Shown: positions 1 through 64,000 of the stretch, piece after piece | Layout: each line of letters starts with the position of its first letter | Position numbering within the stretch: position 1 is the stretch's first letter | From: Bacillota bacterium | Lineage (GTDB): Bacteria; Bacillota; Ch66; Ch109 | Assembly (NCBI GenBank): GCA_050952625.1 | Contig: JBMNLH010000001.1 | Location: forward strand, 1-64,000 | Reading direction: 5' to 3' | Length of the DNA stretch: 64,000 nt | Notes under the pieces: model-generated | Told to the model about the DNA's origin: nothing | Database searches by the model: none | Seen by the model: only the letters and a program-made list of their open reading frames with translations | Made by a program: the position numbers and the translations under genes

Positions 1-455
1 TAATAGATACCCTATATGATCAATCCCAAGGAATAATTGATATAACAGTGAAACTTTATGCTCTTGCTCAAACAAAGGCAATTTCAAGCGGGATTGAGAC
101 AATAACACCTGAATTAATTAAACAAGTGGCTGACGAAAGTTTAAGGCTGGTAAAGCCAATGTTAAATGCATTAAGGACAGGTAATGTAATGGAAATAGTA
201 AAATATCCTGACATATATACTGGCAATATTGATTTAAATTATGAGTTGCCTAATCGGAATAGGTTTGTAATACCTACCACTTCCAAGCAATCTACAGTAG
301 AAAATAATGAAAAGCCAGTGAAAGTTAGAACAAAGAAGATGCCTCCAAGTGCAGAAAATGATATTAGAGTTATGGTGAAGAATAAGGAGGAAGGGCTAAC
401 TGCTTATGATATATTGAAAAATCATGGGTTAATTAAAGGATTTGAAGTTATATGA
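1..455 (+). CDS. tnsC: Tn7-like AAA+ ATPase TnsC, C-terminal part (5' truncated by window)
   Basis: Frame open from nt 3 (IDTLYDQSQGIIDITVKLYALAQ...LVKPMLNALRTG), typical of the Bacillota TnsC C-terminus; overlaps tnsD start. Confidence 0.8.
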   Translation, partial: IDTLYDQSQGIIDITVKLYALAQTKAISSGIETITPELIKQVADESLRLVKPMLNALRTGNVMEIVKYPDIYTGNIDLNYELPNRNRFVIPTTSKQSTVENNEKPVKVRTKKMPPSAENDIRVMVKNKEEGLTAYDILKNHGLIKGFEVI

Positions 456-1729
456 TGACTTTTTTTCCTACACCGTATCCAGATGAAATATTATATAGTG
501 TTTTTGCTAGATATCATGTTAAAAGTCCAAATTTCAATGGAAGTGAAACTGCGAGAGATCTGTTTAATGTAAAGCGTATAGTTTGTAGCCTGGAGTTCCC
601 AACATTATTGGCAAATTTGGTCCGAAATATGCCCTTAAACAGCCCTTTTGATGTAGATAGGCTAATATTCGAACATACCCTATTTCCGTATTACACGGTC
701 TTTTTAAGCCTTGAGAACAGGGAAATAATAAGACAGTATATGTGGCATGGGGATGTTGAAATATATAACAAAATAACAGGTATAATAAACCCACTGGCTG
801 AAAACAAATTCCTAAGGTTTTGTCCAAAGTGTAATGAAGAAGATTTTGAGCGATATGGCGAATTATATTGGCATAGGGTTCATCAGATAAGAGGCATCTA
901 TATTTGTCCTCACCATAAAATACCTATTTATAATAGCAGTGTATCACTTGAGGACAATAAATATAAATATGTAGCAGCAAGGGAGAAAAACTGCATTGTT
1001 GAAAATGAGGTTGTGTATGAGCAAAGAACCTATGAAAAATTACTGCTTATTGCAGATGATATGTGCTGGGTATTAAATAACCCTGTTATTAATACAAATA
1101 TTAAGGAACAGTATTTAAATCAGTTGAAGATATTGGAGTATGCAACGGTGAATGGCAGTCTAAGGCAGAAAAAACTTATTGCTGATTTTGAAGCCTTTTG
1201 GGGCAGTGAGATACTTCAGATGACCCACAATACAATTAGGAAGACTAATAACAGTAATTGGCTTTTAAAAATGGGATGGAACAAAGCAACTATCGAAGAT
1301 CCATTAAAACATATATTATTTATGAGATTTTTAGGTCTATCACCAGAAGTGTTATTTAATCAAAATGTAGAGTACCTACCTTTTGGGAAAGGGCCGTATC
1401 CGTGTCTAAATCCTGTTTGCAAACAATATAAGAAACAGGTCATTGAGAATGTAGAAATTAGAAATAGTTATAAAAACAAGAGTCCAATAGGATATTTTAC
1501 CTGTCCAAATTGTGGATTTTCATATTTGAGACGTGGACCTGATACGAAAAAAGAAGACAAGTATAGATATTCTCGGATTGTGGATTTCGGGGATTATTGG
1601 AGAGAGGAATTAATACGGCTATTAAAGTATAACAGCGTGCCAACGGTGGCAAAATTAATGGGGACAAGCCATACTACTGTTTATGATTTCTTAAGAAGAA
1701 ATGAAAATAATAAACATCCTCCACCCTAG
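452..1729 (+). CDS. tnsD: TniQ/TnsD family target-selector protein
   Basis: FFPTPYPDEILYS start, LRFCPKC, YWHRVHQ..CPHH zinc motifs, GPYPCLNPVC / CPNCGF, C-terminal HTH. Confidence 0.9.
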   Translation: MMTFFPTPYPDEILYSVFARYHVKSPNFNGSETARDLFNVKRIVCSLEFPTLLANLVRNMPLNSPFDVDRLIFEHTLFPYYTVFLSLENREIIRQYMWHGDVEIYNKITGIINPLAENKFLRFCPKCNEEDFERYGELYWHRVHQIRGIYICPHHKIPIYNSSVSLEDNKYKYVAAREKNCIVENEVVYEQRTYEKLLLIADDMCWVLNNPVINTNIKEQYLNQLKILEYATVNGSLRQKKLIADFEAFWGSEILQMTHNTIRKTNNSNWLLKMGWNKATIEDPLKHILFMRFLGLSPEVLFNQNVEYLPFGKGPYPCLNPVCKQYKKQVIENVEIRNSYKNKSPIGYFTCPNCGFSYLRRGPDTKKEDKYRYSRIVDFGDYWREELIRLLKYNSVPTVAKLMGTSHTTVYDFLRRNENNKHPPP

Positions 1730-1774
1730 GGGGACAACAGGGTTGAAGGATGTTAATATACTTGAAATTGAAGA

Positions 1775-2314
1775 TTATGCACTCATATTCACTGGGATGG
1801 AATTCCAGATTTCTCTATAAGTTTTAAAGTCTCTCATTATATTATTTTGTAGTTGTTTGAATTCGGAAGGGGTCCAATACATCTCTTTTGCAAGATTAAC
1901 ATATATTGGAGCAGCATCAACTAAAATATTCTTAATTCTTAATACCTCTCTCAATTTATTTTTGTGATCAACTAATAAATAATCTACAGTGTCTTGATAT
2001 GAAAGATCTTCTAATTCGTGTGTGTTTATTGACTTTGAATGATAGTTAAACCAATAGTTATAGAGGGGGTTGTTATGCTCACCAAAACCTATTAAATAAA
2101 TTAATGAAGCAGCATTTCCGGAAACATTTACGCAACATCGTGCGCTTGCAGTGTTAGTGTTATTTAGAATATACTTTATATTTTTTGCAAAATCTTTTAT
2201 TACAAAAGCAGTTTGATGTTTCTTCAGTTGCGGACTATAAATTCTTATTGATAACATCTGACCAGTTTTCATCTGTTCATACAATAATTTTGTTGGTAAT
2301 GTAAGGTTTGCCAT
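1775..2314 (-). CDS. hypothetical protein
   Basis: 179 aa ORF with AAGGA RBS, tandem with the 152 aa ORF. Confidence 0.6.
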   Translation of the reverse strand: MANLTLPTKLLYEQMKTGQMLSIRIYSPQLKKHQTAFVIKDFAKNIKYILNNTNTASARCCVNVSGNAASLIYLIGFGEHNNPLYNYWFNYHSKSINTHELEDLSYQDTVDYLLVDHKNKLREVLRIKNILVDAAPIYVNLAKEMYWTPSEFKQLQNNIMRDFKTYREIWNSIPVNMSA

Positions 2315-2341
2315 AAATAATCATTCCTTTCATAATATTTT

Positions 2342-2800
2342 TTAAATAAGAGTTTTTTCAGTATCATCCTTAAACAAAAGGGATAAATCATCTTTGTATC
2401 GATCTGTATCTCTCCAAAATTTGTAGATAATCATAATCATTGCGAAAGCCTGAAACTCAGATAATTTATTGATTTTGTCTATAAGAACCTTATTGTCAAC
2501 TTTCCATTTTTCAATCATCCATTGCTCATTTTCTAATACATCAGTTGTTTCTAAAAGTAGAAATCTATTTGCTGATATCTTTGGCGAATATTTGATTGCA
2601 TTAAATATATCAAATAAGCAGTAAAGTTCGTTTGAATCAAAATAATTATCAAGTTTTGTAATGGTTCTATATAGTAACTTGTGATATGTCAATACATAAT
2701 CTTCCATCAGACTAGGGAAATCTTCAGGTCCATTTCCATTATGGAAATCAGTTAAACAACATTTTACTTTTTCATTTAAATCAGAGTTAATCATAGTCAT
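2342..2800 (-). CDS. hypothetical mobile-element protein
   Basis: 152 aa ORF with AGGAGGTG RBS. Confidence 0.7.
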   Translation of the reverse strand: MTMINSDLNEKVKCCLTDFHNGNGPEDFPSLMEDYVLTYHKLLYRTITKLDNYFDSNELYCLFDIFNAIKYSPKISANRFLLLETTDVLENEQWMIEKWKVDNKVLIDKINKLSEFQAFAMIMIIYKFWRDTDRYKDDLSLLFKDDTEKTLI

Positions 2801-3101
2801 AACACCTCCTATTAAACATTTCCAAAGAAATCTCTTATTTTTGTGCTTATTTCAAAAAACACGTGATATACTAACATTTGAATTATTAAAATTAAGTTTG
2901 TAATTTTTCTGATAATAAAATAGGTAGATTTATTGTTATTGTTTGATATAATGTAATTGGACGATTTTAATGGGCCAAGAGGAATTTGAGGATTTCTCTT
3001 GGCCTGTTTTTTTACCTTTTATAAAACATTATCTTGGATATCTATCAACCTCCTTTACTTTTAAATTATATTTTCGGTAGACACCCCCTTACGCTAATTA
3101 A

Positions 3102-3169
3102 TTTACTAAAAGTCAATTATAATGCAAAAATAAAGAGAATAATTTTACTATAAGTTAATTATAAAGCAA
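3102..3169. promoter_or_regulatory. tandem 26-bp direct repeat (operator/duplicated leftward promoter) in the divergent control region
   Basis: tttactaaaagtcaattataatgcaa (3102-3127) vs tttactataagttaattataaagcaa (3144-3169). Confidence 0.5.
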
Positions 3170-3288
3170 GTTTTATTAAATGTCAACAATAAAAATGAAT
3201 AAAAGTAAAATATTTTACGAAATGATAATAATAATAGTTGACAATCGGTAAATTATATTGTAATATATACTCAAGGAGGTGATAGATA

Positions 3289-4164
3289 ATGAGTTTTAAT
3301 TTAAGTGAATTTATTAGAATGGAAATGGCCAAAAAAAATATAAAGGCAGTTGATTTAGCAGATGCACTAAATAAATCACCATCTTATATCAGCAAGATGC
3401 TTAAAAACAACATTATTCCGGATTACGAGGACTTAAAAGTCATAGCCAAAATACTAGATATTAACTATTCCTTTTTGCTCTTCCAGATAGGGATTCTTGA
3501 TGAAGCGGATCTAAAACATATAATTGCCTGCAATACTCTTAAGGAATACTTAGGAGAGTTACTAAAAGTAAATGATATGGAAGAGGAAAAGGTTAATGCT
3601 TTTATTAACTTCCTTGTGACCAATAAGGAGAATTTGGGAGATAACTTAACTGACGAACTACTAAATAACGTAAAAGATGCATTAGGGGAGAACTTTATCT
3701 ATCCAGATTATGCAACCCCCTATACCGAGGATTCCTATTACGGATTTAAAAAAATAAGGAACCTTAGGCTAGCCACTGGGGAATATGTGAGAAGTAAGTT
3801 CAGGAAGTTGCCTTTATATACTGCACTAAATAGCGGACCAATAACAGGTAGGGATATGGGATTTGATTTTAGCCTTTTAAAAGAAGAAATAGAACCAGAT
3901 AGTGAAGTGGTGTGGTTTAAACCTGATGATAAGGAGTACTGCTACCTTGTTAATCTTGGACAATACAAAGATAAAGATAAAATACTTTTTGAAAGGGGTG
4001 ATGCAATATACGTCGGTAAATATAATTATCAGGAAAAAACCATGGTCTTAACTGATATTATGAATGCAGTTTCAAGGGAAGAAGATGATACACCTATTGT
4101 TCTAACTGATACTAAAAGCATAAGAATTATTGGCAAAGTTTTATTTGAATTTAAAGCAGGATAA
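3289..4164 (+). CDS. XRE-family HTH repressor, possibly with degenerate S24-like C-terminal domain
   Basis: HTH KAVDLADALNKSPSYISKM; C-terminal IRIIGKVL; AAGGAGGT RBS; TTGACA at 3238. Confidence 0.75.
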   Translation: MSFNLSEFIRMEMAKKNIKAVDLADALNKSPSYISKMLKNNIIPDYEDLKVIAKILDINYSFLLFQIGILDEADLKHIIACNTLKEYLGELLKVNDMEEEKVNAFINFLVTNKENLGDNLTDELLNNVKDALGENFIYPDYATPYTEDSYYGFKKIRNLRLATGEYVRSKFRKLPLYTALNSGPITGRDMGFDFSLLKEEIEPDSEVVWFKPDDKEYCYLVNLGQYKDKDKILFERGDAIYVGKYNYQEKTMVLTDIMNAVSREEDDTPIVLTDTKSIRIIGKVLFEFKAG

Positions 4165-4306
4165 TTAGGTTAAAAATTGTTTATAAGAAAAAACTGAATA
4201 CAAAAAATCAAAGCATACTAACAGAGCAAACCTAGTCAAAGGATATTTAATCTTTGGCTTTATTTCCTGTTAGTATTTTTGTTTTTTAAGAAAGGAGAGA
4301 AGAAAT

Positions 4307-4744
4307 ATGTGTTATTCATTTGATGGAACGATTCTTGAGAGAACGTATGCAAAAAATTTTGTAATGCCAATTTATATTGATGAGACAACTATAAAAGGTT
4401 TTCACTTTGAGTATGTTGCTGAAATACACATACAAGAAGTTGGAACAACCATGATAAGAACAGAAAACTTTTTAGACTTAATGAGTCTAGTAGAATTTTT
4501 TATAAACAAACATTCTAATCTGATATCAGAAGAAGCATTAGAGAAGTTTAAAAGAGATGAAAGGAAAATATTGACTAATGCTATTAACAAAACAAAGGAA
4601 TTATTTGAAATTGAGATATCCAAGTTAGATGAAGCAGAGAAGTGGTTTATCCACACTTTTCTATTTTATATTCGATATGACACAATTAAAAAAAGATTTT
4701 CTGAAAAATATGCGAATCTCCTGTATGCAAATCAACAAATATAG
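4307..4744 (+). CDS. hypothetical protein
   Basis: 145 aa ORF with AAGGAG RBS. Confidence 0.65.
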   Translation: MCYSFDGTILERTYAKNFVMPIYIDETTIKGFHFEYVAEIHIQEVGTTMIRTENFLDLMSLVEFFINKHSNLISEEALEKFKRDERKILTNAINKTKELFEIEISKLDEAEKWFIHTFLFYIRYDTIKKRFSEKYANLLYANQQI

Positions 4745-4837
4745 CAGATGGTGGAGATTTGCGAGAAGGGAATATGTAAGTCGGAGGGCAAATGGTTATA
4801 AAAAGCCCTCCCCAATATAAGAAGGGAGGTGACTTAA

Positions 4838-5044
4838 ATGACAAGAAAAAATGGCCGTAAAGAGCCATGTATGGATGTCTATTTTAGAGATGACTATATC
4901 GAAATAAATCCCTATACGGGAGAAGAAATGGGAGTTATTAATCCATATACAGGAGAAATGATTTCCTCAAGAAAGATGAGAAGACGTATCAAATACTGCA
5001 ATCCTTATGGATATGAAACTAAAGGACTTGAACCTTATGAATAA
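4838..5044 (+). CDS. small hypothetical protein with repeated INPYTGE motif
   Basis: GGAGGTG RBS; INPYTGE twice plus NPYG. Confidence 0.55.
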   Translation: MTRKNGRKEPCMDVYFRDDYIEINPYTGEEMGVINPYTGEMISSRKMRRRIKYCNPYGYETKGLEPYE

Positions 5045-5186
5045 ATAAAATCAGGGGCAACAATAAAATCACTAAAAAGACTTAATATAATATAAAAATA
5101 GAATCCTAATAAAGCACGTTTAAAATACATACGAAAATACTTAGACACAGCATGCCCCTTTGTTTAATAACAAAGGAGGCATGAAA

Positions 5187-7835
5187 ATGATGTTAAAATT
5201 ATGTTTAGATACTCAAAAGTTAATTGAGAAGCCGACAGAAGAAGAAGTTTCAAAAATAGCAGCACGAATTGGATATCATGTTAAAGAATTGTCTGTAAAG
5301 GATTTTGCCAGTAGCATAATAGTACCAAATGGCAAAACTTATTCACCATCAGTTTTTAAGGATGGGCAGAGAAGTATTAAGAACTGGATAAGCCAACAAA
5401 TATTTGTTGTTGATATTGAAAATGATTCGCTGGATAATGTGTTAGATACTTGTGAAAGGGTAAATCTATTCCCTTCATTTATATACACGCCCTTTAATTC
5501 AGATAGTGGGTTTAAAATGGTTTTCGTTATAAATGAGGTGATTCAGGATATCAGGGTTCGCAATCTGGTAATTAGATCCCTGTTGGAAGTTTTCCCACAG
5601 TCTAAAACAGAAACAAGAGATCCTTCGAGAATAATATACGGTGGCAGAGAAGTTATTTATGAAAACTTTTCATATGTAGAATCAATACCGAATCTTATAT
5701 TTGCTGCATGCTCAGTAATTAGAAATAGTACTAATGCATCGAGAAACATGTATAATTTTTGTAGAGATGTTGGAATTGACATGGAGAATGGTTATCCAAA
5801 GTTTTTTACGTTTCATGATGAAAAAGATATGCCTGAAGTTAATAGTAGCAATGTTTATGTATCAATGACTAAAAAGTGTAAGTCCTTAATTAATAATATA
5901 TATAATAGTACACTTTTTAGTCATATGGGGTATGTAATCTATTTTTGTTACAATAATACGCAGGAGTATTTTTTTGAAAAGGAAAACGACTTTGCCCCCC
6001 GCTTTGATATTAAGAAGGAAAATACTAAGACATATCTTATAACGGCTTACCCCTTTGAAAATCTATATAAAAATTGTCGATTATACCGGGAAGCAATAGA
6101 TGGTGAGTATTGGTTGTACCACAATGAAATGTTTGGTCTCATGTCCAACCTTTTGAAAATAAAAGGTGGAGTAACGAAAGTAGATAAGATTCTAAACAGC
6201 CGTGAAGAATATAAGGTGAAAAACTATAGTTGGTGGGTTATGAAGAATCAAATTCTCAAAGGTAAATATGCTCCTTCTAGGTGCGAAAGTTATTGTCCTT
6301 TCATTAAAGACTGCAAACATGGAATTAATATGATAGAACAAGGAAAATTATTCAAAGGGAGAATTCAAGTAGTTGGTAAAAGAAAGACTAAAAGTATAGA
6401 AGAGGCAAGAAAAGAATTATCCAATATTGTTAGTGAAATAATTGCCTCTCCACAAAAGGGGATTTTTGTTATAAAGGCACCAGCAGGGTTAGGGAAAACC
6501 GAAGAATATATAAATGCAAGTGTTGGTAATAAATTGACGATAGCAGTGCCTACACATAAATTAAAGGACGAGGTAAGCGAGAGATTGGCAAAAGCAGGAG
6601 TAGACCATTATGCTGTGCCACAACTTCCTGATATTGAACCTGAAAAACGCAATAAGTTAGATAGGCTCTATGATACAGGCTCTTTTAAAGGAGCAAATAT
6701 GTATTTAAGACAATTAGCAAAGGAAAATGAAGTCATAGCAAAATATATTAAGGACTTGAGGCGAGTAAAAAAATCTGAGAACCAAACTATCTTAACTACT
6801 CACCAAAGAATATTTTTTGAAAAGGACTTTAATGATACTCTAATAATAGATGAAGATATTGTTCTAAATGGAATGTTTCCAATTTCATCTATGTCAATAC
6901 AAGACATGGCTATACTTAGCCAACTGGTGTATTTAGATCCGGAATTTTCGCCTTTAAAAAAGTTAACCGATTTTATGTTTGAGTTAATTACCAAAACGCC
7001 TGAAGGAGTGGTACTAAAAACACCGAATTATTTTATGCTTTGTGCAAAGGAGATTGAAAAATTAGTAGTAAAAAATGACCTAATAACGACAAATGTGCTA
7101 GGATTTTTAAATTCAAGTCATTTTGTCAAAGTGACTGGGCGAAATGGTAATGAGCAGATAGTTTTTATAAACAAAAGAGACTTACCTGATAAAAAGGTAA
7201 TTATTTTCAGTGCAACTGCCAATGAAAAGATTTATAAAATGGTTTTCGGTCAAAATATGAAATTTTATGATGTTGGTGATGTTGAACACAAAGGAGAGAT
7301 TTGGCAAGTTCCTATAAGAGCCTTTAGTAAGTTATCCATTCATAGAAATAAAAAAGAAATGATGGATATTGCAAATGCTTTAATAAATAGATATAACCCT
7401 GATAGTAAGGTTATCACTTACAGCGGCTTTTTTAATGATATAAGTGAACCAAGTGTGTCATTTTGGAATAGTGCGGGGCGTGATAATCTAAAAGGTCAAA
7501 ATATCACTGTAATAGGGACTCCCCATATTAACCCCTATTGTTATCTGCTATTTGCAAGTGTTTTAGGCCTTGATGTAAGGCTAAATGAAAGCAAGGTAAT
7601 GTATCAGCCTGTTTCAAGGGGAAACTACAACTTTTACTTCAATACTTACAGCAGCAATGATTTATTACGGGAAATCCAATTTTATATGATAGAGTCTGAA
7701 CTTGTTCAAACTGTAGGAAGGGCTAGGGCTATAACGGAACCTTGTAAAGTTCTGGTCTTAAGTAATTATCCCGTCCCTGGAGCAGAGTTCATTTCACTAA
7801 CACAAAGAGAGGTAAAAAAATTTATCAGGATATAG
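5187..7835 (+). CDS. putative replication initiator: AEP-like primase + Cys cluster + SF2-like helicase
   Basis: N-terminal IFVVDIE...DPSRIIYG; C...CxxxCxxxxxC cluster; APAGLGKT, AVPTHKL, IIDED, FSATA, QTVGRAR helicase motifs; GGAGG RBS at 5175. Confidence 0.7.
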   Translation: MMLKLCLDTQKLIEKPTEEEVSKIAARIGYHVKELSVKDFASSIIVPNGKTYSPSVFKDGQRSIKNWISQQIFVVDIENDSLDNVLDTCERVNLFPSFIYTPFNSDSGFKMVFVINEVIQDIRVRNLVIRSLLEVFPQSKTETRDPSRIIYGGREVIYENFSYVESIPNLIFAACSVIRNSTNASRNMYNFCRDVGIDMENGYPKFFTFHDEKDMPEVNSSNVYVSMTKKCKSLINNIYNSTLFSHMGYVIYFCYNNTQEYFFEKENDFAPRFDIKKENTKTYLITAYPFENLYKNCRLYREAIDGEYWLYHNEMFGLMSNLLKIKGGVTKVDKILNSREEYKVKNYSWWVMKNQILKGKYAPSRCESYCPFIKDCKHGINMIEQGKLFKGRIQVVGKRKTKSIEEARKELSNIVSEIIASPQKGIFVIKAPAGLGKTEEYINASVGNKLTIAVPTHKLKDEVSERLAKAGVDHYAVPQLPDIEPEKRNKLDRLYDTGSFKGANMYLRQLAKENEVIAKYIKDLRRVKKSENQTILTTHQRIFFEKDFNDTLIIDEDIVLNGMFPISSMSIQDMAILSQLVYLDPEFSPLKKLTDFMFELITKTPEGVVLKTPNYFMLCAKEIEKLVVKNDLITTNVLGFLNSSHFVKVTGRNGNEQIVFINKRDLPDKKVIIFSATANEKIYKMVFGQNMKFYDVGDVEHKGEIWQVPIRAFSKLSIHRNKKEMMDIANALINRYNPDSKVITYSGFFNDISEPSVSFWNSAGRDNLKGQNITVIGTPHINPYCYLLFASVLGLDVRLNESKVMYQPVSRGNYNFYFNTYSSNDLLREIQFYMIESELVQTVGRARAITEPCKVLVLSNYPVPGAEFISLTQREVKKFIRI
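5865..5924. repeat. perfect 16-bp inverted repeat around a 28-bp AT-rich spacer (candidate origin)
   Basis: ATGACTAAAAAGTGTA (5865-5880) / TACACTTTTTAGTCAT (5909-5924). Confidence 0.8.
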
Positions 7836-7883
7836 TTTAACTATTTGGAATTAATATAGTCCCCAAGGTATCAGGGGACTATA

Positions 7884-8561
7884 TTAATTATTCAAGGCTT
7901 CAGTTTTACTAAAACATTTTATTAGTTCTTGTACAAAATCGAAGGTTCGATCCCAAAGAGCAAACAACATTTCTTTTGTTTCTTCAGGAACTTCATCAAT
8001 TTCCTTGTCTTTCAACTTATTGTAGGTTTCTTCAATCCATAGCCTTTCGTTTTTGATGGAAGATAGATTTTTTCTAGTGTTAAAAAGGCTTTCAGGTGAA
8101 TTAATCTTTCTGTCACAGGCCTCATTAATGAGATAATTATAGTAAAAAACTGAAGTGAAGAATTTACCACTTAGAATAACGGCATGAAAATATACGTCTT
8201 CTTCATCAGTTTCATAAAAACCAGAATTAATAAGTTTTGTAACCCATGTTATATTGCGAACCAGTTCTTCTTGTTCCCAATAATCGAGTTTTAATCGTTT
8301 CAAATACCGATGGAAGATTTTTTTCGACCTTTTATAAGTCTTGCTATAATACTTGATAAATTGTGACCACTCTTTTTCACAATGAACAGAGAAGCCTTCA
8401 CCCATTTCTATCTGATCTATCAAATCCTGCATAGATGATAATAAGGTAATGCAAGTTTTTAGGATGAAGAAATCATGTGAATCATAATCCTTTTCAGTTA
8501 GGTTGCTAATGAGTATAGCATTTTGCAAATCCTCTAAATTCACTGGAAATGCCAAAAACAT
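7884..8561 (-). CDS. hypothetical protein
   Basis: 225 aa ORF with AAGGAGGT RBS; convergent hairpin at ~7855-7884. Confidence 0.65.
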   Translation of the reverse strand: MFLAFPVNLEDLQNAILISNLTEKDYDSHDFFILKTCITLLSSMQDLIDQIEMGEGFSVHCEKEWSQFIKYYSKTYKRSKKIFHRYLKRLKLDYWEQEELVRNITWVTKLINSGFYETDEEDVYFHAVILSGKFFTSVFYYNYLINEACDRKINSPESLFNTRKNLSSIKNERLWIEETYNKLKDKEIDEVPEETKEMLFALWDRTFDFVQELIKCFSKTEALNN

Positions 8562-9066
8562 ACCTCCTTTATTTTTTAGTGTACATCATCCTAGCACAGA
8601 CAATGGAGGATATCAACCATTATATGTAAATATATAGGGCTCCATTTATCGCTCATGCATGCTATAATATGAGCAACACTCTCCTTCGAAGTTAATATAG
8701 ATACTGAACCCCTGCAGATTGTTTTTGTAGTGATGCCTTTGGCAGATAAACCGGAAAACAACGCAGGGGTTTTTACTTATTTGGGAAAGTAAAACCAGAA
8801 AAAGTTAATGAAAAAACAAGGAATCCTATATCGTTTGTTCAAATATAGCGTGACAAATTTTATTTACTCTAGATAGTTAGGGAAAAATGCTGCAGGTGTT
8901 CTAAGCCTGTAATCCATTTTTCCTTTTATTTTTCGAAGAAAGGAGGATGCAAAGACATTGTAATTACTTGAGGAGGTGACATCTCATTATTAAGAACCCC
9001 ACAGGAACTAAATATTATTGATAGTTCTTGTGGGGAACCATTTATCAAAAATAGGAGGGAAAATCT

Positions 9067-9984
9067 ATGGGTTATATTATAGGAATAGACCACGGAAACA
9101 AGGCAATAAAAAGCATTGTTAATCAGTATAATTCGGGCTTCACTGTTTCAAGCACCATGCCTATTACAAAAGAAAGACTATTGGTATTTGAAGGCAAGTA
9201 TTACTCTATCTCAGGTGAAAGGTTTCCTGTAATGCTTGATAAGACTGTAAACGACAACTTCTTTATTCTAACATTGCCTGCCATTGCAGAAGTATTAGAG
9301 AAGAAGTATCAAGGGGTTAAAAAGGGAGAGATCATTTTAGCATGTGGCTTGCCTATTATGTATTATGGGAAGCAAAAGGATGAATTTAGAGAGTATTTTA
9401 TAAGAGATGATGTATCATTTACCTTTGGAGGGAAGCAATATGAAGTGTCAATTAAAGATGCATATGTTTATCCCCAGGGCTATGCAGCGATAATGCCTCA
9501 TTTCACTCACTATAAGGATGTATCAAGACTTAATGTTGTAGATATCGGTGGATATACCATTGATGTTTTCACTGTTGAAAAGGGGCTTTTAAACATTAAA
9601 TCTTGCATAAGTTTAACTACTGGGATTGTAACTCTATTAAATTCCATAAAACAGGAAATCCTGTCTTTAGGGATAGAAATTCATGAGGAGCAGATTGAGG
9701 ATACAATTCTAGGAGAAAACATCTCATTTTTTCAAAATGAAAATATTAAGGCATTAATTGAAGACAAAACACAAATATACGTTGAAGAACTGTTGGATAG
9801 ATTGAAAGAGTATGGCTTTGAGATGAAAATAAATCCGACAATATTTGTTGGTGGGGGTTCATTGCTTTTGCAAAAACACATTGAAAATAGTCCTAAAATA
9901 GGATATGTAGAAGTTTTAGATAGTTTTGCAAATGTAAAAGGCTTTGAACTTCTAGCAAAGCAGGCAGTTAGTAGGGACAGGTGA
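9067..9984 (+). CDS. parM: ParM/StbA actin-like partition ATPase
   Basis: IGIDHGNKAIK, GLP, PQG, VVDIGGYTID, VGGGS, ANVKG actin-fold motifs. Confidence 0.9.
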   Translation: MGYIIGIDHGNKAIKSIVNQYNSGFTVSSTMPITKERLLVFEGKYYSISGERFPVMLDKTVNDNFFILTLPAIAEVLEKKYQGVKKGEIILACGLPIMYYGKQKDEFREYFIRDDVSFTFGGKQYEVSIKDAYVYPQGYAAIMPHFTHYKDVSRLNVVDIGGYTIDVFTVEKGLLNIKSCISLTTGIVTLLNSIKQEILSLGIEIHEEQIEDTILGENISFFQNENIKALIEDKTQIYVEELLDRLKEYGFEMKINPTIFVGGGSLLLQKHIENSPKIGYVEVLDSFANVKGFELLAKQAVSRDR

Positions 9985-10271
9985 TGTTCTTGGATGAAAT
10001 TAAAAGATTGAACCTATCTTTCAACCTACAAAGAGAAAATGATCGGATTGCTTACAATATTATCAGGTCAAAAAGACAGAAAACAGCCTATATTATCAAA
10101 GCCATATTAGCCTATGAAGGTGTCACCCAAGAGGAGAGGGAACTAATAAGGATTAAAAGGGCACTTAGAGAAGTTATCAAAGAGATGAAACTTACAGCAG
10201 ATAAGCATTGCGATTTTACAGAAGAAAGCCAAATACCTGATGAGGTCTTCCAAATATTTGACAGTATCTAA
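9981..10271 (+). CDS. putative ParR centromere-binding adaptor
   Basis: 96 aa, overlaps parM stop; RHH-like RLNLSF...KTAYIIKAI; acidic C-terminal tail. Confidence 0.65.
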   Translation: MMFLDEIKRLNLSFNLQRENDRIAYNIIRSKRQKTAYIIKAILAYEGVTQEERELIRIKRALREVIKEMKLTADKHCDFTEESQIPDEVFQIFDSI

Positions 10272-10356
10272 AAACTGGCCATTGACAGGCCGGTTTTTTC
10301 TATTTTAGGAGCGGAAATAGCAATTAGGCCCATGATATAATGGAGCAAAAAAAGGG

Positions 10357-10488
10357 ATGAGAAAAATAGAAAAATGGTTTTTAGAAAAGGATAAAATACT
10401 AATATTCCCCAATGGACAAACTATACCAAGCCATTTAAAATATTGGAGAATTCTATGGTTTAATTTATACACTGGAGAAGACTTTTAG
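10357..10488 (+). CDS. 43 aa small protein (below ORF-track cutoff)
   Basis: MRKIEKWFLEKDKILIFPNGQTIPSHLKYWRILWFNLYTGEDF; TGaTATAAT at 10333-10341. Confidence 0.35.
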   Translation: MRKIEKWFLEKDKILIFPNGQTIPSHLKYWRILWFNLYTGEDF

Positions 10489-10608
10489 TCATTGAATTAA
10501 AAAAGGATAGTAGGATTATGGTATATCAGGCATGTAAGATAAAACAACTTTGCATATTGTAAAAATACCGACATCAAAAAGAACATATATGATTACAGGA
10601 GGTGATAT

Positions 10609-10788
10609 TAGTTCAAGATTTTAATAATAACGTTTATTATTTCAATCTGCCTTATAGTAAGTGCTTCCATACAACTATATAATATGTTAGGAAGCAAATC
10701 TTTAATAATTTTTACACTGGCAGCAGTAGCATTTATTGAATTGATTAGGGTAGCATTTTCAGGTAATAAATTTGATAACCAAGGTTAA
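10609..10788 (+). pseudogene. small two-TM membrane protein with TAG in place of the start codon
   Basis: AGGAGGTG RBS, then TAG, then FKILIITFIISICLIVSASIQLY...SLIIFTLAAVAFIELIRVAF...*. Confidence 0.45.
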
Positions 10789-10800
10789 GGGTAATTGGCG

Positions 10801-10975
10801 ATTGTTGACCAATAATAATCAATATTAGCCATTATTACTACTTGTTAGCCATTATTAAACTTTGATAAGTGCATTATAAACCTGTTATATAGTGGTTAAT
10901 AACAGTTAAGAACCATTGTTAGTAGTTATTACTGGGTATAAACTGTTAGGGGCTATTAGTGATAATTATTAACTT
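10801..10975. repeat. degenerate ~20-bp tandem repeats (candidate parC or iterons)
   Basis: attgttgaccaataataatc / aatattagccattattacta / cttgttagccattattaaac, then recurring gtta/atta at roughly 10-bp spacing. Confidence 0.45.
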
Positions 10976-11203
10976 TCAATATTGGCGGATATATTGAGAA
11001 ATGCTGCCTGTTTAAACGTAGAGTGAGTTGATTTTCCTAATTATTTAATTCGTGCCGAAAAAAATCGCTATAGAGGATGACTATGCTATAAATAAAATAA
11101 ATAAAAGGAACAAAATCAAAAGAAATAGAAAGAAATTGATATAAAATCCCAGTAGGCTAATATAGGGCTAAATCAGTATAAATCGGCTAAAATAGACTTT
11201 TTT

Positions 11204-11247
11204 AAAATAACCATTTTGTTATCAACTACAAAACGGTTATTTTTTTT
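11204..11247 (+). terminator. intrinsic terminator
   Basis: aaaataaccattttgt...acaaaacggttattttttt. Confidence 0.55.
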
Positions 11248-11638
11248 GCTCAATTTTCGATATGCTCCTAAAAAAATAGAAGATTGCACAATAAAAAATC
11301 CATCAAAATAAATAAAATAGATTTAATGAGGAAAAGGAAGAAAAAAATTAAATAAAAGGACAAAAAACATTATTTGATAATTACCATAATAACATTGTGA
11401 AACATATCTTGGATAAGTGTAAAATGCCTTTATAATAAGTTGAAATTAAAATGCTTTAATAAAGCAGAACAATTAAATAAAGATGTTAATAACAGGAATA
11501 ATGAGATTAAACTAGTTTAGTGAAGATGAATGGGCAAATAATTATAGTTCAATAATGAAAAATATGGCAAATCATGATATCATAAATTTATACTGTTGTC
11601 CACAGTTATTAATGTTTTTAATTGGGAGAGTGTGGGAA

Positions 11639-12241
11639 GTGAATATAAGCAAAAATAAACAAGTTTTTATAAAAACAATATTAGATTTTAGAGATGAAAT
11701 AATAAATGTTTTAAATAGGACTATTTATACAAGTGAGATTGAAAGGTTAAGTGAGGAATATCAAGGACGATTTAGTGCTGATCGATTCAAAGAATATCTT
11801 GTTAGTAAAACTGCTTTACATATTGTGATGAAATATATTTTTATAAGAATGATGACAGAAGGAGAGGGAGTAGTAAGTCCCAAACTAAATAATGAAGGCA
11901 TTAACAATTGGAATGAGATGACAAAAAATTATCGTGGAGACTATTTAATGCTCTTTAAAATAGCAACCGAAGATCTAAGAAGGGATAAAAACACAAATGC
12001 ATTTTTTGAACCTTGCTTATATGATGAATTCTTAGACAAACTTGAACGTAGTGTATTTAATAAATCTAAAGATAATTCTTTAGACAAACTTATGAATTTT
12101 GATTTCAAAACATTAGATCCTAATACGGCGGTTAGCGTATTTGATAATTTATATCCCAGTGAAGATAGAAAAACTCTACAAGGTTTTTTGGAAGAATCTA
12201 AGATTACAACTTATTTGATGGAATTACTTGGATTACTTTAG
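11639..12241 (+). CDS. non-catalytic paralog of the N-terminal domain of the downstream methyltransferase
   Basis: KTALHIVMKYIFIRMM and FDFKTLDPNTAVSVFDNLYPSEDRKTLQGF align with MTase RASYTILNKILFIRIC and FNFKYADGSILGDVYEKFMDRDTRKAIGQF; GTG start after GGGAG. Confidence 0.65.
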   Translation: MNISKNKQVFIKTILDFRDEIINVLNRTIYTSEIERLSEEYQGRFSADRFKEYLVSKTALHIVMKYIFIRMMTEGEGVVSPKLNNEGINNWNEMTKNYRGDYLMLFKIATEDLRRDKNTNAFFEPCLYDEFLDKLERSVFNKSKDNSLDKLMNFDFKTLDPNTAVSVFDNLYPSEDRKTLQGFLEESKITTYLMELLGLL

Positions 12242-12251
12242 GGGTGGAAAA

Positions 12252-15200
12252 ATGATTAGTGAGAACATATTAGATAAATCAAAACTTATTGCAGAACTTA
12301 AAGAAATACATAATGAACTTGTAGAGGTTTATAAAAGTATATTTGAATATAAATATAGCACTAATGAAGGTTTTAAGAATTTTATAGATAGACAGTATAG
12401 GGAAAACGGTATCAGTAAAAGAGAACAACAGGCTTGGAATGATAATTTTTGTCACAGGGCATCATATACCATTCTAAATAAAATATTGTTTATAAGGATT
12501 TGTGAAGACAAGGGTTTTATGCTAAATCCTGAGGATTATATTGCTGGAGTGCCCAAGGATCCCCATATTGGTGAAAAACTATCAAGAAAAGGCCTTCAGA
12601 AATGGGCTAATCTCGTAACTAATTATACCTTAGGGGAATTAGTTAAACTAGCCTTCCTAGATATGAAAAAGTCTTATGCAAATATCATACTTTATAAGGA
12701 TGATAAGTATGATATTTTAAATCCTACAATTGAAGAACTAAGCCTGAAGTATATAGAAGGTGATGAAGAAACTCAAAAATTGATTCTACAATTTGAGAAC
12801 ATCCTAGATAGTATCGTTGAGAAATTAGATACCAATAAGTTTAACTTCAAATATGCAGATGGAAGCATTCTTGGTGATGTTTATGAAAAATTTATGGATA
12901 GAGATACTCGAAAGGCTATTGGTCAATTTTACACACCTGAGTTTGTTATAGAGTTTATATTGAAAAATACTGTGGCTAAGGCTGATGTTGTAGAAAATCC
13001 TTTTGTTACCGTTGCAGATATATCATGCGGATCAGGACATTTTTTAATAATGGCCTATGATATTTTAAGGAACAAGTTTATAAAGAACCTGGAAATATTA
13101 AGGGACAAATACGCTAATGAGATTTACGTTATCAAAAGGCATGGAAGAGTTGAGAAGGTAAATGGAAAGGATTACTGGAAGGAAGAAAATATTCATTATC
13201 ATTTATTAAAACATTGTATCTACGGTGCTGATATAGATAGTTTTGCTGTTCAGTTGACTACAATAAATTTGCTTCTGAAAGATCTTGACAACTTTACTGA
13301 TGAACTAAATATTATTGAATGTGATAGTCTTATAAAGTGGGAAGAAGACTATGAGTGGCAGGATTTGAAGAAACAATTACAAGATATAAGTATGATGTAT
13401 ACAGTTAAATATAGAGATTTGCATGGGATAGAGAGAGTAGAGGATGTAGGTAGGCAAAAGGCAGAAGAAATAGTCAAATTATGCGAGTTTTGGAATAAGA
13501 AATATGATTATGTAGTGGGGAACCCGCCGTATGGTTCAAAAATAAACAGTACTGCATTAAAAGATTATTATATGAACAAATACAATGATGTTCATATGAG
13601 AACAATCGATGTATATAATTACTTTATATCAAGGGCTACAAAAAAGTTAAAAATTCAGTTAGGGTACATTATTCCAAGCACTTTATTAGCCCAGTTTGAA
13701 TACTCAAATTGTAGAAAATACCTAATCAATCATTATGGGATATCGCAGATAATACATTTGGGGGAAAATGTATTTGACGATAACGCATATCCAACGATGA
13801 TCCTAGTCCTAAACAGTAATAAGGAAAATCAAATAATAAAAATTTTAGATGTAAGTAACAGCATGAATAATGAGGAAAGAAAAGAAAAAATTAATAATGA
13901 TGAGTTATATAAAGAAATAAAACAAAAAATGTATAAGGTTATAGATAATACCAAATTTCTACTAGTTGATGAAAAATACATAGAATTAATGTTTAAAATA
14001 AGGTCTGAACATGCAACTCTTATAGAACTCTGTCAAAATGTTTCTGTAGGGATTGCAAGTGGAAACGATAGGGCCTTTGTCATTCGACAAAGCGAGGTTA
14101 GTAATGTAGATAAAATATTGTTAAAAAAATTATTAGTAGGAGGAGACATCAGTAGATATAACCTAGATTATTCAGGCAAGAATATTTTATATATAGACAG
14201 AGAGACTAATGTGACAAATTGTGATAGAACGATTAAACATCTGGAAAAATTCAAAGAACAATTAAGTTCCAGACGGGAAGCAAGAAAAGGAGTTATGAGA
14301 TGGTTTGAATTGCACTGGCCAAGAAATAAGGAGTTGTTTGAATCTAAAAAGGTTATATGTAGACAAACGGGTGACGAATTAATTGCCACTGTTGATGATA
14401 AAAAGCATTATACATTAAACAGCATAATAAATATTGTTTTAAAACCTGCCGTTAAATCTAAAGTTTCTGAGGAATATATATGTGCACTTTTAAATTCAAG
14501 GCTTATGAATTTTTATTATAAATTAATTGTGCAAGAAGATGATAAAGCATTTGCTGAGGTAAAACCTGTAGTTCTCAAAGAGTTACCGATACCAATAGTT
14601 GATAGTGATTGTATGACAAGAATAAATTCATTAGTTTCAGAATTAATTGATATAAACAACCAAAAACGCGAACTTTACCAACAATTTATCGTAGATAAAA
14701 ATGTAATAGACAATTATATCTCAAAAGTTGATAGAATAGAGACTAACAATTATAGGGCATACGAAATAGAAGAAGAATTAAATGCTATTGTGTATGAGTC
14801 GTTTGGTATTGATAAGGAATCGATTAAAATAATTGAAGATTATTATAAAAATAAGAATGATAAATCTAATAATACGGTATTAAATGTTGAAAGATTTATT
14901 AATGAGCATATAAATAACGGTTTAAATTTAAAGGAAATTGCGGAAAAATTTAATGTTGATTACGGAGAGGTTATTGAATTTAGACAAAAGTATAAGTATA
15001 AGGGAAAATCCCTAGCGTTAAGTCTTTACAATTATTCAAATCTCTACAGATCTATTGATGGATATTTTGTAAGGGTAACTAGGGATATTCTATACAGTAA
15101 CAAAAGATATATTGAAATCAGTAAATGTTTGGCTTTGTTAGAGCAAAGAATATTAAATTTTAATGAATATATAGATATTTTAAGAAACAGGACTGGTAAA

Positions 15201-15530
15201 CTTAAGAGAAAATTAGATATGCTTAAAGATTGTCTTAGTGGAGATGTTTACACTTGGAACGCATATAGAAAAGCAAAACTGACCGACAAAATAAATAAAA
15301 CTTTTATCAAATATTACGATAGCAATTACTATGGCCTTGCCGAATGGTCAGACGAAATTCATAAAAACTATTTCCTAGATGCTATAGAGGAATATACAGT
15401 AAATAATCCAAATGAAAAGAAAGCAAGAGATATACTTAAACTATTTAAGGATTTAGACATTGAAGATAAAAAGGATTATATTGAAGTTATTCAAGAAAAG
15501 ATAAAAACTGCTTTTGTTAGGGGGTGTTAA
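12252..15530 (+). CDS. N6-adenine DNA methyltransferase with target-recognition domain (PglX/PglXI-like)
   Basis: GQFYTP, DISCGSGHFL (motif I), GNPPY (motif IV), TaqI-C-like region (ICRQT, LLNSRL). Confidence 0.9.
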   Translation: MISENILDKSKLIAELKEIHNELVEVYKSIFEYKYSTNEGFKNFIDRQYRENGISKREQQAWNDNFCHRASYTILNKILFIRICEDKGFMLNPEDYIAGVPKDPHIGEKLSRKGLQKWANLVTNYTLGELVKLAFLDMKKSYANIILYKDDKYDILNPTIEELSLKYIEGDEETQKLILQFENILDSIVEKLDTNKFNFKYADGSILGDVYEKFMDRDTRKAIGQFYTPEFVIEFILKNTVAKADVVENPFVTVADISCGSGHFLIMAYDILRNKFIKNLEILRDKYANEIYVIKRHGRVEKVNGKDYWKEENIHYHLLKHCIYGADIDSFAVQLTTINLLLKDLDNFTDELNIIECDSLIKWEEDYEWQDLKKQLQDISMMYTVKYRDLHGIERVEDVGRQKAEEIVKLCEFWNKKYDYVVGNPPYGSKINSTALKDYYMNKYNDVHMRTIDVYNYFISRATKKLKIQLGYIIPSTLLAQFEYSNCRKYLINHYGISQIIHLGENVFDDNAYPTMILVLNSNKENQIIKILDVSNSMNNEERKEKINNDELYKEIKQKMYKVIDNTKFLLVDEKYIELMFKIRSEHATLIELCQNVSVGIASGNDRAFVIRQSEVSNVDKILLKKLLVGGDISRYNLDYSGKNILYIDRETNVTNCDRTIKHLEKFKEQLSSRREARKGVMRWFELHWPRNKELFESKKVICRQTGDELIATVDDKKHYTLNSIINIVLKPAVKSKVSEEYICALLNSRLMNFYYKLIVQEDDKAFAEVKPVVLKELPIPIVDSDCMTRINSLVSELIDINNQKRELYQQFIVDKNVIDNYISKVDRIETNNYRAYEIEEELNAIVYESFGIDKESIKIIEDYYKNKNDKSNNTVLNVERFINEHINNGLNLKEIAEKFNVDYGEVIEFRQKYKYKGKSLALSLYNYSNLYRSIDGYFVRVTRDILYSNKRYIEISKCLALLEQRILNFNEYIDILRNRTGKLKRKLDMLKDCLSGDVYTWNAYRKAKLTDKINKTFIKYYDSNYYGLAEWSDEIHKNYFLDAIEEYTVNNPNEKKARDILKLFKDLDIEDKKDYIEVIQEKIKTAFVRGC

Positions 15531-15531
15531 T

Positions 15532-16308
15532 TTGCTTATACAAACTATATCGGAGAAGATACCAATTGATGAAACAATAAAGGGATTAGAGTTTATTGAG
15601 CATGAAAGAAATTTAAGCAAATTAAAATCGTATATGGATGCTCTAATGCCTTTTGGTGAGCAAACAGTTGTAAAATATAGAAATAAATTTATACAAAGGT
15701 TTGTTGAAACTGAAGGGGAGCAAATTATTTATACCCCTCTTATACAGTTTATTAATAAAATGAGTAGTTATCAAACAAAAAAGGAAGTTATTTATTTCAT
15801 CGTCTGTTATACATCTAGTGCGGTAGGGGAAATAGCAAAAGGATTTCATGATGGTTTAATATCGGAAAAGATTGAAGCAGATAAATTGTATGAAATATTT
15901 AAAGCAGCGATGCCACATGTAAAAGAAAGTTCAATAAAGAAAACTTTCAACGTAGCAACTACTATACTTGAAGATTTCGGTATACTGCATCAGAAAAAGG
16001 ATGGAATTAAAAAGAAAAAATTCTTTGTACTAAACAATAATATAAGATCCTCAAATGAAGGGATTTTATTTAACCTATATTATGAATTTTTAAAATTAAG
16101 GGGCAATAAAATGCCCGAGGAAGAACTAATTTTAAACTGCGATACTTTTAAATATTTTATAATGAGTGACTTAATGAAAAAAAGGCATTTAAAATGGATG
16201 CTAGACTATGGATATATTGAGCATTATGTAATGGGAGGAAACTCTAAATACCAATTTTCTTATGATTCCTTGGAGCATCTTGTAAAGAAGGTGATTGCTA
16301 ATGATTGA
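15532..16308 (+). CDS. putative BrxA-like DNA-binding protein
   Basis: Size, winged-helix-like segments (ILEDFGIL, MLDYGYIE) and position in BREX operon. Confidence 0.5.
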   Translation: MLIQTISEKIPIDETIKGLEFIEHERNLSKLKSYMDALMPFGEQTVVKYRNKFIQRFVETEGEQIIYTPLIQFINKMSSYQTKKEVIYFIVCYTSSAVGEIAKGFHDGLISEKIEADKLYEIFKAAMPHVKESSIKKTFNVATTILEDFGILHQKKDGIKKKKFFVLNNNIRSSNEGILFNLYYEFLKLRGNKMPEEELILNCDTFKYFIMSDLMKKRHLKWMLDYGYIEHYVMGGNSKYQFSYDSLEHLVKKVIAND

Positions 16309-16750
16309 GCAGATTGATAATGCATTGGAAAGTATGGGGCAAAGAAGGATACTATTCATTATTGGAGATCACCTAAGTGGTAAAACAAGGTTAGTCAAGG
16401 ATTATCTATTTCATAGATTTGGACAAGATGCAGATTCCTATTATGTAGATGTGGGTTTATTTATTAAAAGTAAAATTACCGATGAGCATGTAGATTTATA
16501 CAGAATTTATCCTACAGAATTCGTTGGGGATGCTGATGTTTTTTTTAAGCAGTTAATTAAAGAAAAATATCAAGATAAAGATCTAATTGTCCTTGATCAT
16601 ATGGAATTCTTGCTTTCAGAAAAATATGTTGGTTGGATAAAAATATTAGATAAGATTACCGTGAAGAATAAAACTGCTATTATTGTCGTGCCAAGTGAAT
16701 ATGAAAAGAGTCTACCTCTTTTTGCGTATAAATATTTAAAGGTTGATTAG
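16301..16750 (+). CDS. brxF: BrxF-like small P-loop protein
   Basis: IIGDHLSGKT Walker A and LIVLDHMEFL Walker B-like motif in ~150 aa, directly before the large ATPase. Confidence 0.6.
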   Translation: MIEQIDNALESMGQRRILFIIGDHLSGKTRLVKDYLFHRFGQDADSYYVDVGLFIKSKITDEHVDLYRIYPTEFVGDADVFFKQLIKEKYQDKDLIVLDHMEFLLSEKYVGWIKILDKITVKNKTAIIVVPSEYEKSLPLFAYKYLKVD

Positions 16751-16763
16751 GGGGGATAGGAAG

Positions 16764-19700
16764 ATGAAGATTAAAGAAATTATTGAGGTACCTCAAATTG
16801 ACAAGATTGTCAGACTGACGGACAACCTATCTGATAAAGCAGACAAGGATAAACTTAGCGACCTACTAAAAGGTTATGTAATAACTGATAGTGTAGAAAA
16901 AAACTTAAGTAATTTCTTCTATAAAATAACTAACTTTAAGGATAAAGGTCATGGTTTCCTTATATCAGGCCTCCCTGGATGTGGTAAATCACACTTTTTG
17001 TCCGTTTTAGGACTACTTATTAAACATAATGACGCCTTTAACATCATGGAAGGGAAAAGTGAGTCTATAGACAAAGCGAAAGTATTCTTCAAAGATAAAA
17101 AAATTTTTGTTGTGCCTATTATTGCAGAAGAAGGTGGCCCTGAGGTTTCACTGCAGGACATGTTTTTTGATGCAGCGGAAGAGATAACAGGTTTTCCTTT
17201 TACTGATGAAAGTTATTATATTAAGCAATTTGAAGAGGCTATCGTTGCTAACAGTAATTATGAAAAAAAAGTTGATCAATTTGTGAGAACAAGTTCAAAC
17301 AATAAATTTTTGACTTGGGCTGATTTTAAGTCAAAAATGAAAAACAACAGAACAATAACAACATTGATACAAGCATTCATTGACAAACATGAGATTGTTT
17401 TTTTCAATCCTAACAGAGGTAGGAAAGATAGGTTGGACTATCTTTATAAATGGTTAGATGAGGAAAACTATGACGGAATACTAGTACTAATTGACGAACT
17501 TTCAGAGTACTTAAATGACAGAGGGACCAAAGCGAGAGATGATGCATTGTTTTTAAAAGTATTCTTAGAAAATGCCGAACAAGAAAGGAATGGGAGTGTT
17601 ATTCCAGCATGGATTGTCGGGGCATTTCTATCTTCTTTAAACGATGTGAAAGTCCCTGATGTTTATGACTTGATGAAGGATAGATTTCCAACGGAAAATC
17701 AATTTACTTTAAAAGTAGATGATATAGAGGAGATTATTGACCAAAGGCTTATAATGAAGAAAAAACCGGAAAAAATTGAAGAAGCATTTGTGTTGCTGAA
17801 AAATAAATACAATGCTTTTGATAAAGTAGAAAAAAAGACGTTTCAGCAAATATATCCTCTTCACCCTGAAACATTAAATATCTTATCTAAATCTGTTCGC
17901 TTCTTATCAAGGCAAAGATCTATAGTTGATTTTGTTCTAAGTGAAGTAAAAGGAAATTTAGATGAGGGTGGAACTACTAAAGGAATAATGGATGATGATT
18001 TCCTTAAATTAGTAACCCCAGATAGAATATTAAACCACTTTCAACAAAGAATCAGGGAGTTAAGTGATAAAAGGGAATACTTTGAAACCATATATTCATA
18101 TTATATGGGTCCTGAAGGTTTAGGGAATGGAAAAATAAAAGATTTGTTTAAAGATGATGAATCGGACAGAGAAACTGCGTGTAAATTAATTGATGTTATG
18201 ACACTGTTAAAGATACTAGATTTGGAGAAGGAATATACCGTTAGAGATTTAACGTATATGATTCAATATCCAAAGATGCAAGGGGATTTTGCTGAAATAA
18301 AGGTTAACAGAATTTTATTAGATATGTATGAAAAAGGTAGATTCATTGAAATAGACCCAGGAAATAGCAATGATAATGTAGGTAATAATAAATACTATAT
18401 CAACAAAGATATAAGCCTATCTACCAAAATAACCCAGGACTTAAAGAAAAAACTTGGGTTGATTGAGGGAGAGAGTGTTGTATCTATTGTTTCAGAAATA
18501 ACAAAAACTTTAACTCAAGAACCCTTAAATATAAGCAATTATTATAATGAGCCTACCCCATATCGAATAAATTGGGGTAACACCATAAGAGAAGGTGTTG
18601 TTTTATTTAATCGACTTGAGAAGGTAGCATCAAAAGAGCATTTATCTAAGGCTCTAGATGATCTGAAAAATTCAGAAAATGATTTTTATCTTTATATTGG
18701 GACAGTTTTTAAACATGACGAACAAAAAAAGTTTATTGATAAGTCTTTAAGAGATTTAGGCAATGGAGAAAAGCAACAATCGTTATTGTCTATGTGGTCT
18801 AACTTTGAGAATGAGGCCTCAAAAGAAATAGAAAAGAGGTTATCTAAGGCTATTGTTTACTGGCTACCATCTGATGAACTAGAAAGAGAAGAAGGAAAAG
18901 ATAAATTACAAAGGCTAAGGGAATATTACGCTTATTTGGAACTTTGCAAAGAATATCAAAGAAGTTATGAGGATACCCATTCAAAAGAAAGTAAACAATT
19001 ACTAAATATAGTAGAAGAAAAGATATTAAACCTAGAGGATGAAATCTTCCAAATACTAAAGAATCTTTATTTGACTGGCAACTTTTTTAATATTGATGGA
19101 AGAATAGATGTGGATATTTCTTCCTATGGGAATGATTCTTTAAATAATATTATAAAAACTGTTATGGATATCGTGCTTGGACAGGTTTATAGCAGCAATA
19201 GGTTTATTTGCCCAGACGAAAATTTAGGGTTAACAGATAATACAGTCAATAAGTTCATAAACAATTTTATTCTAGGTGGGAAAACCGATCCAACTGGGAT
19301 AGAAGCAAGCATAATTAAGAATGTTGTAAAAAAATTTGGAGATACCAGTATTAAAAATGACTTTTTCAAATTTAGTGTGGATTCTAAGAATAACAATCTT
19401 GTAAAACTGATAGTAAAAAACGTTGAAGACAAAGAAGAGATAATTTACAAGAACCTGTATAACATGGTAAGAAAATCACTATTTGGACCTGATAGAAATA
19501 CCATTGAGATACTTTTTGCAATGATGATAAAAAAAGGTTTTTTGATACCTATAAAAAATGATGTGCCAATTAATATTTCAAATATTAAGGCGCCTCTCAA
19601 TACCTCCATTTCAAAGTTTAAAATGGGTGAATTTGTGGATGAAAAATATAGTGAGGGTTTAATAAGAGTAACAAAACTTTTCTTTGATAAAAAGTTTGAA

Positions 19701-20906
19701 AAACAAGACTTATCGTTTCAGGAAGAATTGTGGGAGGATTTAGTTGAACTTAAGAGTCAAGTTATTTCCATAATAAATAATGCCAGTTATGAGATATCAG
19801 AATTCAGAAAAATTATTGGAATTGAACAGGATAGGTTTGAGAATACATACGGTATTCTTAATACTTTGAAGGAAATATTTGAAGGTGTCGTAGAAACTAA
19901 TGGGTCTAAAGATGGCTTAGAATATTTTATAGAAACTAATAGGGAAAGCATTATAGGAGGCTATTTAGAAAAAGTATATTTAGATTTTGGTATTATCTGC
20001 GACTGGATTAATTCAGATGTTCCTATGGATTTACAGAAAGTAAATAATCAGGCTAAAGGATACAGGAGTTTTATCCCTGAAAAGGAAGAATATTATGAGT
20101 TAATAAAGCAACATAACGAAATTATTAATCTATTAGATAACGGTGATGAATTTATATTTGGGTCAGTTGCTAATTCCTTAAATGAAAAGTTTAATGAATT
20201 CAAAAACAGTTACATTTCGTTATATGTGGAAGAACATAGAAAAGAAAACAATAAAAGTGAATTTGATGAACTGGAAAATGTTTTAAATGATGAAAATTTT
20301 ATATTTCTATCAAAGTTAAGTATTATTGAAAGAATTAATATGGATTATGATTATATCAACATTAAAAATGACATAGAAAGACAGTTATCAGACCAGTGTA
20401 AGGATTCCCCGATTAAATATATAGACAATGGAGAAAGCAGTTGCGTCTGTCACTTTAAATTAGGAGAAAAGAAATATGTAGAGAGCGGTGATTATTTTAA
20501 TAATGCTGTAACCAATGCCATATTGGGTTATATTGACGGGTTAAATACAGAAGCCAATAAAGAAAAGGTTTTTAAGTATATAGGCGATCTTAAACAAATA
20601 GGGGATAAAAAAGAAATTATATCTTTAGTAGAAAGGTTGTATGATATTCCCCTTGATAATGATAGATTAAATCAATATAAGGAATATCTAACTATAAATC
20701 CTGATGTAATACCTTTTTTAGATAAAGCCCTTAAAGTAAATATTAATTTTATACACAGAGATATTAACAAGTTGATAGAGGTTTTTAAAGATAAGGCTTA
20801 TTCCAAAGAGGAAATCATACAAAAATTTATACAAGTGGTTGATGGGCAAGATGAGATTAAGCCTAATTTCTATATTAAGTTCACAGATTTAAGAAGTGAT
20901 AACTAG
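16764..20906 (+). CDS. brxC: BREX large P-loop ATPase BrxC/PglY (DUF6079-like)
   Basis: GLPGCGKSHFL, LIDELSEYL, YPLHP, RQRS; long coiled-coil C-terminus with CxCxF motif. Confidence 0.8.
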   Translation: MKIKEIIEVPQIDKIVRLTDNLSDKADKDKLSDLLKGYVITDSVEKNLSNFFYKITNFKDKGHGFLISGLPGCGKSHFLSVLGLLIKHNDAFNIMEGKSESIDKAKVFFKDKKIFVVPIIAEEGGPEVSLQDMFFDAAEEITGFPFTDESYYIKQFEEAIVANSNYEKKVDQFVRTSSNNKFLTWADFKSKMKNNRTITTLIQAFIDKHEIVFFNPNRGRKDRLDYLYKWLDEENYDGILVLIDELSEYLNDRGTKARDDALFLKVFLENAEQERNGSVIPAWIVGAFLSSLNDVKVPDVYDLMKDRFPTENQFTLKVDDIEEIIDQRLIMKKKPEKIEEAFVLLKNKYNAFDKVEKKTFQQIYPLHPETLNILSKSVRFLSRQRSIVDFVLSEVKGNLDEGGTTKGIMDDDFLKLVTPDRILNHFQQRIRELSDKREYFETIYSYYMGPEGLGNGKIKDLFKDDESDRETACKLIDVMTLLKILDLEKEYTVRDLTYMIQYPKMQGDFAEIKVNRILLDMYEKGRFIEIDPGNSNDNVGNNKYYINKDISLSTKITQDLKKKLGLIEGESVVSIVSEITKTLTQEPLNISNYYNEPTPYRINWGNTIREGVVLFNRLEKVASKEHLSKALDDLKNSENDFYLYIGTVFKHDEQKKFIDKSLRDLGNGEKQQSLLSMWSNFENEASKEIEKRLSKAIVYWLPSDELEREEGKDKLQRLREYYAYLELCKEYQRSYEDTHSKESKQLLNIVEEKILNLEDEIFQILKNLYLTGNFFNIDGRIDVDISSYGNDSLNNIIKTVMDIVLGQVYSSNRFICPDENLGLTDNTVNKFINNFILGGKTDPTGIEASIIKNVVKKFGDTSIKNDFFKFSVDSKNNNLVKLIVKNVEDKEEIIYKNLYNMVRKSLFGPDRNTIEILFAMMIKKGFLIPIKNDVPINISNIKAPLNTSISKFKMGEFVDEKYSEGLIRVTKLFFDKKFEKQDLSFQEELWEDLVELKSQVISIINNASYEISEFRKIIGIEQDRFENTYGILNTLKEIFEGVVETNGSKDGLEYFIETNRESIIGGYLEKVYLDFGIICDWINSDVPMDLQKVNNQAKGYRSFIPEKEEYYELIKQHNEIINLLDNGDEFIFGSVANSLNEKFNEFKNSYISLYVEEHRKENNKSEFDELENVLNDENFIFLSKLSIIERINMDYDYINIKNDIERQLSDQCKDSPIKYIDNGESSCVCHFKLGEKKYVESGDYFNNAVTNAILGYIDGLNTEANKEKVFKYIGDLKQIGDKKEIISLVERLYDIPLDNDRLNQYKEYLTINPDVIPFLDKALKVNINFIHRDINKLIEVFKDKAYSKEEIIQKFIQVVDGQDEIKPNFYIKFTDLRSDN

Positions 20907-20915
20907 GTGATAATA

Positions 20916-23393
20916 ATGAGTGAAATGTATTCGTATTATCTACAAAAACATCTAGAACAAATGACTAATCTAGAGAGCCATTTATTAGTGCTACAAGACA
21001 AAAATAACTTATTAAATCATGCTAAGGATATAGAATTGTATCTATATCCTTACAGGATTATTTTTGTCGAGCAAAACGTTATTTTCAGAGCCAAATATGA
21101 AGATATAAAGGAGCATACTGAAAGTAATTACATAATTGTTTTAAAGGATGAGGGGTTACAAAATAAACTGCTAGATTTTATCAGGCGTGCCGAGGGTGGA
21201 AAAATAAAAGAAATAACGACTCAATCTCTGCTCGAATGCGTTGAACAAGATCTAAGATGGAACGAAGAGATAAACCAATATGACAGTGCTGACATAAAAA
21301 AGGCATTTAGTGAATTAGTATATTATCGTAAATTAATCAGAAAAAGAAACATTGATAAACATGAGACAAATAAAATAGTCTTGTCTTCACTCCTTGAAGT
21401 AGATGCTATTCACCTAAAGGATGAGGTAGATTGCTATCTATATTATAGGGATATAAACGAACTTTATGGTGGGCTTAAGACATTAAAGTTTAATACAGAT
21501 ATAAAAGTGCTGGTAAATAAGATATTTTCAGAATATGGATCTCTTTTAGCCCTTGTTGCTGAGACAGATAGGTTTATAGAATTTGAACGCCTGCTTTGGG
21601 TTTGCTGTGGGTTAAATAGTCTCAAAAGTCTTTCTCATAAAAACTTAAAAATTATATTTCAAGATGAGTATGAAAAACTAGATATATTTACTCCTCACTT
21701 AGATAAATTAGTTGATTTTGCTAACCTTATAGGTAAGAGAGATAAAAAATACTATGTTCAAAAGAAGGACTGGGCGGAGAAGTTAATATTAAATTCAAAA
21801 ATAGATGTACTTTTAAAGAGAGATAGTTATAAGGAAATCCTTAGGGAGGGGACAGGTTCTTTAATCAATGTTCTTGAGAGTATAAAATTGGTACTAAGGG
21901 ATTACAACTTAGAAGGAATAAAAAAAGTATTTAAGTATAATTTGGATAATCTTTATGAATTAAATGTTTTAATCAAGGAAAGTGTTCACTATAAGACGAA
22001 GAATGTTAAGGAATTACTAGATCTATATGATTTAATAATCAACCTCTTCAGGGAAATAGAATATGCAGAAAGTCAAATACAATTTCGAAATAATATAAAT
22101 AGCCACAATCATTGGGAAAACTTTTATCTAAAACATCTATTCGATTTACAGTATAGGCTATCTGAAATAAAGAATCTAGACAAACATGGTTTAATTGAGG
22201 CTAACAGATATGCTTTGATTGATAAACGGGTAAGTAATATTTTAAATATTTATAGAAAACAATTTGCAGAATTTCTAAAAGACAATTATGACTCTTGGCA
22301 GACTATGCCTTATGGAATATCAAGACCAATACTAAATAGTGATATTTCAGATATACTGAATTTTGAATCACAGAAGACATATCTAATTGTATTTGATGGC
22401 ATGCGATATGATGCGTGGGAGTATGTGGTAAAGAATTATTTTAAGGAGTCTCTATCAAAAAGAAATACTAAATACAAGAGTTCCTTTGCACTTTTACCGA
22501 CCATTACTTCTATTTCGAGAGAAGCGATATATTCTCGGATTTTTAAGGATTATAAAAATGATATTGCCTTTCTTACTAAATCGGAGAGTATGGCGAAGGC
22601 AGGGGAACTAAAAGATATAATCTTGCAAAATAAGAAAATAAATATATTAGTGTTTAATATGTTTGATAAAGATGGACATAACGCAACTGAAGATTTCTTT
22701 ATATTTTATAATAAACAAAAGAAGGTATTTGAAAATAGTATAACTGAATTATTAAGTGTAATTCCGGACGACTCAAACATTGTGATTACATCCGACCATG
22801 GATTAATGCGTATTGATGAATATATAAATATTAAAAATATAGCAGGGATAGAAAGCGTTAGACCTAGATATCTGATGGCCGATTATGAGATTAGTATAGA
22901 GGGATGTATTAATACTAAAGATAACTATTTGTTAGTATATGATAATAGAGGTTATTTTATTGGTGGCGGTGAAAGGGAATTATATAGTCATGGTGGTGCC
23001 AGCATAGAAGAAGTAGTTGTACCATTCATTGTTGCGGAGTCTAAAGAAATAGGAAAACAATCTGAAGTAGTAAGATTTAAGAGTTCACTAGTTGATAAAA
23101 CGGAAGTATTTGAATTAGATAAGGATGTGGTGTTGAAATTAAAATTTAAGCCGACTGAGAAAGAAAAAATCATATTAACATCATTGTATAACTTTAAAAA
23201 TCAAAGTATAAGTAATAAAGATATTGAGAAGATCTTAAAAAACAAAACGGGTTCTGCTGGCTTGGTAAACGGCATAATTAGAAGGCTTGCTAAGAAACTC
23301 CAAAGCGATGGACTAGATATCATAGAAGAAACAGCCGTTGGAGATTTGATTTTATATAAATTAAAGCATGATAGACTGGAGGAGATATATTGA
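20916..23393 (+). CDS. pglZ: PglZ alkaline-phosphatase-fold protein with C-terminal winged helix
   Basis: VFDGMRYD, LPTITSISR, DKDGH, ITSDHG, HGGASIEEVVVP. Confidence 0.9.
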   Translation: MSEMYSYYLQKHLEQMTNLESHLLVLQDKNNLLNHAKDIELYLYPYRIIFVEQNVIFRAKYEDIKEHTESNYIIVLKDEGLQNKLLDFIRRAEGGKIKEITTQSLLECVEQDLRWNEEINQYDSADIKKAFSELVYYRKLIRKRNIDKHETNKIVLSSLLEVDAIHLKDEVDCYLYYRDINELYGGLKTLKFNTDIKVLVNKIFSEYGSLLALVAETDRFIEFERLLWVCCGLNSLKSLSHKNLKIIFQDEYEKLDIFTPHLDKLVDFANLIGKRDKKYYVQKKDWAEKLILNSKIDVLLKRDSYKEILREGTGSLINVLESIKLVLRDYNLEGIKKVFKYNLDNLYELNVLIKESVHYKTKNVKELLDLYDLIINLFREIEYAESQIQFRNNINSHNHWENFYLKHLFDLQYRLSEIKNLDKHGLIEANRYALIDKRVSNILNIYRKQFAEFLKDNYDSWQTMPYGISRPILNSDISDILNFESQKTYLIVFDGMRYDAWEYVVKNYFKESLSKRNTKYKSSFALLPTITSISREAIYSRIFKDYKNDIAFLTKSESMAKAGELKDIILQNKKINILVFNMFDKDGHNATEDFFIFYNKQKKVFENSITELLSVIPDDSNIVITSDHGLMRIDEYINIKNIAGIESVRPRYLMADYEISIEGCINTKDNYLLVYDNRGYFIGGGERELYSHGGASIEEVVVPFIVAESKEIGKQSEVVRFKSSLVDKTEVFELDKDVVLKLKFKPTEKEKIILTSLYNFKNQSISNKDIEKILKNKTGSAGLVNGIIRRLAKKLQSDGLDIIEETAVGDLILYKLKHDRLEEIY

Positions 23394-24670
23394 AAAAAGA
23401 AATTTTAAAAGATATTATTGATTCTCTTAGGAATGGTACGGTCCCCGCAGAAGGAACAGGAAATATTGCAGTAGGTATAGATGATGAAATGGCAGAAATT
23501 GCAGAGCAACTTAATAATGTAAGAAATGGGAAGTCATCTTTTAAATTTGTAATTGGTGACTATGGTTCCGGTAAGACATTTTTTAGTACAGCGGTTAGAG
23601 AGATGGCCTACGATAAAGGATTTGCCGTTTCTTCAGTCGTTGTATCACAAGAAACCCCTCTTCATAAATTTGAAGAACTTTATCGGAAGATTATGGATGG
23701 AATGAGGATACCAGATAACAATAAAATTCCTGCGTTTACACTTATTTTAGAAGAATGGCTTTTAAATATAGAAGATAAGATTATTGAAATCGAAGGAATA
23801 GATCCGGAAGGGAACAAGGAACAGTTTGAAAAGGAAATGAATAAAAGAATTAATGAAGAATTGCAGGTAGTTGGTTCAATTGCTGCTTCCTTTGCTAATG
23901 CTATTAGAGGATTTTATAAGGCAAAATATGACGGTAACCACATTTTATATCAGGGAGCAATTGCGTGGCTTAAGGGGGAAAGCATTAGACCGGAGATTAG
24001 GAAAGGCTTAAATGTAGCAGGCTCTGTGACCAGGGAAAACTCTTTTGAATTTTTCAAGGCATTACTTCATATGATTAAATCTGCTGGTTATCATGGTTTG
24101 ATTATTATTATTGATGAAGTTGAGACAGTGCAAAAACTAAGAAGTGATTATCGCCATGCGGCATATGAAAATCTTAGATTTTTCATTGATGAAGCAGATA
24201 AGAACAATTTTCCTAATTGCTTTTTCTTATACACAGGAACTACGGATTTAATGGAAAGTGAAAAAGGATTTAAATCATTGGAGCCACTATATCAAAGGGT
24301 GAAGGTAGAGAGAGAAAAGGAATTTAAAAACCTGAGACAACCTGTTATGTTTTTAGATGGATTTAATAAGAATAAATTAAATGAGGTGGCAAAGAAGGTA
24401 AGAGGGATTCATGGGGATGTATACTCTTGGATGCCAAATGAAAAGGTGAATGATTTATTTGTTGAAAAATTAATTGAAGATATGACAACAGGATTTGGGG
24501 GCGAAATAACTATAGGGCCTAGAGGTTTCTTAAGAACCTTAGTTGATATTCTTGATAAGAGTCAAATGCATGATGAGTATCAACCTGAGAAGCATTTTAA
24601 ATTTGATGATAAAATCAGGTCCATTGCAGAGAGTATAGAAAATACAACTGCACACATTGTTAACTTTTAG
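23390..24670 (+). CDS. brxD: BrxD (DUF2791-type) ATP-binding protein
   Basis: SLRNGTVP, GDYGSGKTFF, IIDEVE, PRGFLR. Confidence 0.85.
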   Translation: MKKEILKDIIDSLRNGTVPAEGTGNIAVGIDDEMAEIAEQLNNVRNGKSSFKFVIGDYGSGKTFFSTAVREMAYDKGFAVSSVVVSQETPLHKFEELYRKIMDGMRIPDNNKIPAFTLILEEWLLNIEDKIIEIEGIDPEGNKEQFEKEMNKRINEELQVVGSIAASFANAIRGFYKAKYDGNHILYQGAIAWLKGESIRPEIRKGLNVAGSVTRENSFEFFKALLHMIKSAGYHGLIIIIDEVETVQKLRSDYRHAAYENLRFFIDEADKNNFPNCFFLYTGTTDLMESEKGFKSLEPLYQRVKVEREKEFKNLRQPVMFLDGFNKNKLNEVAKKVRGIHGDVYSWMPNEKVNDLFVEKLIEDMTTGFGGEITIGPRGFLRTLVDILDKSQMHDEYQPEKHFKFDDKIRSIAESIENTTAHIVNF

Positions 24671-24678
24671 GTGATAAT

Positions 24679-26817
24679 ATGTCTAATTTTCATATGTTAT
24701 GTAATCCACTAAAAGAGAAGATTATTAATAGGCTAGGTTGGAGGGAATTAAAACCTGTCCAAGAAATGACGATACCTGAGATAATTAAGGGAAACAATGC
24801 GATAGTTCTTGCCCCAACAGCAGGGGGCAAGACTGAGGCAGCATTTTTCCCTATATTGCATATGATACACACAGAAAACATTCCAGGTACATCAGTAATC
24901 TATGTATCGCCTATAAAAGCACTTCTCAACAACCAAGAAGAAAGACTTAGGGTGCTTTCGTCTTTTATATATGGAGAAGTTTTTAAATGGCATGGAGATG
25001 TAGGATCATATGAAAAAGTCAAATCATTTAAGAATCCACCTAATGTTCTTATGATAACCCCAGAATCTTTAGAGGTTATTCTTATGAATAAGAAGATCGA
25101 TAAAGAAGACTTTTTTAGAAATATTAGGTTTGTTGTAATAGATGAAATACACTCTTTTGCTGGCGGTGAAAGGGGAGTTCATTTAACTGCACTAATAGAA
25201 AGGATTCAATATTTTTCTCAATATGATATTCAGAGGATTGGCCTTTCTGCCACCGTGGGCAATCCTAGAGTTATTGGTAAATGGATGAATGGAAGTAGCA
25301 AAAGAGAACTAATAATAATAGATCCTCCAAGGGAAGACAATAAAAAATTAATTGAAATTAAACTTCTCCACAAACACGAAGATTTTGGAGAAGAAGTATG
25401 TAGACGAATCTACGGTAAAAAAGCACTGTTTTTCACAAACAGCAGGAGTGCTGTAGAAGGATTAAAGAAATCTATCGAAGATTGGGGTATAGAGACTTTC
25501 GTACATCACTCATCAATAGATAAAAGATTCAGGGAAATAGCAGAAGAAAAATTTAAAATTGGCACAAATACCTGTATTATCGCAACAAGCACCCTTGAAC
25601 TTGGTATTGATATAGGGGATCTCGACATTGTATTACAACTTGATTCTCCTAATACAGTTTCTTCATTTTTGCAACGTATGGGAAGAACCGGAAGACGTAA
25701 AGACACTGTTGCCCACTATGTATTTTTCCCCACAAAGGCAAGCAAATTTATATTAGCGATAGCAATATTAAATTTAGCAATTAGAAAATGGGTGGAGGGT
25801 GTTTATGTAAGCAAGATATCTTACGATTTATTATTTCATCAGATTATAACTATGGCTCTTGCAGAATTTGGTATAGACAAAAATAAGATATTTGAGATAT
25901 TAAGTAATGTGTATTCTTTTTCGGGCATTGAGAAAAGAGAATATGAGGAACTTTTAGAATACATGATGAATGAAAAGTACATACAAATTGATAGAAATAA
26001 AGTTTACTTAGATACTAAAACGGAGGAATCATTCGGAAGGCAAAACTTCATGACATTATATTCTGCTTTTGAAACTAACAAAGAATTCACAGTAAAATTT
26101 CGCAACAGAACCATAGGAACTTTAGAAAGATGGTTTGTTAATGCATTAGGGGACAATTTCCAATTTATTTTAGCAGGGAAGTATTGGCAAACTGATAAGA
26201 TTGATTATGATAAATCAATAATACACGTAATTGAAGCAAAAACAGCCTTACCCCCACGGTGGATAGGCGGAGAGGGTTTTTATTCTTACCAATTATCACA
26301 GGAAATATTAAAGGTAGTGAGTACAGATGAGGAGTATACCTTTCTTAATGATTATGAAAAGAAGATACTAAATGATATAAGATATGAGGAAAAGTCTTTT
26401 GGACTTAAAGTGGGTAAAATGATTATAGAGGAAATTAAAGATGGATATCATTTTTATACTTATGCCGGTAACAAAGTAAATTATACTTTGGCAACTGTTT
26501 TAAGTTTTATAAACAATATGATCGATATAAAGAGCATTACTTGGTCAGGGTTTAAGTTGGTTTCAGCGGATAAAGATTTTAAACCAACGAATAAAGAAAT
26601 TTTAGATTTAATTAATAATATAAAAAGTAATAATAATTATTTTCTAGATATTTATAGTAAATTAACTGAGCGTGTGCCAGATATATCATTATCAAAGTAT
26701 CAAAAGTATTTACCTGATAGATTAAGAAAAAAGATGATTGCTGATTATGTGTATGATATTAATACAACTGCAGAATTTATTAATAATACATCCATTGAGA
26801 TACTAAAAGTATATTAA
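24679..26817 (+). CDS. brxHI: Lhr-like DEAD/DEAH helicase BrxHI
   Basis: APTAGGKTEA, TPESLE, DEIH, LSATVGN, TSTLELGID, QRMGRTGR; follows brxD. Confidence 0.85.
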   Translation: MSNFHMLCNPLKEKIINRLGWRELKPVQEMTIPEIIKGNNAIVLAPTAGGKTEAAFFPILHMIHTENIPGTSVIYVSPIKALLNNQEERLRVLSSFIYGEVFKWHGDVGSYEKVKSFKNPPNVLMITPESLEVILMNKKIDKEDFFRNIRFVVIDEIHSFAGGERGVHLTALIERIQYFSQYDIQRIGLSATVGNPRVIGKWMNGSSKRELIIIDPPREDNKKLIEIKLLHKHEDFGEEVCRRIYGKKALFFTNSRSAVEGLKKSIEDWGIETFVHHSSIDKRFREIAEEKFKIGTNTCIIATSTLELGIDIGDLDIVLQLDSPNTVSSFLQRMGRTGRRKDTVAHYVFFPTKASKFILAIAILNLAIRKWVEGVYVSKISYDLLFHQIITMALAEFGIDKNKIFEILSNVYSFSGIEKREYEELLEYMMNEKYIQIDRNKVYLDTKTEESFGRQNFMTLYSAFETNKEFTVKFRNRTIGTLERWFVNALGDNFQFILAGKYWQTDKIDYDKSIIHVIEAKTALPPRWIGGEGFYSYQLSQEILKVVSTDEEYTFLNDYEKKILNDIRYEEKSFGLKVGKMIIEEIKDGYHFYTYAGNKVNYTLATVLSFINNMIDIKSITWSGFKLVSADKDFKPTNKEILDLINNIKSNNNYFLDIYSKLTERVPDISLSKYQKYLPDRLRKKMIADYVYDINTTAEFINNTSIEILKVY

Positions 26818-26838
26818 TATAAGTGGAGGAGGGTTAAT

Positions 26839-27042
26839 ATGTCGACAATAAAAAGTTGGCAAGAATTAGAGAACTATCTTAAAAAGAACCCGGATGTTGT
26901 ACTTAAACAAAATATAGGTAAAGTAATAGAATATGAATGTCCTGAATGTAAATCGACACAAAAAATAGAAATCATTTCCGCAAATAAGGGAATGTGTGAA
27001 AATTGTAGCAGAGAAATTGAGATTACATTGGTAATAGAATAA
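26839..27042 (+). CDS. small zinc-ribbon protein
   Basis: CPEC...CENC; GGAGG RBS; terminator hairpin at ~27088-27125. Confidence 0.7.
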   Translation: MSTIKSWQELENYLKKNPDVVLKQNIGKVIEYECPECKSTQKIEIISANKGMCENCSREIEITLVIE

Positions 27043-27256
27043 ATAATGTTCAGTATTTGTTAGTTTGTTGCAGTATAAATGAAAATCAGAGTCAAGGCGA
27101 AATTTGCCCTTGGCTTTTTATTTTTGTTGCAGATGTAAAATAAAAGGATGAAAAATTATAGTTTCATGCAACAAACAGATATCAAGTCTAGAAGTTATGT
27201 GAAAGTGATGGTACACTGTACACGCTTTAAAAAAGCAGAGAACAGGAGGGGATGTA

Positions 27257-27592
27257 ATGCGTGAAATTAAGAATTTAGATGCTTTAGAACTATCCGAGGC
27301 ACTATTAGATACTTATAAATGCGTTCATGGTTTTGGTTTTAATGGCCATTTTATATCACTAATACCAACAAAACATTATTATTATTTAGCCTATAAACAT
27401 AGGGACAGTCTTGATGAACACAGGCTTTTCAAATTTGTTGAAGTCAAGGAAGCATATGAAGAAGATGAAATTTATGATGCTTTATTGGAGATTAGAAAAG
27501 AGTATGGTCATGACCATGAAAATAGTGAATATGATGAGGATTACAAGGAAGTGATAGAGTATTTGACAAATAACATAGATAATACGATGTAG
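27257..27592 (+). CDS. acidic hypothetical protein
   Basis: 111 aa, AGGAGG RBS. Confidence 0.7.
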   Translation: MREIKNLDALELSEALLDTYKCVHGFGFNGHFISLIPTKHYYYLAYKHRDSLDEHRLFKFVEVKEAYEEDEIYDALLEIRKEYGHDHENSEYDEDYKEVIEYLTNNIDNTM

Positions 27593-27928
27593 GAGAACAA
27601 CTTAATATTCTTACAATTTATTCTTGCAGTTGTAAAAGGACTATGCTAGAATATATATATAATTAAATAAGTTATTAAAGTGAAACTGGTTGTTTGGAAT
27701 TCACTGGATTAGGAGACACGCTATAGGTGTGTCCAAAAATATCCAATGTATCCCAAATTACCAGTTTTTTTGTTACTTTTGATCCTTGAAAATTGACTAT
27801 AGAGTAAACAGATGCGACCGAATGAGTGGCTATAGTCTGTTTAGATAAGATGGAAGTTGCCTTTTATAGGAGAGGCAAAGGGTTTGTTAGAATCAAAAAT
27901 TTAGTATAACTTTTGGGAGGTTATAAAT

Positions 27929-28537
27929 ATGATTAAGATAAATAATGACATGAATAATAAAGACAGAAGAAATGATGCTAACCGCAAGCCATTTAACATC
28001 CCTAAGATAAAAGGTAAATATTGGGATGACTTATACGTGATTATAAATAGACTTAAGTCAAGTTATATCAATAATATATTTGATTTATCTAGAAAATCTG
28101 GTATGTATATTCCGCAGATATGTGTCATGATTTTTAAAAGTGATAAATATTGCTTTCGTCCAAATGAAGTTTACGGAGTAATATTGACACACTATGTTAA
28201 CCCTAGAAACTCTGATGATAAAATTGCAATGAGTATACTGAAAAAGGATTCCGTTATTACCTATTATGAAGAAAACACTAAGATACCTCTAAAGGTAAAA
28301 TTTTTAGATCAGAACATGAATAATGCAATATTGATCACTTTTACTGAGGAAGAGGATATGATTGATTGTGAGATTCGTTTAATGGCAAGTGAAAGTAGAC
28401 CAGTGTTTGATTATTTCAGAGATATAAAATTTTATGAAGACTTTGATCCTATAAAGAAGGGATATATACCCTATGTTTTAACTAGCAAGGTAGAAGGTTT
28501 TAAAATTGTCCCTGGTAATTATAAAATTGCTAAATAG
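27929..28537 (+). CDS. hypothetical protein
   Basis: 202 aa, GGAGG RBS. Confidence 0.65.
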   Translation: MIKINNDMNNKDRRNDANRKPFNIPKIKGKYWDDLYVIINRLKSSYINNIFDLSRKSGMYIPQICVMIFKSDKYCFRPNEVYGVILTHYVNPRNSDDKIAMSILKKDSVITYYEENTKIPLKVKFLDQNMNNAILITFTEEEDMIDCEIRLMASESRPVFDYFRDIKFYEDFDPIKKGYIPYVLTSKVEGFKIVPGNYKIAK

Positions 28538-28784
28538 CAAATGAAACTAAAATTTTAGATTTTGATGGGATACATAGGTATTATTAAAGGAGGCCGAGGT
28601 ATGCTCGGCCTTTGATATATACATGGTATTATTATTTTGCTGACTAAATCCAAAAAATAAAGATTAGTGGAACAGTTACTCTAGGTAAAATGAATTTAAA
28701 TGCTTCTTTGTACGCTGACGTAGAAAAATAAAAATCTGCCTATGTTAGTGCTTCGAAAGTTTCAAAATATTATTACTAAAAAAT

Positions 28785-28813
28785 TTGACAGCATGAGTAG
28801 TTTGAAATATCAT
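28785..28813 (+). promoter_or_regulatory. sigma-A promoter
   Basis: TTGACA-17-TATCAT. Confidence 0.65.
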
Positions 28814-28929
28814 TATAAGTGACAATAAAATAATATTAAATCAAAGTAAACTAACATAGCAAATTTGCCCGAATAAGAGGGTTTTGCCGTGTTAGTTTTT
28901 TTGTTTATTTAGAAAGGAGAGATGTTTAT

Positions 28930-29283
28930 ATGAGTAGTGTTAATGTTTATGAAAGTGAGTTTTGTAATGACATTGTTGCCAGAGTAAAATACAATGAAAA
29001 ACTAGATTACTGGAATGGACGCAACTGGGGTAATGGAGGATTAGGAATGCATAAAGGCATTACTAAGTTAAAAGACGGCAGGTTTGTTATTATTATAGGT
29101 TCTCAAATGCAAGGCTCAAAAGACTATGCCTATATAGTAAGTAAAGAAGAGGCGTTACAGGAAGTTTTAAAATCAGGTAATCTGGAACTATTGGAGGATA
29201 AAAAATTTGCTGAACTAAAAACTCTGTATGAGAAATTATGTGAATTAGAAGAAATTGATGAGGCAGAAACTACTGCAGAGTAA
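28930..29283 (+). CDS. hypothetical mobile-element protein
   Basis: 117 aa, AAGGAG RBS, followed by terminator aggagtc...gactcctttt. Confidence 0.75.
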   Translation: MSSVNVYESEFCNDIVARVKYNEKLDYWNGRNWGNGGLGMHKGITKLKDGRFVIIIGSQMQGSKDYAYIVSKEEALQEVLKSGNLELLEDKKFAELKTLYEKLCELEEIDEAETTAE

Positions 29284-29420
29284 TGAAAAGGTTATAAAGG
29301 GTTGTGTAGAGGAGTCGGGCTATAAGCCTAGACTCCTTTTTAAATTGCAACTGCTTTCGTAGATTACCCTAATTTATATTTGTAATACTTAGTCTACGAA
29401 GAGATTAGGGCTAAAAAATA

Positions 29421-29448
29421 TTTCAACATAATATAAATTATGCTGCCG
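29421..29448 (-). other. dif-like (Xer-type) recombination site
   Basis: Minus strand CGGCAGCATAA-TTTATA-TTATGTTGAAA, 11-6-11 like E. coli dif GGTGCGCATAA-TGTATA-TTATGTTAAAT. Confidence 0.5.
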
Positions 29449-29711
29449 TTGTCCGCTTTTACCCGAGGATCAAGAGATGATTAATACAAAATATCAACAT
29501 AGTTTAAGAGGAAATTGCAGTATTATTTGAAGACATAATTTATGGAGTGTTATTTAGTAATAAAACATCTGTTAATGATAGAAGTTTCAATGTAGTTAAC
29601 ACAGTTTTATCGCTATTGATTAGCAGCAGTTGTTAGCCATAGAATTGCTAAAACAGATTACACCATAATATGGTATTATAAAGAAAATATCATTTATAAG
29701 GGGGAGAAAGG

Positions 29712-30125
29712 ATGTCGATTCCAAATTTGCAAATTGTGCTCAAAACAATCAGAGAAAATTATAATTGCTCGCTAACAACTATTAAAGGGAAACGAATTAT
29801 GTTTGAAGGAGTGAGCAATAACAAGAAATTAGTTCTTTGTACTCCATCTTCAAAGTTACATCCTCAAGGTAAAGGCTGGTTTGATCTCACAACTAAACAA
29901 GTCGAACTTCTAGATGATTCAGACATTTCGATACTTGCAGTTCGGTTAGAAGGGGGAAAAGTATATTATATTAACTTTAAAGATCTTAGAAGGTTAATGG
30001 AACCAGAGATGATACTTGAGAACCCAAGAGAAGGTAAACACTGGAAGTTTTATGTTTGGCCAAGTTATTTAAAAGTTCAAGGTAATGAAAAAGAATTTCA
30101 TATTCAGCCTGAAGTTGTTTACTAA
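29712..30125 (+). CDS. hypothetical protein (possible nuclease-fold)
   Basis: 137 aa, GGGGAG RBS. Confidence 0.6.
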   Translation: MSIPNLQIVLKTIRENYNCSLTTIKGKRIMFEGVSNNKKLVLCTPSSKLHPQGKGWFDLTTKQVELLDDSDISILAVRLEGGKVYYINFKDLRRLMEPEMILENPREGKHWKFYVWPSYLKVQGNEKEFHIQPEVVY

Positions 30126-30376
30126 GAAGTAGATACCCTTCCATTTGATAAAATTTATAAGAGTCAGGTGATAATCCTGACTTTTGTATTTGAATAATTT
30201 TCTATTCGAGTGTAACACAATTAAAAAAGAGTTAATCTCATAAAATGGCTGAAAGCCTTGGAAAATAAGCATTCCTTTAATAATGCCATAATTTATGTCT
30301 TATTAGTGTAACATATTGGGCTGCCTATATAACAGTAAGCGTGATATAATGAGACTAGAAAAAATTTCTGGAGGGA

Positions 30377-30943
30377 GTGTTTACCATAGAATTAGTTCAG
30401 CCAATAAAAGATATGGATAAGATTATTGAACTCAAAAGAGAACTGCTGAAGCGCAATTATAAGTATTATATGCTTTGTATTATGGCATTTAACACAGGAA
30501 TGCGTATTGGAGACATAATTTCTCTAAAAGTTTCAGATGTAAAAAATAAAACTCATATTGTTATTAGAGAAGAAAAGACAAATAAAACAAAGTTGTTCCC
30601 AATCAATGAGCAGTTAAGGCACGAAATTAATAGTTACATTGTTGGAATGGAAGAAGAAAATTACTTATTTCCAAGCAGGCAAAAAAATGCGAATGGGGTA
30701 AAATCACATATTACTAGAGTACAGGCCTATAGATATATTAAAAATGTAGCAGAAAAATTAGGAATAGAGAACTTTGGAATGCATTCGTTTAGAAAATCAT
30801 TTGGCTATTTTTACTATCAACAAACAAAAGATATTGCAAAATTAATGCAGATTTTCAACCATAGTTCTCAAGAGGTAACTAAAAGGTATATTGGATTATC
30901 ACAAGAGGAAATCGACGAAAGTTTGCAGAATTTCTTTTTATAA
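30377..30943 (+). CDS. small tyrosine recombinase (catalytic domain only; resolvase-like)
   Basis: TGMRIGD, EEKT, HSFRK, FNHSS, RYIG catalytic residues. Confidence 0.9.
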   Translation: MFTIELVQPIKDMDKIIELKRELLKRNYKYYMLCIMAFNTGMRIGDIISLKVSDVKNKTHIVIREEKTNKTKLFPINEQLRHEINSYIVGMEEENYLFPSRQKNANGVKSHITRVQAYRYIKNVAEKLGIENFGMHSFRKSFGYFYYQQTKDIAKLMQIFNHSSQEVTKRYIGLSQEEIDESLQNFFL

Positions 30944-31003
30944 TAATTACAGATGTAATGTTCTAAGGGCTAAAAGTTTAGATTTTATAATGGAGGGAGA
31001 TAT

Positions 31004-31474
31004 ATGCCAAATACTGATTGGTCTTTATTAAACACATTGCAATTAGGGCGATATGCTGAATATTATGCAAAAATGGAATTTGCTTCTTATGGTCTAGAGA
31101 TATATTCATCTGAGGTAGATGATCACGGAGTAGATTTTATTGTAAAAGATAAAAATGGTCGTTTTTGTGAAATACAAGTAAAATCTTTAAGAAATAAAGG
31201 GTATGTTTTTGTTCAAAAGAGCAAGTTTGATATAAGTAATAAAAATTTGTACCTTACATTATTGTTATTTGAAAATGGAAAGAGTCCTGATATGTTTATA
31301 ATTCCATCAGGGGTATGGGAAAAACCTAATGAAGTATTTGTTGATAGAAACTATGATAAACCCGGGCAAAAAAGTGCTCCAGAGTATGGAATTAATATAT
31401 CACTGAAAAACTATGATATTTTGGATATATTTAGGTTTCAGGAAGTCATTAATGAATTTACTGAGAAAAGGTGA
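31004..31474 (+). CDS. PD-(D/E)XK nuclease-like protein (DUF4365-like)
   Basis: AE...VDDHGVDF...EIQVKS. Confidence 0.7.
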   Translation: MPNTDWSLLNTLQLGRYAEYYAKMEFASYGLEIYSSEVDDHGVDFIVKDKNGRFCEIQVKSLRNKGYVFVQKSKFDISNKNLYLTLLLFENGKSPDMFIIPSGVWEKPNEVFVDRNYDKPGQKSAPEYGINISLKNYDILDIFRFQEVINEFTEKR

Positions 31475-31662
31475 AGGTAATATGCAAAATAAAGTTATTA
31501 AGATGAATAGGATTAAAGATACAAAGCATCAGATTTGAATAATCCGATGCTTTTGTTTTAGGATCATATTACCAAAGAGTGTATAATATCTTTAAGTATC
31601 TTGTCGATAATTAAATAAAGGGATAGATATATTAAATTTATGAAAGTAGGAGATGATTACCT

Positions 31663-32553
31663 ATGAAAAGTATATGTGAATGGAGTGAACTGTTATATAA
31701 AGATGTAACTGAAACTCCAAATATAATACCCGTTACAGATTCTTATGGAAATGGAGAACACGTGAACATTGATTATGATAATATCAAAATAAGCAATATG
31801 AAGATTGTAATGAAAAAGAATTTTGAAGCCGAATTATACTGCTCAACCTGTTCTGAATTAAGAAATACTGCAGTGAAGAACTTACATACTAATTTAAACT
31901 CAAACAAGATAGAAACAATAATAAAGGAAAGTCGATATAAAGATGATGCACCAAGATCATTTGAGGAATATTATAAGTTCATAATTAGCAAATTAAATGT
32001 TGCATTATCACCATCTTTGTGGGAGGTTACTTGTTTACAATGCAAATCAAAATCATATTTATTTATATATACTAACATTAATGGGCAGCAGATAATTCAC
32101 TTGTCTGAAACTATCAATGGAGTTTCTACTCCTAATACTCCTTATGAAGTATCTTATTATTTAGATCAAGCACATAAATCTAAAATTATTGGAGCAAATA
32201 GTGCTGCAGTTGTTATGTATAGAACTGCACTTGAACATCTCTTATATAATCAGGGTTATACAAAAGGAATGTTAAATGCAAAAATAAATGAATTAGAGAA
32301 TGGTATTAATAGCGGAACAGCACCAAGGTGGGCACTTAATTTAGATGTTGAAATATTAAAGATTATAAAAGACCTTGGGAATGGTGCTGCTCATACTAAT
32401 AAAGGCGATATAACTAAGCAATATTTATTTGATTCTGAAATTGTAAATAAACTGGATTTGGTTTTTAAATATCTATTAGAAGAAGTTTATGAAATAGAAA
32501 TAAAAAGAAATAAATTAGTAACAAAGTTAAAAGATGTGAGAAACCAAATATAG
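31663..32553 (+). CDS. DUF4145/HEPN-like protein with N-terminal Zn-ribbon
   Basis: CSTC/CLQC; AAVVMYRTALEHL; KDLGNGAAH. Confidence 0.65.
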   Translation: MKSICEWSELLYKDVTETPNIIPVTDSYGNGEHVNIDYDNIKISNMKIVMKKNFEAELYCSTCSELRNTAVKNLHTNLNSNKIETIIKESRYKDDAPRSFEEYYKFIISKLNVALSPSLWEVTCLQCKSKSYLFIYTNINGQQIIHLSETINGVSTPNTPYEVSYYLDQAHKSKIIGANSAAVVMYRTALEHLLYNQGYTKGMLNAKINELENGINSGTAPRWALNLDVEILKIIKDLGNGAAHTNKGDITKQYLFDSEIVNKLDLVFKYLLEEVYEIEIKRNKLVTKLKDVRNQI

Positions 32554-32705
32554 TTCTCAACGTAATTTCATATTATACACAATTTATCAAAAATAATAAT
32601 TAATAATGAAGATTATATATGAATGATATATAATACTATTAAGATAATAATTGGAACATAATGGTAGCATTGTGTTTTAGTATAAAGAACTTGGGGGGAG
32701 AGAAT

Positions 32706-33710
32706 ATGGCAACAACAGTAAATAATGCATTTGAGGAGTTTATGCGGGATAAAGTTAACTTGGATCAAGAAAAAACAAAAACTGCAAGGAAAAGTAGGGA
32801 CAACCTTATAGATAATATTCATAGTTTAAATTCTAATGAAGATTTTTTCAATTTGTACAATGACATTGATATTTCTTTTGGTTCATTTGGCAGAAGAACA
32901 AAAATAAGGCCTTTAGATGACATTGATATTATGATTGGGATAAGTGGTGATGGTAGCACTTATTATGATTCTGGTAATGACGTTAAAATCTATGTACAAA
33001 ACGATGACTCTGCACAAAAAGGGTGTTGCAATGAAAATACTAATGTTCTTAATTCTACTAAAGTCATTAATAAGTTTATAAGTGAACTTAAGGAATTTAA
33101 AGATTATAAGAAAGCAGAAACCCATAAGAATGGAGCAGCGGCAACTCTTCAACTTAAGTCTTATGAGTGGAACTTCGATATTGTGCCTTGCTTTCTTACA
33201 AGTGAAGAATCGAATGGAAGGAATTATTATTTAATACCAGATGGAAAAGGAAACTGGCAAAAAACAGATCCACGTAAAGACAGAGATAGAGTATCAACTT
33301 TGAATCAAAAACATAATGGGCTAATGCTAGAATCTATAAGATTAGTAAAGTATTGGAACAAAAGACCTACAATGCCACTGATGTCATCTTACGTATTAGA
33401 ATGTTTATTGCTACAATACTTCGATAGTGTAGATAGCGTGAATTCCTATATTGATATTAGGTTTAGAGATATCTTATTATACATTAAAGATAACATTTGG
33501 TCTTCTATAAATGATCCAAAAGAAATCCAAGGTGACTTAAACACACTTTCTTATGACGATAAACTGAAAATTTCTAATAAAGCAAAGAGTGATTACGATA
33601 AAGCAAATGATGCAATCTCTGCAGAGGTAGACGACAAAGATCAAGAAAAAGCAATTAAAAAATGGGGCGAAATATTTGGGAGCGAATTTCCAGAGTATTG
33701 TGAGGAGTAG
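32706..33710 (+). CDS. CBASS cGAS/DncV-like (SMODS) nucleotidyltransferase
   Basis: FGSFGRRTKIRPLDDIDIM, FDIVP, YLIPDG..W..TDP, LVKYW, W..IFG; ATG 32706 after GGGGAG. Confidence 0.88.
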   Translation: MATTVNNAFEEFMRDKVNLDQEKTKTARKSRDNLIDNIHSLNSNEDFFNLYNDIDISFGSFGRRTKIRPLDDIDIMIGISGDGSTYYDSGNDVKIYVQNDDSAQKGCCNENTNVLNSTKVINKFISELKEFKDYKKAETHKNGAAATLQLKSYEWNFDIVPCFLTSEESNGRNYYLIPDGKGNWQKTDPRKDRDRVSTLNQKHNGLMLESIRLVKYWNKRPTMPLMSSYVLECLLLQYFDSVDSVNSYIDIRFRDILLYIKDNIWSSINDPKEIQGDLNTLSYDDKLKISNKAKSDYDKANDAISAEVDDKDQEKAIKKWGEIFGSEFPEYCEE

Positions 33711-33716
33711 TTAAAA

Positions 33717-34622
33717 ATGAAGAATAACAATGAAATTAACCAAAGACAGAATTCAGAAGAAATTCTATCATATTTATTTACTCAGAGAAAATTATATTCA
33801 ATAAGTAAAAAAGTAGTTATATACTTATTTGTTTTGAATTTGATATTTTATTTTTTAGGATTAAGCGATAGTATTCAAAGTAATAATCGCTTTAAAGTAA
33901 TATATGTTTTCTGGGGATTAATTTTTAGTATATTATACATTAGAGAGAGTAATAGAATAAATACTGCTGCAACAATGCAGGAACTAATAGATAGAAAACT
34001 ATATGGTTTTGATGTAAATACGCCCTTTATAAAAAACTCATACTTACACCAAGTAGTCTTAAATACTAAGGCGAAATTTCCAAAAGAATATGAACATCAA
34101 GTAAGTCATAATGGGAAAGAAGGTGGCGTTAAGGATTGGTATTCAGATGTATCAGGCCTTCCACTAGAAAAAGCAATTATACTTTGCCAAATAGAGAATT
34201 GTGAATGGGAAATTAAATTAAGAAAGCATTTCCAAATATTAAATATATTATTGTTTATATTGATGATTGCTATATATGTTATTACTTATTGGAATAATAG
34301 TTTAGAAACTTTAGTAATAAAATTATATCCTATATTAACTATAGTGGCTGATAGATTAGGATATATTTATAAAAACAGTAATAATATTAGTGGAAGTAAA
34401 AGTATAAATGATTATTTGTATCAAATATATGATGATATTGAAAGATATGATAAAGAGGATATCATAAATAATGCAAAAGAAATTCAACATTGCATATATG
34501 AAAGAAGAAAAAACTTTGCTCCTATTCCTGATGCATTCTACAATTTGCATAGAGAGAAGTACCAAAATTTCTCAAATCAGTATATTTTTGATTTAAAGAA
34601 AAAGTTACAAAATTTATCTTAG
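33717..34622 (+). CDS. SMODS-associated 4TM effector (S-4TM)
   Basis: Two TM pairs; QELIDRKLYG, DWY, CQIENCEW, PIPDAFY; 6 nt after cyclase. Confidence 0.8.
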   Translation: MKNNNEINQRQNSEEILSYLFTQRKLYSISKKVVIYLFVLNLIFYFLGLSDSIQSNNRFKVIYVFWGLIFSILYIRESNRINTAATMQELIDRKLYGFDVNTPFIKNSYLHQVVLNTKAKFPKEYEHQVSHNGKEGGVKDWYSDVSGLPLEKAIILCQIENCEWEIKLRKHFQILNILLFILMIAIYVITYWNNSLETLVIKLYPILTIVADRLGYIYKNSNNISGSKSINDYLYQIYDDIERYDKEDIINNAKEIQHCIYERRKNFAPIPDAFYNLHREKYQNFSNQYIFDLKKKLQNLS

Positions 34623-34687
34623 TGTTGTTTAATACTTTTTATTAGCCAATATTATGGAAAATTGTAGATGGGGAAACAAACTCTAAT

Positions 34688-35491
34688 TTGAAGGTGATAT
34701 TGTTGAAAGCAGAAATAAAAGGGAAAATAAGTTCAACAGGTTCTAATCTTAGTGAACGATTAGAAGATAAACTTACGGGGGACTTTTTTGGTTCCTTAAG
34801 GTATATCCCCTTTAACAAAGCAACAAAAAGTATCCTATCAAAGGCGAAAATTTTAAAGGAAAACTATACTCAAATACTTGATACGGTTAATAAATTAGAT
34901 ATTGATTATTGGGATAATAATATTGAGTTTTGGCCATATGACTCTTTAGGAGAATTAGATGTACTTCTTGATTTTGAAGAAATAGTAATCGGTATCGAAG
35001 TCAAATTATATAGTGGATTATCTTCAGATGATGGAGTTGATAATTCAGTCTATGATTATGTGGCTGAGAGCAGCCATCAATTATCCAGAGAGTCAAGGAT
35101 ATTGAATAAAAAAATAATGGGTACCAAAAAATCTGCATTTTTAATATTTATTGCACCGGAGTATAACTGCTATCCTATTTGTAAAGAGGCATATGAAAGA
35201 AACATTATTGAAGATAGCGTTGTTATTGGTTATTTACCGTGGGAAGAGATACTGGCAGTTCTGGAAAATGAAGTTATTTCAGAAGAATTAACAAAATATG
35301 AAAAATTGATAATACAGGATCTTATCGAATTACTGAAAAGGAAGGGACTAGAAAGGTTTAGGAATTTTGATATTGAATGCCCAAATATTGATTCTGATCT
35401 ATATTTTGAGTTTGAAGGGAAGGAAATTATTGATATAGATTTCACTTTTAACCATAGGGTTGTAACGGAGGGGTATTATGAATTTAAGTGA
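34688..35491 (+). CDS. PD-(D/E)XK nuclease-like protein
   Basis: EDKLTG..FG.LRY, ELDVLL...IGIEVK, QL.RE. Confidence 0.65.
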   Translation: MKVILLKAEIKGKISSTGSNLSERLEDKLTGDFFGSLRYIPFNKATKSILSKAKILKENYTQILDTVNKLDIDYWDNNIEFWPYDSLGELDVLLDFEEIVIGIEVKLYSGLSSDDGVDNSVYDYVAESSHQLSRESRILNKKIMGTKKSAFLIFIAPEYNCYPICKEAYERNIIEDSVVIGYLPWEEILAVLENEVISEELTKYEKLIIQDLIELLKRKGLERFRNFDIECPNIDSDLYFEFEGKEIIDIDFTFNHRVVTEGYYEFK

Positions 35492-36056
35492 GAATATTAA
35501 AAATGCATTTAATGTTATAGACAAGACATATGAAAATGTAGATAAATTAATGAGGTATTGTGATTCTATCGCCAATGATTGTGGCTATGAGTCTGTAACA
35601 GATAAGTTTTTAAGATATAAATCAGATTCATACTACGGTGGATGGTTTATTCGCAGTTTTATAAAGTTATATCAGTTAGAAAATGATAAAAGGTTAGAAA
35701 ATGATTGGAAAAATGGACCTATATTTGCAATGGAATTAAGTTTTGAAGATACTCCGATAGTTTACTTGTCAAAATTTGAATATGGAGATATATCCCAATG
35801 GACTAAAGGCGCAATATCACCTACATCATATTGGGTATTTTCTGAACCAATAGATTGTCAAGGAAGTAATTTTAAAGAAAAGAATTTAGATAATACGAAT
35901 GGTTATTTCATTTCTGAACCTGAAACTGAGAATATTAAGAACAAATATTGGGGAGTTAAAAGAGTAGTTTATACAACAACTGATTTATTACAGTTGGAAT
36001 CGAATAATATTTCAGATAAAGTATTTGGTGAGTTTAATATATTAAGAAACTTATAA
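35478..36056 (+). CDS. hypothetical protein coupled to the nuclease gene
   Basis: 192 aa, overlaps upstream stop. Confidence 0.7.
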   Translation: MNLSENIKNAFNVIDKTYENVDKLMRYCDSIANDCGYESVTDKFLRYKSDSYYGGWFIRSFIKLYQLENDKRLENDWKNGPIFAMELSFEDTPIVYLSKFEYGDISQWTKGAISPTSYWVFSEPIDCQGSNFKEKNLDNTNGYFISEPETENIKNKYWGVKRVVYTTTDLLQLESNNISDKVFGEFNILRNL

Positions 36057-36159
36057 AAAGATATTAATTATGAAGTCATAGTATTAGTTATGTTTTTAAA
36101 TAGTTCTTGGATATATTCAATTAGTACTTGACAAAAAAAGACTGGTTGAGGAGTGAAAG

Positions 36160-36918
36160 ATGATGTATCAGATAAACAGTAAACCTTTATTGATGGCATC
36201 TGATAAATATGTAATGTTGAGAGAGAAGTACGACTATAATTCTCCAGACTGTAAATTAGAAATTGTGAAAACAGGTAACATATATAATGTAGGAAAGTTT
36301 ATTGGAATATTTGCAAGAGAAGTACCAAATGGAAATCCTAATGGTATAAATATTAGAAGATTTGAAAGTATTGTACAAGAAGTATTTCAAGATTGCTATA
36401 TTGCATTTATCTCCAATAATCTTACAAATAATCATATAATAAATTTAAAGCAAATATCTTCAGCAATTGTATATTGGAAAATGACAAGTCAAGGTGGGCG
36501 TGCTAAATTAAAGGTGGACAATGTCTTGGCTAAGTGGAATGCTGACACGGTAAATCAGTTAATGAATGCATATGAGAAAAAGGATATGTCACTTTTCCGA
36601 ATTGGAGGAGTTAGAATACCTACAGCAACAACATTTATGCGGTTCCTGTTTCCAAATGATTTTGGAGTGATGGACTCCCGTGTAGTAGGCAATGATACAC
36701 AACCTAATGGTATAACGACTCTTAGCCTAAGAAATGATGGTTATATAAATGATACTAAGCAAAATATAATAAAGTATGAAACGGAATATATAATATTTCT
36801 AAGGGTACAGGCAGCATCCCTTAATAAGTTAGGTATAAAATTTCGAGATGTTGATGACCAGGGGGAAATATTTTTATCAACATTTCGTTCTTCCGATATC
36901 GAAATGAGTTTATTCTAA
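36160..36918 (+). CDS. HhH-GPD DNA-glycosylase-like protein
   Basis: IGGVRIPTAT HhH-like motif followed by P..FGVMDSRV. Confidence 0.5.
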   Translation: MMYQINSKPLLMASDKYVMLREKYDYNSPDCKLEIVKTGNIYNVGKFIGIFAREVPNGNPNGINIRRFESIVQEVFQDCYIAFISNNLTNNHIINLKQISSAIVYWKMTSQGGRAKLKVDNVLAKWNADTVNQLMNAYEKKDMSLFRIGGVRIPTATTFMRFLFPNDFGVMDSRVVGNDTQPNGITTLSLRNDGYINDTKQNIIKYETEYIIFLRVQAASLNKLGIKFRDVDDQGEIFLSTFRSSDIEMSLF

Positions 36919-36979
36919 ACAATAATTTTCAATAGGATAAAGTTAAAGGCTGGATATAGGTGAAAAAGGGTGTGAAACA

Positions 36980-37531
36980 ATGAAAAATAAAATTGAAGTC
37001 AGGAATATGATTGAAACGGACCAGAAGCAAATAAATACAGAAGTGAAATTTTTAAAAGATGGAGAACATACATATCGATATATGCTAAAAAAGCAATGGG
37101 GCGAAGGTGAAAAAACTGCGGCAATTATAATGTTAAATCCTAGCAAGGCAGATTCTTTAAAATTGGATCTAACGGTTATGAATGTTACGAATTATCTTGT
37201 GGATAATGGGTTTAGCGGTATGTCCATAGTTAATTTGTTTTCATATATGTCTACTAATCCTAACAATTTAAAATATAGAAATCAAGATTATGAAGGAATT
37301 AATATTGAATACATAGAGCAAGCATTTGAAGATGCATCAATAATAATCATTGCTTGGACAAGAGGTGAAAAGATAACTGAGAAGAGAAAAATTAAAGGTA
37401 TATTAAAGAAATATGAACATAAGTTGAAATGTTTTAAAGATGGTAATGAGAAAATAATGAGGCATCCGAGCAGAGGATTTAATGATAAGTGGACCTTAGT
37501 AGATTATAATTTTGATATAGAAGGGTTATAA
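36980..37531 (+). CDS. DUF1643-family protein
   Basis: YRY.L...W, IMLNPSKAD, D.T, NLFS, IIAW, RHP motifs. Confidence 0.75.
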   Translation: MKNKIEVRNMIETDQKQINTEVKFLKDGEHTYRYMLKKQWGEGEKTAAIIMLNPSKADSLKLDLTVMNVTNYLVDNGFSGMSIVNLFSYMSTNPNNLKYRNQDYEGINIEYIEQAFEDASIIIIAWTRGEKITEKRKIKGILKKYEHKLKCFKDGNEKIMRHPSRGFNDKWTLVDYNFDIEGL

Positions 37532-37593
37532 ATTTTCATTAATTAAATGAAGGAAAAGGAATACCTTTAGTATACGAAATGAGGAGTGAGTAA

Positions 37594-38439
37594 ATGACGC
37601 CAGAGAAAAGTCTACATTATACAATGATTAAATACTTAGATATAGAAGGTGAAACTGAACTAAGTAACTTTATTAAACACTCAAAAATAGTATATGATAG
37701 GCGTTGGGATTATTCAGGTATTGTATCAAATCAAAGAAAGATGTTCATTAATATAAAAACACCTATTGAATTTAAAAAGATTTTAGAAGGTAATCTAAAG
37801 AAGTTAGAGAAAATTTGTTTCGAGATATATGAAGATGATGATGAATATGCTGCGGTAGGTGTTTATATAAGTACATTAGCCTATAACATTACAAGTGTAG
37901 AAATTGATGAAATTGAAAATGAAATTGTGGAGGATTCAATTTATCAGAACTTTATATTGGAAATCTCAAGTATGGATATTGATCAGATTGAAAGGAAATA
38001 TTTATATGAGGCTTGTGAATGTGCTATAAGAAATAATAGATTAGCAGCGAGTACAATGCTAGGATGTGCTGCTGAATACTTATTAATAAATCTAAGCAAC
38101 GCATACTACCAGTATTTAGAGAACAATGGAACCTCTAATGAAATTGAAAATTTTAAACGCAAAGTTGTTAATGCAAAATCTGCTTATGATAGACTCGATG
38201 AATTTGAAAAAAGGATAGAATCAAATATAGGTATATTTCAAGAAGTAGGGTTTGAAAATCCGAAATTGAATTTTAACTTTTTAGATATTATACGAAAAGT
38301 AAGGAACCAATCTGGACATCCTACAGGACTAGAGGTTTCTGAAGGAGATTTAAAAATGTTTTTCGGCAATTATCAACACTTTATAAAATTGGCTCATAAA
38401 CTAATTGATGTATTACCTACATATAGTGTTGAGGGGTAG
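37594..38439 (+). CDS. HEPN-like domain protein
   Basis: AASTMLGCAAE and RNQSGH (Rx4H) motif. Confidence 0.55.
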   Translation: MTPEKSLHYTMIKYLDIEGETELSNFIKHSKIVYDRRWDYSGIVSNQRKMFINIKTPIEFKKILEGNLKKLEKICFEIYEDDDEYAAVGVYISTLAYNITSVEIDEIENEIVEDSIYQNFILEISSMDIDQIERKYLYEACECAIRNNRLAASTMLGCAAEYLLINLSNAYYQYLENNGTSNEIENFKRKVVNAKSAYDRLDEFEKRIESNIGIFQEVGFENPKLNFNFLDIIRKVRNQSGHPTGLEVSEGDLKMFFGNYQHFIKLAHKLIDVLPTYSVEG

Positions 38440-38453
38440 ATGTATTTGTTCGT

Positions 38454-38500
38454 TGTCGACTTATAAGAAAGTCGATTCAGAATTACAAAATATGTTCACG
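38454..38500 (+). mobile_element. degenerate internal Tn7-like end
   Basis: TGTCGACTTATAAGAAAGTCGATTCAGAATTACAAAATATGTTCACG, close copy of the end at 40592. Confidence 0.55.
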
Positions 38501-38546
38501 AATAAAACCGGTATAAATATAGATTATTTATGGGAGTGGAAGAACT

Positions 38547-39668
38547 ATGGTTGAAGGGAATTCAGTACAACCTGTTAAGATTGAGTTAGAAGTATTAAAT
38601 ACACTAGATGGAAACGATGTTATTAGTCGGAAAGAAACCGAAATAGATTCTCAATTAATTGATGGGTTAATAAATTTAGTAAAGTCTAAAGATAATTTTT
38701 CTTCAATTAAGGAAGCCCCTGAAAATGTAAAAGATCTGTATGAAGTGGTTATTAAACCACATCTTCAGGAAGGAATAGATTCAGGAAATTTAGAATGGAA
38801 TGGTGTTAGTGCTCAGATACGAAACAAGAAGAATGGGGAAATAGCAGGAAATATTGAACTATCAAAACACGAATTAGAGCAGGTGGTTCCCAATAAAAGT
38901 GCAATAAGTAATGCAACCAAAGCCATATGCAGTGTTGCAGGACAAATGCAATTAGTTGAAATTACGCAAAGATTAGAACAGATATCAGAGAAGATAGATT
39001 TATTAATAGAAAATGAAAGAGATAAAACAAACGCAAGACTAACTGGCACTTTAAAGACTTTGCAGAAAGCATTAATGATTGATGACAATAGTTCCTTTAA
39101 ATTTGCTAGAATCGACAGATGTATTGATAGATTGCAGGAGTTAGTAGATTATTTTGAAATAAAAATTGATAAGGACTTAAACAAAGAAATAAAAAGGAGT
39201 ATGCTAGAGTCTATCATTGACAGTTTTAAACCTTCAAATAGGCAAGATATAAAATTTTACGATTCTATGAAGAAATGGTTGGATAATAGCAACTATTATA
39301 TTCAAGGGTATGTTTACTCTAAATGTGCATTAGCAAAATGCTATGAGGTCATCGAGGGCATTGAAGAAGGTCAGAGAGAACTTTATGAATGCAAACAAGT
39401 TTACAATGAATATCTTTTACGAATAGGTGAAAAAGTTACATATTTGCTTAAGGAGAAAGGATTATCAGTATCTGAAAGTCAAGACATTAATCAAGTTATT
39501 GATTACATAAGTAAAAGGCAAAAACATTCAAGGATAAAAATGAATCTGATTAAATTAAAGGAAAATACTGTTAAAGGTAATGATGATATTAGCAAACTTG
39601 ATACTCAAGGAACAGGTTCAATTATTTTGGAACTGCAGGATATACAAGGTCTAGATAAGGAGGATTAA
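38547..39668 (+). CDS. helical/coiled-coil hypothetical protein
   Basis: 373 aa ORF, GGAG RBS. Confidence 0.75.
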   Translation: MVEGNSVQPVKIELEVLNTLDGNDVISRKETEIDSQLIDGLINLVKSKDNFSSIKEAPENVKDLYEVVIKPHLQEGIDSGNLEWNGVSAQIRNKKNGEIAGNIELSKHELEQVVPNKSAISNATKAICSVAGQMQLVEITQRLEQISEKIDLLIENERDKTNARLTGTLKTLQKALMIDDNSSFKFARIDRCIDRLQELVDYFEIKIDKDLNKEIKRSMLESIIDSFKPSNRQDIKFYDSMKKWLDNSNYYIQGYVYSKCALAKCYEVIEGIEEGQRELYECKQVYNEYLLRIGEKVTYLLKEKGLSVSESQDINQVIDYISKRQKHSRIKMNLIKLKENTVKGNDDISKLDTQGTGSIILELQDIQGLDKED

Positions 39669-39669
39669 A

Positions 39670-39969
39670 ATGCTTGAGGGATTCTGTTTAAATTGTCAGA
39701 AGAAGTCTTATTTTACCCATATAAAAAACAACACATATAAATGTAGTTTTTGCGGGATTGAATTTAAAAAGTGTAAAAACAAAAAGCACAATTGCTTAAA
39801 TATGATAAATATTAAAAATCCTTCAGGATATTGTGATGACTGTATTAATAATGGGATAAAAGTTGGTAGAGTAGGACCAATTGCTGTTCTTGGTGGCATA
39901 GGTGTCTTTGCTTGGAAAAATAAAGGCAAAATTATTAAAGTTGCATCTAAAGTTATCAAAAGAGTATAA
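39670..39969 (+). CDS. Cys-rich zinc-finger protein with C-terminal hydrophobic/basic helix
   Basis: CLNC, CSFC, C...C, CDDC; IAVLGGIGVFAW. Confidence 0.7.
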   Translation: MLEGFCLNCQKKSYFTHIKNNTYKCSFCGIEFKKCKNKKHNCLNMINIKNPSGYCDDCINNGIKVGRVGPIAVLGGIGVFAWKNKGKIIKVASKVIKRV

Positions 39970-40056
39970 AAAATAGTAGATATAAAAAATTAATACGTTT
40001 GCTCATAAGGAGAGGGAAGAATGTATTAACTATATTAGAATGGAGGAAAACATAAT

Positions 40057-40329
40057 ATGAAAGAACAATTTGAAAGGTATCTGATAGATTGTGGATATAA
40101 GCAAATAACTCCAAGTGGTAATCCTAGCACGGTTTATGATTATATCAAAAGAATTGATAAGATTTGTGAATGGGAGAATATCTCTTGGGAACAACTGGCT
40201 ACTAATATACATATAATTCTACCGCAATATGATGTTGGAGGTAATAAAGAGGATTTGGGGAAAAAGTCACACAATGCAGTAATAAATGCTTTGAGACGTT
40301 TTTCAGATTATGTAATCCAAAACCTTTAA
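40057..40329 (+). CDS. hypothetical protein
   Basis: 90 aa, GGAGG RBS. Confidence 0.7.
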   Translation: MKEQFERYLIDCGYKQITPSGNPSTVYDYIKRIDKICEWENISWEQLATNIHIILPQYDVGGNKEDLGKKSHNAVINALRRFSDYVIQNL

Positions 40330-40591
40330 AAGTACGAAGATAAATAGAAGTCTGGAATTTTGGGAATTAAATTTAAGGCTTCTGAGACGATTCTTCTAAA
40401 GAAGTATGGACATTTTATAAATTTAAACGTATATCTGAATCTCTAATCTGGAAAGACGAATATAGCACACATTAAGTAAAATATTATATAGTATATTTAG
40501 GTCAATAAAATACCCTATATATAATGTAGGAAAAATTTTATTAATAACTAAATATATTAATTATAATTATTCAATAGATTTATTTGTTCAT

Positions 40592-41052
40592 TGTCGACTT
40601 CCAAGAAAGTCGGTTCAAAATTACAAAGTTTGTTCACGAAAGATACCGAGCGTCAGACTGGGAAACCAGCCTGGCGTTTTTTATTTGTGCAAAAATAGAT
40701 CCACCCGCCACAAACATTCCGAAATCCAAAACCCCCTATTTCCCCGCAGCCTTGTAAAATCAATATATATAAAAATATAAATAAATATCCTCCCTATGCA
40801 TATCGCACTTACATCTCATATAATTGTTCCTATTTTTCCACGAGCAAACTTTGTCATTCTTCACTGCTCACGAGCAAACTCGCTTGTCATTTTCTCATTT
40901 TTTATATCTTTTTTTATATTTTTTAAGGTAATAAAACCCGAGAGCAAACTTTGTCACTACAAGGGAAGAAACAGCGAGAAGCCTTGCAACAACTACATTT
41001 CATCACGAGCAAACTTTGTCACTACGTGAGCAAACTTATTTGTAACTACACA
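40592..41052 (+). mobile_element. mini-Tn7-like unit 1 / distal end of the large element
   Basis: TGT at 40592 with TTACAAAGTTTG 29 nt later; five GAGCAAACT sites (~40842-41036); ends ...TGTAACTACACA at 41052. Confidence 0.65.
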
Positions 41053-41057
41053 GATAT

Positions 41058-41511
41058 TGTTTATTTACACTCGAGTTTGTTTACAATTACAAAGTTTGCT
41101 TATCGCAAGCGCCAACCGTCAGGGGGTTCATTCCCTTTGGCGGTTTTTTGTTGTGTAAAAAAGCATATAAGAATGTATAAATTATTAAATCCGGACGCAG
41201 TTTTAATCCCTCGTAAGCCTGTATAATTCGTATGTGTAGGTGGTTTCGATATTTCCTCCCGTAGGTTATACCCTGCGTATGAATACTCATTACCTTCCAC
41301 GAGCAAACTTTGTCATTCTTCACTGCTCACGAGCAAACTCGCTTGTCATTTTCTCATTTTTTATATCTTTTTTTATATTTTTTAAGGTAATAAAACCCGA
41401 GAGCAAACTTTGTCACTACAAGGGAAGAAACAGCGAGAAGCCTTGCAACAACTACATTTCATCACGAGCAAACTTTGTAACTACGTGAGCAAACTTATTT
41501 GTAACTGAACA
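41058..41511 (+). mobile_element. 454-bp non-autonomous mini-Tn7-like element
   Basis: TGTTTATTTACACTCGAGTTTG...TTACAAAGTTTGCT end; other end 41295-41511 is a 217-bp copy (3 mismatches seen) of 40836-41052; no plausible gene. Confidence 0.75.
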
Positions 41512-41587
41512 ATTGGTTTTAGTCAGGTTTGTATGTTATCATGGGTTATCATGTAATACTAGGCTTAATGAATTAAATAGCTTATTT

Positions 41588-41617
41588 AAAGAAAGGGAAC
41601 GCTACCCTTTCTTTTTT
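41588..41617 (+). terminator. intrinsic terminator on host side of the insertion
   Basis: aaagaaaggg-aacgcta-ccctttctttttt. Confidence 0.65.
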
Positions 41618-41709
41618 GTTTTAGAGAAAGATAACTCTAGCATAATTAAGGAAAGCCGGGAATATGGATAATTAGTAGATTGATGATCCATTTTCTGGGG
41701 GGATTTTCT

Positions 41710-42466
41710 TTGGTCCTAATGCGCGTCTATCGCCTTCGGATTCCCTTGATAATTGGCCTAGTAATTGGTATATTTGTTCTCTACGGTTTGCGCCAATATT
41801 ATTTAAGTTCAGAGGCGGATAAGGCAATTGAAACTATGTCTTGGGCGGTGGCTAATCGAGTTATTGTCGTTGATCCCGGTCATGGAGGGATTGATCCGGG
41901 TGCAGTTGGACCTTCCGGGATTCTGGAAAAGGATATTACTTTAATTATTGGCCATAAGGTGTCCCGATTGCTAGGCGAAGCCGGGGCCCGCGGTGATTAT
42001 GACCCGAGAGGCAGATGTTGACCTTAGTGATCCCGGCAGCGGCAGTCTCCTGGAAAAGAAACGGCAGGATCTGGCGCGCCGAGCTGCCTACGCCAACGAA
42101 CGGAAGGCCGAACTATTATTAAGTATCCATGTCAATAGCTTTCCCTCCTCTAAATGGTGGGGAGCTCAAACCTTCTATCTGCGCAATAGTCAAGAGGGGA
42201 AGAGGTTAGCCGAGTTGATTCAGGCCGAACTGATTCGAGTTTTGGGGAATAATAATCGACGCCAAGTTAAACCGGAAGTTTACTATATTATGCAAAATAC
42301 TAATATGCCGACCGTCATTATTGAGGTAGGTTTTATCTCCAATCCCAAGGAGGAAGCCTTGATGGCTGATCCGATCTATCAGGAGAAGATTGCCCAGGCG
42401 ATTTATGCTGGGGTGGTGCGTTATTTTTCCGAGGAATTGAATACGAGAACGAGTCGAGAGGGGTAA
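41710..42466 (+). CDS. cwlD: germination N-acetylmuramoyl-L-alanine amidase CwlD (frameshift near 41988)
   Basis: N-terminal TM; VVDPGHGGIDPGA, EKDITL, KKRQDLARR, SIHVNS, W.GAQTFY, IEVGFISNPKEE across two frames. Confidence 0.8.
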
Positions 42467-42539
42467 AAGTGTGAGAGGTTTGCCATGGGGTGAGAGAGTT
42501 AGGGGGTGAGTGGTAGGGCGAAAAGCTGATATAAACGAC

Positions 42540-42580
42540 TAAAAGTGAAGCGGGAGAAGTTTTCACTCGCTTCACTTTTA
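42540..42580. terminator. bidirectional terminator after cwlD
   Basis: taaaagtgaagcgg...tcgcttcactttta. Confidence 0.7.
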
Positions 42581-42590
42581 ATTGTCTGAG

Positions 42591-42692
42591 TTAACAGTCC
42601 CCTACTTCTCTAAGTGGGGGTTACCTTATTCAAACTTCAGGTAGAGCAGAGTTTCCACCTGAGGCCTCGATGTTCAAGCTGAACGAGTTCCC
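42591..42692 (+). mobile_element. miniature IS200/IS605-family remnant (ends only)
   Basis: ttaacagtcccctacttctctaagtggggg hairpin; cttcaggtaga...tccacctgagg and gttcaagctgaacgagttc hairpins, resembling clostridial IS605 ends. Confidence 0.5.
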
Positions 42693-43126
42693 TTGACAGT
42701 AGCTCCTCAGGTCATTTCGCAGCACCAGCAAAACAAGAATACCAAAGCCACTGTGTTAAATGCAGGTCATAATTGACACAAAATGGATAAAAAATATATT
42801 CTCGGAGCACCCTCAAAAAAGAGAAAAATTGCACAAAACGTCGAATGGAAATAAACACATGCCTTATCATATATTAGCAATAATAGCTATTGTTATGCCC
42901 TATTCTTTACTGCCGAGGCTTCCAAGTCAGTTATATTCCTGCCTTAATTAATTATACGAAGCAGAGGTGAGTTTTGGGGGGCTACCGATTGGCTAATGAC
43001 AAAAAAATAAATTAATCATGTATAACATTTTATGAAAAAGATGAACTGCACTACATCAGCCTTATCACAATCACATCTTAGCAATTCATAAGATGTTTAT
43101 TAATCTCTGCATTGAAATGGGGTTAT

Positions 43127-45472
43127 ATGTTGGATAATAACAAAACCAATCAGATAACAAATAAAAACGCCCGGTTTAAAGTATTACTGATGGCCTTCAG
43201 TCTATTGATTATCATTATGTCATTTACCGGGTTCGTCAACTATATGACTTTTGCGGATAATTACAATAATTCTTTAGCCAGCACCTACTCAGTTGCCGGA
43301 AACGAGTTAGTTAGAAAAATTGAGTATGCTCTGCTCTATGGCAAACCAATCGAAAATTACTATGGCATGAATGAAACATTGAATGAATTAAAAGAGGTTA
43401 TTCCCGAGGTTGGAGAGGTAAATATTGTTTCTCCTGACGGTACCCTTATGTACGATTTAAGCGGTTTTGTCAGGGATAGACGCTTACCTGACGATTTATT
43501 AAAAGCGGCTGCCTTTCAGCAGGGGACATTAAATGAAAATTTAAGCTACCAGTTTTATGAAAATAACACTTATGTGTTTATCAAGATTAAGGATAGTACG
43601 GCACAGCATGTGGCTAGCTTAGCCATGGTTTTTCCCGAAGGTACTTTTCTGCACGCAAACTTTGAAGCTGCCTTTTCCCAGTTTAGTAGTTCCTTTTCCA
43701 AACAATTGGTGGGGTATCTTTTAGGTATTGTACTGCTGGCGATGTTATTGTTATTCCTTATTTTCCTTAAGACTACAGTTTATAATGAGGCTAATTCACT
43801 AAATACCAAGAAAATCTTAATTATATTTATTGCCGTGTTAGGTTCGGCCCAACTTATGTATAGTGGGGTGAACTATTATCTATTTAAAAATGCCTATGTC
43901 GACATGGCATATACTAGCAAGAATTTTATTGAGAATACAATTGAAAAAAATGTGACCGGTGTGTATGCCAAGGGACTAAGCTTGCAAAATATCGAAGGTT
44001 TCGATGCATATCTTGACTCAATCAAAGATAGTATCGCGCAGATTGAGGATATTACTTACGAGATAAATCCGGCAAACTCTGAACAGATCAGCCGGTTTAA
44101 TGCGCTCATTTCTAATGATTACATAAATCAACAAATGTCCAAAATTCTACTGGATATGTTAACGGTCTTAATTATATCCATCTTCTTTATGATTGAGCTA
44201 ACCTTACTGGCGGTTGTCATTATGACCAGGGGGCCAACTTCTGCCTCCCGGCAGTTGGAAACTGACATCGATATAACCAGCAGTCATCGGTTAGTCCGGG
44301 CTTTGGTGTTCTTTATTAGTTTAAGCACCTTTATGTCTCTTACTTTTGTACCGATTGTGATGAAAAATATTTATCAACCTTTCCTGGGATTACCTAGAGA
44401 TGTGGTGTTAGGATTGCCACTTTCAGCAGAAATGCTGGGTGGGATTCTAGCCATTATTTTGGCTGGCCGGTCAATTAATAAAAGCAGTTGGCAGCAGGTC
44501 TTTTATCTAGGGGCCGTGTTCTTAGCAGTCGGTAATTTACTATCAGGATTAAGTGATACGGTTATTGCTTATACCCTTTCACGGGCGGTAGCTGGTTGGG
44601 GTTCCGGTTACATTTTAATAACTATCCGTACCCTGGCGGTATCATTACCGGACCGAACGGTCGCTATTGCCGAATTTTCGGCCGGTTCGATTGCTGGATT
44701 GAACTGTGGGGCCGTAATTGGGGGTATGTTGGCTGATCGGATTGGATATAGCGCGGTTTTTTGTATCGCCGCTGTTACCGTAGCCTTTTCCGTTTTCTTC
44801 GTTTATCGGCTAATGCCCGGTTATACAATTGAAGCGAAAGGAACCGGCAGCAGTTCGGTGATGGCCAACTTGGTTAATCTTATTACAGACAAGAAAGCCA
44901 TGGTATTTCTTGCCTGCATCTTTATCCCCTACTTTGTTGCGGGAGCATTTCTGGATTATTACTTTCCTCTATTTGCCTCAAGCAATAACCTTTCCCAAAG
45001 TGACATTAGTCGAGGTATTCTGCTGAATGGTCTATTCGTAATCTATCTGGGTCCGGTTTTAAGCCGATTGCTCTCAGACAGACTAGGTAACACTAATGGG
45101 ATGGTCGTATCTGTACTGATTGTCGTTTGTGCCTTAGGAACCTTCATTATGTTTGGCAATATTCCGGCAGCCTTTGTGACGATTATTTTATTAGGGATTG
45201 CCGATAGCTTTGGCGTGGCCATGAAGACAAATTATTTTTTGGGTTTAAACGGAATCAAAAATTTAGAACTCAATCAGGGGATTGCTGTATTTAGCGGGAT
45301 GGTAAATTTGAGCAGAATGGCGGGACCGATTGTATATGGCTTGGCGTTATCTTTGGGAATGAGAATGGGGGTGGGGATAATTGCGCTTGTGATATTTGTC
45401 TTATTGCTGGTGTTTGTCTTTGTTACCAAGGTTACGTCTGAGAAAAGCGATGCTTTTACGGTTGGAAGTTAA
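43127..45472 (+). CDS. MFS transporter fused to N-terminal TM/extracytoplasmic domains
   Basis: C-terminal ~12 TM with GGMLADRIGY and LSDRLG; N-terminal TM-loop-TM regions. Confidence 0.75.
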   Translation: MLDNNKTNQITNKNARFKVLLMAFSLLIIIMSFTGFVNYMTFADNYNNSLASTYSVAGNELVRKIEYALLYGKPIENYYGMNETLNELKEVIPEVGEVNIVSPDGTLMYDLSGFVRDRRLPDDLLKAAAFQQGTLNENLSYQFYENNTYVFIKIKDSTAQHVASLAMVFPEGTFLHANFEAAFSQFSSSFSKQLVGYLLGIVLLAMLLLFLIFLKTTVYNEANSLNTKKILIIFIAVLGSAQLMYSGVNYYLFKNAYVDMAYTSKNFIENTIEKNVTGVYAKGLSLQNIEGFDAYLDSIKDSIAQIEDITYEINPANSEQISRFNALISNDYINQQMSKILLDMLTVLIISIFFMIELTLLAVVIMTRGPTSASRQLETDIDITSSHRLVRALVFFISLSTFMSLTFVPIVMKNIYQPFLGLPRDVVLGLPLSAEMLGGILAIILAGRSINKSSWQQVFYLGAVFLAVGNLLSGLSDTVIAYTLSRAVAGWGSGYILITIRTLAVSLPDRTVAIAEFSAGSIAGLNCGAVIGGMLADRIGYSAVFCIAAVTVAFSVFFVYRLMPGYTIEAKGTGSSSVMANLVNLITDKKAMVFLACIFIPYFVAGAFLDYYFPLFASSNNLSQSDISRGILLNGLFVIYLGPVLSRLLSDRLGNTNGMVVSVLIVVCALGTFIMFGNIPAAFVTIILLGIADSFGVAMKTNYFLGLNGIKNLELNQGIAVFSGMVNLSRMAGPIVYGLALSLGMRMGVGIIALVIFVLLLVFVFVTKVTSEKSDAFTVGS

Positions 45473-45517
45473 TTGCACTTTTATTTTAAATTTTAATGAA
45501 AATCGAGGTCTTTTGAA

Positions 45518-46663
45518 ATGAATCAAATGACAAAGATACTTTTAACATGTATTTTTTCACTATTCATTTTAACTGGATGCGTTGAAAGCCAATTAGCCAT
45601 CCAAAGGGAAAAAGACGCGGGGCAGGGTGAACAGATTGTTGTCGGCGTGCCGGTCCCCCTAGAATTTGCCCGGGAAAATACTAAATTTTTACAAGGCTTA
45701 GATTTAGCCCTGGAAGATATCAACGCGGAGGGGATTAACGGTAAGAAAATTAGTTTGGAAGTCGTAGATGACGAAGGAAATTTTAAAACTGCCGTTGATG
45801 TCGCCCAGCAGTTTAGCCAGAATACCCGGATGGCCGCCGTGATTGGGCATTGGTATTCTGATATTTGCCTGCCGGTAGCCAATATATACGAAGATGCCGG
45901 GATGTTGATGGTGGTTCCCACTGTCTCCAATCCGGAGCTGACAGAAAAAGGATATAAATATGTCATCCAGAGTATTACCAATGACAAAAAAATTGCCGAA
46001 AAAATGTGTGCTCATGCTAAAAACATGGGATATAAAAGAGCAGTTATTTGTTATGAAGAAAGTTCTTATGGTAAAAATCTGGCTGAGGCCATCGAAAAAG
46101 AGGCAGCCGCCAACAATATCAAGATTGTTGATAGAAGTTCCGGTTTAGTAACTGAAGAGCAGTTTAAAAAAGCCTGCGATAAGTGGAAAGCCCTGGAGTA
46201 TGAGGCAGTACTATTAGCCCTGAATATGCCTGAGGGAGCTACTTATATCAGCGAACTTAAAAAAATGCACCAAAATATTGGGATTATTTCGGCTGACGGA
46301 TTAGATGTGAGTAATTTCATTGAGTTGCTTGGCAAAGATGCCGAGGGAGTAGTAATTATTACTACCTATAGTCCTTATAGTAAAAGACGCGAGCTAGATG
46401 AATTTACTCAGAAATATCAAGTGAAATACAATGAAGAACCAGATGTCTGGGCAATCCAGGGGTATGAATCGCTGCAGCTTATTGCCCACGCCATAAAGCA
46501 AACCAATAGCGTTTCAGCGGCAGCCTTAGCCGATTATTTGCGTTCTATGGATCCCTGGCTCTCTGTCTCAGGGAATATTCATTTTAACGAGTATGGAGAA
46601 ATCATTGGAAGGGATGTTTACCAGAAGGCGGTTGTTAACGGACAGTTTCAGTATCTTGATTGA
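45518..46663 (+). CDS. LivJ/K-type substrate-binding lipoprotein
   Basis: Lipobox LTGC; INAEGING, VIGH..S, YG..LA, GYES. Confidence 0.85.
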   Translation: MNQMTKILLTCIFSLFILTGCVESQLAIQREKDAGQGEQIVVGVPVPLEFARENTKFLQGLDLALEDINAEGINGKKISLEVVDDEGNFKTAVDVAQQFSQNTRMAAVIGHWYSDICLPVANIYEDAGMLMVVPTVSNPELTEKGYKYVIQSITNDKKIAEKMCAHAKNMGYKRAVICYEESSYGKNLAEAIEKEAAANNIKIVDRSSGLVTEEQFKKACDKWKALEYEAVLLALNMPEGATYISELKKMHQNIGIISADGLDVSNFIELLGKDAEGVVIITTYSPYSKRRELDEFTQKYQVKYNEEPDVWAIQGYESLQLIAHAIKQTNSVSAAALADYLRSMDPWLSVSGNIHFNEYGEIIGRDVYQKAVVNGQFQYLD

Positions 46664-46689
46664 TCTTATAGTAAAAGGAAGGAATAATC

Positions 46690-48033
46690 ATGTCAGAGAA
46701 TAAGCTTTTTAGAAAAGTATCCCTGGACCGCTTATCCTCGCCAGAAGAACTGGACCAGCGGTTAAAGGTGGTTTCACCTATCGGATGGGTTGCTCTGATT
46801 GCGGTTGGTATCCTGATAGCAGCGGCTCTAGTTTGGGGATTTTTAGGCAGCATTGCTGATAAGGCTACCGGTCAAGGGATTATTATCTCTAGCGGGGGCA
46901 TTACCGGGATTGTTCACCATGCTAATGGACAGGTAACCGACGTAAGTGTAAACGACGGTGATTATGTTCAAAAAGGTCAGGTAATCGCTCGGATTCAGCA
47001 AACCGAACTTATTGAAGAGATCAACAAATACAAACAGGACCTAGAGGCGGCGCGGGCTATTGATCTGGACAATCTCGAATTGAACAACAGCCGGCTCAAT
47101 TTTAATATCTATGGGAAAATTGGCGAAATTTATAAAAACTTTCAAGCAGCCGAAGCTAATCTCGAGACGCAAAGAACCTATTACAATACGCAAAAAGCTC
47201 AAGCTGAGTATGAGTTGGAGCAGGCCAGGATTCAATATGAAGATAGTCTGGAGAAATACAATAAATACAAAACCCTATACGAAAGTGGAGCGGTATCAGA
47301 GAGAGAATTGACTGATTATGAGCGACAATTGCAAGTTCATGAATTAGCCTACAAAACTAAACAACAAAACTATGTTCAATTGCCCTTATCCCAGTTGCTC
47401 GAGGCAGAAGCTAATTTTGAGGCCCAAAAGCAGTGGCTTAAAGATACCATTACTGTTTCGATTCTAGATCTGGAAAATAATATTGCCAAAATGCAACGAG
47501 ATTTAATGACTAATAGTGAGATAATTGCCAGTGTTTCGGGTCGGATCCTGGAGTTGAGGTTTAAAAAAGGCGACATTGTTCAAGCGGGCAGTGTTATTTG
47601 CACGATTGCCGAAGAAAGAGCCCAAACTGATTCGCTGGAAGCAGTTATTTATGTACCGGTGGACCAAGGCAAAAAAATAACACCCGGTATGGAAGCCAAT
47701 ATCTCGCCGACGACAGTGAAAAAAGAAGAATTCGGCTTTATGCTGGGCAATGTTGTTTCTGTTTCTGAATTCCCATCTAGTGCCCAAGGAATGATGGTCA
47801 CGTTGGGTAACAGTGAACTAGTGCAACAGCTATCCAGAGAAGGTCCGCCCATTGAGGTTCGGGTGAAGCTGATCATGGATAGCAGTACCCCCAGCGGTTA
47901 TAAATGGTCCACCTCGCAAGGGCCACCGATTATTGTTGATGACGGTACTTTTTGTTTAGGGGAAGTAAAAGTTGAAGAAAAAAGGCCGATTAGTATGGTA
48001 ATCCCGTTTATTAAAAAGCTTTTGCCCATCTAA
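46690..48033 (+). CDS. NHLM bacteriocin system secretion (HlyD-family) protein
   Basis: LFRKVSLDRLSSPEELDQ, TM, PTTVKKEEFG, SGYKWSTSQGP, RPIS.VIP. Confidence 0.9.
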   Translation: MSENKLFRKVSLDRLSSPEELDQRLKVVSPIGWVALIAVGILIAAALVWGFLGSIADKATGQGIIISSGGITGIVHHANGQVTDVSVNDGDYVQKGQVIARIQQTELIEEINKYKQDLEAARAIDLDNLELNNSRLNFNIYGKIGEIYKNFQAAEANLETQRTYYNTQKAQAEYELEQARIQYEDSLEKYNKYKTLYESGAVSERELTDYERQLQVHELAYKTKQQNYVQLPLSQLLEAEANFEAQKQWLKDTITVSILDLENNIAKMQRDLMTNSEIIASVSGRILELRFKKGDIVQAGSVICTIAEERAQTDSLEAVIYVPVDQGKKITPGMEANISPTTVKKEEFGFMLGNVVSVSEFPSSAQGMMVTLGNSELVQQLSREGPPIEVRVKLIMDSSTPSGYKWSTSQGPPIIVDDGTFCLGEVKVEEKRPISMVIPFIKKLLPI

Positions 48034-48064
48034 ATAAAGTGCTTGGATTTTGAGGTGATAAATT

Positions 48065-50224
48065 TTGCAGGAAACGCAAAAAAGAAGAAAAGTGCCTTCC
48101 ATCTTGCAGATGGAAGCAGTGGAATGCGGTGCTGCATCCCTGGCAATGATTTTTGCCTATTACAAAAAACACCTGCCTCTGGAGAAACTAAGGGTTGATT
48201 GCGGGGTTACTCGTGACGGAGTAAAGGCTAGCAATATCTTAAAAGCTGCCCGGAGACATGGATTTACCGCCAAGGGATTTAGAAAAGAACCGGCCGAGTT
48301 AAAAAATGTGCCTCTGCCGGCGATTATTCATTGGAATTTTAATCACTTTGTTGTCTTAGAAGGATTTCGCAAAGACAAGGTTTATATTAATGACCCGGCT
48401 AGTGGCCCTAGAGTCATTTCCGAAGAAGAATTTGACTTGGCCTTTACCGGGGTAATCTTGACCTTTGAACCGGGACCAGAATTTCAGCCAAGCGGTAAAA
48501 AGCCAAGCTTTGTTGCTTCATTAAAAAATTGGCTGACCGGTTCCAAGGCAGTCATCACCTATTTAGTGCTTATCGGGCTATTAATGGTCATACCCGGTCT
48601 CATAGTGCCGGCCTTTAGCAAGATTTTTATTGATGACGTTTTATTAGGCGGCAAAGGTGATTGGCTTAAACCCTTGCTTTGGGCGATGGGACTAGTTGTC
48701 GTATTGCAGGCAGTCTTGACCTGGTTGCAGCAGCATTACCTGTTGAAAATGGAGACCAAAACAGCGGTAACCAACGCAGGGAAATTCTTTTGGCATATTT
48801 TTCGGTTACCAGTCGTCTTTTTTCAACAGCGCTCAGTTGGCGATATATCCAACCGCATGCAAAGTAACGATCAGGTAGCGGCCTTTTTATCGCGAGATCT
48901 AGCGGAATCAGCCATTGGTTTTTTAACGATTGGGTTTTACTTAATTGTCATGCTGCAATACAGTGTATACCTTACCCTGGTATCTCTTGTAGCTGCTGCT
49001 TTAAGCATCGCCTACCTATATTATTCGTCCAACAAGATTGAAACTTTAAACAAAAAACTCTTACAGGACAAAGGTAAGGTAATGGGTTTCTCAATATCCG
49101 GGTTATATATTATTGAAACGCTAAAAGCTTCGGCCTCAGAGTCGGATTTTTTTGCCAAATGGTCGGGCTACCATGCTAAAGAGATCAATGCCCAACAAGG
49201 CCTGGGCAAAACAACCCAAGTCTTGTTCCACTTACCTGAATTTCTGACTCAGTTTGCTGACGTAATTGTTCTATTTGTGGGCGGTCTGATTATCATCAGT
49301 GGCGACTTAACCATCGGTTCATTGATTGCTTTCCAAGGTCTGGTCGGCAATTTTATGGCACCGGTAAATGGGCTAACGCAAATGGGGATGAAAATGAAGC
49401 AAGTGCAAGGGGATATTAACCGTTTGGAAGATGTTTTTAAGTATAGCATTGATGAGAATGTCAGCCGGGAAGTGCCAGTTGCCAAAGAAGACGATGCACA
49501 CAAAAAGCTGGAAGGTTACGTCGAAATAAAAGACTTGTCATTTGGTTACAATCCCTGGGATCCCCCGCTGATCGAGAATTTTAGTCTGACCCTTAAACCT
49601 GGTTCCCGGGTTGCCTTAGTCGGCAGCTCCGGGAGCGGTAAAAGTACAGTAGCCAAGTTGATTGCCGGTATTTACCAGCCTTGGTCCGGCGAAATACTAT
49701 TTGACGGACAAAGCAGGGAACAGATACCACGCAATGTGATAACCAACTCTATGGCCGTAGTTGACCAGGATATTACCTTATTTGACGGAACGATCAGGGA
49801 AAACCTCGCCATGTGGGACAGCACTATTCCTGAAGCCAGCATTATTCAAGCAGCGAAAGATGCCTGTATTCATGATGATATAGCCATCAGAGACCATGGT
49901 TATGACCATAAAGTCAGTGAAGGCGGGGCTAATTTTAGCGGCGGTCAGAGGCAGCGGCTGGAAATTGCTAGGGCATTGGCTGGAAATCCATCAATCTTGA
50001 TCCTTGACGAGGCAACAAGCGCGCTGGACGTACATACAGAAAACCTGGTGGACCAAAACATTCGCCGTCGGGGTTGTACCTGTGTGATTGTCGCCCATCG
50101 TTTAAGTACAATTAGGGATTGTGATGAAATAATTGTCATGGACCGGGGTAAAATCGTTCAACGCGGCACGCACGATCAATTAAAAAATATCGAAGGGCTT
50201 TATGCACAGCTGATCGGTGCTTAA
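48065..50224 (+). CDS. NHLM ABC exporter, C39 peptidase/ATPase
   Basis: QMEAVECGAASL, HWNFNHFVV, GSSGSGKS, FSGGQRQR, LDEATSALD. Confidence 0.92.
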   Translation: MQETQKRRKVPSILQMEAVECGAASLAMIFAYYKKHLPLEKLRVDCGVTRDGVKASNILKAARRHGFTAKGFRKEPAELKNVPLPAIIHWNFNHFVVLEGFRKDKVYINDPASGPRVISEEEFDLAFTGVILTFEPGPEFQPSGKKPSFVASLKNWLTGSKAVITYLVLIGLLMVIPGLIVPAFSKIFIDDVLLGGKGDWLKPLLWAMGLVVVLQAVLTWLQQHYLLKMETKTAVTNAGKFFWHIFRLPVVFFQQRSVGDISNRMQSNDQVAAFLSRDLAESAIGFLTIGFYLIVMLQYSVYLTLVSLVAAALSIAYLYYSSNKIETLNKKLLQDKGKVMGFSISGLYIIETLKASASESDFFAKWSGYHAKEINAQQGLGKTTQVLFHLPEFLTQFADVIVLFVGGLIIISGDLTIGSLIAFQGLVGNFMAPVNGLTQMGMKMKQVQGDINRLEDVFKYSIDENVSREVPVAKEDDAHKKLEGYVEIKDLSFGYNPWDPPLIENFSLTLKPGSRVALVGSSGSGKSTVAKLIAGIYQPWSGEILFDGQSREQIPRNVITNSMAVVDQDITLFDGTIRENLAMWDSTIPEASIIQAAKDACIHDDIAIRDHGYDHKVSEGGANFSGGQRQRLEIARALAGNPSILILDEATSALDVHTENLVDQNIRRRGCTCVIVAHRLSTIRDCDEIIVMDRGKIVQRGTHDQLKNIEGLYAQLIGA

Positions 50225-50243
50225 TTAAGCTCGAAAGAGGGGT

Positions 50244-52931
50244 TTGACCTTGAGTTTTATTGACCGTTTGCAATTCAACCAGATCCAAGCCGAAGGCAAT
50301 AAACCAATACTGTTAACGGACCAGAAAGTATGGCTTGTTAAAGCCGGCAAGGTAGACCTATTTATTGCCCGAGTAATGAACGACGGGATAACCGGCCGCA
50401 GAGAATACCTGTTTTCGGTTGGACCGGGTGATCTGTTTCTAGGATTATCCCCCCATATTGTGCCGGAAGGAGAATTTGGTCTACTGGCGGTAGGGCATAC
50501 CGGCACTATGTTGCTAGAATGTGATGTGCAGCAATTAGCCGTGATCAAAGATGAGCCGGACAGGCAGGAAATAACCGACCGGCTCAGGCACTGGACCGAA
50601 AAGTGGGAAATAGCCGGGATCAAGGCAGATTATCAATTTGACTGGGCAGCAACCTTGCCATTTGAACAAGTGGCCGTTTTTAATCAATCTGCTTTTACTC
50701 AAGCCCTGGCAATGTTGCTTGCTAAGTATCAGCAAGAAGAATTTAGGTATAAGCTTAAGGATGAAAAAGATCAATCTCATATGAATACTGGGCTGCGCCG
50801 GCTGATGAACACCTTGAATCTTAAAGATCGGGACAGCCTGGGGACTGAAGAGCTGGCGATCAATAACCTGCTCTTTAAAGCGTGTCTGGCGGTGGGTAGA
50901 GCCAAAAAGATTAAGATAGTACCATCCTACGGCCTGAAAAAAAATAGAGCGGATTCAAAAGACCTATTAGGGGATATTGCCCAAGCATCACAAATTAGGA
51001 TCCGGCAAATTATTTTAAAAGATAACTGGTGGAAAGAAGACAATGGAGCCCTGCTGGCCTATAAGGAAGCAGATGGCCAACCAGTAGCCTTGCTGCCTGT
51101 TTCACCAACCAAATATCGTTTATACGACCCGGCTGATGACAGTCAGGTGCTGGTAGATAGCCGAGTGGCGGAGACGATCAAGGCTCAGGCTTATACTTTT
51201 TATCGTCCGTTACCCGCCAAGGCTATTACAATAAAAGACTTGCTCCGGTTTTTAGCGGAGGGCATTTGGAAAGCAGACGCGATGACTGTAGTAGCGATGG
51301 GTATCCTGGGTGGCTTGTTGGGGATGCTTACACCAGTGGTAACCGGGATAATCTTCGACCGGGTAATCCCAGATGGTGAAAGACTGCTATTGACCCAAAT
51401 CGGGTTTTTACTGATGGCAATTGCCCTGACTACCTTTGCCTTTAATCTAACCCGGGGTTTTGCGATGCACCGGATCGAAGGGAAAGCGGAAGCGGACCTG
51501 CAAGCCGCTGTATGGGACCGGTTAATTAGTTTGCCTGTGCCCTTTTTTAAGGACTATACTGCCGGCGAATTAGCCGGTCGGGCAATGGGCATCAGCCAGA
51601 TTAGAAGCATTTTATCCGGTGCAGTGGCCAATACCATGATTTCCGGTATCTTTTCGATATTCTATTTTATTCTGTTGTTTTATTACAGTTGGAAACTAGC
51701 ACTTATTTGTACCCTGATTGTGCTTGTTGTCGTGGCGATATCGCTCCTGTTTGGCTACTTGCAAATCCGCTATGAACGACAATTAGTCGATTTAAACAAC
51801 ATGCTGGCGGGGAAAGTTTTTGGCCTGTTAAGCGGGGTTAGCAAAATAAAAACCTCGGGTGCCGAAAAAAGAGCTTTTAATATTTGGGCGCAGGATTTTG
51901 GTCAAGTCAGAGATATTACCTATCGCAAAGAGAACCTAGGCAATAAAATGGCAGTTTTTAATTCGACGGTCAAGATTATTGCCACGGGGATTATCTTTTT
52001 TGCCATGATGAAAATGCAAGGGATAAACTTGGGTGCTGGCAAATTTATTGCTTTTAACTCAGCATTCGGCAGCTTTTTAGGGGCAATGTTAGAGATATCC
52101 GGCGTTGTCCTGCAGCTCAATGTCATTAAACCGCTATACGAAAGGACCAGGCCGATTTTAGAAGCCTTGCCGGAGTACGATCAGCAAAAAGTTGATCCTG
52201 GTGAAATTGAAGGCAATATCGAAGTTAGTCATGTTAATTTCCGTTATCAGCCCGACGGTCCCTTGATCCTGAATGACGTGGTGCTAGAGATAAAAAAAGG
52301 TGACTATGTGGGTATTGTTGGTCCGTCCGGGAGTGGCAAATCTACCCTGTTTAGATTACTGCTCGGCTTTGAAAAACCAGAATCAGGGCAAATCTATTAT
52401 GATCAGCAGGATTTAGAGAATGTGGATATTCGGGCTATTCGTCGCCAGTTAGGCGTGGTTTTGCAAAACGGACAATTAATGGCCGGCAGCATCTTTGATA
52501 ACATCGTGGCGGCCAACCCCGGCTTAACGCTTAGTGATGCCTGGGAAGCGGCCCGGATGGCCGGAATGGAAGAGGACATTAAAAACATGCCCATGGGCAT
52601 GCACACCATGATCAGTGAAGCTGGCAGCACCCTATCAGGCGGCCAAAAGCAAAGGCTGCTCATTGCCCGAGCCATCATATCTCGACCGAAAATCCTTTAT
52701 TTTGATGAAGCAACTAGTGCCTTGGATAATAAAACCCAAAAGGTAGTCAGCGAGAGCCTGGCTAAATTAGGCGCGACGCGGGTCGTAATTGCTCACCGGT
52801 TAAGCACAATTGTCAATTGCAACAAGATAATTGTGATGGAGCGGGGACGAATAGTAGAGCAGGGGGGCTACCAAGAACTGTATGAAAAGGGCGGCCTTTT
52901 TACGCAGCTAGTTAACCGACAGTTGGCTTAG
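50244..52931 (+). CDS. NHLM ABC exporter, second ATPase/permease subunit
   Basis: WWKEDNG, FYRPLP, GPSGSGKS, LSGGQKQR. Confidence 0.9.
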   Translation: MTLSFIDRLQFNQIQAEGNKPILLTDQKVWLVKAGKVDLFIARVMNDGITGRREYLFSVGPGDLFLGLSPHIVPEGEFGLLAVGHTGTMLLECDVQQLAVIKDEPDRQEITDRLRHWTEKWEIAGIKADYQFDWAATLPFEQVAVFNQSAFTQALAMLLAKYQQEEFRYKLKDEKDQSHMNTGLRRLMNTLNLKDRDSLGTEELAINNLLFKACLAVGRAKKIKIVPSYGLKKNRADSKDLLGDIAQASQIRIRQIILKDNWWKEDNGALLAYKEADGQPVALLPVSPTKYRLYDPADDSQVLVDSRVAETIKAQAYTFYRPLPAKAITIKDLLRFLAEGIWKADAMTVVAMGILGGLLGMLTPVVTGIIFDRVIPDGERLLLTQIGFLLMAIALTTFAFNLTRGFAMHRIEGKAEADLQAAVWDRLISLPVPFFKDYTAGELAGRAMGISQIRSILSGAVANTMISGIFSIFYFILLFYYSWKLALICTLIVLVVVAISLLFGYLQIRYERQLVDLNNMLAGKVFGLLSGVSKIKTSGAEKRAFNIWAQDFGQVRDITYRKENLGNKMAVFNSTVKIIATGIIFFAMMKMQGINLGAGKFIAFNSAFGSFLGAMLEISGVVLQLNVIKPLYERTRPILEALPEYDQQKVDPGEIEGNIEVSHVNFRYQPDGPLILNDVVLEIKKGDYVGIVGPSGSGKSTLFRLLLGFEKPESGQIYYDQQDLENVDIRAIRRQLGVVLQNGQLMAGSIFDNIVAANPGLTLSDAWEAARMAGMEEDIKNMPMGMHTMISEAGSTLSGGQKQRLLIARAIISRPKILYFDEATSALDNKTQKVVSESLAKLGATRVVIAHRLSTIVNCNKIIVMERGRIVEQGGYQELYEKGGLFTQLVNRQLA

Positions 52932-52978
52932 CCCTAAAGACTGTTGGGCGACTTCTTAAGGATTGGGGTGGAATCTGA

Positions 52979-53521
52979 GTGATCGACAGTATTCTAGTGC
53001 CGATGCAGACCGGGCAAACAGATGTTATGTCCGCGGTTTATATCGAATACTATAAAAAGTTATACAAATATATTCTTTATCGCGTCGGCGATCATAACGT
53101 AGCCGAAGATCTGGTTAGTGAAGTATTTGAAAAAATGTTGACTAATTATTCCACCTATGATGATCAAAAGTCCAAATTCAGTACTTGGCTGTTCGCAATT
53201 GCTCATAATACAGTTATTAACTATTACAAAAAAAGCCAACGCAGGTATACTTTGGGATTAATTAACTGTGAAAAAATAGAGTCAAAATACCAATTGGAGG
53301 ACCTGATTATTGATAAAGAATTAAAAGAGACCCTCCTGCGGGCAATCATGGCTCTAGATGAGCGGCAGCAAAATATAATAGCTTTTAAATTTGGGGCTCG
53401 TCTGACCAATCGGGAAATTGCTAAGATCCTGAATTTAACGGAAAGCAATGTTGGAACTATTATATATCGGTCATTAAAACGTTTAAAAGATATCCTGAAG
53501 GAACAAGGGGTCATCTATTAG
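52979..53521 (+). CDS. ECF sigma-70 factor
   Basis: AEDLVSEVF, FSTWLFAIAHN, EIAKIL.LTESNVG..IYR. Confidence 0.92.
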   Translation: MIDSILVPMQTGQTDVMSAVYIEYYKKLYKYILYRVGDHNVAEDLVSEVFEKMLTNYSTYDDQKSKFSTWLFAIAHNTVINYYKKSQRRYTLGLINCEKIESKYQLEDLIIDKELKETLLRAIMALDERQQNIIAFKFGARLTNREIAKILNLTESNVGTIIYRSLKRLKDILKEQGVIY

Positions 53522-53548
53522 TCTAACTGGATAAAGAGGTGGTTAAAG

Positions 53549-53845
53549 ATGCTGGAAAACAATGGCTTAGAGGCATTTATTTCAGACCTTGACAAAATCA
53601 TATTCGGGGAGCCGATCGACCCCTCGGAATACGAGCAGTATGATACGGAACACAAAGAATTGCTATACCTGGCCCAGTTGCTGGCGCAGGCAGATTATAC
53701 CCCGGAAACCAGGGGCGCGAGGGAAAGGTTATGGTCAAAGATGCACAAAAACGGGGAACTGGAAGACGATGACCTTGATCTGGTGGCCGGCGGGGTTAAT
53801 TTGCATGAACTGTTTGAAAAAATAATTAAAAGGAAAGATATTTAG
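53549..53845 (+). CDS. putative anti-sigma factor ending in a double-glycine leader motif
   Basis: Directly after ECF sigma; helical N-terminus FISDLDKII...ELLYLAQLL; ELEDDDLDLVAGG then 16 aa. Confidence 0.6.
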   Translation: MLENNGLEAFISDLDKIIFGEPIDPSEYEQYDTEHKELLYLAQLLAQADYTPETRGARERLWSKMHKNGELEDDDLDLVAGGVNLHELFEKIIKRKDI

Positions 53846-53967
53846 TTGGGTGTTTTTGCGGCAATGGATTGTTTTATCAGCTGACGGGGTCGATTTGTTA
53901 TCGATAAGAAAAATCTCTGGAAACGCGAGATTAATGTGATACTTGATGGCTTCGGTTGTATTAGTAG

Positions 53968-55041
53968 TTGAAAAAAAATGAGGTATATGCCATGCCCAGT
54001 GCACAGTTATTATTTTTAAAAGACAATCAGTTTAATTATAGTGAAATCTTGGCCTGGGATGATATCCCTCTGCCAGATGAACCGTTTGTCGATGCTTGGC
54101 AAGAGTATATCCAGGATATTGCCCGCCAAGGTGCCTTGGATGCTTTGAGCAAAAGACTGGTTCAACTTCAGTTCCCCATTCAAGCGGGTATGAGCACTAA
54201 TCCCAATTACCTGCTAGCCACGAGAAGAGGTTTACCTACCACTACCATGCCGGAAGCGACCGGCACCCAGTTTGAGGATCCATCCAATTTAAAAGTATAC
54301 CTTCATCAGACTTTAGCCGGGCGAATTCCGGTAATTGAAACGAGCAATAGATCTGATTTTGAAACCCTGGTGCGGGTGTTTTCCCGCCGTAACGAACCGG
54401 TGCCTATCCCAGCCTCAATGGGTGCTTGTATGATTAAGGGCTATAACAATTGGGACCGGGTAGCTAAATACAAACAGCAGCAGGCAGAAAATTTTGATTT
54501 TAATCAAATGAAAGGACAAAAACATCTCTATCAGGACGTATTCTTAATTTTGACGGACAATGGCTATAGCGGGGTGCCGGCAGAAATGTTAGGGTTAGCT
54601 GAGGATGAGTGGCGCAGGCTATCAATGATAATTCGCCGGGAGCACGAAGCAACCCATTATTTTACCCTGCGTTGCCTAGGCTCCGCCAGGAACCATTTAT
54701 TAGATGAATTTATCGCTGATTACATGGGCATTGTTGCTGCCGCCGGCCGATATCGAGCTGATTGGTTTCTCTGCTTTATGGGTCTGGAAAAGTACCCGGC
54801 TTTTCGGTCTGGGGGCCGGCTGACAAATTATCTAAATAACGTCGAGCTATCTGAGCCAGCCTTTGAATTATTAAAAACATATGTGAAGCAGGCGGCGGAG
54901 AATTTAGAAAGAATTGGCCAGAAGTATGATGATCAGGTTTACACGGCGCGAGGAAAATATGAAATGCTCCTACGCTTAACCAAAACAAATTTAATGGAGT
55001 TAGCCGCTGCAGACGCCGAGGAAAGAATTTTTGGTTACTAG
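53968..55041 (+). CDS. HExxH-motif protein of RiPP clusters (DUF7005-like)
   Basis: EPVPIPASMGA, GYNNW, RREHEATHYFT, DEFIADY. Confidence 0.6.
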   Translation: MKKNEVYAMPSAQLLFLKDNQFNYSEILAWDDIPLPDEPFVDAWQEYIQDIARQGALDALSKRLVQLQFPIQAGMSTNPNYLLATRRGLPTTTMPEATGTQFEDPSNLKVYLHQTLAGRIPVIETSNRSDFETLVRVFSRRNEPVPIPASMGACMIKGYNNWDRVAKYKQQQAENFDFNQMKGQKHLYQDVFLILTDNGYSGVPAEMLGLAEDEWRRLSMIIRREHEATHYFTLRCLGSARNHLLDEFIADYMGIVAAAGRYRADWFLCFMGLEKYPAFRSGGRLTNYLNNVELSEPAFELLKTYVKQAAENLERIGQKYDDQVYTARGKYEMLLRLTKTNLMELAAADAEERIFGY

Positions 55042-55272
55042 GGATCAAGTGGGATAAATTCTAGCAAGCGGTTTGCTGGCTAAACATTTGGAAAGGAGGG
55101 GGTAACGCTTCCCAAGTGAAGATTAGACAAAAGTGCAGATAGAATGCGGGACAGATATCGATGCGTGCATTGGTATCTGTCTTGACCAAAAATGATGGGT
55201 GATCCCTTGATTAAGCAGCCCTTAGCTTCTGTCTATTATCGGGAAAAATAATGCTTAATGAGGTAAATTAAC

Positions 55273-56301
55273 ATGGAAGGCAATGTAAAACGGTATCTTG
55301 ACAGCATTGGCCCAAGTTTGCCGGCAGAGATTATTTCTCTGGAAACCAAACGAAAAATTGATAAAATGGCTGTTCTGTTCAGTGATTTTGCCGCCAGCGA
55401 ATATATCATGGAAACCAACCTTAATTCGGCGGTTGCCGAGGCAGATTTTTCGTTTCGGATTCTTACGTCAGAAAAGGACTGTTTAATGAAGGGATTTAAT
55501 AGTTTTAGTATCTCTGGCCTGGCGACTGACGCAACCTGGATGAAGGTGATTGACTTTGTGCACTTCTGGCCACCGGATATCCCGGATATTTGGCTGGAAA
55601 TGGATTACGGAGAGTTTGCCAAGGACGTACCGCAGCCCTGTTTTTTCTTTAACGCTACCCAAATCAAAGAAGGTACCGAAATAAATAACGACCTGTTGCA
55701 TAGTTCATTAAGCCGGTTGCTGGATTCTAGCCAGTTAGCGACAATATGGCCAAACTTGACCGAGATTATTCATCAACTACCGCCAGAAGTTGGTCTATTC
55801 CAAATAGGCACCATGCTCGCCCGCCATCAAGACCGGGTTAGGGTTTTTACCGCTGAACTAACTCAGGAGCAGACGTTAGCCTACCTGGCCAGGATTAATT
55901 GGCCGGGTGATTTTCCAAAACTGGAGCAGTTGTTTAATCTGGTGCATCCCCATAGTGATGGTCAGTATATCGTGGATTTTGATGTAACGAGGCAGGGGAT
56001 ATCGGAAAAAATCGGGATAAATTTTGGCCTGGCCAAAAAACAAGAATTGCCCGCCTTTTTAGCGAATTTAACTCGGCACGGATTATGCAATGAGGTTAAA
56101 CAACAGGGCGTTTTAGCCTGGTCAGGCAGCAAAGGGTGTTTTTTAGGGCCAGCGTATGGTTTCTCGGCTCTGGTAAAAGATATATCTCACTTTAAAATGA
56201 GTCTTATCCCTGAGGAAAGTGTGATGATGAAGGCTTATCTCCGGATAATGGGTATCTACTTAAAAGAATTATTCACAACCAGGACTGCTGGCAAATTGTA
56301 A
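55273..56301 (+). CDS. hypothetical tailoring protein, possibly aromatic (ABBA) prenyltransferase fold
   Basis: WLEMD, FQIGTMLAR, SHFK...KAYL motifs; fold inferred only. Confidence 0.4.
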   Translation: MEGNVKRYLDSIGPSLPAEIISLETKRKIDKMAVLFSDFAASEYIMETNLNSAVAEADFSFRILTSEKDCLMKGFNSFSISGLATDATWMKVIDFVHFWPPDIPDIWLEMDYGEFAKDVPQPCFFFNATQIKEGTEINNDLLHSSLSRLLDSSQLATIWPNLTEIIHQLPPEVGLFQIGTMLARHQDRVRVFTAELTQEQTLAYLARINWPGDFPKLEQLFNLVHPHSDGQYIVDFDVTRQGISEKIGINFGLAKKQELPAFLANLTRHGLCNEVKQQGVLAWSGSKGCFLGPAYGFSALVKDISHFKMSLIPEESVMMKAYLRIMGIYLKELFTTRTAGKL

Positions 56302-56331
56302 TGCTAAGCCAGGGAGGCTAAGATAGCTAAG

Positions 56332-56592
56332 ATGAACCAACCGGCTTATAAAGAAATGCAACAGATTATAAAGCAGGTAGCTCGAGAGGCGATGCTAGAT
56401 AAAAGCTACCGCGAGCTATGTTTAACTGACAGTCGGACCGCCCTCCAAATCATTATCGATAAAACCAATAGCACGATAGAAGTGCCGGACAATATCTTTT
56501 TTCAGGAAGAAGATGGGGAAAGCCTTGACAGTAATGGCATAGTTTACATTTTACCTCCATTTCTTAAACCATCGTGGCTTTTGAATTCATAG
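56332..56592 (+). CDS. NHLP-leader-like small protein lacking GG and core
   Basis: AMLDKSYRELCLTD...YILPP resembles the nitrile-hydratase-like leader. Confidence 0.55.
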   Translation: MNQPAYKEMQQIIKQVAREAMLDKSYRELCLTDSRTALQIIIDKTNSTIEVPDNIFFQEEDGESLDSNGIVYILPPFLKPSWLLNS

Positions 56593-56799
56593 ATCCAAGA
56601 GTTAGGCAAAGATGGTTCTTAAAAGCAAGGTCCTGGTCCCTTGCTTATAAGAAATAAATCCGGATGCGCTGGTAAACATGTAAAAAGGAGGCGGTATAAC
56701 TTACCGGTAAAGAGTTTAACTCATCGCGAACAAGGTGGTTAGATCTAGGTGCCAATTAAAACTGTTTTAAAATAATTTATTAAATTAAAAGGAGGATGT

Positions 56800-57135
56800 A
56801 TGCTAATGGAGCAAAAATTAATTCAATTACAAGCTAAGTTAGAGGCCGATACCGGTTTATTAGAAAAGTTATTTTCTTTGGAAAGCCCCGTAGAGGTGCA
56901 AAATTTCTTAAAAGATCAAGGTCTGGACTTCACCCTGGAGGAAATCAATGTTGTCAGAGAGGCACTGGTTAAGGTTTTGGAAAAAGGTGGCGGTGAGCTT
57001 TCCGATGAGGATCTAGAGAATGTTGCCGGTGGATCTATAACCGTAGCGGCTGTTGTAGGGATTGTTGGAGCAATTGGTGGGCTTGTTGGTGCCCTAGGAG
57101 GAGTCGTGGACCTAGCAGTTCGATCAAGATGGTAG
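56800..57135 (+). CDS. Nif11-type leader RiPP precursor; core SITVAAVVGIVGAIGGLVGALGGVVDLAVRSRW
   Basis: GLDFTLEEI...GELSDEDLENVAGG; AGGAGG RBS. Confidence 0.88.
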   Translation: MLMEQKLIQLQAKLEADTGLLEKLFSLESPVEVQNFLKDQGLDFTLEEINVVREALVKVLEKGGGELSDEDLENVAGGSITVAAVVGIVGAIGGLVGALGGVVDLAVRSRW

Positions 57136-57358
57136 AGTTTATGTAATGATCGGTGGAGAAGAGATAGGAGCCCAATAAGCAACTATTTAGAAGCCATGAA
57201 TCAGATGAGTGTATTGAGGTTCATGGCTTTCCTCCAACCTTGTGTTGTTCAAATTAACTTATGCTTGGATGATCCGATTATTTACCCAAAAATAAGTTGA
57301 AACTTAACAATTGTAACGGTAGCAAAAACAATATATTAAAACTAATCAAAGAGGATGT

Positions 57359-57664
57359 TTGACCATAGAAGAAAAATTAACGCAATTAAAAACTAAGCTA
57401 GAGGCGGGATAAGAGCCTGGCAGAAAAGTTATTTGCTCTGGAAACCCCCGAAGAGGTACAAAGTTTCTTAAAAGGTGAAGGTCTGGAATTCAGCCTGGAA
57501 GAAATCAATACTGTAAGAGAGGCACTGGTTAAGTTTTGGAAAAAGGTGGCGGTGAGCTTTCCGAGGCGGATCTAGAAAATGTTGCTGGTGGATCACAACT
57601 ACTGATAAACCCGGATTTGTTAGAGATAAAGATAAATATACCAATACTCCCAACAAGATGGTAG
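57359..57664 (+). pseudogene. second Nif11-type precursor with two 1-bp indels; core SQLLINPDLLEIKINIPILPTRW
   Basis: DNA paralog of 56800; extra G at ~57407, missing G at ~57533; ELSEADLENVAGG. Confidence 0.75.
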
Positions 57665-57790
57665 AGTTTGAAAATTAATCAAAGGGATGCTTGACTACGG
57701 AAGAAAGAATAACTCAATTAAAAACCAAGTTCGATGCTAACTTATGCTTAACGGATTAGTAATTCTGATTTTAAATTAGGGGGTTATATT

Positions 57791-58144
57791 ATGGAAGAAA
57801 AAATTTTGTCGACTTTGGAGCTAAACGAAGTGATTGCCCAAAAAGCCAGGGAAAATGAGGAATTTCGCTTGGCTCTCTTAAATGATCCCAAGGCAGCCAT
57901 CGCAAAGGAATTTGGAGTTTTGTTGCCAGATAACACCAAAGTAGAGGTTCACGTGGAAAGCCCGAGAGTATTGCACTTAATAATCCCAGCCGGTAATGCC
58001 GATGAGTTGACTGATGACCAGTTGGAAGACGTTGCGGGCGGGGCACTTACAGATCTGCTGAAACTTATAGATCCTGGGAAAATGGTGATAGTGGCCTATG
58101 GAGTACCGTACCCTGGAGGCTCAGGCTGGAAATGGCCTTTTTAA
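57791..58144 (+). CDS. NHLP-leader RiPP precursor; core ALTDLLKLIDPGKMVIVAYGVPYPGGSGWKWPF
   Basis: KARENEEFRLALLNDPKAAI...HLIIP...ELTDDQLEDVAGG. Confidence 0.9.
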   Translation: MEEKILSTLELNEVIAQKARENEEFRLALLNDPKAAIAKEFGVLLPDNTKVEVHVESPRVLHLIIPAGNADELTDDQLEDVAGGALTDLLKLIDPGKMVIVAYGVPYPGGSGWKWPF

Positions 58145-58288
58145 ATTATAAATAAGCCGACTGGGTTATATTTAGAAGCCATGAATCGGGTGAGGTAGTT
58201 CATGACTTTACTCTAATTATGCGTGTTGTTGATGTTAACTTATGCTTAATGGATTAATAATTCTAATTTTAAATTAGGCGGTTATATC

Positions 58289-58666
58289 ATGGAAGAGAAA
58301 ATTTTGTCGACTTTGGAGCTTAACGAACTGATTGTCAAAAAAGCCAGGGAAAATGAGGAATTTCGCTTGGCTCTCTTACATGATCCCAAGTTAGCTATCG
58401 CAAAGGAATTTGGAGTGGTGTTTCCAGATAACACCAAGGTAGAGGTTCACGTGGAAAGCCCGAGAGTATTGCACTTAATAATCCCAGCTGGTAATGCCGA
58501 TGAGTTGACTGATGACCAGTTGGAAGACGTTGCGGGCGGAGCACTTCAAGATCTGGCGAATCTAGATCTGATGAAAAAATATGATGATTTTGGGAGACAA
58601 CAGATGATAATTACCAATTTAGTATCGCACCCTGGAGGCTCAGGGTGGAAATGGCCTTTTAGATAA
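58289..58666 (+). CDS. NHLP-leader RiPP precursor; core ALQDLANLDLMKKYDDFGRQQMIITNLVSHPGGSGWKWPFR
   Basis: Leader nearly identical to 57791; VAGG cleavage motif. Confidence 0.9.
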   Translation: MEEKILSTLELNELIVKKARENEEFRLALLHDPKLAIAKEFGVVFPDNTKVEVHVESPRVLHLIIPAGNADELTDDQLEDVAGGALQDLANLDLMKKYDDFGRQQMIITNLVSHPGGSGWKWPFR

Positions 58667-58685
58667 GCGAGTTGGGTTTTAACTC

Positions 58686-60215
58686 ATGAAGATGATTAAT
58701 AAACCGATAAGCGCGGTTTGGGAAATAACGATGGGCTGTAACATGCGGTGCAAGCACTGCGGCTCCAGCTGCCATGATGCTCTCCCTGGCGAGCTAAGCA
58801 CCGACGAAGCCCTCCAATTATGTGATGACCTCGGGGAACTTGGAGTCGAATGGGTCACCCTATCGGGTGGCGAGCCGACCACCCGCAAGGATTGGCATTT
58901 AATTGCCGAGCGGTTAACCCAAAACGGCGTGATTCCCAACCTGATTACGAACGGTTGGCTCTTTAACGAAGAGATTCTTGACAAAGCGGTTAAAGCGGGC
59001 GTGGGGACGATTGCCTTCAGCTTGGATGGCTTGCAAGAAAACCATGATTTCCTGCGCCGAGAAGGTTCATACCAGAGAATCATGCGGGCCATTGAGTTAT
59101 GCCGGCAGCGGAACCAGGCAGTAACTGCCATCACCACAATCAACAGGCTGAACCTGGGTGAGCTAAAGGAGATGAAACAAGAACTGGTCAGTCGGGGGGT
59201 CAAACAATGGCAGGTTCAGATGGGATTCCCCATGGGAAACATGGCTGATCACCGCAGTTTGGTCATTGGGCCCGCTGATGTCGATCTGGTAATTGATTTG
59301 GCTTACCAGTGCCTGCTGGATTCTTCGATCGAAGTGATGCTGGGTGACTGTATCGGCTACTATAACTTGAAAGAGATCGAAGTATTTAAAAAAAGGTGCG
59401 GGGGTACGTACCCCCGGCAGGGCTGCACGGCTGGCAAATACACTTTTGGCATTTTGCATAACGGTGACATATTGGGTTGCACTTCTATCCGGGATAAGGA
59501 GTTTATTGAAGGTAATATTCGAAATACCTCGCTAAAAGTAATCTGGGAAAACCCGAATAGCTTTGCCTGGAACCGCAACCTCAAGAAAGAGGATCTGACC
59601 GGTTTTTGCCAAAAATGTCGGTTCGGAGACCGTTGTCTGGGCGGGTGTTCAAACACAAAACTGACCACCGGGGGAAGCATCTACGCCGAAAACCAGTATT
59701 GTTCCTATAATTATGCTTACAAACAGAGAATCAAGCTGTTTGAAAAAAAACAATCGGTTGAGGAACTTTACGTCATGGCCCACAACTATGCACAAAAAGG
59801 CTACTGGCAATTGGCGGAATCTGCCCTGCAAGTTGCCCTGCGGCGGAATGGTGCAGACAATGACCTTGATCTATTAAACCTTTACGGATACGTTTGTTTT
59901 AGACTCGGCAATTATCGGGTTGCACTGGAAGCCAATGAAAAAGTGCTGCAAAGGGAGCCCGACGCTGTTTACGCCCTGAAAGGCAAGGGACTTTGCCTCC
60001 ATCGCCTGGGTCACTCAGAAGAGGGAATAGACCTCCTGAAAAAAGCAGTGTCTTTGACTGACGCCAGTTTTATGGATCCGTATTTAGATCTGGCAATTGT
60101 CCTGGCTGAAATTGGTCGTCAGGATGAAGCCATTTCGGTAATTGAAACGGGACGTCAAAAATCGGCGGAATTTATCGGGCAAAGTCAAGCCTTATATCAA
60201 CAATTACTAGGATAA
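58686..60215 (+). CDS. radical SAM/SPASM peptide maturase (PlpX splicease-like) with C-terminal TPRs
   Basis: AVWEITMGCNMRCKHCGS, ELST.E, GGEP..RKDW, WQVQ...PMG, IGYY, SPASM CTAG...GC...CxxC.....C...C; TPR tail. Confidence 0.85.
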   Translation: MKMINKPISAVWEITMGCNMRCKHCGSSCHDALPGELSTDEALQLCDDLGELGVEWVTLSGGEPTTRKDWHLIAERLTQNGVIPNLITNGWLFNEEILDKAVKAGVGTIAFSLDGLQENHDFLRREGSYQRIMRAIELCRQRNQAVTAITTINRLNLGELKEMKQELVSRGVKQWQVQMGFPMGNMADHRSLVIGPADVDLVIDLAYQCLLDSSIEVMLGDCIGYYNLKEIEVFKKRCGGTYPRQGCTAGKYTFGILHNGDILGCTSIRDKEFIEGNIRNTSLKVIWENPNSFAWNRNLKKEDLTGFCQKCRFGDRCLGGCSNTKLTTGGSIYAENQYCSYNYAYKQRIKLFEKKQSVEELYVMAHNYAQKGYWQLAESALQVALRRNGADNDLDLLNLYGYVCFRLGNYRVALEANEKVLQREPDAVYALKGKGLCLHRLGHSEEGIDLLKKAVSLTDASFMDPYLDLAIVLAEIGRQDEAISVIETGRQKSAEFIGQSQALYQQLLG

Positions 60216-60421
60216 ATGATAAATGAATCGTTGGTGAGAGTGGTCGTTGGTGATAGTTATTGACAGTGTGCTGTGAATGGCGATTGCTGACGTCCCACCA
60301 CTCACTAAGCGGCATTGAAACATAATTAATTTCCAGAGAGTTTGATTGATATCCAACAGATTATAAACAAGTAATATGTCAAGTTATATGTTAATTAATT
60401 AGACAAAAAAGGAGTGGAAGC

Positions 60422-61373
60422 GTGACAAAGACGCTGACTGTTCCTTTATACATAATAGAGGAGCATCATGAAGCTTTTTTTATATGGCATTATGGATATT
60501 TTAAGGGACTGATAAACCCTTTTGGCAATACAGTACTCCATGTTGATTCCCATGAGGACCTGGTTCTGCCCCGGCTGAATTCATCAATTGACGAATTGGC
60601 AGATGATCTGGGTAAAATATACGCCTATGGCTATCGAGGAACTCGGGATAGCCAGTTTTCTGATACCGTTAATTTACAAAGGCCTTATTAATAACTATAC
60701 TTTCTTGGGCCGGCATGATGGCTACAGCGGTCAGAGAAGCAACCGCTATGTGGCCTCTTACAAATCAGAAGGCAAGTTCTTTAAAACCGGACCGGTCAAT
60801 GATTTCTTGCGCTTACAATTGCAGTCAACGGAAAACCCGTGGGGCAACTATTCGTTTTTTAGTTATCAGGAAATTGGTTTAACCAGCAGGTTTGTCACGA
60901 GTCAGCCCTTAATCTTAGATATAGACTTGGATTATTTTTCTTGTGATAATTCCTTATCCTCTGCGCAACCAGAGATAGAGATTACTGAAGAGGCCTATTT
61001 ATCCTTTATCAATAACAGATATCATCCCTTTAGAATTATGCCGGTTGCTGCATTATCGACAAAAAAAGTAGCCGATCGCTATTATTTGCGCTATAATGAG
61101 TGGCAAGAACTACCTGATTTGAAAAAAGTTTCATTCGACGTGATTGACAGAAGGATTAATCGATTTATTAGCTTCTTGAAACAAAACAATGTCAAACCAA
61201 GATTGATCGATATATGCCGCTCTCGTCTTTCCGGGTACACTCCGATTGATCAATGGCAGTACATAGAAGATAGGCTAATTGCCGGCCTAAGTGAAATTTA
61301 CAACTTAGAAATCTGTCATATTAGTGAATTTGAAAAATCTTATGGAGGACAAGATGTTAGCAGCCATTACTGA
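60422..61373 (+). CDS. UPF0489-family protein (frameshift near 60635)
   Basis: IIEEHHEAF..W, HVDSHEDL, GIASFLIP, ILDIDLDYFSC, ICRSR.SGYTP across two frames. Confidence 0.7.
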
Positions 61374-62081
61374 ATTTATTGAACAGGGGGAACTGATTAC
61401 TCAATCGGACCGTAAGCGACATCAATATGTAATTAGGAGCCTTGATAAAAATGATTTAGCGGCAATAATGCAGTTGCAAACGAATGTTTTGTCAAGGATA
61501 GCTAAGAAAGAGTATTGTGTGCCTATTTTGGCGGAAGAAATTTTGTTTATGCTGGAAGGTAATGGGGATGCTGTCGGTTTATTTATGCAGGATAAGTTGT
61601 ATGCAGCTTGTTTTTTGTTGTTTAATGTTCCATACGAGATTAATATGGCTCGGGAGCTTAGTTTTTCGGATGAAGAATTAACCCTGGTGTCGCAGCTAGA
61701 ATTATCGTTGGTACATTTTGCCGTACGGGGGCATAGATTACAATGTAATTGGCCGGCATCTTGGTTCAGCGAGCCCAACAAAGGAAGAATTCCCGGTATG
61801 TATTCGCAACGGTTTCGCCTTATAATTACCCGAGTATTCAAACAGTGACAGCTTTAGGCTTGCAGATTGCGAAGTTAGGCAAAATGTATTATGGCTGGGA
61901 CCGCTATATTGTGTATAAAGATTTTAGACAACCGATAAGATTAGATACCGCTAATCCAATCAGCGTGCCCAATACGGCTTTTGATGAGCAACTCCAATTA
62001 TTAAATAAGGGTTATCGAGGCTTTTCCCAATTTAAGGACCAAGATGGTATTAAAATTATGTATGCTAAAATGATATCATAA
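61354..62081 (+). CDS. GNAT-fold protein (frameshift near 61747)
   Basis: LVH.AVRGHRLQ then ATVSPYNYPS...GL...KMYYGWDRY in the next frame. Confidence 0.7.
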
Positions 62082-62109
62082 ACAATGTCTTGGGTTAGGG
62101 GAGTTTATT

Positions 62110-63375
62110 ATGGCAGACTTCCAAAATAATAAGCAGAGGAAATTCATATTTCGCGCCGAACCAGGCTGTTTAAGGGTCTATAACTTAACAGATAATAAAG
62201 TCATTAAAATTAATGGACCTAATTTAGTTTTATTTGAACAATGGTTAAACAGTGGGGAAGATAACAACTTTATCACAACCCTCAAAGAAACCGGTTTACT
62301 TGATCTTAATCTGGCGGACCAGGAACGAGATGCTGTAAAGATATTGATTGATGAGTGTCGTCAGGTGGAAGCCCCTTTGCATGCTCTGCGGGCACCGGAG
62401 ATCATGAACATAGAGTTAACTTCCCGCTGTCCGTTAAGGTGTCCTCAGTGCTATTGCGATTTGGACCGAGGGAAGGATATCCCTAAGGAGGTTGCCCTAA
62501 AATACATCAAGCAAGCAGCCCGTTTAAAAATACCGTTTATCAACTTAAGCGGCGGGGAAACCCTGGTTTATCCTTTTTTAACTGATCTGTTAAGGGCTAT
62601 TCAGGCGGAAGGTTTGAACTCAGCGATTGCCATTAGCGGCTGGGGATTCGACTCTGCTAAACTTGAGGAATTAAAAGAGGCGGGCGTAGATGAGATCTAT
62701 GTCTCTTTAAATGGCTCAACACCAGAGGTGAACGCGAAATCTCGCGCTGGCTACGAATTGGCCATCAAGGCGCTTAAGATATTACAAGCTGACCAACAAG
62801 TGCCCTATTTTATTAACTGGGTGGCTCGCAATGACAATGTCGAGGATTTCCCCAACTTAGTCAACTTAGCGAAAGAGGCGGGAGTTAAAGGGATAGTGAT
62901 CTTAGAGTCAAAGCCAGATGCCGATTATGCTCTGCAAGCGGTTATCAGTAAAGAAAACTTTTTAAAACTCGCTCAGTACCTGAAGCAACACAAGCAGTCG
63001 GAATTACCGATCGCGGTTGAACCCTGCTTTTCGCCGCTGCGCGCGTATATTAATAACTACTACCTTTGGAATCGGAATACCGGGGTCAATAAAGGCTGTG
63101 GGGCTGGTCGCAACGCAATGGCCGTAGATGTGGACGGAAACTTAATCCCCTGTCGGCATTTATTATACCCTGAAAGATACGATACCATTGAAGATTACTG
63201 GTGGAACTCAACAGTACTGGATAAATTGCGGAGATATGAAGAAAACAAAGGTGAACCTTGTCGGAGCTGTTACTTAACGCAGAATTGCCTTTCGTGCCGC
63301 GCCGTAGCGGATAAGGTTGGCAAGAATCTTTTCAGTGGCAATAATTATTGTCCAGTGGGGGGCATCGAAAAATGA
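62110..63375 (+). CDS. radical SAM/SPASM maturase with N-terminal RRE-like extension
   Basis: CPLRCPQC, LSGGE, CGAG...G.LIPC...CRSC.....C..C. Confidence 0.85.
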   Translation: MADFQNNKQRKFIFRAEPGCLRVYNLTDNKVIKINGPNLVLFEQWLNSGEDNNFITTLKETGLLDLNLADQERDAVKILIDECRQVEAPLHALRAPEIMNIELTSRCPLRCPQCYCDLDRGKDIPKEVALKYIKQAARLKIPFINLSGGETLVYPFLTDLLRAIQAEGLNSAIAISGWGFDSAKLEELKEAGVDEIYVSLNGSTPEVNAKSRAGYELAIKALKILQADQQVPYFINWVARNDNVEDFPNLVNLAKEAGVKGIVILESKPDADYALQAVISKENFLKLAQYLKQHKQSELPIAVEPCFSPLRAYINNYYLWNRNTGVNKGCGAGRNAMAVDVDGNLIPCRHLLYPERYDTIEDYWWNSTVLDKLRRYEENKGEPCRSCYLTQNCLSCRAVADKVGKNLFSGNNYCPVGGIEK

Positions 63376-64000
63376 GAAAACTAATCCCGATTATCGCGCT
63401 GCTTACCTGTTTATTTTTAATCACCACCATGCCTGGTTTTGCCGTTGGGGATAACCAAACCAGAGTAGCAAGTGATAATTCGCCCGCTGCCAAAGCAGAC
63501 GGCACAAAGTGGCGGATCGGTTATTGTGAGAGCGAATCATTTATTACCTATACGCGAACCTTGGCGGCTCTGGTCAAAGGCCTCCAGGAAATCGGCTGGA
63601 TTAATAATTTAGAAGGGTTTGACCAGGTAGCGGCTAGCGATGATAGCCGGCGCATCTGGCAGTGGTTGGCCTCAAGAGAGGTTAGTCCTTATATTGAATT
63701 TGTTGATGATGCTTTCTATAATCTTCGTGATCCGGACTTTGAGGAGGCCGCGGTTATTACGCGACTTAAGAGTAATCGGGATATTGATCTCATGTTGGTG
63801 ATGGGAGCCGCTGCCGGGATTCTATTAAGCAACTCAGAGCACGAGACCAATATTTTTATTTTTGCCGCCTCGAACGCTGTTCGCTCGGGTATTATTGAAT
63901 CGGTTGAGGATTCAGGCAAAGATCATGTCTGGGCCCACATGGATGAGCAGCGCTTTGTCCGGCAAACGAGGGCGTTTTATGACATTGTGCAGTTCAAAAA
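63372..64000 (+). CDS. ABC transporter substrate-binding protein (3' truncated by window)
   Basis: Signal peptide MRKLIPIIALLTCLFLITTMPGFA; KWRIGYCES; frame open to window end. Confidence 0.7.
   Translation, partial: MRKLIPIIALLTCLFLITTMPGFAVGDNQTRVASDNSPAAKADGTKWRIGYCESESFITYTRTLAALVKGLQEIGWINNLEGFDQVAASDDSRRIWQWLASREVSPYIEFVDDAFYNLRDPDFEEAAVITRLKSNRDIDLMLVMGAAAGILLSNSEHETNIFIFAASNAVRSGIIESVEDSGKDHVWAHMDEQRFVRQTRAFYDIVQFK

Follow-up and report, generated by a model that had tools for sequence, protein, structure and literature searches.

Which part of the BREX family does a nine-gene operon in a Bacillota genome represent, and how might its proteins act together? The operon occupies positions 11639–27042 (+ strand) of the window, meaning the whole 64,000-nucleotide stretch that was analysed (positions 1 to 64,000 of contig JBMNLH010000001.1, assembly GCA_050952625.1). 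A first-pass annotation called it a hybrid of a type-3-like core and a BrxD–BrxHI module, and placed it in an unclassified BREX subtype. What was observed directly is which genes it contains, that their order is conserved, that the catalytic motifs are intact, and that BrxC and PglZ branch separately. We infer the function, and consider it probable that the operon is an intact anti-phage system of the BREX family, belonging to a Bacillota lineage outside types 1–6 and carried here on a mobile island. BrxC and PglZ, the hallmark pair of the BREX superfamily, are both encoded. The literature searched holds no account of this arrangement; the supplement of PMC12839542 may already list such loci.

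Operon organization and conservation

The nine ORFs share one strand and contain no internal stops. Successive genes are spaced by 10, 1, −8, 13, 9, −4, 8 and 21 nt, and Shine-Dalgarno-like sequences precede most start codons. The tight coupling first described is confirmed, and the operon is intact. Promoter and terminator scans performed at chance level (95 vs 101; 7 vs 5.8). The eight-gene order is complete in two related loci, L002 and L005. A third, L003, keeps it from the end of the methyltransferase (MTase) gene to the helicase, and L004 from the same point to BrxC. Outside the MTase, the proteins are 55–84% identical between the window operon and these loci. Synteny in other Bacillota, a check proposed in the first-pass annotation, was found in Tissierella pigra and two Clostridium species. 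The five loci examined as DNA all come from Clostridia or Tissierellia, and synteny in Bacilli is suggested by contigs of equal size. BrxC and BrxD clusters share an identically sized longest contig in 8 of 35 clusters, and PglZ and BrxD clusters in 9 of 32; these pairings include Solibacillus isronensis and Proteinivorax hydrogeniformans.

The ninth gene (26839–27042, +) encodes a 67-aa CxxC..CxxC protein that is 61% identical in L002 and absent from L003 and L005. This Zn-ribbon gene was correctly placed in the window operon. However, of the three related loci with sequence beyond the helicase gene only one has it, so it is a variable tail gene and not part of the core.

Two small genes precede the ATPase. 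The first (15532–16308, +) encodes a 258-aa protein that is 64–78% identical in L002–L005. It matched no HMM in three libraries, gave a lead in the ESM Atlas to a DUF1819/BrxA cluster (score 0.91, with the family on 14% of members), and gave a profile match to a BrxA-family protein of Halorarius (E=0.004). The second (16301–16750, +) encodes a 149-aa P-loop/STAND protein that keeps Walker A (GDHLxGKT) and a Walker B-like motif in all five loci. Its BrxF matches are weak (PADLOC E=5e-5; NCBIfam 17 bits against a cut-off of 50), and it matched no BrxB among the reference proteins used in tblastn. Position and size fit the labels BrxA-like and BrxF-like that these genes received at first, whereas the HMM and profile matches are weak, and so are both assignments.

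BrxC and PglZ each form a separate branch

The 1380-aa AAA+ ATPase (16764–20906, +) matched BrxC in PADLOC (E=2e-10), and the profile of its clade matched the solved BrxC 9zn5 (E=1e-8). Its earlier description as DUF6079-like holds in part: DUF6079 is precomputed for an identical protein, but a fresh Pfam scan gave no match. Among 47 BrxC matches, 35 are 44–100% identical, and the remainder drop to ∼20–32%. The 825-aa PglZ phosphodiesterase/nuclease (20916–23393, +) was correctly named, with a Pfam PF08665 match and metal-site residues unchanged across all 20 aligned sequences; the invariant positions are D494, T531, D584, D586, H588, D627, H628 and H692. By motif alignment, T531 and H692 correspond to the Thr and His on which the nuclease activity of type 1 PglZ depends, and the modelled protein resembles PorX and the BREX PglZ structures 9zn5 and 9nv3. 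After the last HGG, a tail of 134 aa is modelled as a winged helix. With the PglZ profile, three full-length 50%-clusters score 761–1361 bits and the next full-length protein 140.

Phylogenies of both proteins, also proposed earlier, place the clade on its own fully supported branch (support 100), outside types 1/5/6, 2 and 3. These trees were built from small reference sets (2–7 per type and no type 4) and their deep nodes are poorly settled; 8 of 57 PglZ rows were removed beforehand. In approximately unbiased (AU) tests with two type 6 references, grouping the clade with type 6 was rejected both for BrxC (p=9e-6) and for PglZ (p=0.004). The proposal of an unclassified subtype is supported.

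Comparison with the named BREX types

The hybrid description would make the operon an offshoot of type 3 in which BrxXI was swapped for an Eco57I/IIG-like MTase and BrxHII for BrxD–BrxHI. The best named matches of PglZ, BrxC and the small P-loop protein are indeed type 3, and a sister relation to type 3 was not rejected (p=0.17; p=0.29). Moreover, an unclassified plasmid locus of Halorarius halobius (NZ_CP101162.1) runs MTase, BrxA, small protein, BrxC, PglZ, the same A-F-C-Z order combined with a BrxXI-type MTase, and supplies the nearest BrxC of known context (113 bits). It differs from the window operon in that MTase, in a metallophosphoesterase that replaces BrxD–BrxHI, and in having no first gene of the kind described below. 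Against a type 3 origin, every score is far below the type 3 cut-offs (PglZ_3, 82 against 250 bits), and the BrxC clade profile gives its unclassified relatives 96–639 bits but type 3 only 40–50. The type 3 order is F-C-X-H-Z-A, and type 3 PglZ tails measure 18–32 aa. We regard such an offshoot as unlikely. Canonical type 3 was rejected: the operon lacks BrxHII and BrxXI with its inserted Zn-finger TRD, its PglZ carries an extra C-terminal domain, and neither tree places the clade inside the type 3 branch, which is a starred one for PglZ. The type-3-like core is only partly borne out, and a lineage of its own describes the operon better than a type 3 core that borrowed a module.

A divergent type 2 system without PglW, in which BrxA- and BrxB-like functions sit on separate genes and not inside PglW, is similarly improbable. 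It would account for a gamma-class MTase upstream of a C-Z-D-HI series, the order of type 2 loci L006, L007 and L017, and for a PglZ that ends in a winged helix, as described for type 2 (PMC12839542). Some 20% of type 2 taxa have no PglW, union with type 2 was not rejected for BrxC (p=0.06), and the best PglX matches of the single MTase, though weak, belong to type 2. Yet on type 2 NCBIfam models PglZ scores 30 bits against a cut-off of 200, and the MTase 88 against 400. Type 2 BrxC proteins are among the weakest matches of the clade profile (17–18 bits), the PglZ tail profile misses type 2 PglZ tails, BrxD branches apart from two type 2 references, and type 2 forms one starred branch that excludes the clade in the BrxC and PglZ trees alike. 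The operon also differs from type 2 in its separate BrxA-like and BrxF-like genes, its extra copy of the MTase N-terminal domain, and core proteins far below type 2 cut-offs. Canonical type 2 was rejected on PglW, for which the window and L001–L005 gave no match.

Type 6, whose composition we took from annotated loci L008 and L009 and PMC12839542, among other background, resembles the operon in content: a small first gene, BrxA-like, small STAND, BrxC, MTase, PglZ, BrxD and BrxHI. It also shares the BrxD–BrxHI dyad and supplies the best helicase matches. Unlike type 6, the operon has a small STAND protein that keeps Walker A and an MTase that precedes A-F-C. The first-pass annotation had named type 6, with a BrxE first gene and a BrxB small protein, as the reading that would overturn its own; neither protein was found, and with the AU results type 6 was rejected. 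Sixteen reference proteins, including PglW, BrxL, BrxHII, BrxE, BrxXI, BrxB and a Shango-associated ATPase, were searched by tblastn against the window and L001–L005, with no match for PglW, BrxHII, BrxE, BrxXI or BrxB. Apart from BrxD cross-matches, the search picked up only a C-terminal BrxL-like fragment, in L003. This agrees with the reported absence of PglW, BrxL and an SNF2 helicase (BrxHII) from the operon; HMMs likewise gave no match to PglW or BrxHII. Types 1 and 5 were set aside on a single BrxC and a window free of BrxL; type 5 has BrxHII and a duplicated BrxC, as seen in L013. Type 4, in which a PAPS reductase replaces the MTase, was rejected since an MTase is present and no PAPS reductase matched in the operon.

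BREX-related (BR) systems and MANTIS share the logic of an AAA+ ATPase, MTase and helicase, and use DUF499-type ATPases, BrxXI-like MTases and Swi2/Snf2 helicases (PMC12839542). The operon has instead a DUF6079-related BrxC, a full-length, multi-domain PglZ and an Lhr-like helicase, and a type 3 BR assignment, which calls for a DUF499 ATPase, a stand-alone PglZ domain and a BrxHII-like helicase, was rejected on the same features. Thermanaerosceptrum fracticalcis DRI-13 has brxD, brxHI, a pglX-like gene and a methylome (PMC7988955). Its MTase lies ∼20 gene numbers from brxD, so this is not evidently the same system.

The methyltransferase and its N-domain paralog

The second gene (12252–15530, +) encodes a 1092-aa gamma-class N6-adenine MTase, as first labelled, that is Eco57I/IIG-like and distantly PglX-like. 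Motif I (DISCGSG at 256) and motif IV (NPPY at 424) are intact and present in three of three full-length MTases, and the best PDB match is CamA (E=7e-52). A BrxXI identity was rejected: no match to three BrxXI references, no 4-Cys motif, and a TaqI_C-type TRD that is C-terminal and not an inserted Zn finger. Within the same 50-column blocks, the TRD region of the window MTase is 58–87% identical to L005 and 19–34% to L002. Over the N-terminal 390 residues, identity to both loci is mostly 56–92%.

The first gene (11639–12241, +) encodes a 200-aa protein previously noted as a paralog of the MTase N-terminus. Comparison with shuffled sequences agrees (z 4.1–8.0 in all nine pairs), although hhalign gave only P=47% (E=2e-4). 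It is not BrxE: neither NCBIfam nor PADLOC gave a BrxE match, and scores against two BrxE proteins were at background level. The ESM Atlas places it in a cluster of its own kind with 61 members, mostly Bacillota. Nothing significant came up when the PDB was searched by sequence for gene 1, the MTase N-domain or the BrxF-like profile. An AlphaFold2 model of gene 1 from three sequences was poor (pLDDT 49.7), and a wide fold search with it returned only generic helical matches (best Z 6.2). This stand-alone copy of the helical N-terminal domain appears to be a new element of the operon.

Co-folding predicts that gene 1 binds that domain. The pair scored 0.80 and the best of three controls 0.00, with a mark reached by 116 of 157 solved pairs and 2 of 215 mismatched pairs; because the partners are paralogs, the pass could reflect a homodimer surface of the MTase or of gene 1 and not a heterodimer. 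Runs shared at least 92% of contacts, with partner pLDDT of at least 89. The predicted docking is pseudo-symmetric: in the alignment, 18 of the 21 residues that gene 1 contributes to the interface share columns with interface residues of the MTase. Gene 1 may therefore pair with the MTase N-terminal domain through a homologous surface, a lineage-specific prediction in which it would be a catalytically empty second subunit occupying the MTase dimer face. MtsB of MANTIS, an accessory protein needed for methylation, offers a functional analogy.

The BrxD–BrxHI motor pair

The two genes after pglZ were correctly labelled. BrxD (426 aa; 23390–24670, +) exceeds the NCBIfam NF033438 cut-off (379 vs 350 bits), and scores 382 bits as BrxD and 196 as SngB in PADLOC. 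The 712-aa Lhr-like SF2 helicase (24679–26817, +) scores 665 bits as BrxHI and 477 as Shango SngC, and has a Pfam WH_Lhr domain; against plasmid-borne helicases its identity is 37% for type 6 and 32% for type 2. Related ATPases and Lhr-like helicases stand in tandem in Shango (SngB–SngC), a similar pair outside BREX, and L009 holds a second pair. It is nevertheless very unlikely that a BREX-like modification core merely adjoins an independent Shango-like pair. There is a 4-nt overlap between pglZ and brxD, all three loci reaching that far have the pair behind pglZ, the BrxD and BrxHI models each outscore SngB and SngC by ∼190 bits, and the operon showed no SngA-like gene. Across Clostridia and Bacilli, BrxD and BrxC also pair on equal-sized contigs.

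Genomic setting

The operon sits in a low-GC, probably Tn7-like island. A TniQ/TnsD gene of a Tn7-like element lies at 452–1729 (+; Pfam TnsD E=1e-58, TniQ E=6e-21). At the GC step, a short-repeat cluster and a 217-nt duplication (40623–41511) probably mark an end or ends of the island; this interval holds 10 of the 13 repeat-motif matches of the window, where 2.4 are expected in all. No tRNA was found in the window, and no clade member on PLSDB plasmids.

Proposed mechanism and outlook

By analogy with type 1 BREX and MANTIS, BrxC, the BrxF-like protein and PglZ would assemble into a core complex to recruit or load the MTase. The MTase would place m6A at a short host sequence, with the exchangeable TRD deciding the site. 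Unmethylated incoming sites would switch the same complex to restriction, with PglZ nicking DNA. BrxD may load or activate the BrxHI helicase, which would fill the motor role that type 1 gives to BrxL and type 3 to BrxHII.

More tentatively, the clade could be the tip of a further major BREX lineage, a suggestion we hold to be possible but doubtful. Such a lineage would comprise the large pool of BrxC and PglZ proteins that score below all curated BREX cut-offs, built on an A-F-C-Z core that exchanges both its MTase class and its effector or motor module. The enzyme-less N-domain copy would here be a dedicated subunit on the MTase dimer face that gates the switch between methylation and restriction.

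BrxC, PglZ, the MTase, and the BrxA-like and BrxF-like proteins are all below NCBIfam BREX cut-offs or unmatched, and counts of such loci in Bacillota are therefore likely too low. Since the TRD can be swapped, these systems may be a source of new methylation specificities, and they allow study of the BrxD–BrxHI motor where neither PglW nor BrxE is present. The helical N-terminal domain in BREX MTases has been called a possible interaction surface (PMC12839542). Because its copy here has a gene to itself, one that can be deleted, and a concrete predicted interface, the role of the domain becomes testable, and with it the switch from self-methylation to phage restriction. If the reading of a further lineage is true, it would give a direct handle on the function of the conserved N-terminal domain of BREX MTases.

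Operon organization and gene identities

The plus strand between 11639 and 27042 carries nine open reading frames (ORFs) with intergenic gaps of −8 to +21 nt, a layout that agrees with the tightly coupled operon of the first-pass annotation. HMM scans of 26 window proteins placed BrxD above its curated cut-off, matched BrxHI at 665 bits, detected a PglZ domain and recovered Eco57I/N6/TaqI_C domains in the methyltransferase (MTase). BrxC and BrxF matches were weak in these scans, and gene 1 and the 258-aa BrxA-like protein had no meaningful match. BrxC, BrxD, BrxHI and the 149-aa BrxF-like protein all retain intact Walker motifs. When 16 reference proteins were used as queries, PglW, BrxHII, BrxE, BrxXI and BrxB were not found in the window or in five related loci (L001–L005), in keeping with the earlier observation that PglW and an SNF2-type BrxHII are missing.

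The PglZ model (pLDDT 75.8) matches PorX and BREX PglZ structures, and its metal-site residues do not vary across the 20 rows aligned. The C-terminal end of the model (hairpin, three helices, hairpin) is read as a predicted winged helix, and this tail is specific by sequence to the clade formed by the window proteins and their close relatives. A winged-helix PglZ tail is present in type 2 and absent from type 3, according to PMC12839542.

Two further features were observed. BrxF has been described as a STAND protein that is inactive; Walker A is nevertheless kept in five of five homologs of the BrxF-like protein (16301–16750) and in two of three type 3 BrxF references. Upstream of the operon lies ∼1.4 kb of AT-rich DNA without long ORFs (10271–11638), where promoter signal was not above chance.

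Conservation in other genomes

A genome scan with a single BrxC query yielded five loci. Synteny extends to other Bacillota, as the first-pass annotation had proposed to check: the full set of eight genes, gene 1 to BrxHI, occurs in window order in Tissierella pigra (L002) and Clostridium amylolyticum (L005), and Clostridium algifaecis (L003) keeps this order from the MTase end onward. Two short contigs agree with the window in gene content over their extent: L004, and L001, which comes from a Peptococcales MAG and shares 99.97% identity with the window. The slot 3′ of the helicase is variable. A zinc-ribbon gene occupies it in the window and T. pigra. In C. algifaecis the helicase is followed directly by an apparently truncated BrxL/Lon-like C-terminal piece of 134 aa (12093–12494; 27% identity). 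The C. amylolyticum locus carries a small, apparently interrupted DNA methyltransferase gene 3′ of the helicase (∼20330–21095) and a PLD-helicase (DUF3427) gene ahead of the operon (1265–4459).

Protein searches returned 35 of 47 BrxC matches at 44–100% identity, the close ones including Bacillus cereus, Metabacillus, Virgibacillus, Solibacillus, Bhargavaea and Proteinivorax, and 32 of 33 PglZ matches at 45–99%. B. cereus, Solibacillus and Proteinivorax recur in the BrxD group at 62–100%, among the 120 of 141 matches listed. With four close BrxD rows left out, clusters with longest contigs of equal size paired BrxC with BrxD (8 of 35), PglZ with BrxD (9 of 32) and BrxC with PglZ (8 of 35). Equal longest contigs, as distinct from gene order, are indirect evidence that the clade genes are paired in Bacilli.

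Placement among BREX types

References for types 1, 2, 3, 5 and 6 were taken from annotated plasmids; all trees used a quick method and few references, none of them type 4. In BrxC trees the clade, which has support of 100, falls outside types 1/5/6, 2 and 3; this support applies to the clade and not to deep nodes. A PglZ profile searched against 1.84 billion representatives retrieved three full-length members at 761–1361 bits, and the next full-length protein scored 140 bits. An NCBIfam scan of 64 of the 150 listed matches recognized 8 as true type 3 and left 56 below every BREX cut-off. The core tree of PglZ was built from 49 of 57 rows, after eight that lacked the motif used for cutting (five type 3 and one type 2 among them) were dropped. 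It again gave the clade support of 100 and joined it to 25 unclassified PglZ proteins at support 89. In the BrxD tree, the clade stands apart from the references, two each of types 2 and 6, and adjoins a further BrxD group.

Assignment to type 6, named earlier as an example of an outcome that would overturn a new subtype, is contradicted by AU tests that rejected a union of the clade with type 6 (BrxC p=9e-6, PglZ p=0.004) and by gene 1, which scored at background against BrxE. The suggested type-3-like core fared less clearly: the clade lies outside type 3 in the BrxC trees, yet their union was not rejected (p=0.29 for BrxC, p=0.17 for PglZ). Union with type 2 was likewise not rejected (BrxC p=0.06). 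The two fully supported clades, outside the types sampled, favour the original proposal of an unclassified BREX subtype.

Many of the PglZ and BrxC proteins that the searches exposed (P0206–P0329, P0036–P0047) score under every curated BREX cut-off; among them are PglZ of 1493–1780 aa (P0310, P0341, P0348) and BrxC of 1500–1780 aa. A sister BrxD group (P0124–P0156) shows 45–57% identity; one member is named Fusobacteriaceae and two have ∼130 extra residues.

The methyltransferase and gene 1

The MTase has motif I ahead of motif IV and a C-terminal target-recognition part (TRD), is without the four-cysteine insert and did not match three BrxXI proteins. A stand-alone IIG-like enzyme scored 129 bits with its profile and PglX at most 44, and its best solved relative is CamA. 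The TRD region matches C. amylolyticum closely and T. pigra poorly, while the N-terminal part differs little among the three, a pattern that would be expected of specificity exchange.

Gene 1 aligns over its full length with MTase residues 1–240 and scored above shuffles in nine of nine pairs with the MTase N-terminus, which supports its earlier designation as an MTase-N paralog; the signal is modest because a PglZ control reached 64–67 in local alignment. Co-folding with the MTase N-domain gave 0.80 versus 0.00 for the best control, passing a mark that 116 of 157 solved pairs reached, against 2 of 215 mismatched ones. At least 92% of contacts recurred between runs, and partner pLDDT was 89 or higher. 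The predicted interface shows pseudo-symmetry: of the 21 contacts made by gene 1, 18 fall in columns also contacted in the MTase. Among 158 register shifts, only the true one gives this much overlap. A sequence search of the PDB found no like complex. Because the chains are paralogs, this pass, from folding of the heterodimer only, may mirror a homodimer surface.

A probable genomic island

GC content rises from 30.5% to 43% at ∼41 kb. A TniQ/TnsD gene occupies 452–1729, end-like repeats and a 217-nt duplication mark the GC step (40623–41511), and a CBASS cyclase and 4TM effector pair (32661–34622) shares the low-GC island. We infer that the island is Tn7-like cargo, perhaps with stacked ends at 40623–41511; the element's other end and tnsABC would lie beyond the window or have gone unrecognised. 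The window (29423–30438) and T. pigra (23138–24152) share a block of 1 kb at 98.8% identity, although their operons are only ∼76% identical. The block contains a 137-aa gene and has a ParM-like gene upstream in both; judged from sequence, this suggests that related islands exchanged DNA recently. An 891-aa protein (5160–7835), with no Pfam/NCBIfam match and weak helicase-like PADLOC matches only, is possibly the island's replication protein.

Proposed function and outlook

In type 1, PglX is bound by a core of BrxB, BrxC and PglZ (PMC13326643), and PglZ nicks DNA as a metal-dependent nuclease (PMC12205998). By analogy, the core of the window operon would load the MTase, mark self and restrict unmarked DNA; BrxD–BrxHI might serve as the motor and gene 1 as an enzyme-less partner of the MTase. 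MANTIS MtsB, as presented in a preprint (10.64898/2026.09.23.753747), would be a loose analogue of gene 1. A Halorarius halobius plasmid locus, itself unclassified (L010, 14147–25383), encodes a BrxXI-type MTase, BrxA, a small protein, BrxC, PglZ and a metallophosphoesterase in that order; its core order is the same as that of the window, but the MTase class and tail differ. No account of the window arrangement turned up in literature searches, and the supplement of PMC12839542 may list such loci.

Our verdict is that the operon would work like BREX and belongs by gene content to the BREX superfamily, as a member of no named type. Its distinctive extra subunit, gene 1, is testable.

Follow-up and report, generated by a model that had tools for sequence, protein, structure and literature searches.

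ECF sigma factors are among the largest of the bacterial signalling families, and for many of their groups the way in which the anti-sigma factor senses its signal is unknown. In RseA/sigmaE of Escherichia coli and RsiW/sigmaW of Bacillus subtilis (with PrsW and RasP), an N-terminal domain of the anti-sigma factor holds the ECF sigma factor and a C-terminal part serves as the input module, an architecture like the one described here; a dedicated protease makes the first cut and the remnant is then cleared. Pathway-specific ECF/anti-sigma pairs that drive biosynthetic operons from within a RiPP cluster, a further likeness, are represented by MibX/MibW (microbisporicin) and PspX/PspW (planosporicin). 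PrsW is described as the site-1 protease of RsiW (PMC3482391), and the 2021 reclassification of ECF sigma factors considers soluble anti-sigma variants likely to be under-detected (PMC7826278).

The clusters to which the present locus is closest encode Nif11 or NHLP precursors together with the three-gene NHLM exporter (TIGR03794/03796/03797; Haft et al. 2010, as cited in PMC6363468), and our locus has the same exporter genes, C-terminal leader helix and GG site. As set out in PMC6363468, PCAT exporters cut off the leader and secrete the part C-terminal to the GG; the rule given there for C39 peptidases has position -12 hydrophobic, -7 occupied by Leu, -4 by Val or Ile, and -3 to -1 by small residues, with GG, GA and GS as the only usual cleavage dipeptides, and the C39 domain of LahT binds leader knobs at -12, -7 and -4.

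The window, by which we mean the whole stretch of 64,000 nucleotides that was analysed, contains such a cluster, in which an ECF sigma gene is directly followed by the gene for a 98-aa protein whose C-terminal end resembles that of a precursor leader. In the literature we found no anti-sigma factor described as carrying a leader or double-glycine motif; the main text of PMC7826278 makes no mention of bacteriocin, C39 or DUF4367, and its supplementary genomic-context tables may already list this sigma group.

The ECF sigma gene and its 98-aa neighbour

The features of the gene pair are as follows.

52979-53521, + strand: ECF sigma factor of 180 aa (Sigma70_r2 2.5e-17, Sigma70_r4_2 6.7e-10, TIGR02937 1.9e-28)
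53549-53746, + strand: putative anti-sigma domain, residues 1-66 of the 98-aa protein, with helices at 3-18, 33-49 and 55-67 (domain from hhalign to membrane-type relatives and contacts in the complex model, helices from the monomer model)
53753-53794, + strand: leader-mimic motif GELEDDDLDLVAGG, residues 69-82, with L71 at -12, L76 at -7, V79 at -4 and G81-G82 at -2/-1
53795-53845, + strand: 16-aa tail VNLHELFEKIIKRKDI and stop codon, the putative cargo side (from the ORF translation)

The two genes are separated by 27 nt, with a GAGGTGG ribosome-binding site in the spacer, and the 98-aa reading frame (53549-53845, +) ends in ...KNGELEDDDLDLVAGGVNLHELFEKIIKRKDI, exactly as the initial annotation had read it. 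The absence of a transmembrane segment, also claimed there, is borne out by a maximum 19-residue Kyte-Doolittle mean of 0.62, compared with 2.74 and 2.32 in membrane-anchored relatives. Orthologs of the sigma factor number about 90 clusters at 55% identity or above, with a sharp drop below that level.

The proposal in the initial annotation that this protein is the anti-sigma factor of the adjacent ECF sigma factor finds support in three directions: homology to membrane-anchored proteins, strict synteny and a model of the complex. At E values up to 10, no anti-sigma family of Pfam (e.g. zf-HC2, RskA), and none of NCBIfam, was matched by any of the 35 members of the family. With the leader motif removed, residues 1-57 align by hhalign with the N-termini of membrane-type proteins (Prob 97.5, P 7.9e-12), the partners being proteins of 301 and 320 aa that each have one TM helix and a C-terminal DUF4367 (3.7e-11, 1.5e-12), and whose own anti-sigma role is deduced from position and topology; searches per genome gave E values of 1.5e-7 and 4.3e-4. 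Membrane-type relatives of this kind number six (301-332 aa), all with TM hydropathy of 1.88-2.74, and DUF4367 is present in both of those scanned for it; they lack the GG motif, lie outside RiPP clusters and are always downstream of a related sigma gene. The domain also aligns with that of a subfamily bearing a zinc-ribbon-like tail (hhalign Prob 98.2, P 3.4e-14). A related ECF sigma gene lies immediately 5' and co-oriented at 27 of 27 loci (the window, 6/6, 13/13 and 7/7), with spacing that ranges from a 27-nt spacer to an 11-nt overlap, overlaps of 4-11 nt being frequent.

Prediction of the sigma/98-aa complex, which the initial annotation had named as a check, gave ipSAE values of 0.82, 0.82 and 0.81 against 0.00 for the best of three controls; the runs share at least 67% of contacts, with a partner pLDDT of at least 61. 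Among 80 solved complexes 58 attain the ipSAE mark, and among 110 mismatched pairs 2 do so; this calibration is rough (own alignments supplied), and the high score may in part reflect memory, as sigma/anti-sigma complexes exist among solved structures. The predicted contacts involve residues 7-19, 34-52 and 57-61 of the 98-aa protein and residues 25-50 and 106-173 of the sigma factor, such that the helical N-terminal domain is predicted to touch both region 2 and region 4, and residues 62-98 make no contact with sigma in the model. The predicted interface residues are better conserved than the remainder of residues 1-67 (0.63 versus 0.48; one-sided Mann-Whitney p = 0.011). The free 98-aa monomer is modelled with a pLDDT of 68.8; its best Foldseek match in the PDB has an E value of 0.85, a wide VIA search returns a best Z of 5.2 with generic helical hairpins throughout, and the RsdA anti-sigma chain 3vep_X (Z 3.9, rmsd 2.8 over 46 residues) lies within noise.

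The leader-like motif and the exporter

The gene pair lies among genes for an NHLM exporter, several precursors and radical SAM enzymes, listed here with their strand.

43112-45472, + strand: first gene of the exporter/sigma/anti-sigma string, coding for 786 aa with an MFS domain at the C-terminus (MFS_1 2.3e-21), conserved in subfamily 1 (orthologs at L001, L002, L031 and L032)
45518-46663, + strand: periplasmic-binding-protein-like gene (Peripla_BP_6 9.1e-44) that precedes the exporter in subfamilies 1 and 2, its orthologs adjoining HlyD in 16 loci
46690-48033, + strand: HlyD-type membrane-fusion subunit of the NHLM exporter (HlyD_3 9.1e-11, Biotin_lipoyl_2 1e-11)
48065-50224, + strand: ABC exporter with a C39 peptidase domain (PCAT; Peptidase_C39 1.7e-40, covering positions 2-132 of the 133 in the model, with ABC_membrane and ABC_tran), which may be the partner or protease of the leader mimic; Q15, C21, H94 and D110 sit in motifs that we take to be the C39 catalytic set
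50244-52931, + strand: second NHLM exporter ABC subunit, without a peptidase domain (TIGR03797 NHLM_micro_ABC2 1.8e-286, above cutoff)
53968-55041, + strand: DUF7005 protein with an HEAxH motif, first gene after the promoter (PF22541 1.4e-128)
55273-56301 and 56332-56592, + strand: two conserved genes of 342 and 86 aa, with no Pfam or NCBIfam match (orthologs at L001, L002, L031 and L032)
56800-57135, + strand: Nif11-type precursor with a Gly-rich hydrophobic core ending ...RSRW (TIGR03798 1.3e-08)
57536-57664, + strand: Nif11-type precursor remnant GELSEADLENVAGG/SQLL...PTRW, its upstream leader region out of frame
57791-58144 and 58289-58666, + strand: two NHLP-type precursors, cores with GSGWKWPF (TIGR03793 9.5e-22 and 4.2e-21)
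58686-60215, + strand: radical SAM-SPASM-TPR maturase candidate (Radical_SAM 9.5e-27, SPASM 2.3e-09, TPR)
62110-63375, + strand: second radical SAM-SPASM enzyme (Radical_SAM 9.8e-19, SPASM 2.2e-4)

The claimed match between the end of the 98-aa protein and the leader ends of the precursors is real, the Nif11 precursor (56800-57135) having GELSDEDLENVAGG and the two NHLP precursors (57791-58144, 58289-58666) having DELTDDQLEDVAGG, and residues L71, L76, V79, A80, G81 and G82 are of the kinds that the C39 leader rule calls for. Two sequences were dropped before the family was aligned, P0006 (72 aa, with a divergent end lacking the motif) and P0030 (a 370-aa repeat protein and non-relative). The 35 members share only 32-88% overall identity, and each of the six double-glycine positions is 91-100% conserved among them, L71 at 97% and L76, V79, A80 and G82 at 100%. 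The motif is the best conserved segment of the protein, with a mean column conservation of 0.82 (residues 1-67, 0.54; tail, 0.44), and 27 of the 35 members match NF038167, the NCBIfam model of double-glycine bacteriocin leaders (best E 2.6e-5); for both reasons we regard the motif as no chance match. The leader_NHLP model is matched weakly by four of the 35 (best E 0.0036), and across the family, at E values up to 10 in Pfam and NCBIfam, models of leader type are the only ones matched.

Three subfamilies retain the N-terminal domain and the motif, all within RiPP clusters, while their tails are unrelated (Lys-rich, zinc-ribbon-like and of a third kind); the RiPP classes represented are rSAM peptides ending in Trp, rSAM-SPASM peptides rich in Cys, and azol(in)e peptides of the YcaO type, and the sigma factors of the three subfamilies are only about 35-40% identical. 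Desulfitobacterium species in culture also have members of subfamily 2, under the annotation of hypothetical protein. The dipeptide itself is more variable than the positions around it: AG replaces GG in 3 of 35 subfamily-1 members, the 34 subfamily-2 sequences have AG (19), AA (6) or GG (9) in register, and the motif of subfamily 3 ends ISAA/G. Of the features whose joint conservation in homologs the initial annotation had proposed to survey, sigma adjacency (27/27) and L-12, L-7, V-4 and A-3 (97-100%, n=35) are retained and the C39 exporter mostly so (16/19); the GG itself is mostly AG or AA in two sister subfamilies. Since GG is often absent in relatives, cleavage by C39 is perhaps not the conserved step, and the AG and AA variants fit docking at least as well as cleavage.

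This drift of GG to AG or AA in many members, together with the domain shuffling evident in three different C-terminal ends, could also be taken to mean that an anti-sigma gene once fused with a precursor gene and that the motif has survived without function, on a plain soluble anti-sigma factor that is controlled in some other manner. We consider this very improbable, given that the most conserved part of the protein (0.82) is the motif, that its C39 contact positions are invariant across 35 sequences only 32-88% identical, and that it is kept in three subfamilies whose sigma factors have diverged to about 35-40% identity.

Presence of the motif, alongside several precursor genes in the same cluster, might instead suggest an ordinary RiPP precursor with an unusually long leader, for which sigma binding would be artefactual and gene adjacency would have no regulatory meaning. 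The match of 27 of the 35 members to the bacteriocin leader model would fit such a precursor, as would a weak full-length alignment to a solved Nif11-domain protein; that protein, 9zn4_A, is the sole PDB profile match (E 0.13, residues 5-82), and it is matched mostly through the shared GG end. The N-terminus had, however, been claimed to be neither Nif11 nor NHLP, and this holds: the window protein has no Pfam or NCBIfam match, Nif11 (TIGR03798) and NHLP (TIGR03793) included, and when the GG end is removed the similarity vanishes, residues 1-66 aligning with seven Nif11 leaders at an hhalign Prob of 0.3%, so that a Nif11 ancestry of the N-terminus is rejected. The N-domain is instead homologous to GG-less membrane proteins that lie outside RiPP clusters and always follow a related sigma gene. 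The tail is also unlike a cognate core, since the real cores of these clusters end in Trp, as none of the 35 tails does, and only two of the tails contain Cys; the simple secreted bioactive core that the initial annotation had named as its counter-reading thus lacks the C-terminal residue typical here. With the complex model at 0.82 versus 0.00 for controls added to these points, an ordinary precursor is in our estimate scarcely probable.

A subtler proposal is that the protein has a dual role, as both an anti-sigma factor and a true precursor, whose tail the PCAT would cleave and export as a signal in the manner of streptococcal double-glycine pheromones, linking secretion to sigma control. 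The tail does occupy the exact position of PCAT cargo, and in subfamily 1 its character (xNLN-hydrophobic-acidic-KK, with N84 at 83% and K94 at 74%; 9-25 aa, rich in K, N, L, D and E) resembles the short amphipathic Lys-terminated competence pheromones; in subfamily-2 loci, moreover, a 7TM-PAS histidine kinase is encoded just upstream of sigma (ORFs of 579-584 aa in L022 and L024-L026). Against this, conservation is lowest in the tail (0.44), which varies over 9-25 aa and is unrelated between subfamilies, the window cluster encodes no receptor kinase, and the subfamily-2 tail (about 30 aa, Cys-rich; Zn_ribbon_3 E 0.0026, below cutoff) looks like a structural zinc ribbon rather than a pheromone. 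A dual role is therefore distinctly unlikely.

An NHLM PCAT is found within about 10 kb at 16 of 19 assessable leader-type loci as against 0 of 5 membrane-type loci (Fisher p = 0.0013, with related genomes that are hence non-independent). No PCAT was found at the other three leader-type loci, namely L006, covered for 10 kb on one side, and the two YcaO loci of subfamily 3, covered for 10 kb on either side. The YcaO/ThcOx enzymes of subfamily 3 bear winged-helix leader-binding domains (DUF4423_like 1.7e-15, HTH_57 4e-14), and these raise the prospect that a cytoplasmic leader binder is the partner of the leader mimic and sequesters or degrades the anti-sigma factor; a maturase, an RRE-type domain, DUF7005 as a putative metallopeptidase and a general protease are the candidates. 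The AG and AA variants, which speak against universal C39 cleavage, lend themselves to this reading, and so does the position of DUF7005, with its invariant HEAxH, next to the sigma/anti-sigma pair in subfamily 1 as the first gene of the sigma-dependent operon. Residues H226, E227, H230, H243, D246, E247 and D251 are invariant in 6 of 6 DUF7005 orthologs; its fold matches (Foldseek E 0.83 at best; VIA Z up to 5.0, several zincin peptidases among them scoring 4.0-4.7) are all below the noise level of the tool, and we found no literature on this domain. Most subfamily-2 loci are without DUF7005, however, and the conserved positions -12, -7, -4, -3 and -1 are those read by C39 (PMC6363468), with a PCAT at 16 of the 19 leader-type loci. 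Maturases, moreover, usually read a more N-terminal part of the Nif11/NHLP leader that is absent from the 98-aa protein. A partner other than the exporter is in our view unlikely.

The predicted promoter and its candidate target genes

Two promoter-like features lie in the window.

42773-42800, + strand: best sigma-70-like promoter match, TTGACA-16-TATATT, 5' of the exporter/sigma/anti-sigma string (an 11/12 consensus match only)
53936-53963, + strand: ECF-type promoter motif GTGATAC-N13-TTGTATTA, directly 3' of the anti-sigma gene

Comparison across loci reveals a clade-specific promoter motif, TGT(G/A)ATAC-N14-(T/C)GTAT. In subfamily 1 a variant of it lies just 3' of the anti-sigma gene at 10 of 10 loci. 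The form TGTAAT(A/G)N-N14-CGTATTAA is present 5' of sigma at 5 of 5 membrane-type loci; in subfamily 2 it precedes the operons for precursors, rSAM enzymes and exporter, with some 3 sites at each locus, and in subfamily 3 those for precursors and YcaO. For the zinc-ribbon subfamily in Desulfitobacterium, TGTAATAC-N14-CGTATTAAC is the candidate initiation site. The window site at 53936-53963 is the top match of a genome-wide PWM scan, and the second match, at 31.4 bits (third 17.8), lies on contig C2, 5' of an orphan GG precursor; these are the only two strong matches in this genome, and both precede GG-precursor genes.

The motif is meaningful only through its conservation across loci and the strict genome scan: a first guess, GATACTT-N11-TTGTAT, matched the window 49 times when 3 mismatches were allowed, compared with 43.7 expected, and was set aside as uninformative at that stringency. 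A different pair of sites, TTAACTT-N11-ATTA(A/G)TAA at 57738 and 58236, 5' of the two NHLP genes, receives no score with the subfamily-1 PWM and is not claimed as a sigma target.

One transcript, begun at a housekeeping-type promoter, appears to cover the exporter, sigma and anti-sigma genes. No terminator-like sites were reported on the + strand between 50674 and 55425, and no autoregulatory loop is evident in the window.

Proposed mechanism and comparison with known systems

The homology of the N-domain, the synteny, the complex model, the conservation of the motif, the co-occurrence of the exporter and the promoter together lead us to conclude, on computational grounds, that the 98-aa protein is a cognate soluble anti-sigma factor that carries a leader mimic. 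For the fuller proposal, in which the sigma factor drives the cluster and the C39 domain of the exporter engages the mimic and so releases sigma, we would claim slightly better than an even chance. The N-terminal three-helix domain (about residues 1-66) would clamp sigma regions 2 and 4, and the TM helix and extracytoplasmic DUF4367 sensor of the relatives would be replaced by a copy of the C-terminal recognition helix of the precursors (L-12, L-7, V-4, A-3, G-2, G-1), followed by a short and presumably dispensable tail. The sigma factor would recognise TGTGATAC-N14-TGTAT and drive the biosynthetic/precursor operon starting at 53968, plus the orphan precursor elsewhere in the genome. The C39 domain of the co-encoded PCAT (48065-50224) would dock on the leader mimic and, in the GG-bearing subfamily, cut after G82; either docking, or cleavage and then decay of the 82-aa remnant, would free sigma. 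Precursors with the same helix would compete for the C39 domain, and transcription of the precursor genes would thus match free export capacity.

Exporter gating of the sigma factor is plausible; that the C39 domain binds or cuts the 98-aa protein, that this releases sigma, and that the feedback runs in the direction given are steps that we infer. Cleavage would remove only the 16-aa tail, because the domain that binds sigma precedes the GG; it would leave that domain intact in the cytoplasm, and with residues 62-98 free of contacts in the model a further step would be needed to free sigma.

A more general claim is that an anti-sigma family has swapped its membrane sensor for a RiPP leader mimic, with the exporter peptidase or another leader reader as sensor or site-1 protease, such that pathway transcription is set by the export or processing load (a substrate-competition switch), and that this arrangement has been reused in at least three RiPP classes; here we see the chances as evenly balanced. 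If true, an anti-sigma input module built from the substrate signal of an exporter would be a new means of making gene expression depend on how a secretion or processing machine stands, and we know of no earlier such coupling for ABC/PCAT exporters. The sigma/anti-sigma pair and its promoter with 14-nt spacing would also provide a handle for activating silent Nif11/NHLP, rSAM and YcaO clusters, either by expressing sigma without its anti-sigma factor or by driving the mapped promoters directly, and the pair could give an orthogonal protease-gated sigma switch for synthetic biology.

Among described systems, FlgM/sigma28 and the type III-secreted anti-activators such as ExsE share with the 98-aa protein an inhibitor that carries the substrate signal of an export machine. 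The analogy with FlgM drawn in the initial annotation stands as a likeness in coupling to the state of such a machine but not as regards export of the whole protein: FlgM leaves the cell intact through the flagellar type III apparatus, whereas here an ABC exporter takes the place of that apparatus, sigma is bound by the portion that a PCAT cuts off and does not secrete (PMC6363468), and only the tail could be exported. FlgM-style export of the sigma-binding part is, from the layout of the protein, unlikely. Unlike RseA and RsiW, the 98-aa protein has neither a TM helix nor an extracytoplasmic sensor; the proposed first protease would be the C39 domain of the exporter, and the recognition element a copy of that exporter's substrate signal. 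MibW and PspW differ in being membrane proteins that probably respond to the extracellular mature product, and are not known to carry a leader motif. From the Nif11 and NHLP precursors the protein is set apart by residues 1-66, which are not a Nif11 or NHLP domain, and by a tail without the features of a cognate core. Mimicry that redirects an anti-sigma factor is likewise found in NepR/PhyR of the alphaproteobacterial general stress response (PMC4814048), with the difference that PhyR mimics sigma to capture the anti-sigma factor, whereas here the anti-sigma factor appears to mimic a precursor leader and its proposed alternative partner is a peptidase or exporter.

The 98-aa protein and the adjacent sigma factor

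From position 43112 to its end the window is a single co-oriented gene string, in which the ORF of the 98-aa protein directly follows an ECF sigma factor gene. The genome comprises 2.9 Mb in 9 contigs, and the stretch is also present in metagenome runs from anaerobic digesters and bioreactors.

Features of the gene string, in order
First gene of the string: MFS-containing protein
45518-46663: periplasmic-binding-protein-like gene (Peripla_BP_6, Leu/Ile/Val-type)
HlyD: one of three NHLM exporter genes
48065-50224: C39 peptidase ABC exporter, an NHLM exporter gene with intact peptidase domain
50244-52931: ABC2, an NHLM exporter gene (TIGR03797, 1.8e-286)
52979-53521: ECF sigma factor
53549-53845 (+): 98-aa ORF
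53936-53963: promoter motif of the subfamily-1 type
53968-55041: DUF7005 gene, followed by two genes of unknown function
Within 56800-58666, after the unknown genes: Nif11-type precursor, precursor remnant and two NHLP-type precursors
Last listed members: two radical SAM-SPASM enzymes

The sigma is of the ordinary ECF kind; its best NCBIfam model is the BldN-family TIGR02952 (152 bits, under the 206-bit cutoff). The sequence of the 98-aa protein is exactly that of the initial annotation, which also correctly described it as lacking a TM segment (highest 19-residue hydropathy 0.62). It matches no family in Pfam or NCBIfam; a word-indexed search recovered 12 family proteins out of 16 candidates, and screening 1.84 billion representatives with HMMER gave 22, 15 of them at E 1e-10 or better.

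The 98-aa protein is very probably the anti-sigma factor of the adjacent sigma. Its N-terminal part is assigned as an anti-sigma domain because synteny, homology, complex prediction and interface conservation agree, in line with the anti-sigma-like character first proposed for it; that the family matches none of the described anti-sigma Pfam families counts against this identity. Fold searches with the monomer alone brought up no informative match (best E 0.85 with Foldseek, best Z 5.2 with VIA). The sigma adjacency that was to be surveyed among homologs holds throughout, a related ECF sigma gene lying directly upstream in 27/27 loci: the window, 6/6 in the species-genome collection, 13/13 genomes of a 401-genome phylum sample, and 7/7 further loci retrieved with a profile of the N-terminal part only. 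The two genes are separated by at most 27 nt and frequently overlap by 4-11 nt.

Six relatives of 301-332 aa share the same N-terminal 55-60 residues and continue into one strongly hydrophobic helix (hydropathy 1.88-2.74), with a C-terminal DUF4367 in both of those scanned (3.7e-11 and 1.5e-12); a cytoplasmic N-domain, one TM helix and a C-terminal domain form the textbook topology of membrane anti-sigma factors. With the leader motif removed, hhalign relates the 98-aa family to these membrane-type relatives at 97.5% probability (P 7.9e-12), and to Nif11 leaders at only 0.3%, consistent with the earlier statement that the N-terminus is not Nif11. The anti-sigma domain is thus an undescribed family, canonical membrane forms included.

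The predicted complex of the sigma with the 98-aa protein scored ipSAE 0.82, 0.82 and 0.81, the best of three controls reaching 0.00, with at least 67% of contacts shared between runs and a partner pLDDT of at least 61; the mark applied is attained by 58/80 solved complexes and 2/110 mismatched pairs. Since sigma/anti-sigma complexes have already been solved, this structure prediction, suggested initially as a check, indicates likeness to known complexes and is not proof of binding. In the model, residues 7-19, 34-52 and 57-61 of the 98-aa protein touch regions 2 (25-50) and 4 (106-173) of the sigma, to which residues 62-98 make no confident contact. The modelled interface is more conserved than the rest of the domain (0.63 vs 0.48, p = 0.011).

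The leader motif and its association with C39 exporters

Residues 69-82 form the leader motif, followed by a 16-aa tail. We aligned 35 subfamily-1 sequences (32-88% identical to the window protein, four of them translated from loci), leaving out the truncated P0006 and P0030, an unrelated 370-aa repeat protein. A42, L45, D73, L76, D77, V79, A80 and G82 are invariant, and L71 and G81 are conserved at 97% and 91%, so the VAGG conservation on which the original proposal depended is borne out in this subfamily. Mean column conservation is 0.82 in the motif, vs 0.54 in residues 1-67 and 0.44 in the tail. By the numbering of C39 substrates L71 is -12, L76 is -7 and V79 is -4; in the LahT study, a hydrophobic groove of the peptidase domain is described as holding the side chains at -12, -7 and -4, and changes at Leu-7 or Leu-12 as impairing processing (PMC6363468). 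The NCBIfam double-glycine bacteriocin leader model is matched by 27/35 members, with a best E of 2.6e-5.

The anti-sigma domain is found with four kinds of C-terminus, and the arrangement with a leader mimic recurs in association with RiPP clusters.

C-terminal architectures
Subfamily 1, to which the window protein belongs, 10 loci: motif ELxDDELDxVAGG, then 9-25 residues of tail with many Lys, Asn and Asp
Subfamily 2, 9 loci and 35 protein clusters: motif ELDEEDLxYVAAG, then ~30 residues with CPxCG...CPxC
Subfamily 3, 2 loci: ELSDDELEGISAAG and a 16-aa tail
Membrane type, 6 loci: TM helix in 6/6, DUF4367 where scanned, without the motif

Subfamily 2, whose tail gives a Zn_ribbon_3 match below cutoff (E 0.0026), takes in proteins named hypothetical at source from Desulfitobacterium hafniense, D. 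dehalogenans and D. dichloroeliminans. Its dipeptide, taken in register with V-4 and L-7, is AG in 19, AA in 6 and GG in 9 (n = 34); subfamily 3 has AA, 3/35 subfamily-1 proteins have AG, and GG is retained in all neighbouring precursors seen. The subfamily-3 cluster contains a GG precursor, a ThcOx-like oxidase and a YcaO cyclodehydratase.

The proposed survey for co-conservation with C39 exporters separates the two classes: an NHLM-type C39 exporter lies within ~10 kb at 16/19 assessable leader-type loci vs 0/5 membrane-type loci (Fisher's exact p = 0.0013, an overstated value as the genomes are related). The leader-type loci without one are L006, of which one side only is available, and two YcaO loci; L008 and L042 (leader type) and L048 (membrane type) are too short to judge. 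Double-glycine precursors and maturases occur at leader-type loci. The five assessable membrane-type loci have neither a GG-motif ORF nor an exporter, one having an isolated ABC ATPase only; a glycosyl-hydrolase-like protein and a Cu-amine-oxidase-N-domain protein are encoded among the membrane-type neighbours. A Peripla_BP_6 gene lies 5' of HlyD in every exporter-bearing subfamily-1 and subfamily-2 locus, which gives the NHLM export unit an unusual fourth component.

The real cores of subfamily-1 clusters end in or near Trp (...RSRW, ...PTRW, GSGWKWPF(R), ...DINW, ...TSRW, ...MVSW and ...LVAW, from window 56800-58666 and five other loci, L001-L005), which makes this Trp a possible target of modification by the radical SAM-SPASM enzymes; a C-terminal Trp is found in 0/35 anti-sigma tails, and Cys in only 2/35.

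Some loci show decay. The window holds a Nif11-type precursor remnant at 57400-57664, its leader out of frame (ORF 57536-57664). L028 (G155:C4, 9044-14814) is a decayed subfamily-2 locus with the sigma gene split into 105- and 113-aa ORFs, a truncated HlyD, a 49-aa fragment of the C39 exporter, and an opposite-strand 391-aa gene inserted ahead of a second exporter copy.

Promoters and the reach of the sigma factor

The sigma probably drives the peptide operon from the mapped promoter. In subfamily 1 the motif GTG(A/C)TA(C/G)-N13-TTGTAT(A/T)A lies directly 3' of the anti-sigma gene at 10/10 loci, whether DUF7005 or a precursor comes next. Subfamily 2 has a close variant, TGTAAT(A/G)N-N14-CGTATTAA(C/A), in ~3 copies per locus and always with a 14-nt spacer (chance expectation, by our arithmetic, ~0.14 per locus at up to 3 mismatches), preceding the precursor gene(s), a divergent rSAM-SPASM gene and the binding-protein/HlyD/ABC1/ABC2 operon. 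Subfamily 3 has the motif ahead of the precursor-sigma-anti-sigma operon and the YcaO gene. At 5/5 membrane-type loci it lies just upstream of the sigma gene, the usual autoregulatory site of an ECF promoter, and is therefore the promoter type of the clade. Placement before pathway genes thus argues that the sigma is a pathway-specific activator of peptide genes, and in subfamily 2 it is predicted to activate the exporter genes as well.

A strict scan of the genome (at most 1 mismatch) returned three sites. Scored with a matrix made from the ten subfamily-1 sites, the window site comes top at 38.3 bits, a circular result since it contributed to that matrix; next is a site on C2, another contig of this genome, at 31.4 bits, and the third scores 17.8 bits. 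The C2 site precedes, by ~230 nt, a Nif11-type GG precursor that is orphan and frameshifted (~81855-82430, -), with a core ending ...ERW. This decayed copy is preceded by a partial duplicate of its own 5' end as well as by the second-best promoter match.

The window's exporter, sigma and anti-sigma genes are consecutive, 19-47 nt apart and uninterrupted by any predicted terminator, and a housekeeping-type promoter match (by consensus only) lies ahead of them at 42773-42800. In subfamily 2, a 7TM-PAS-HisKA_3 histidine kinase identified by Pfam at L022 (6820-8559), a short way upstream of the sigma/anti-sigma pair, could govern how the two genes are expressed; ORFs of similar size lie upstream of the sigma at L024, L025 and L026 (579-584 aa across the four). 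An element common to both NHLP precursor genes, TAACTTATGCTTAA(C/T)GGATTA(G/A)TAA, lies upstream of each (57738-57762 and 58236-58260), with a degenerate third copy near 57330; similar in layout to the sigma promoter, it obtains no score with the sigma matrix and may be a duplicated promoter of another kind.

A possible route from export to sigma release

Computation points to three elements: an anti-sigma factor bearing a recognition helix of conserved C39 type, an exporter with a C39 domain encoded in the same gene string, and a sigma regulon composed of the peptide pathway. On balance we favour, by a modest margin, the exporter's C39 domain as the partner that modulates the sigma. It would dock on the leader-motif helix and, in GG-bearing members such as the window protein, would cut after G82, weakening the hold on the sigma. 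True precursors would compete for the same C39 site, matching precursor synthesis to free export capacity, and in subfamily 2, whose exporter is predicted to depend on the sigma too, this arrangement would add positive feedback.

Exporters of the PCAT type are described as removing the leader and secreting what lies C-terminal to GG (PMC6363468). With the sigma-binding domain on the leader side, only the tail could therefore leave the cell, and sigma release would thus need either steric competition or degradation of the 82-aa remnant. Competition would be between the sigma and the C39 domain; the leader-motif helix begins only a few residues past the last sigma-contacting helix. As to degradation, Ala-rich ends mark cleaved RseA and RsiW for ClpXP, and the exposed ...LVAGG end of the remnant would resemble them. 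Because many relatives have AG or AA and the precursors GG, docking may be what all subfamilies share, with cleavage specific to subfamily 1.

DUF7005, which opens the putatively sigma-dependent operon, adjoins the sigma/anti-sigma pair in subfamily-1 loci, and this location makes it a candidate for the removal of leaders or of the anti-sigma remnant. An HEAxH motif together with H243, D246, E247 and D251 is invariant in 6/6 orthologs, which suggests a zinc metallopeptidase; fold searches gave a best E of 0.83 with Foldseek and a best Z of 5.0 with VIA, several zincin peptidases scoring Z 4.0-4.7, all of them under the noise level.

What is new is how the input is built: the module mimics the precursor leader of its own pathway, and we found no description of this in the literature searched, including the main text of the ECF reclassification paper. 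The idea is specific, surprising and open to simple biochemistry. Regulated proteolysis of anti-sigma factors is textbook, and the RiPP clusters of microbisporicin and planosporicin are under the control of a pathway-specific ECF/anti-sigma pair; FlgM is an anti-sigma factor coupled to an export machine.
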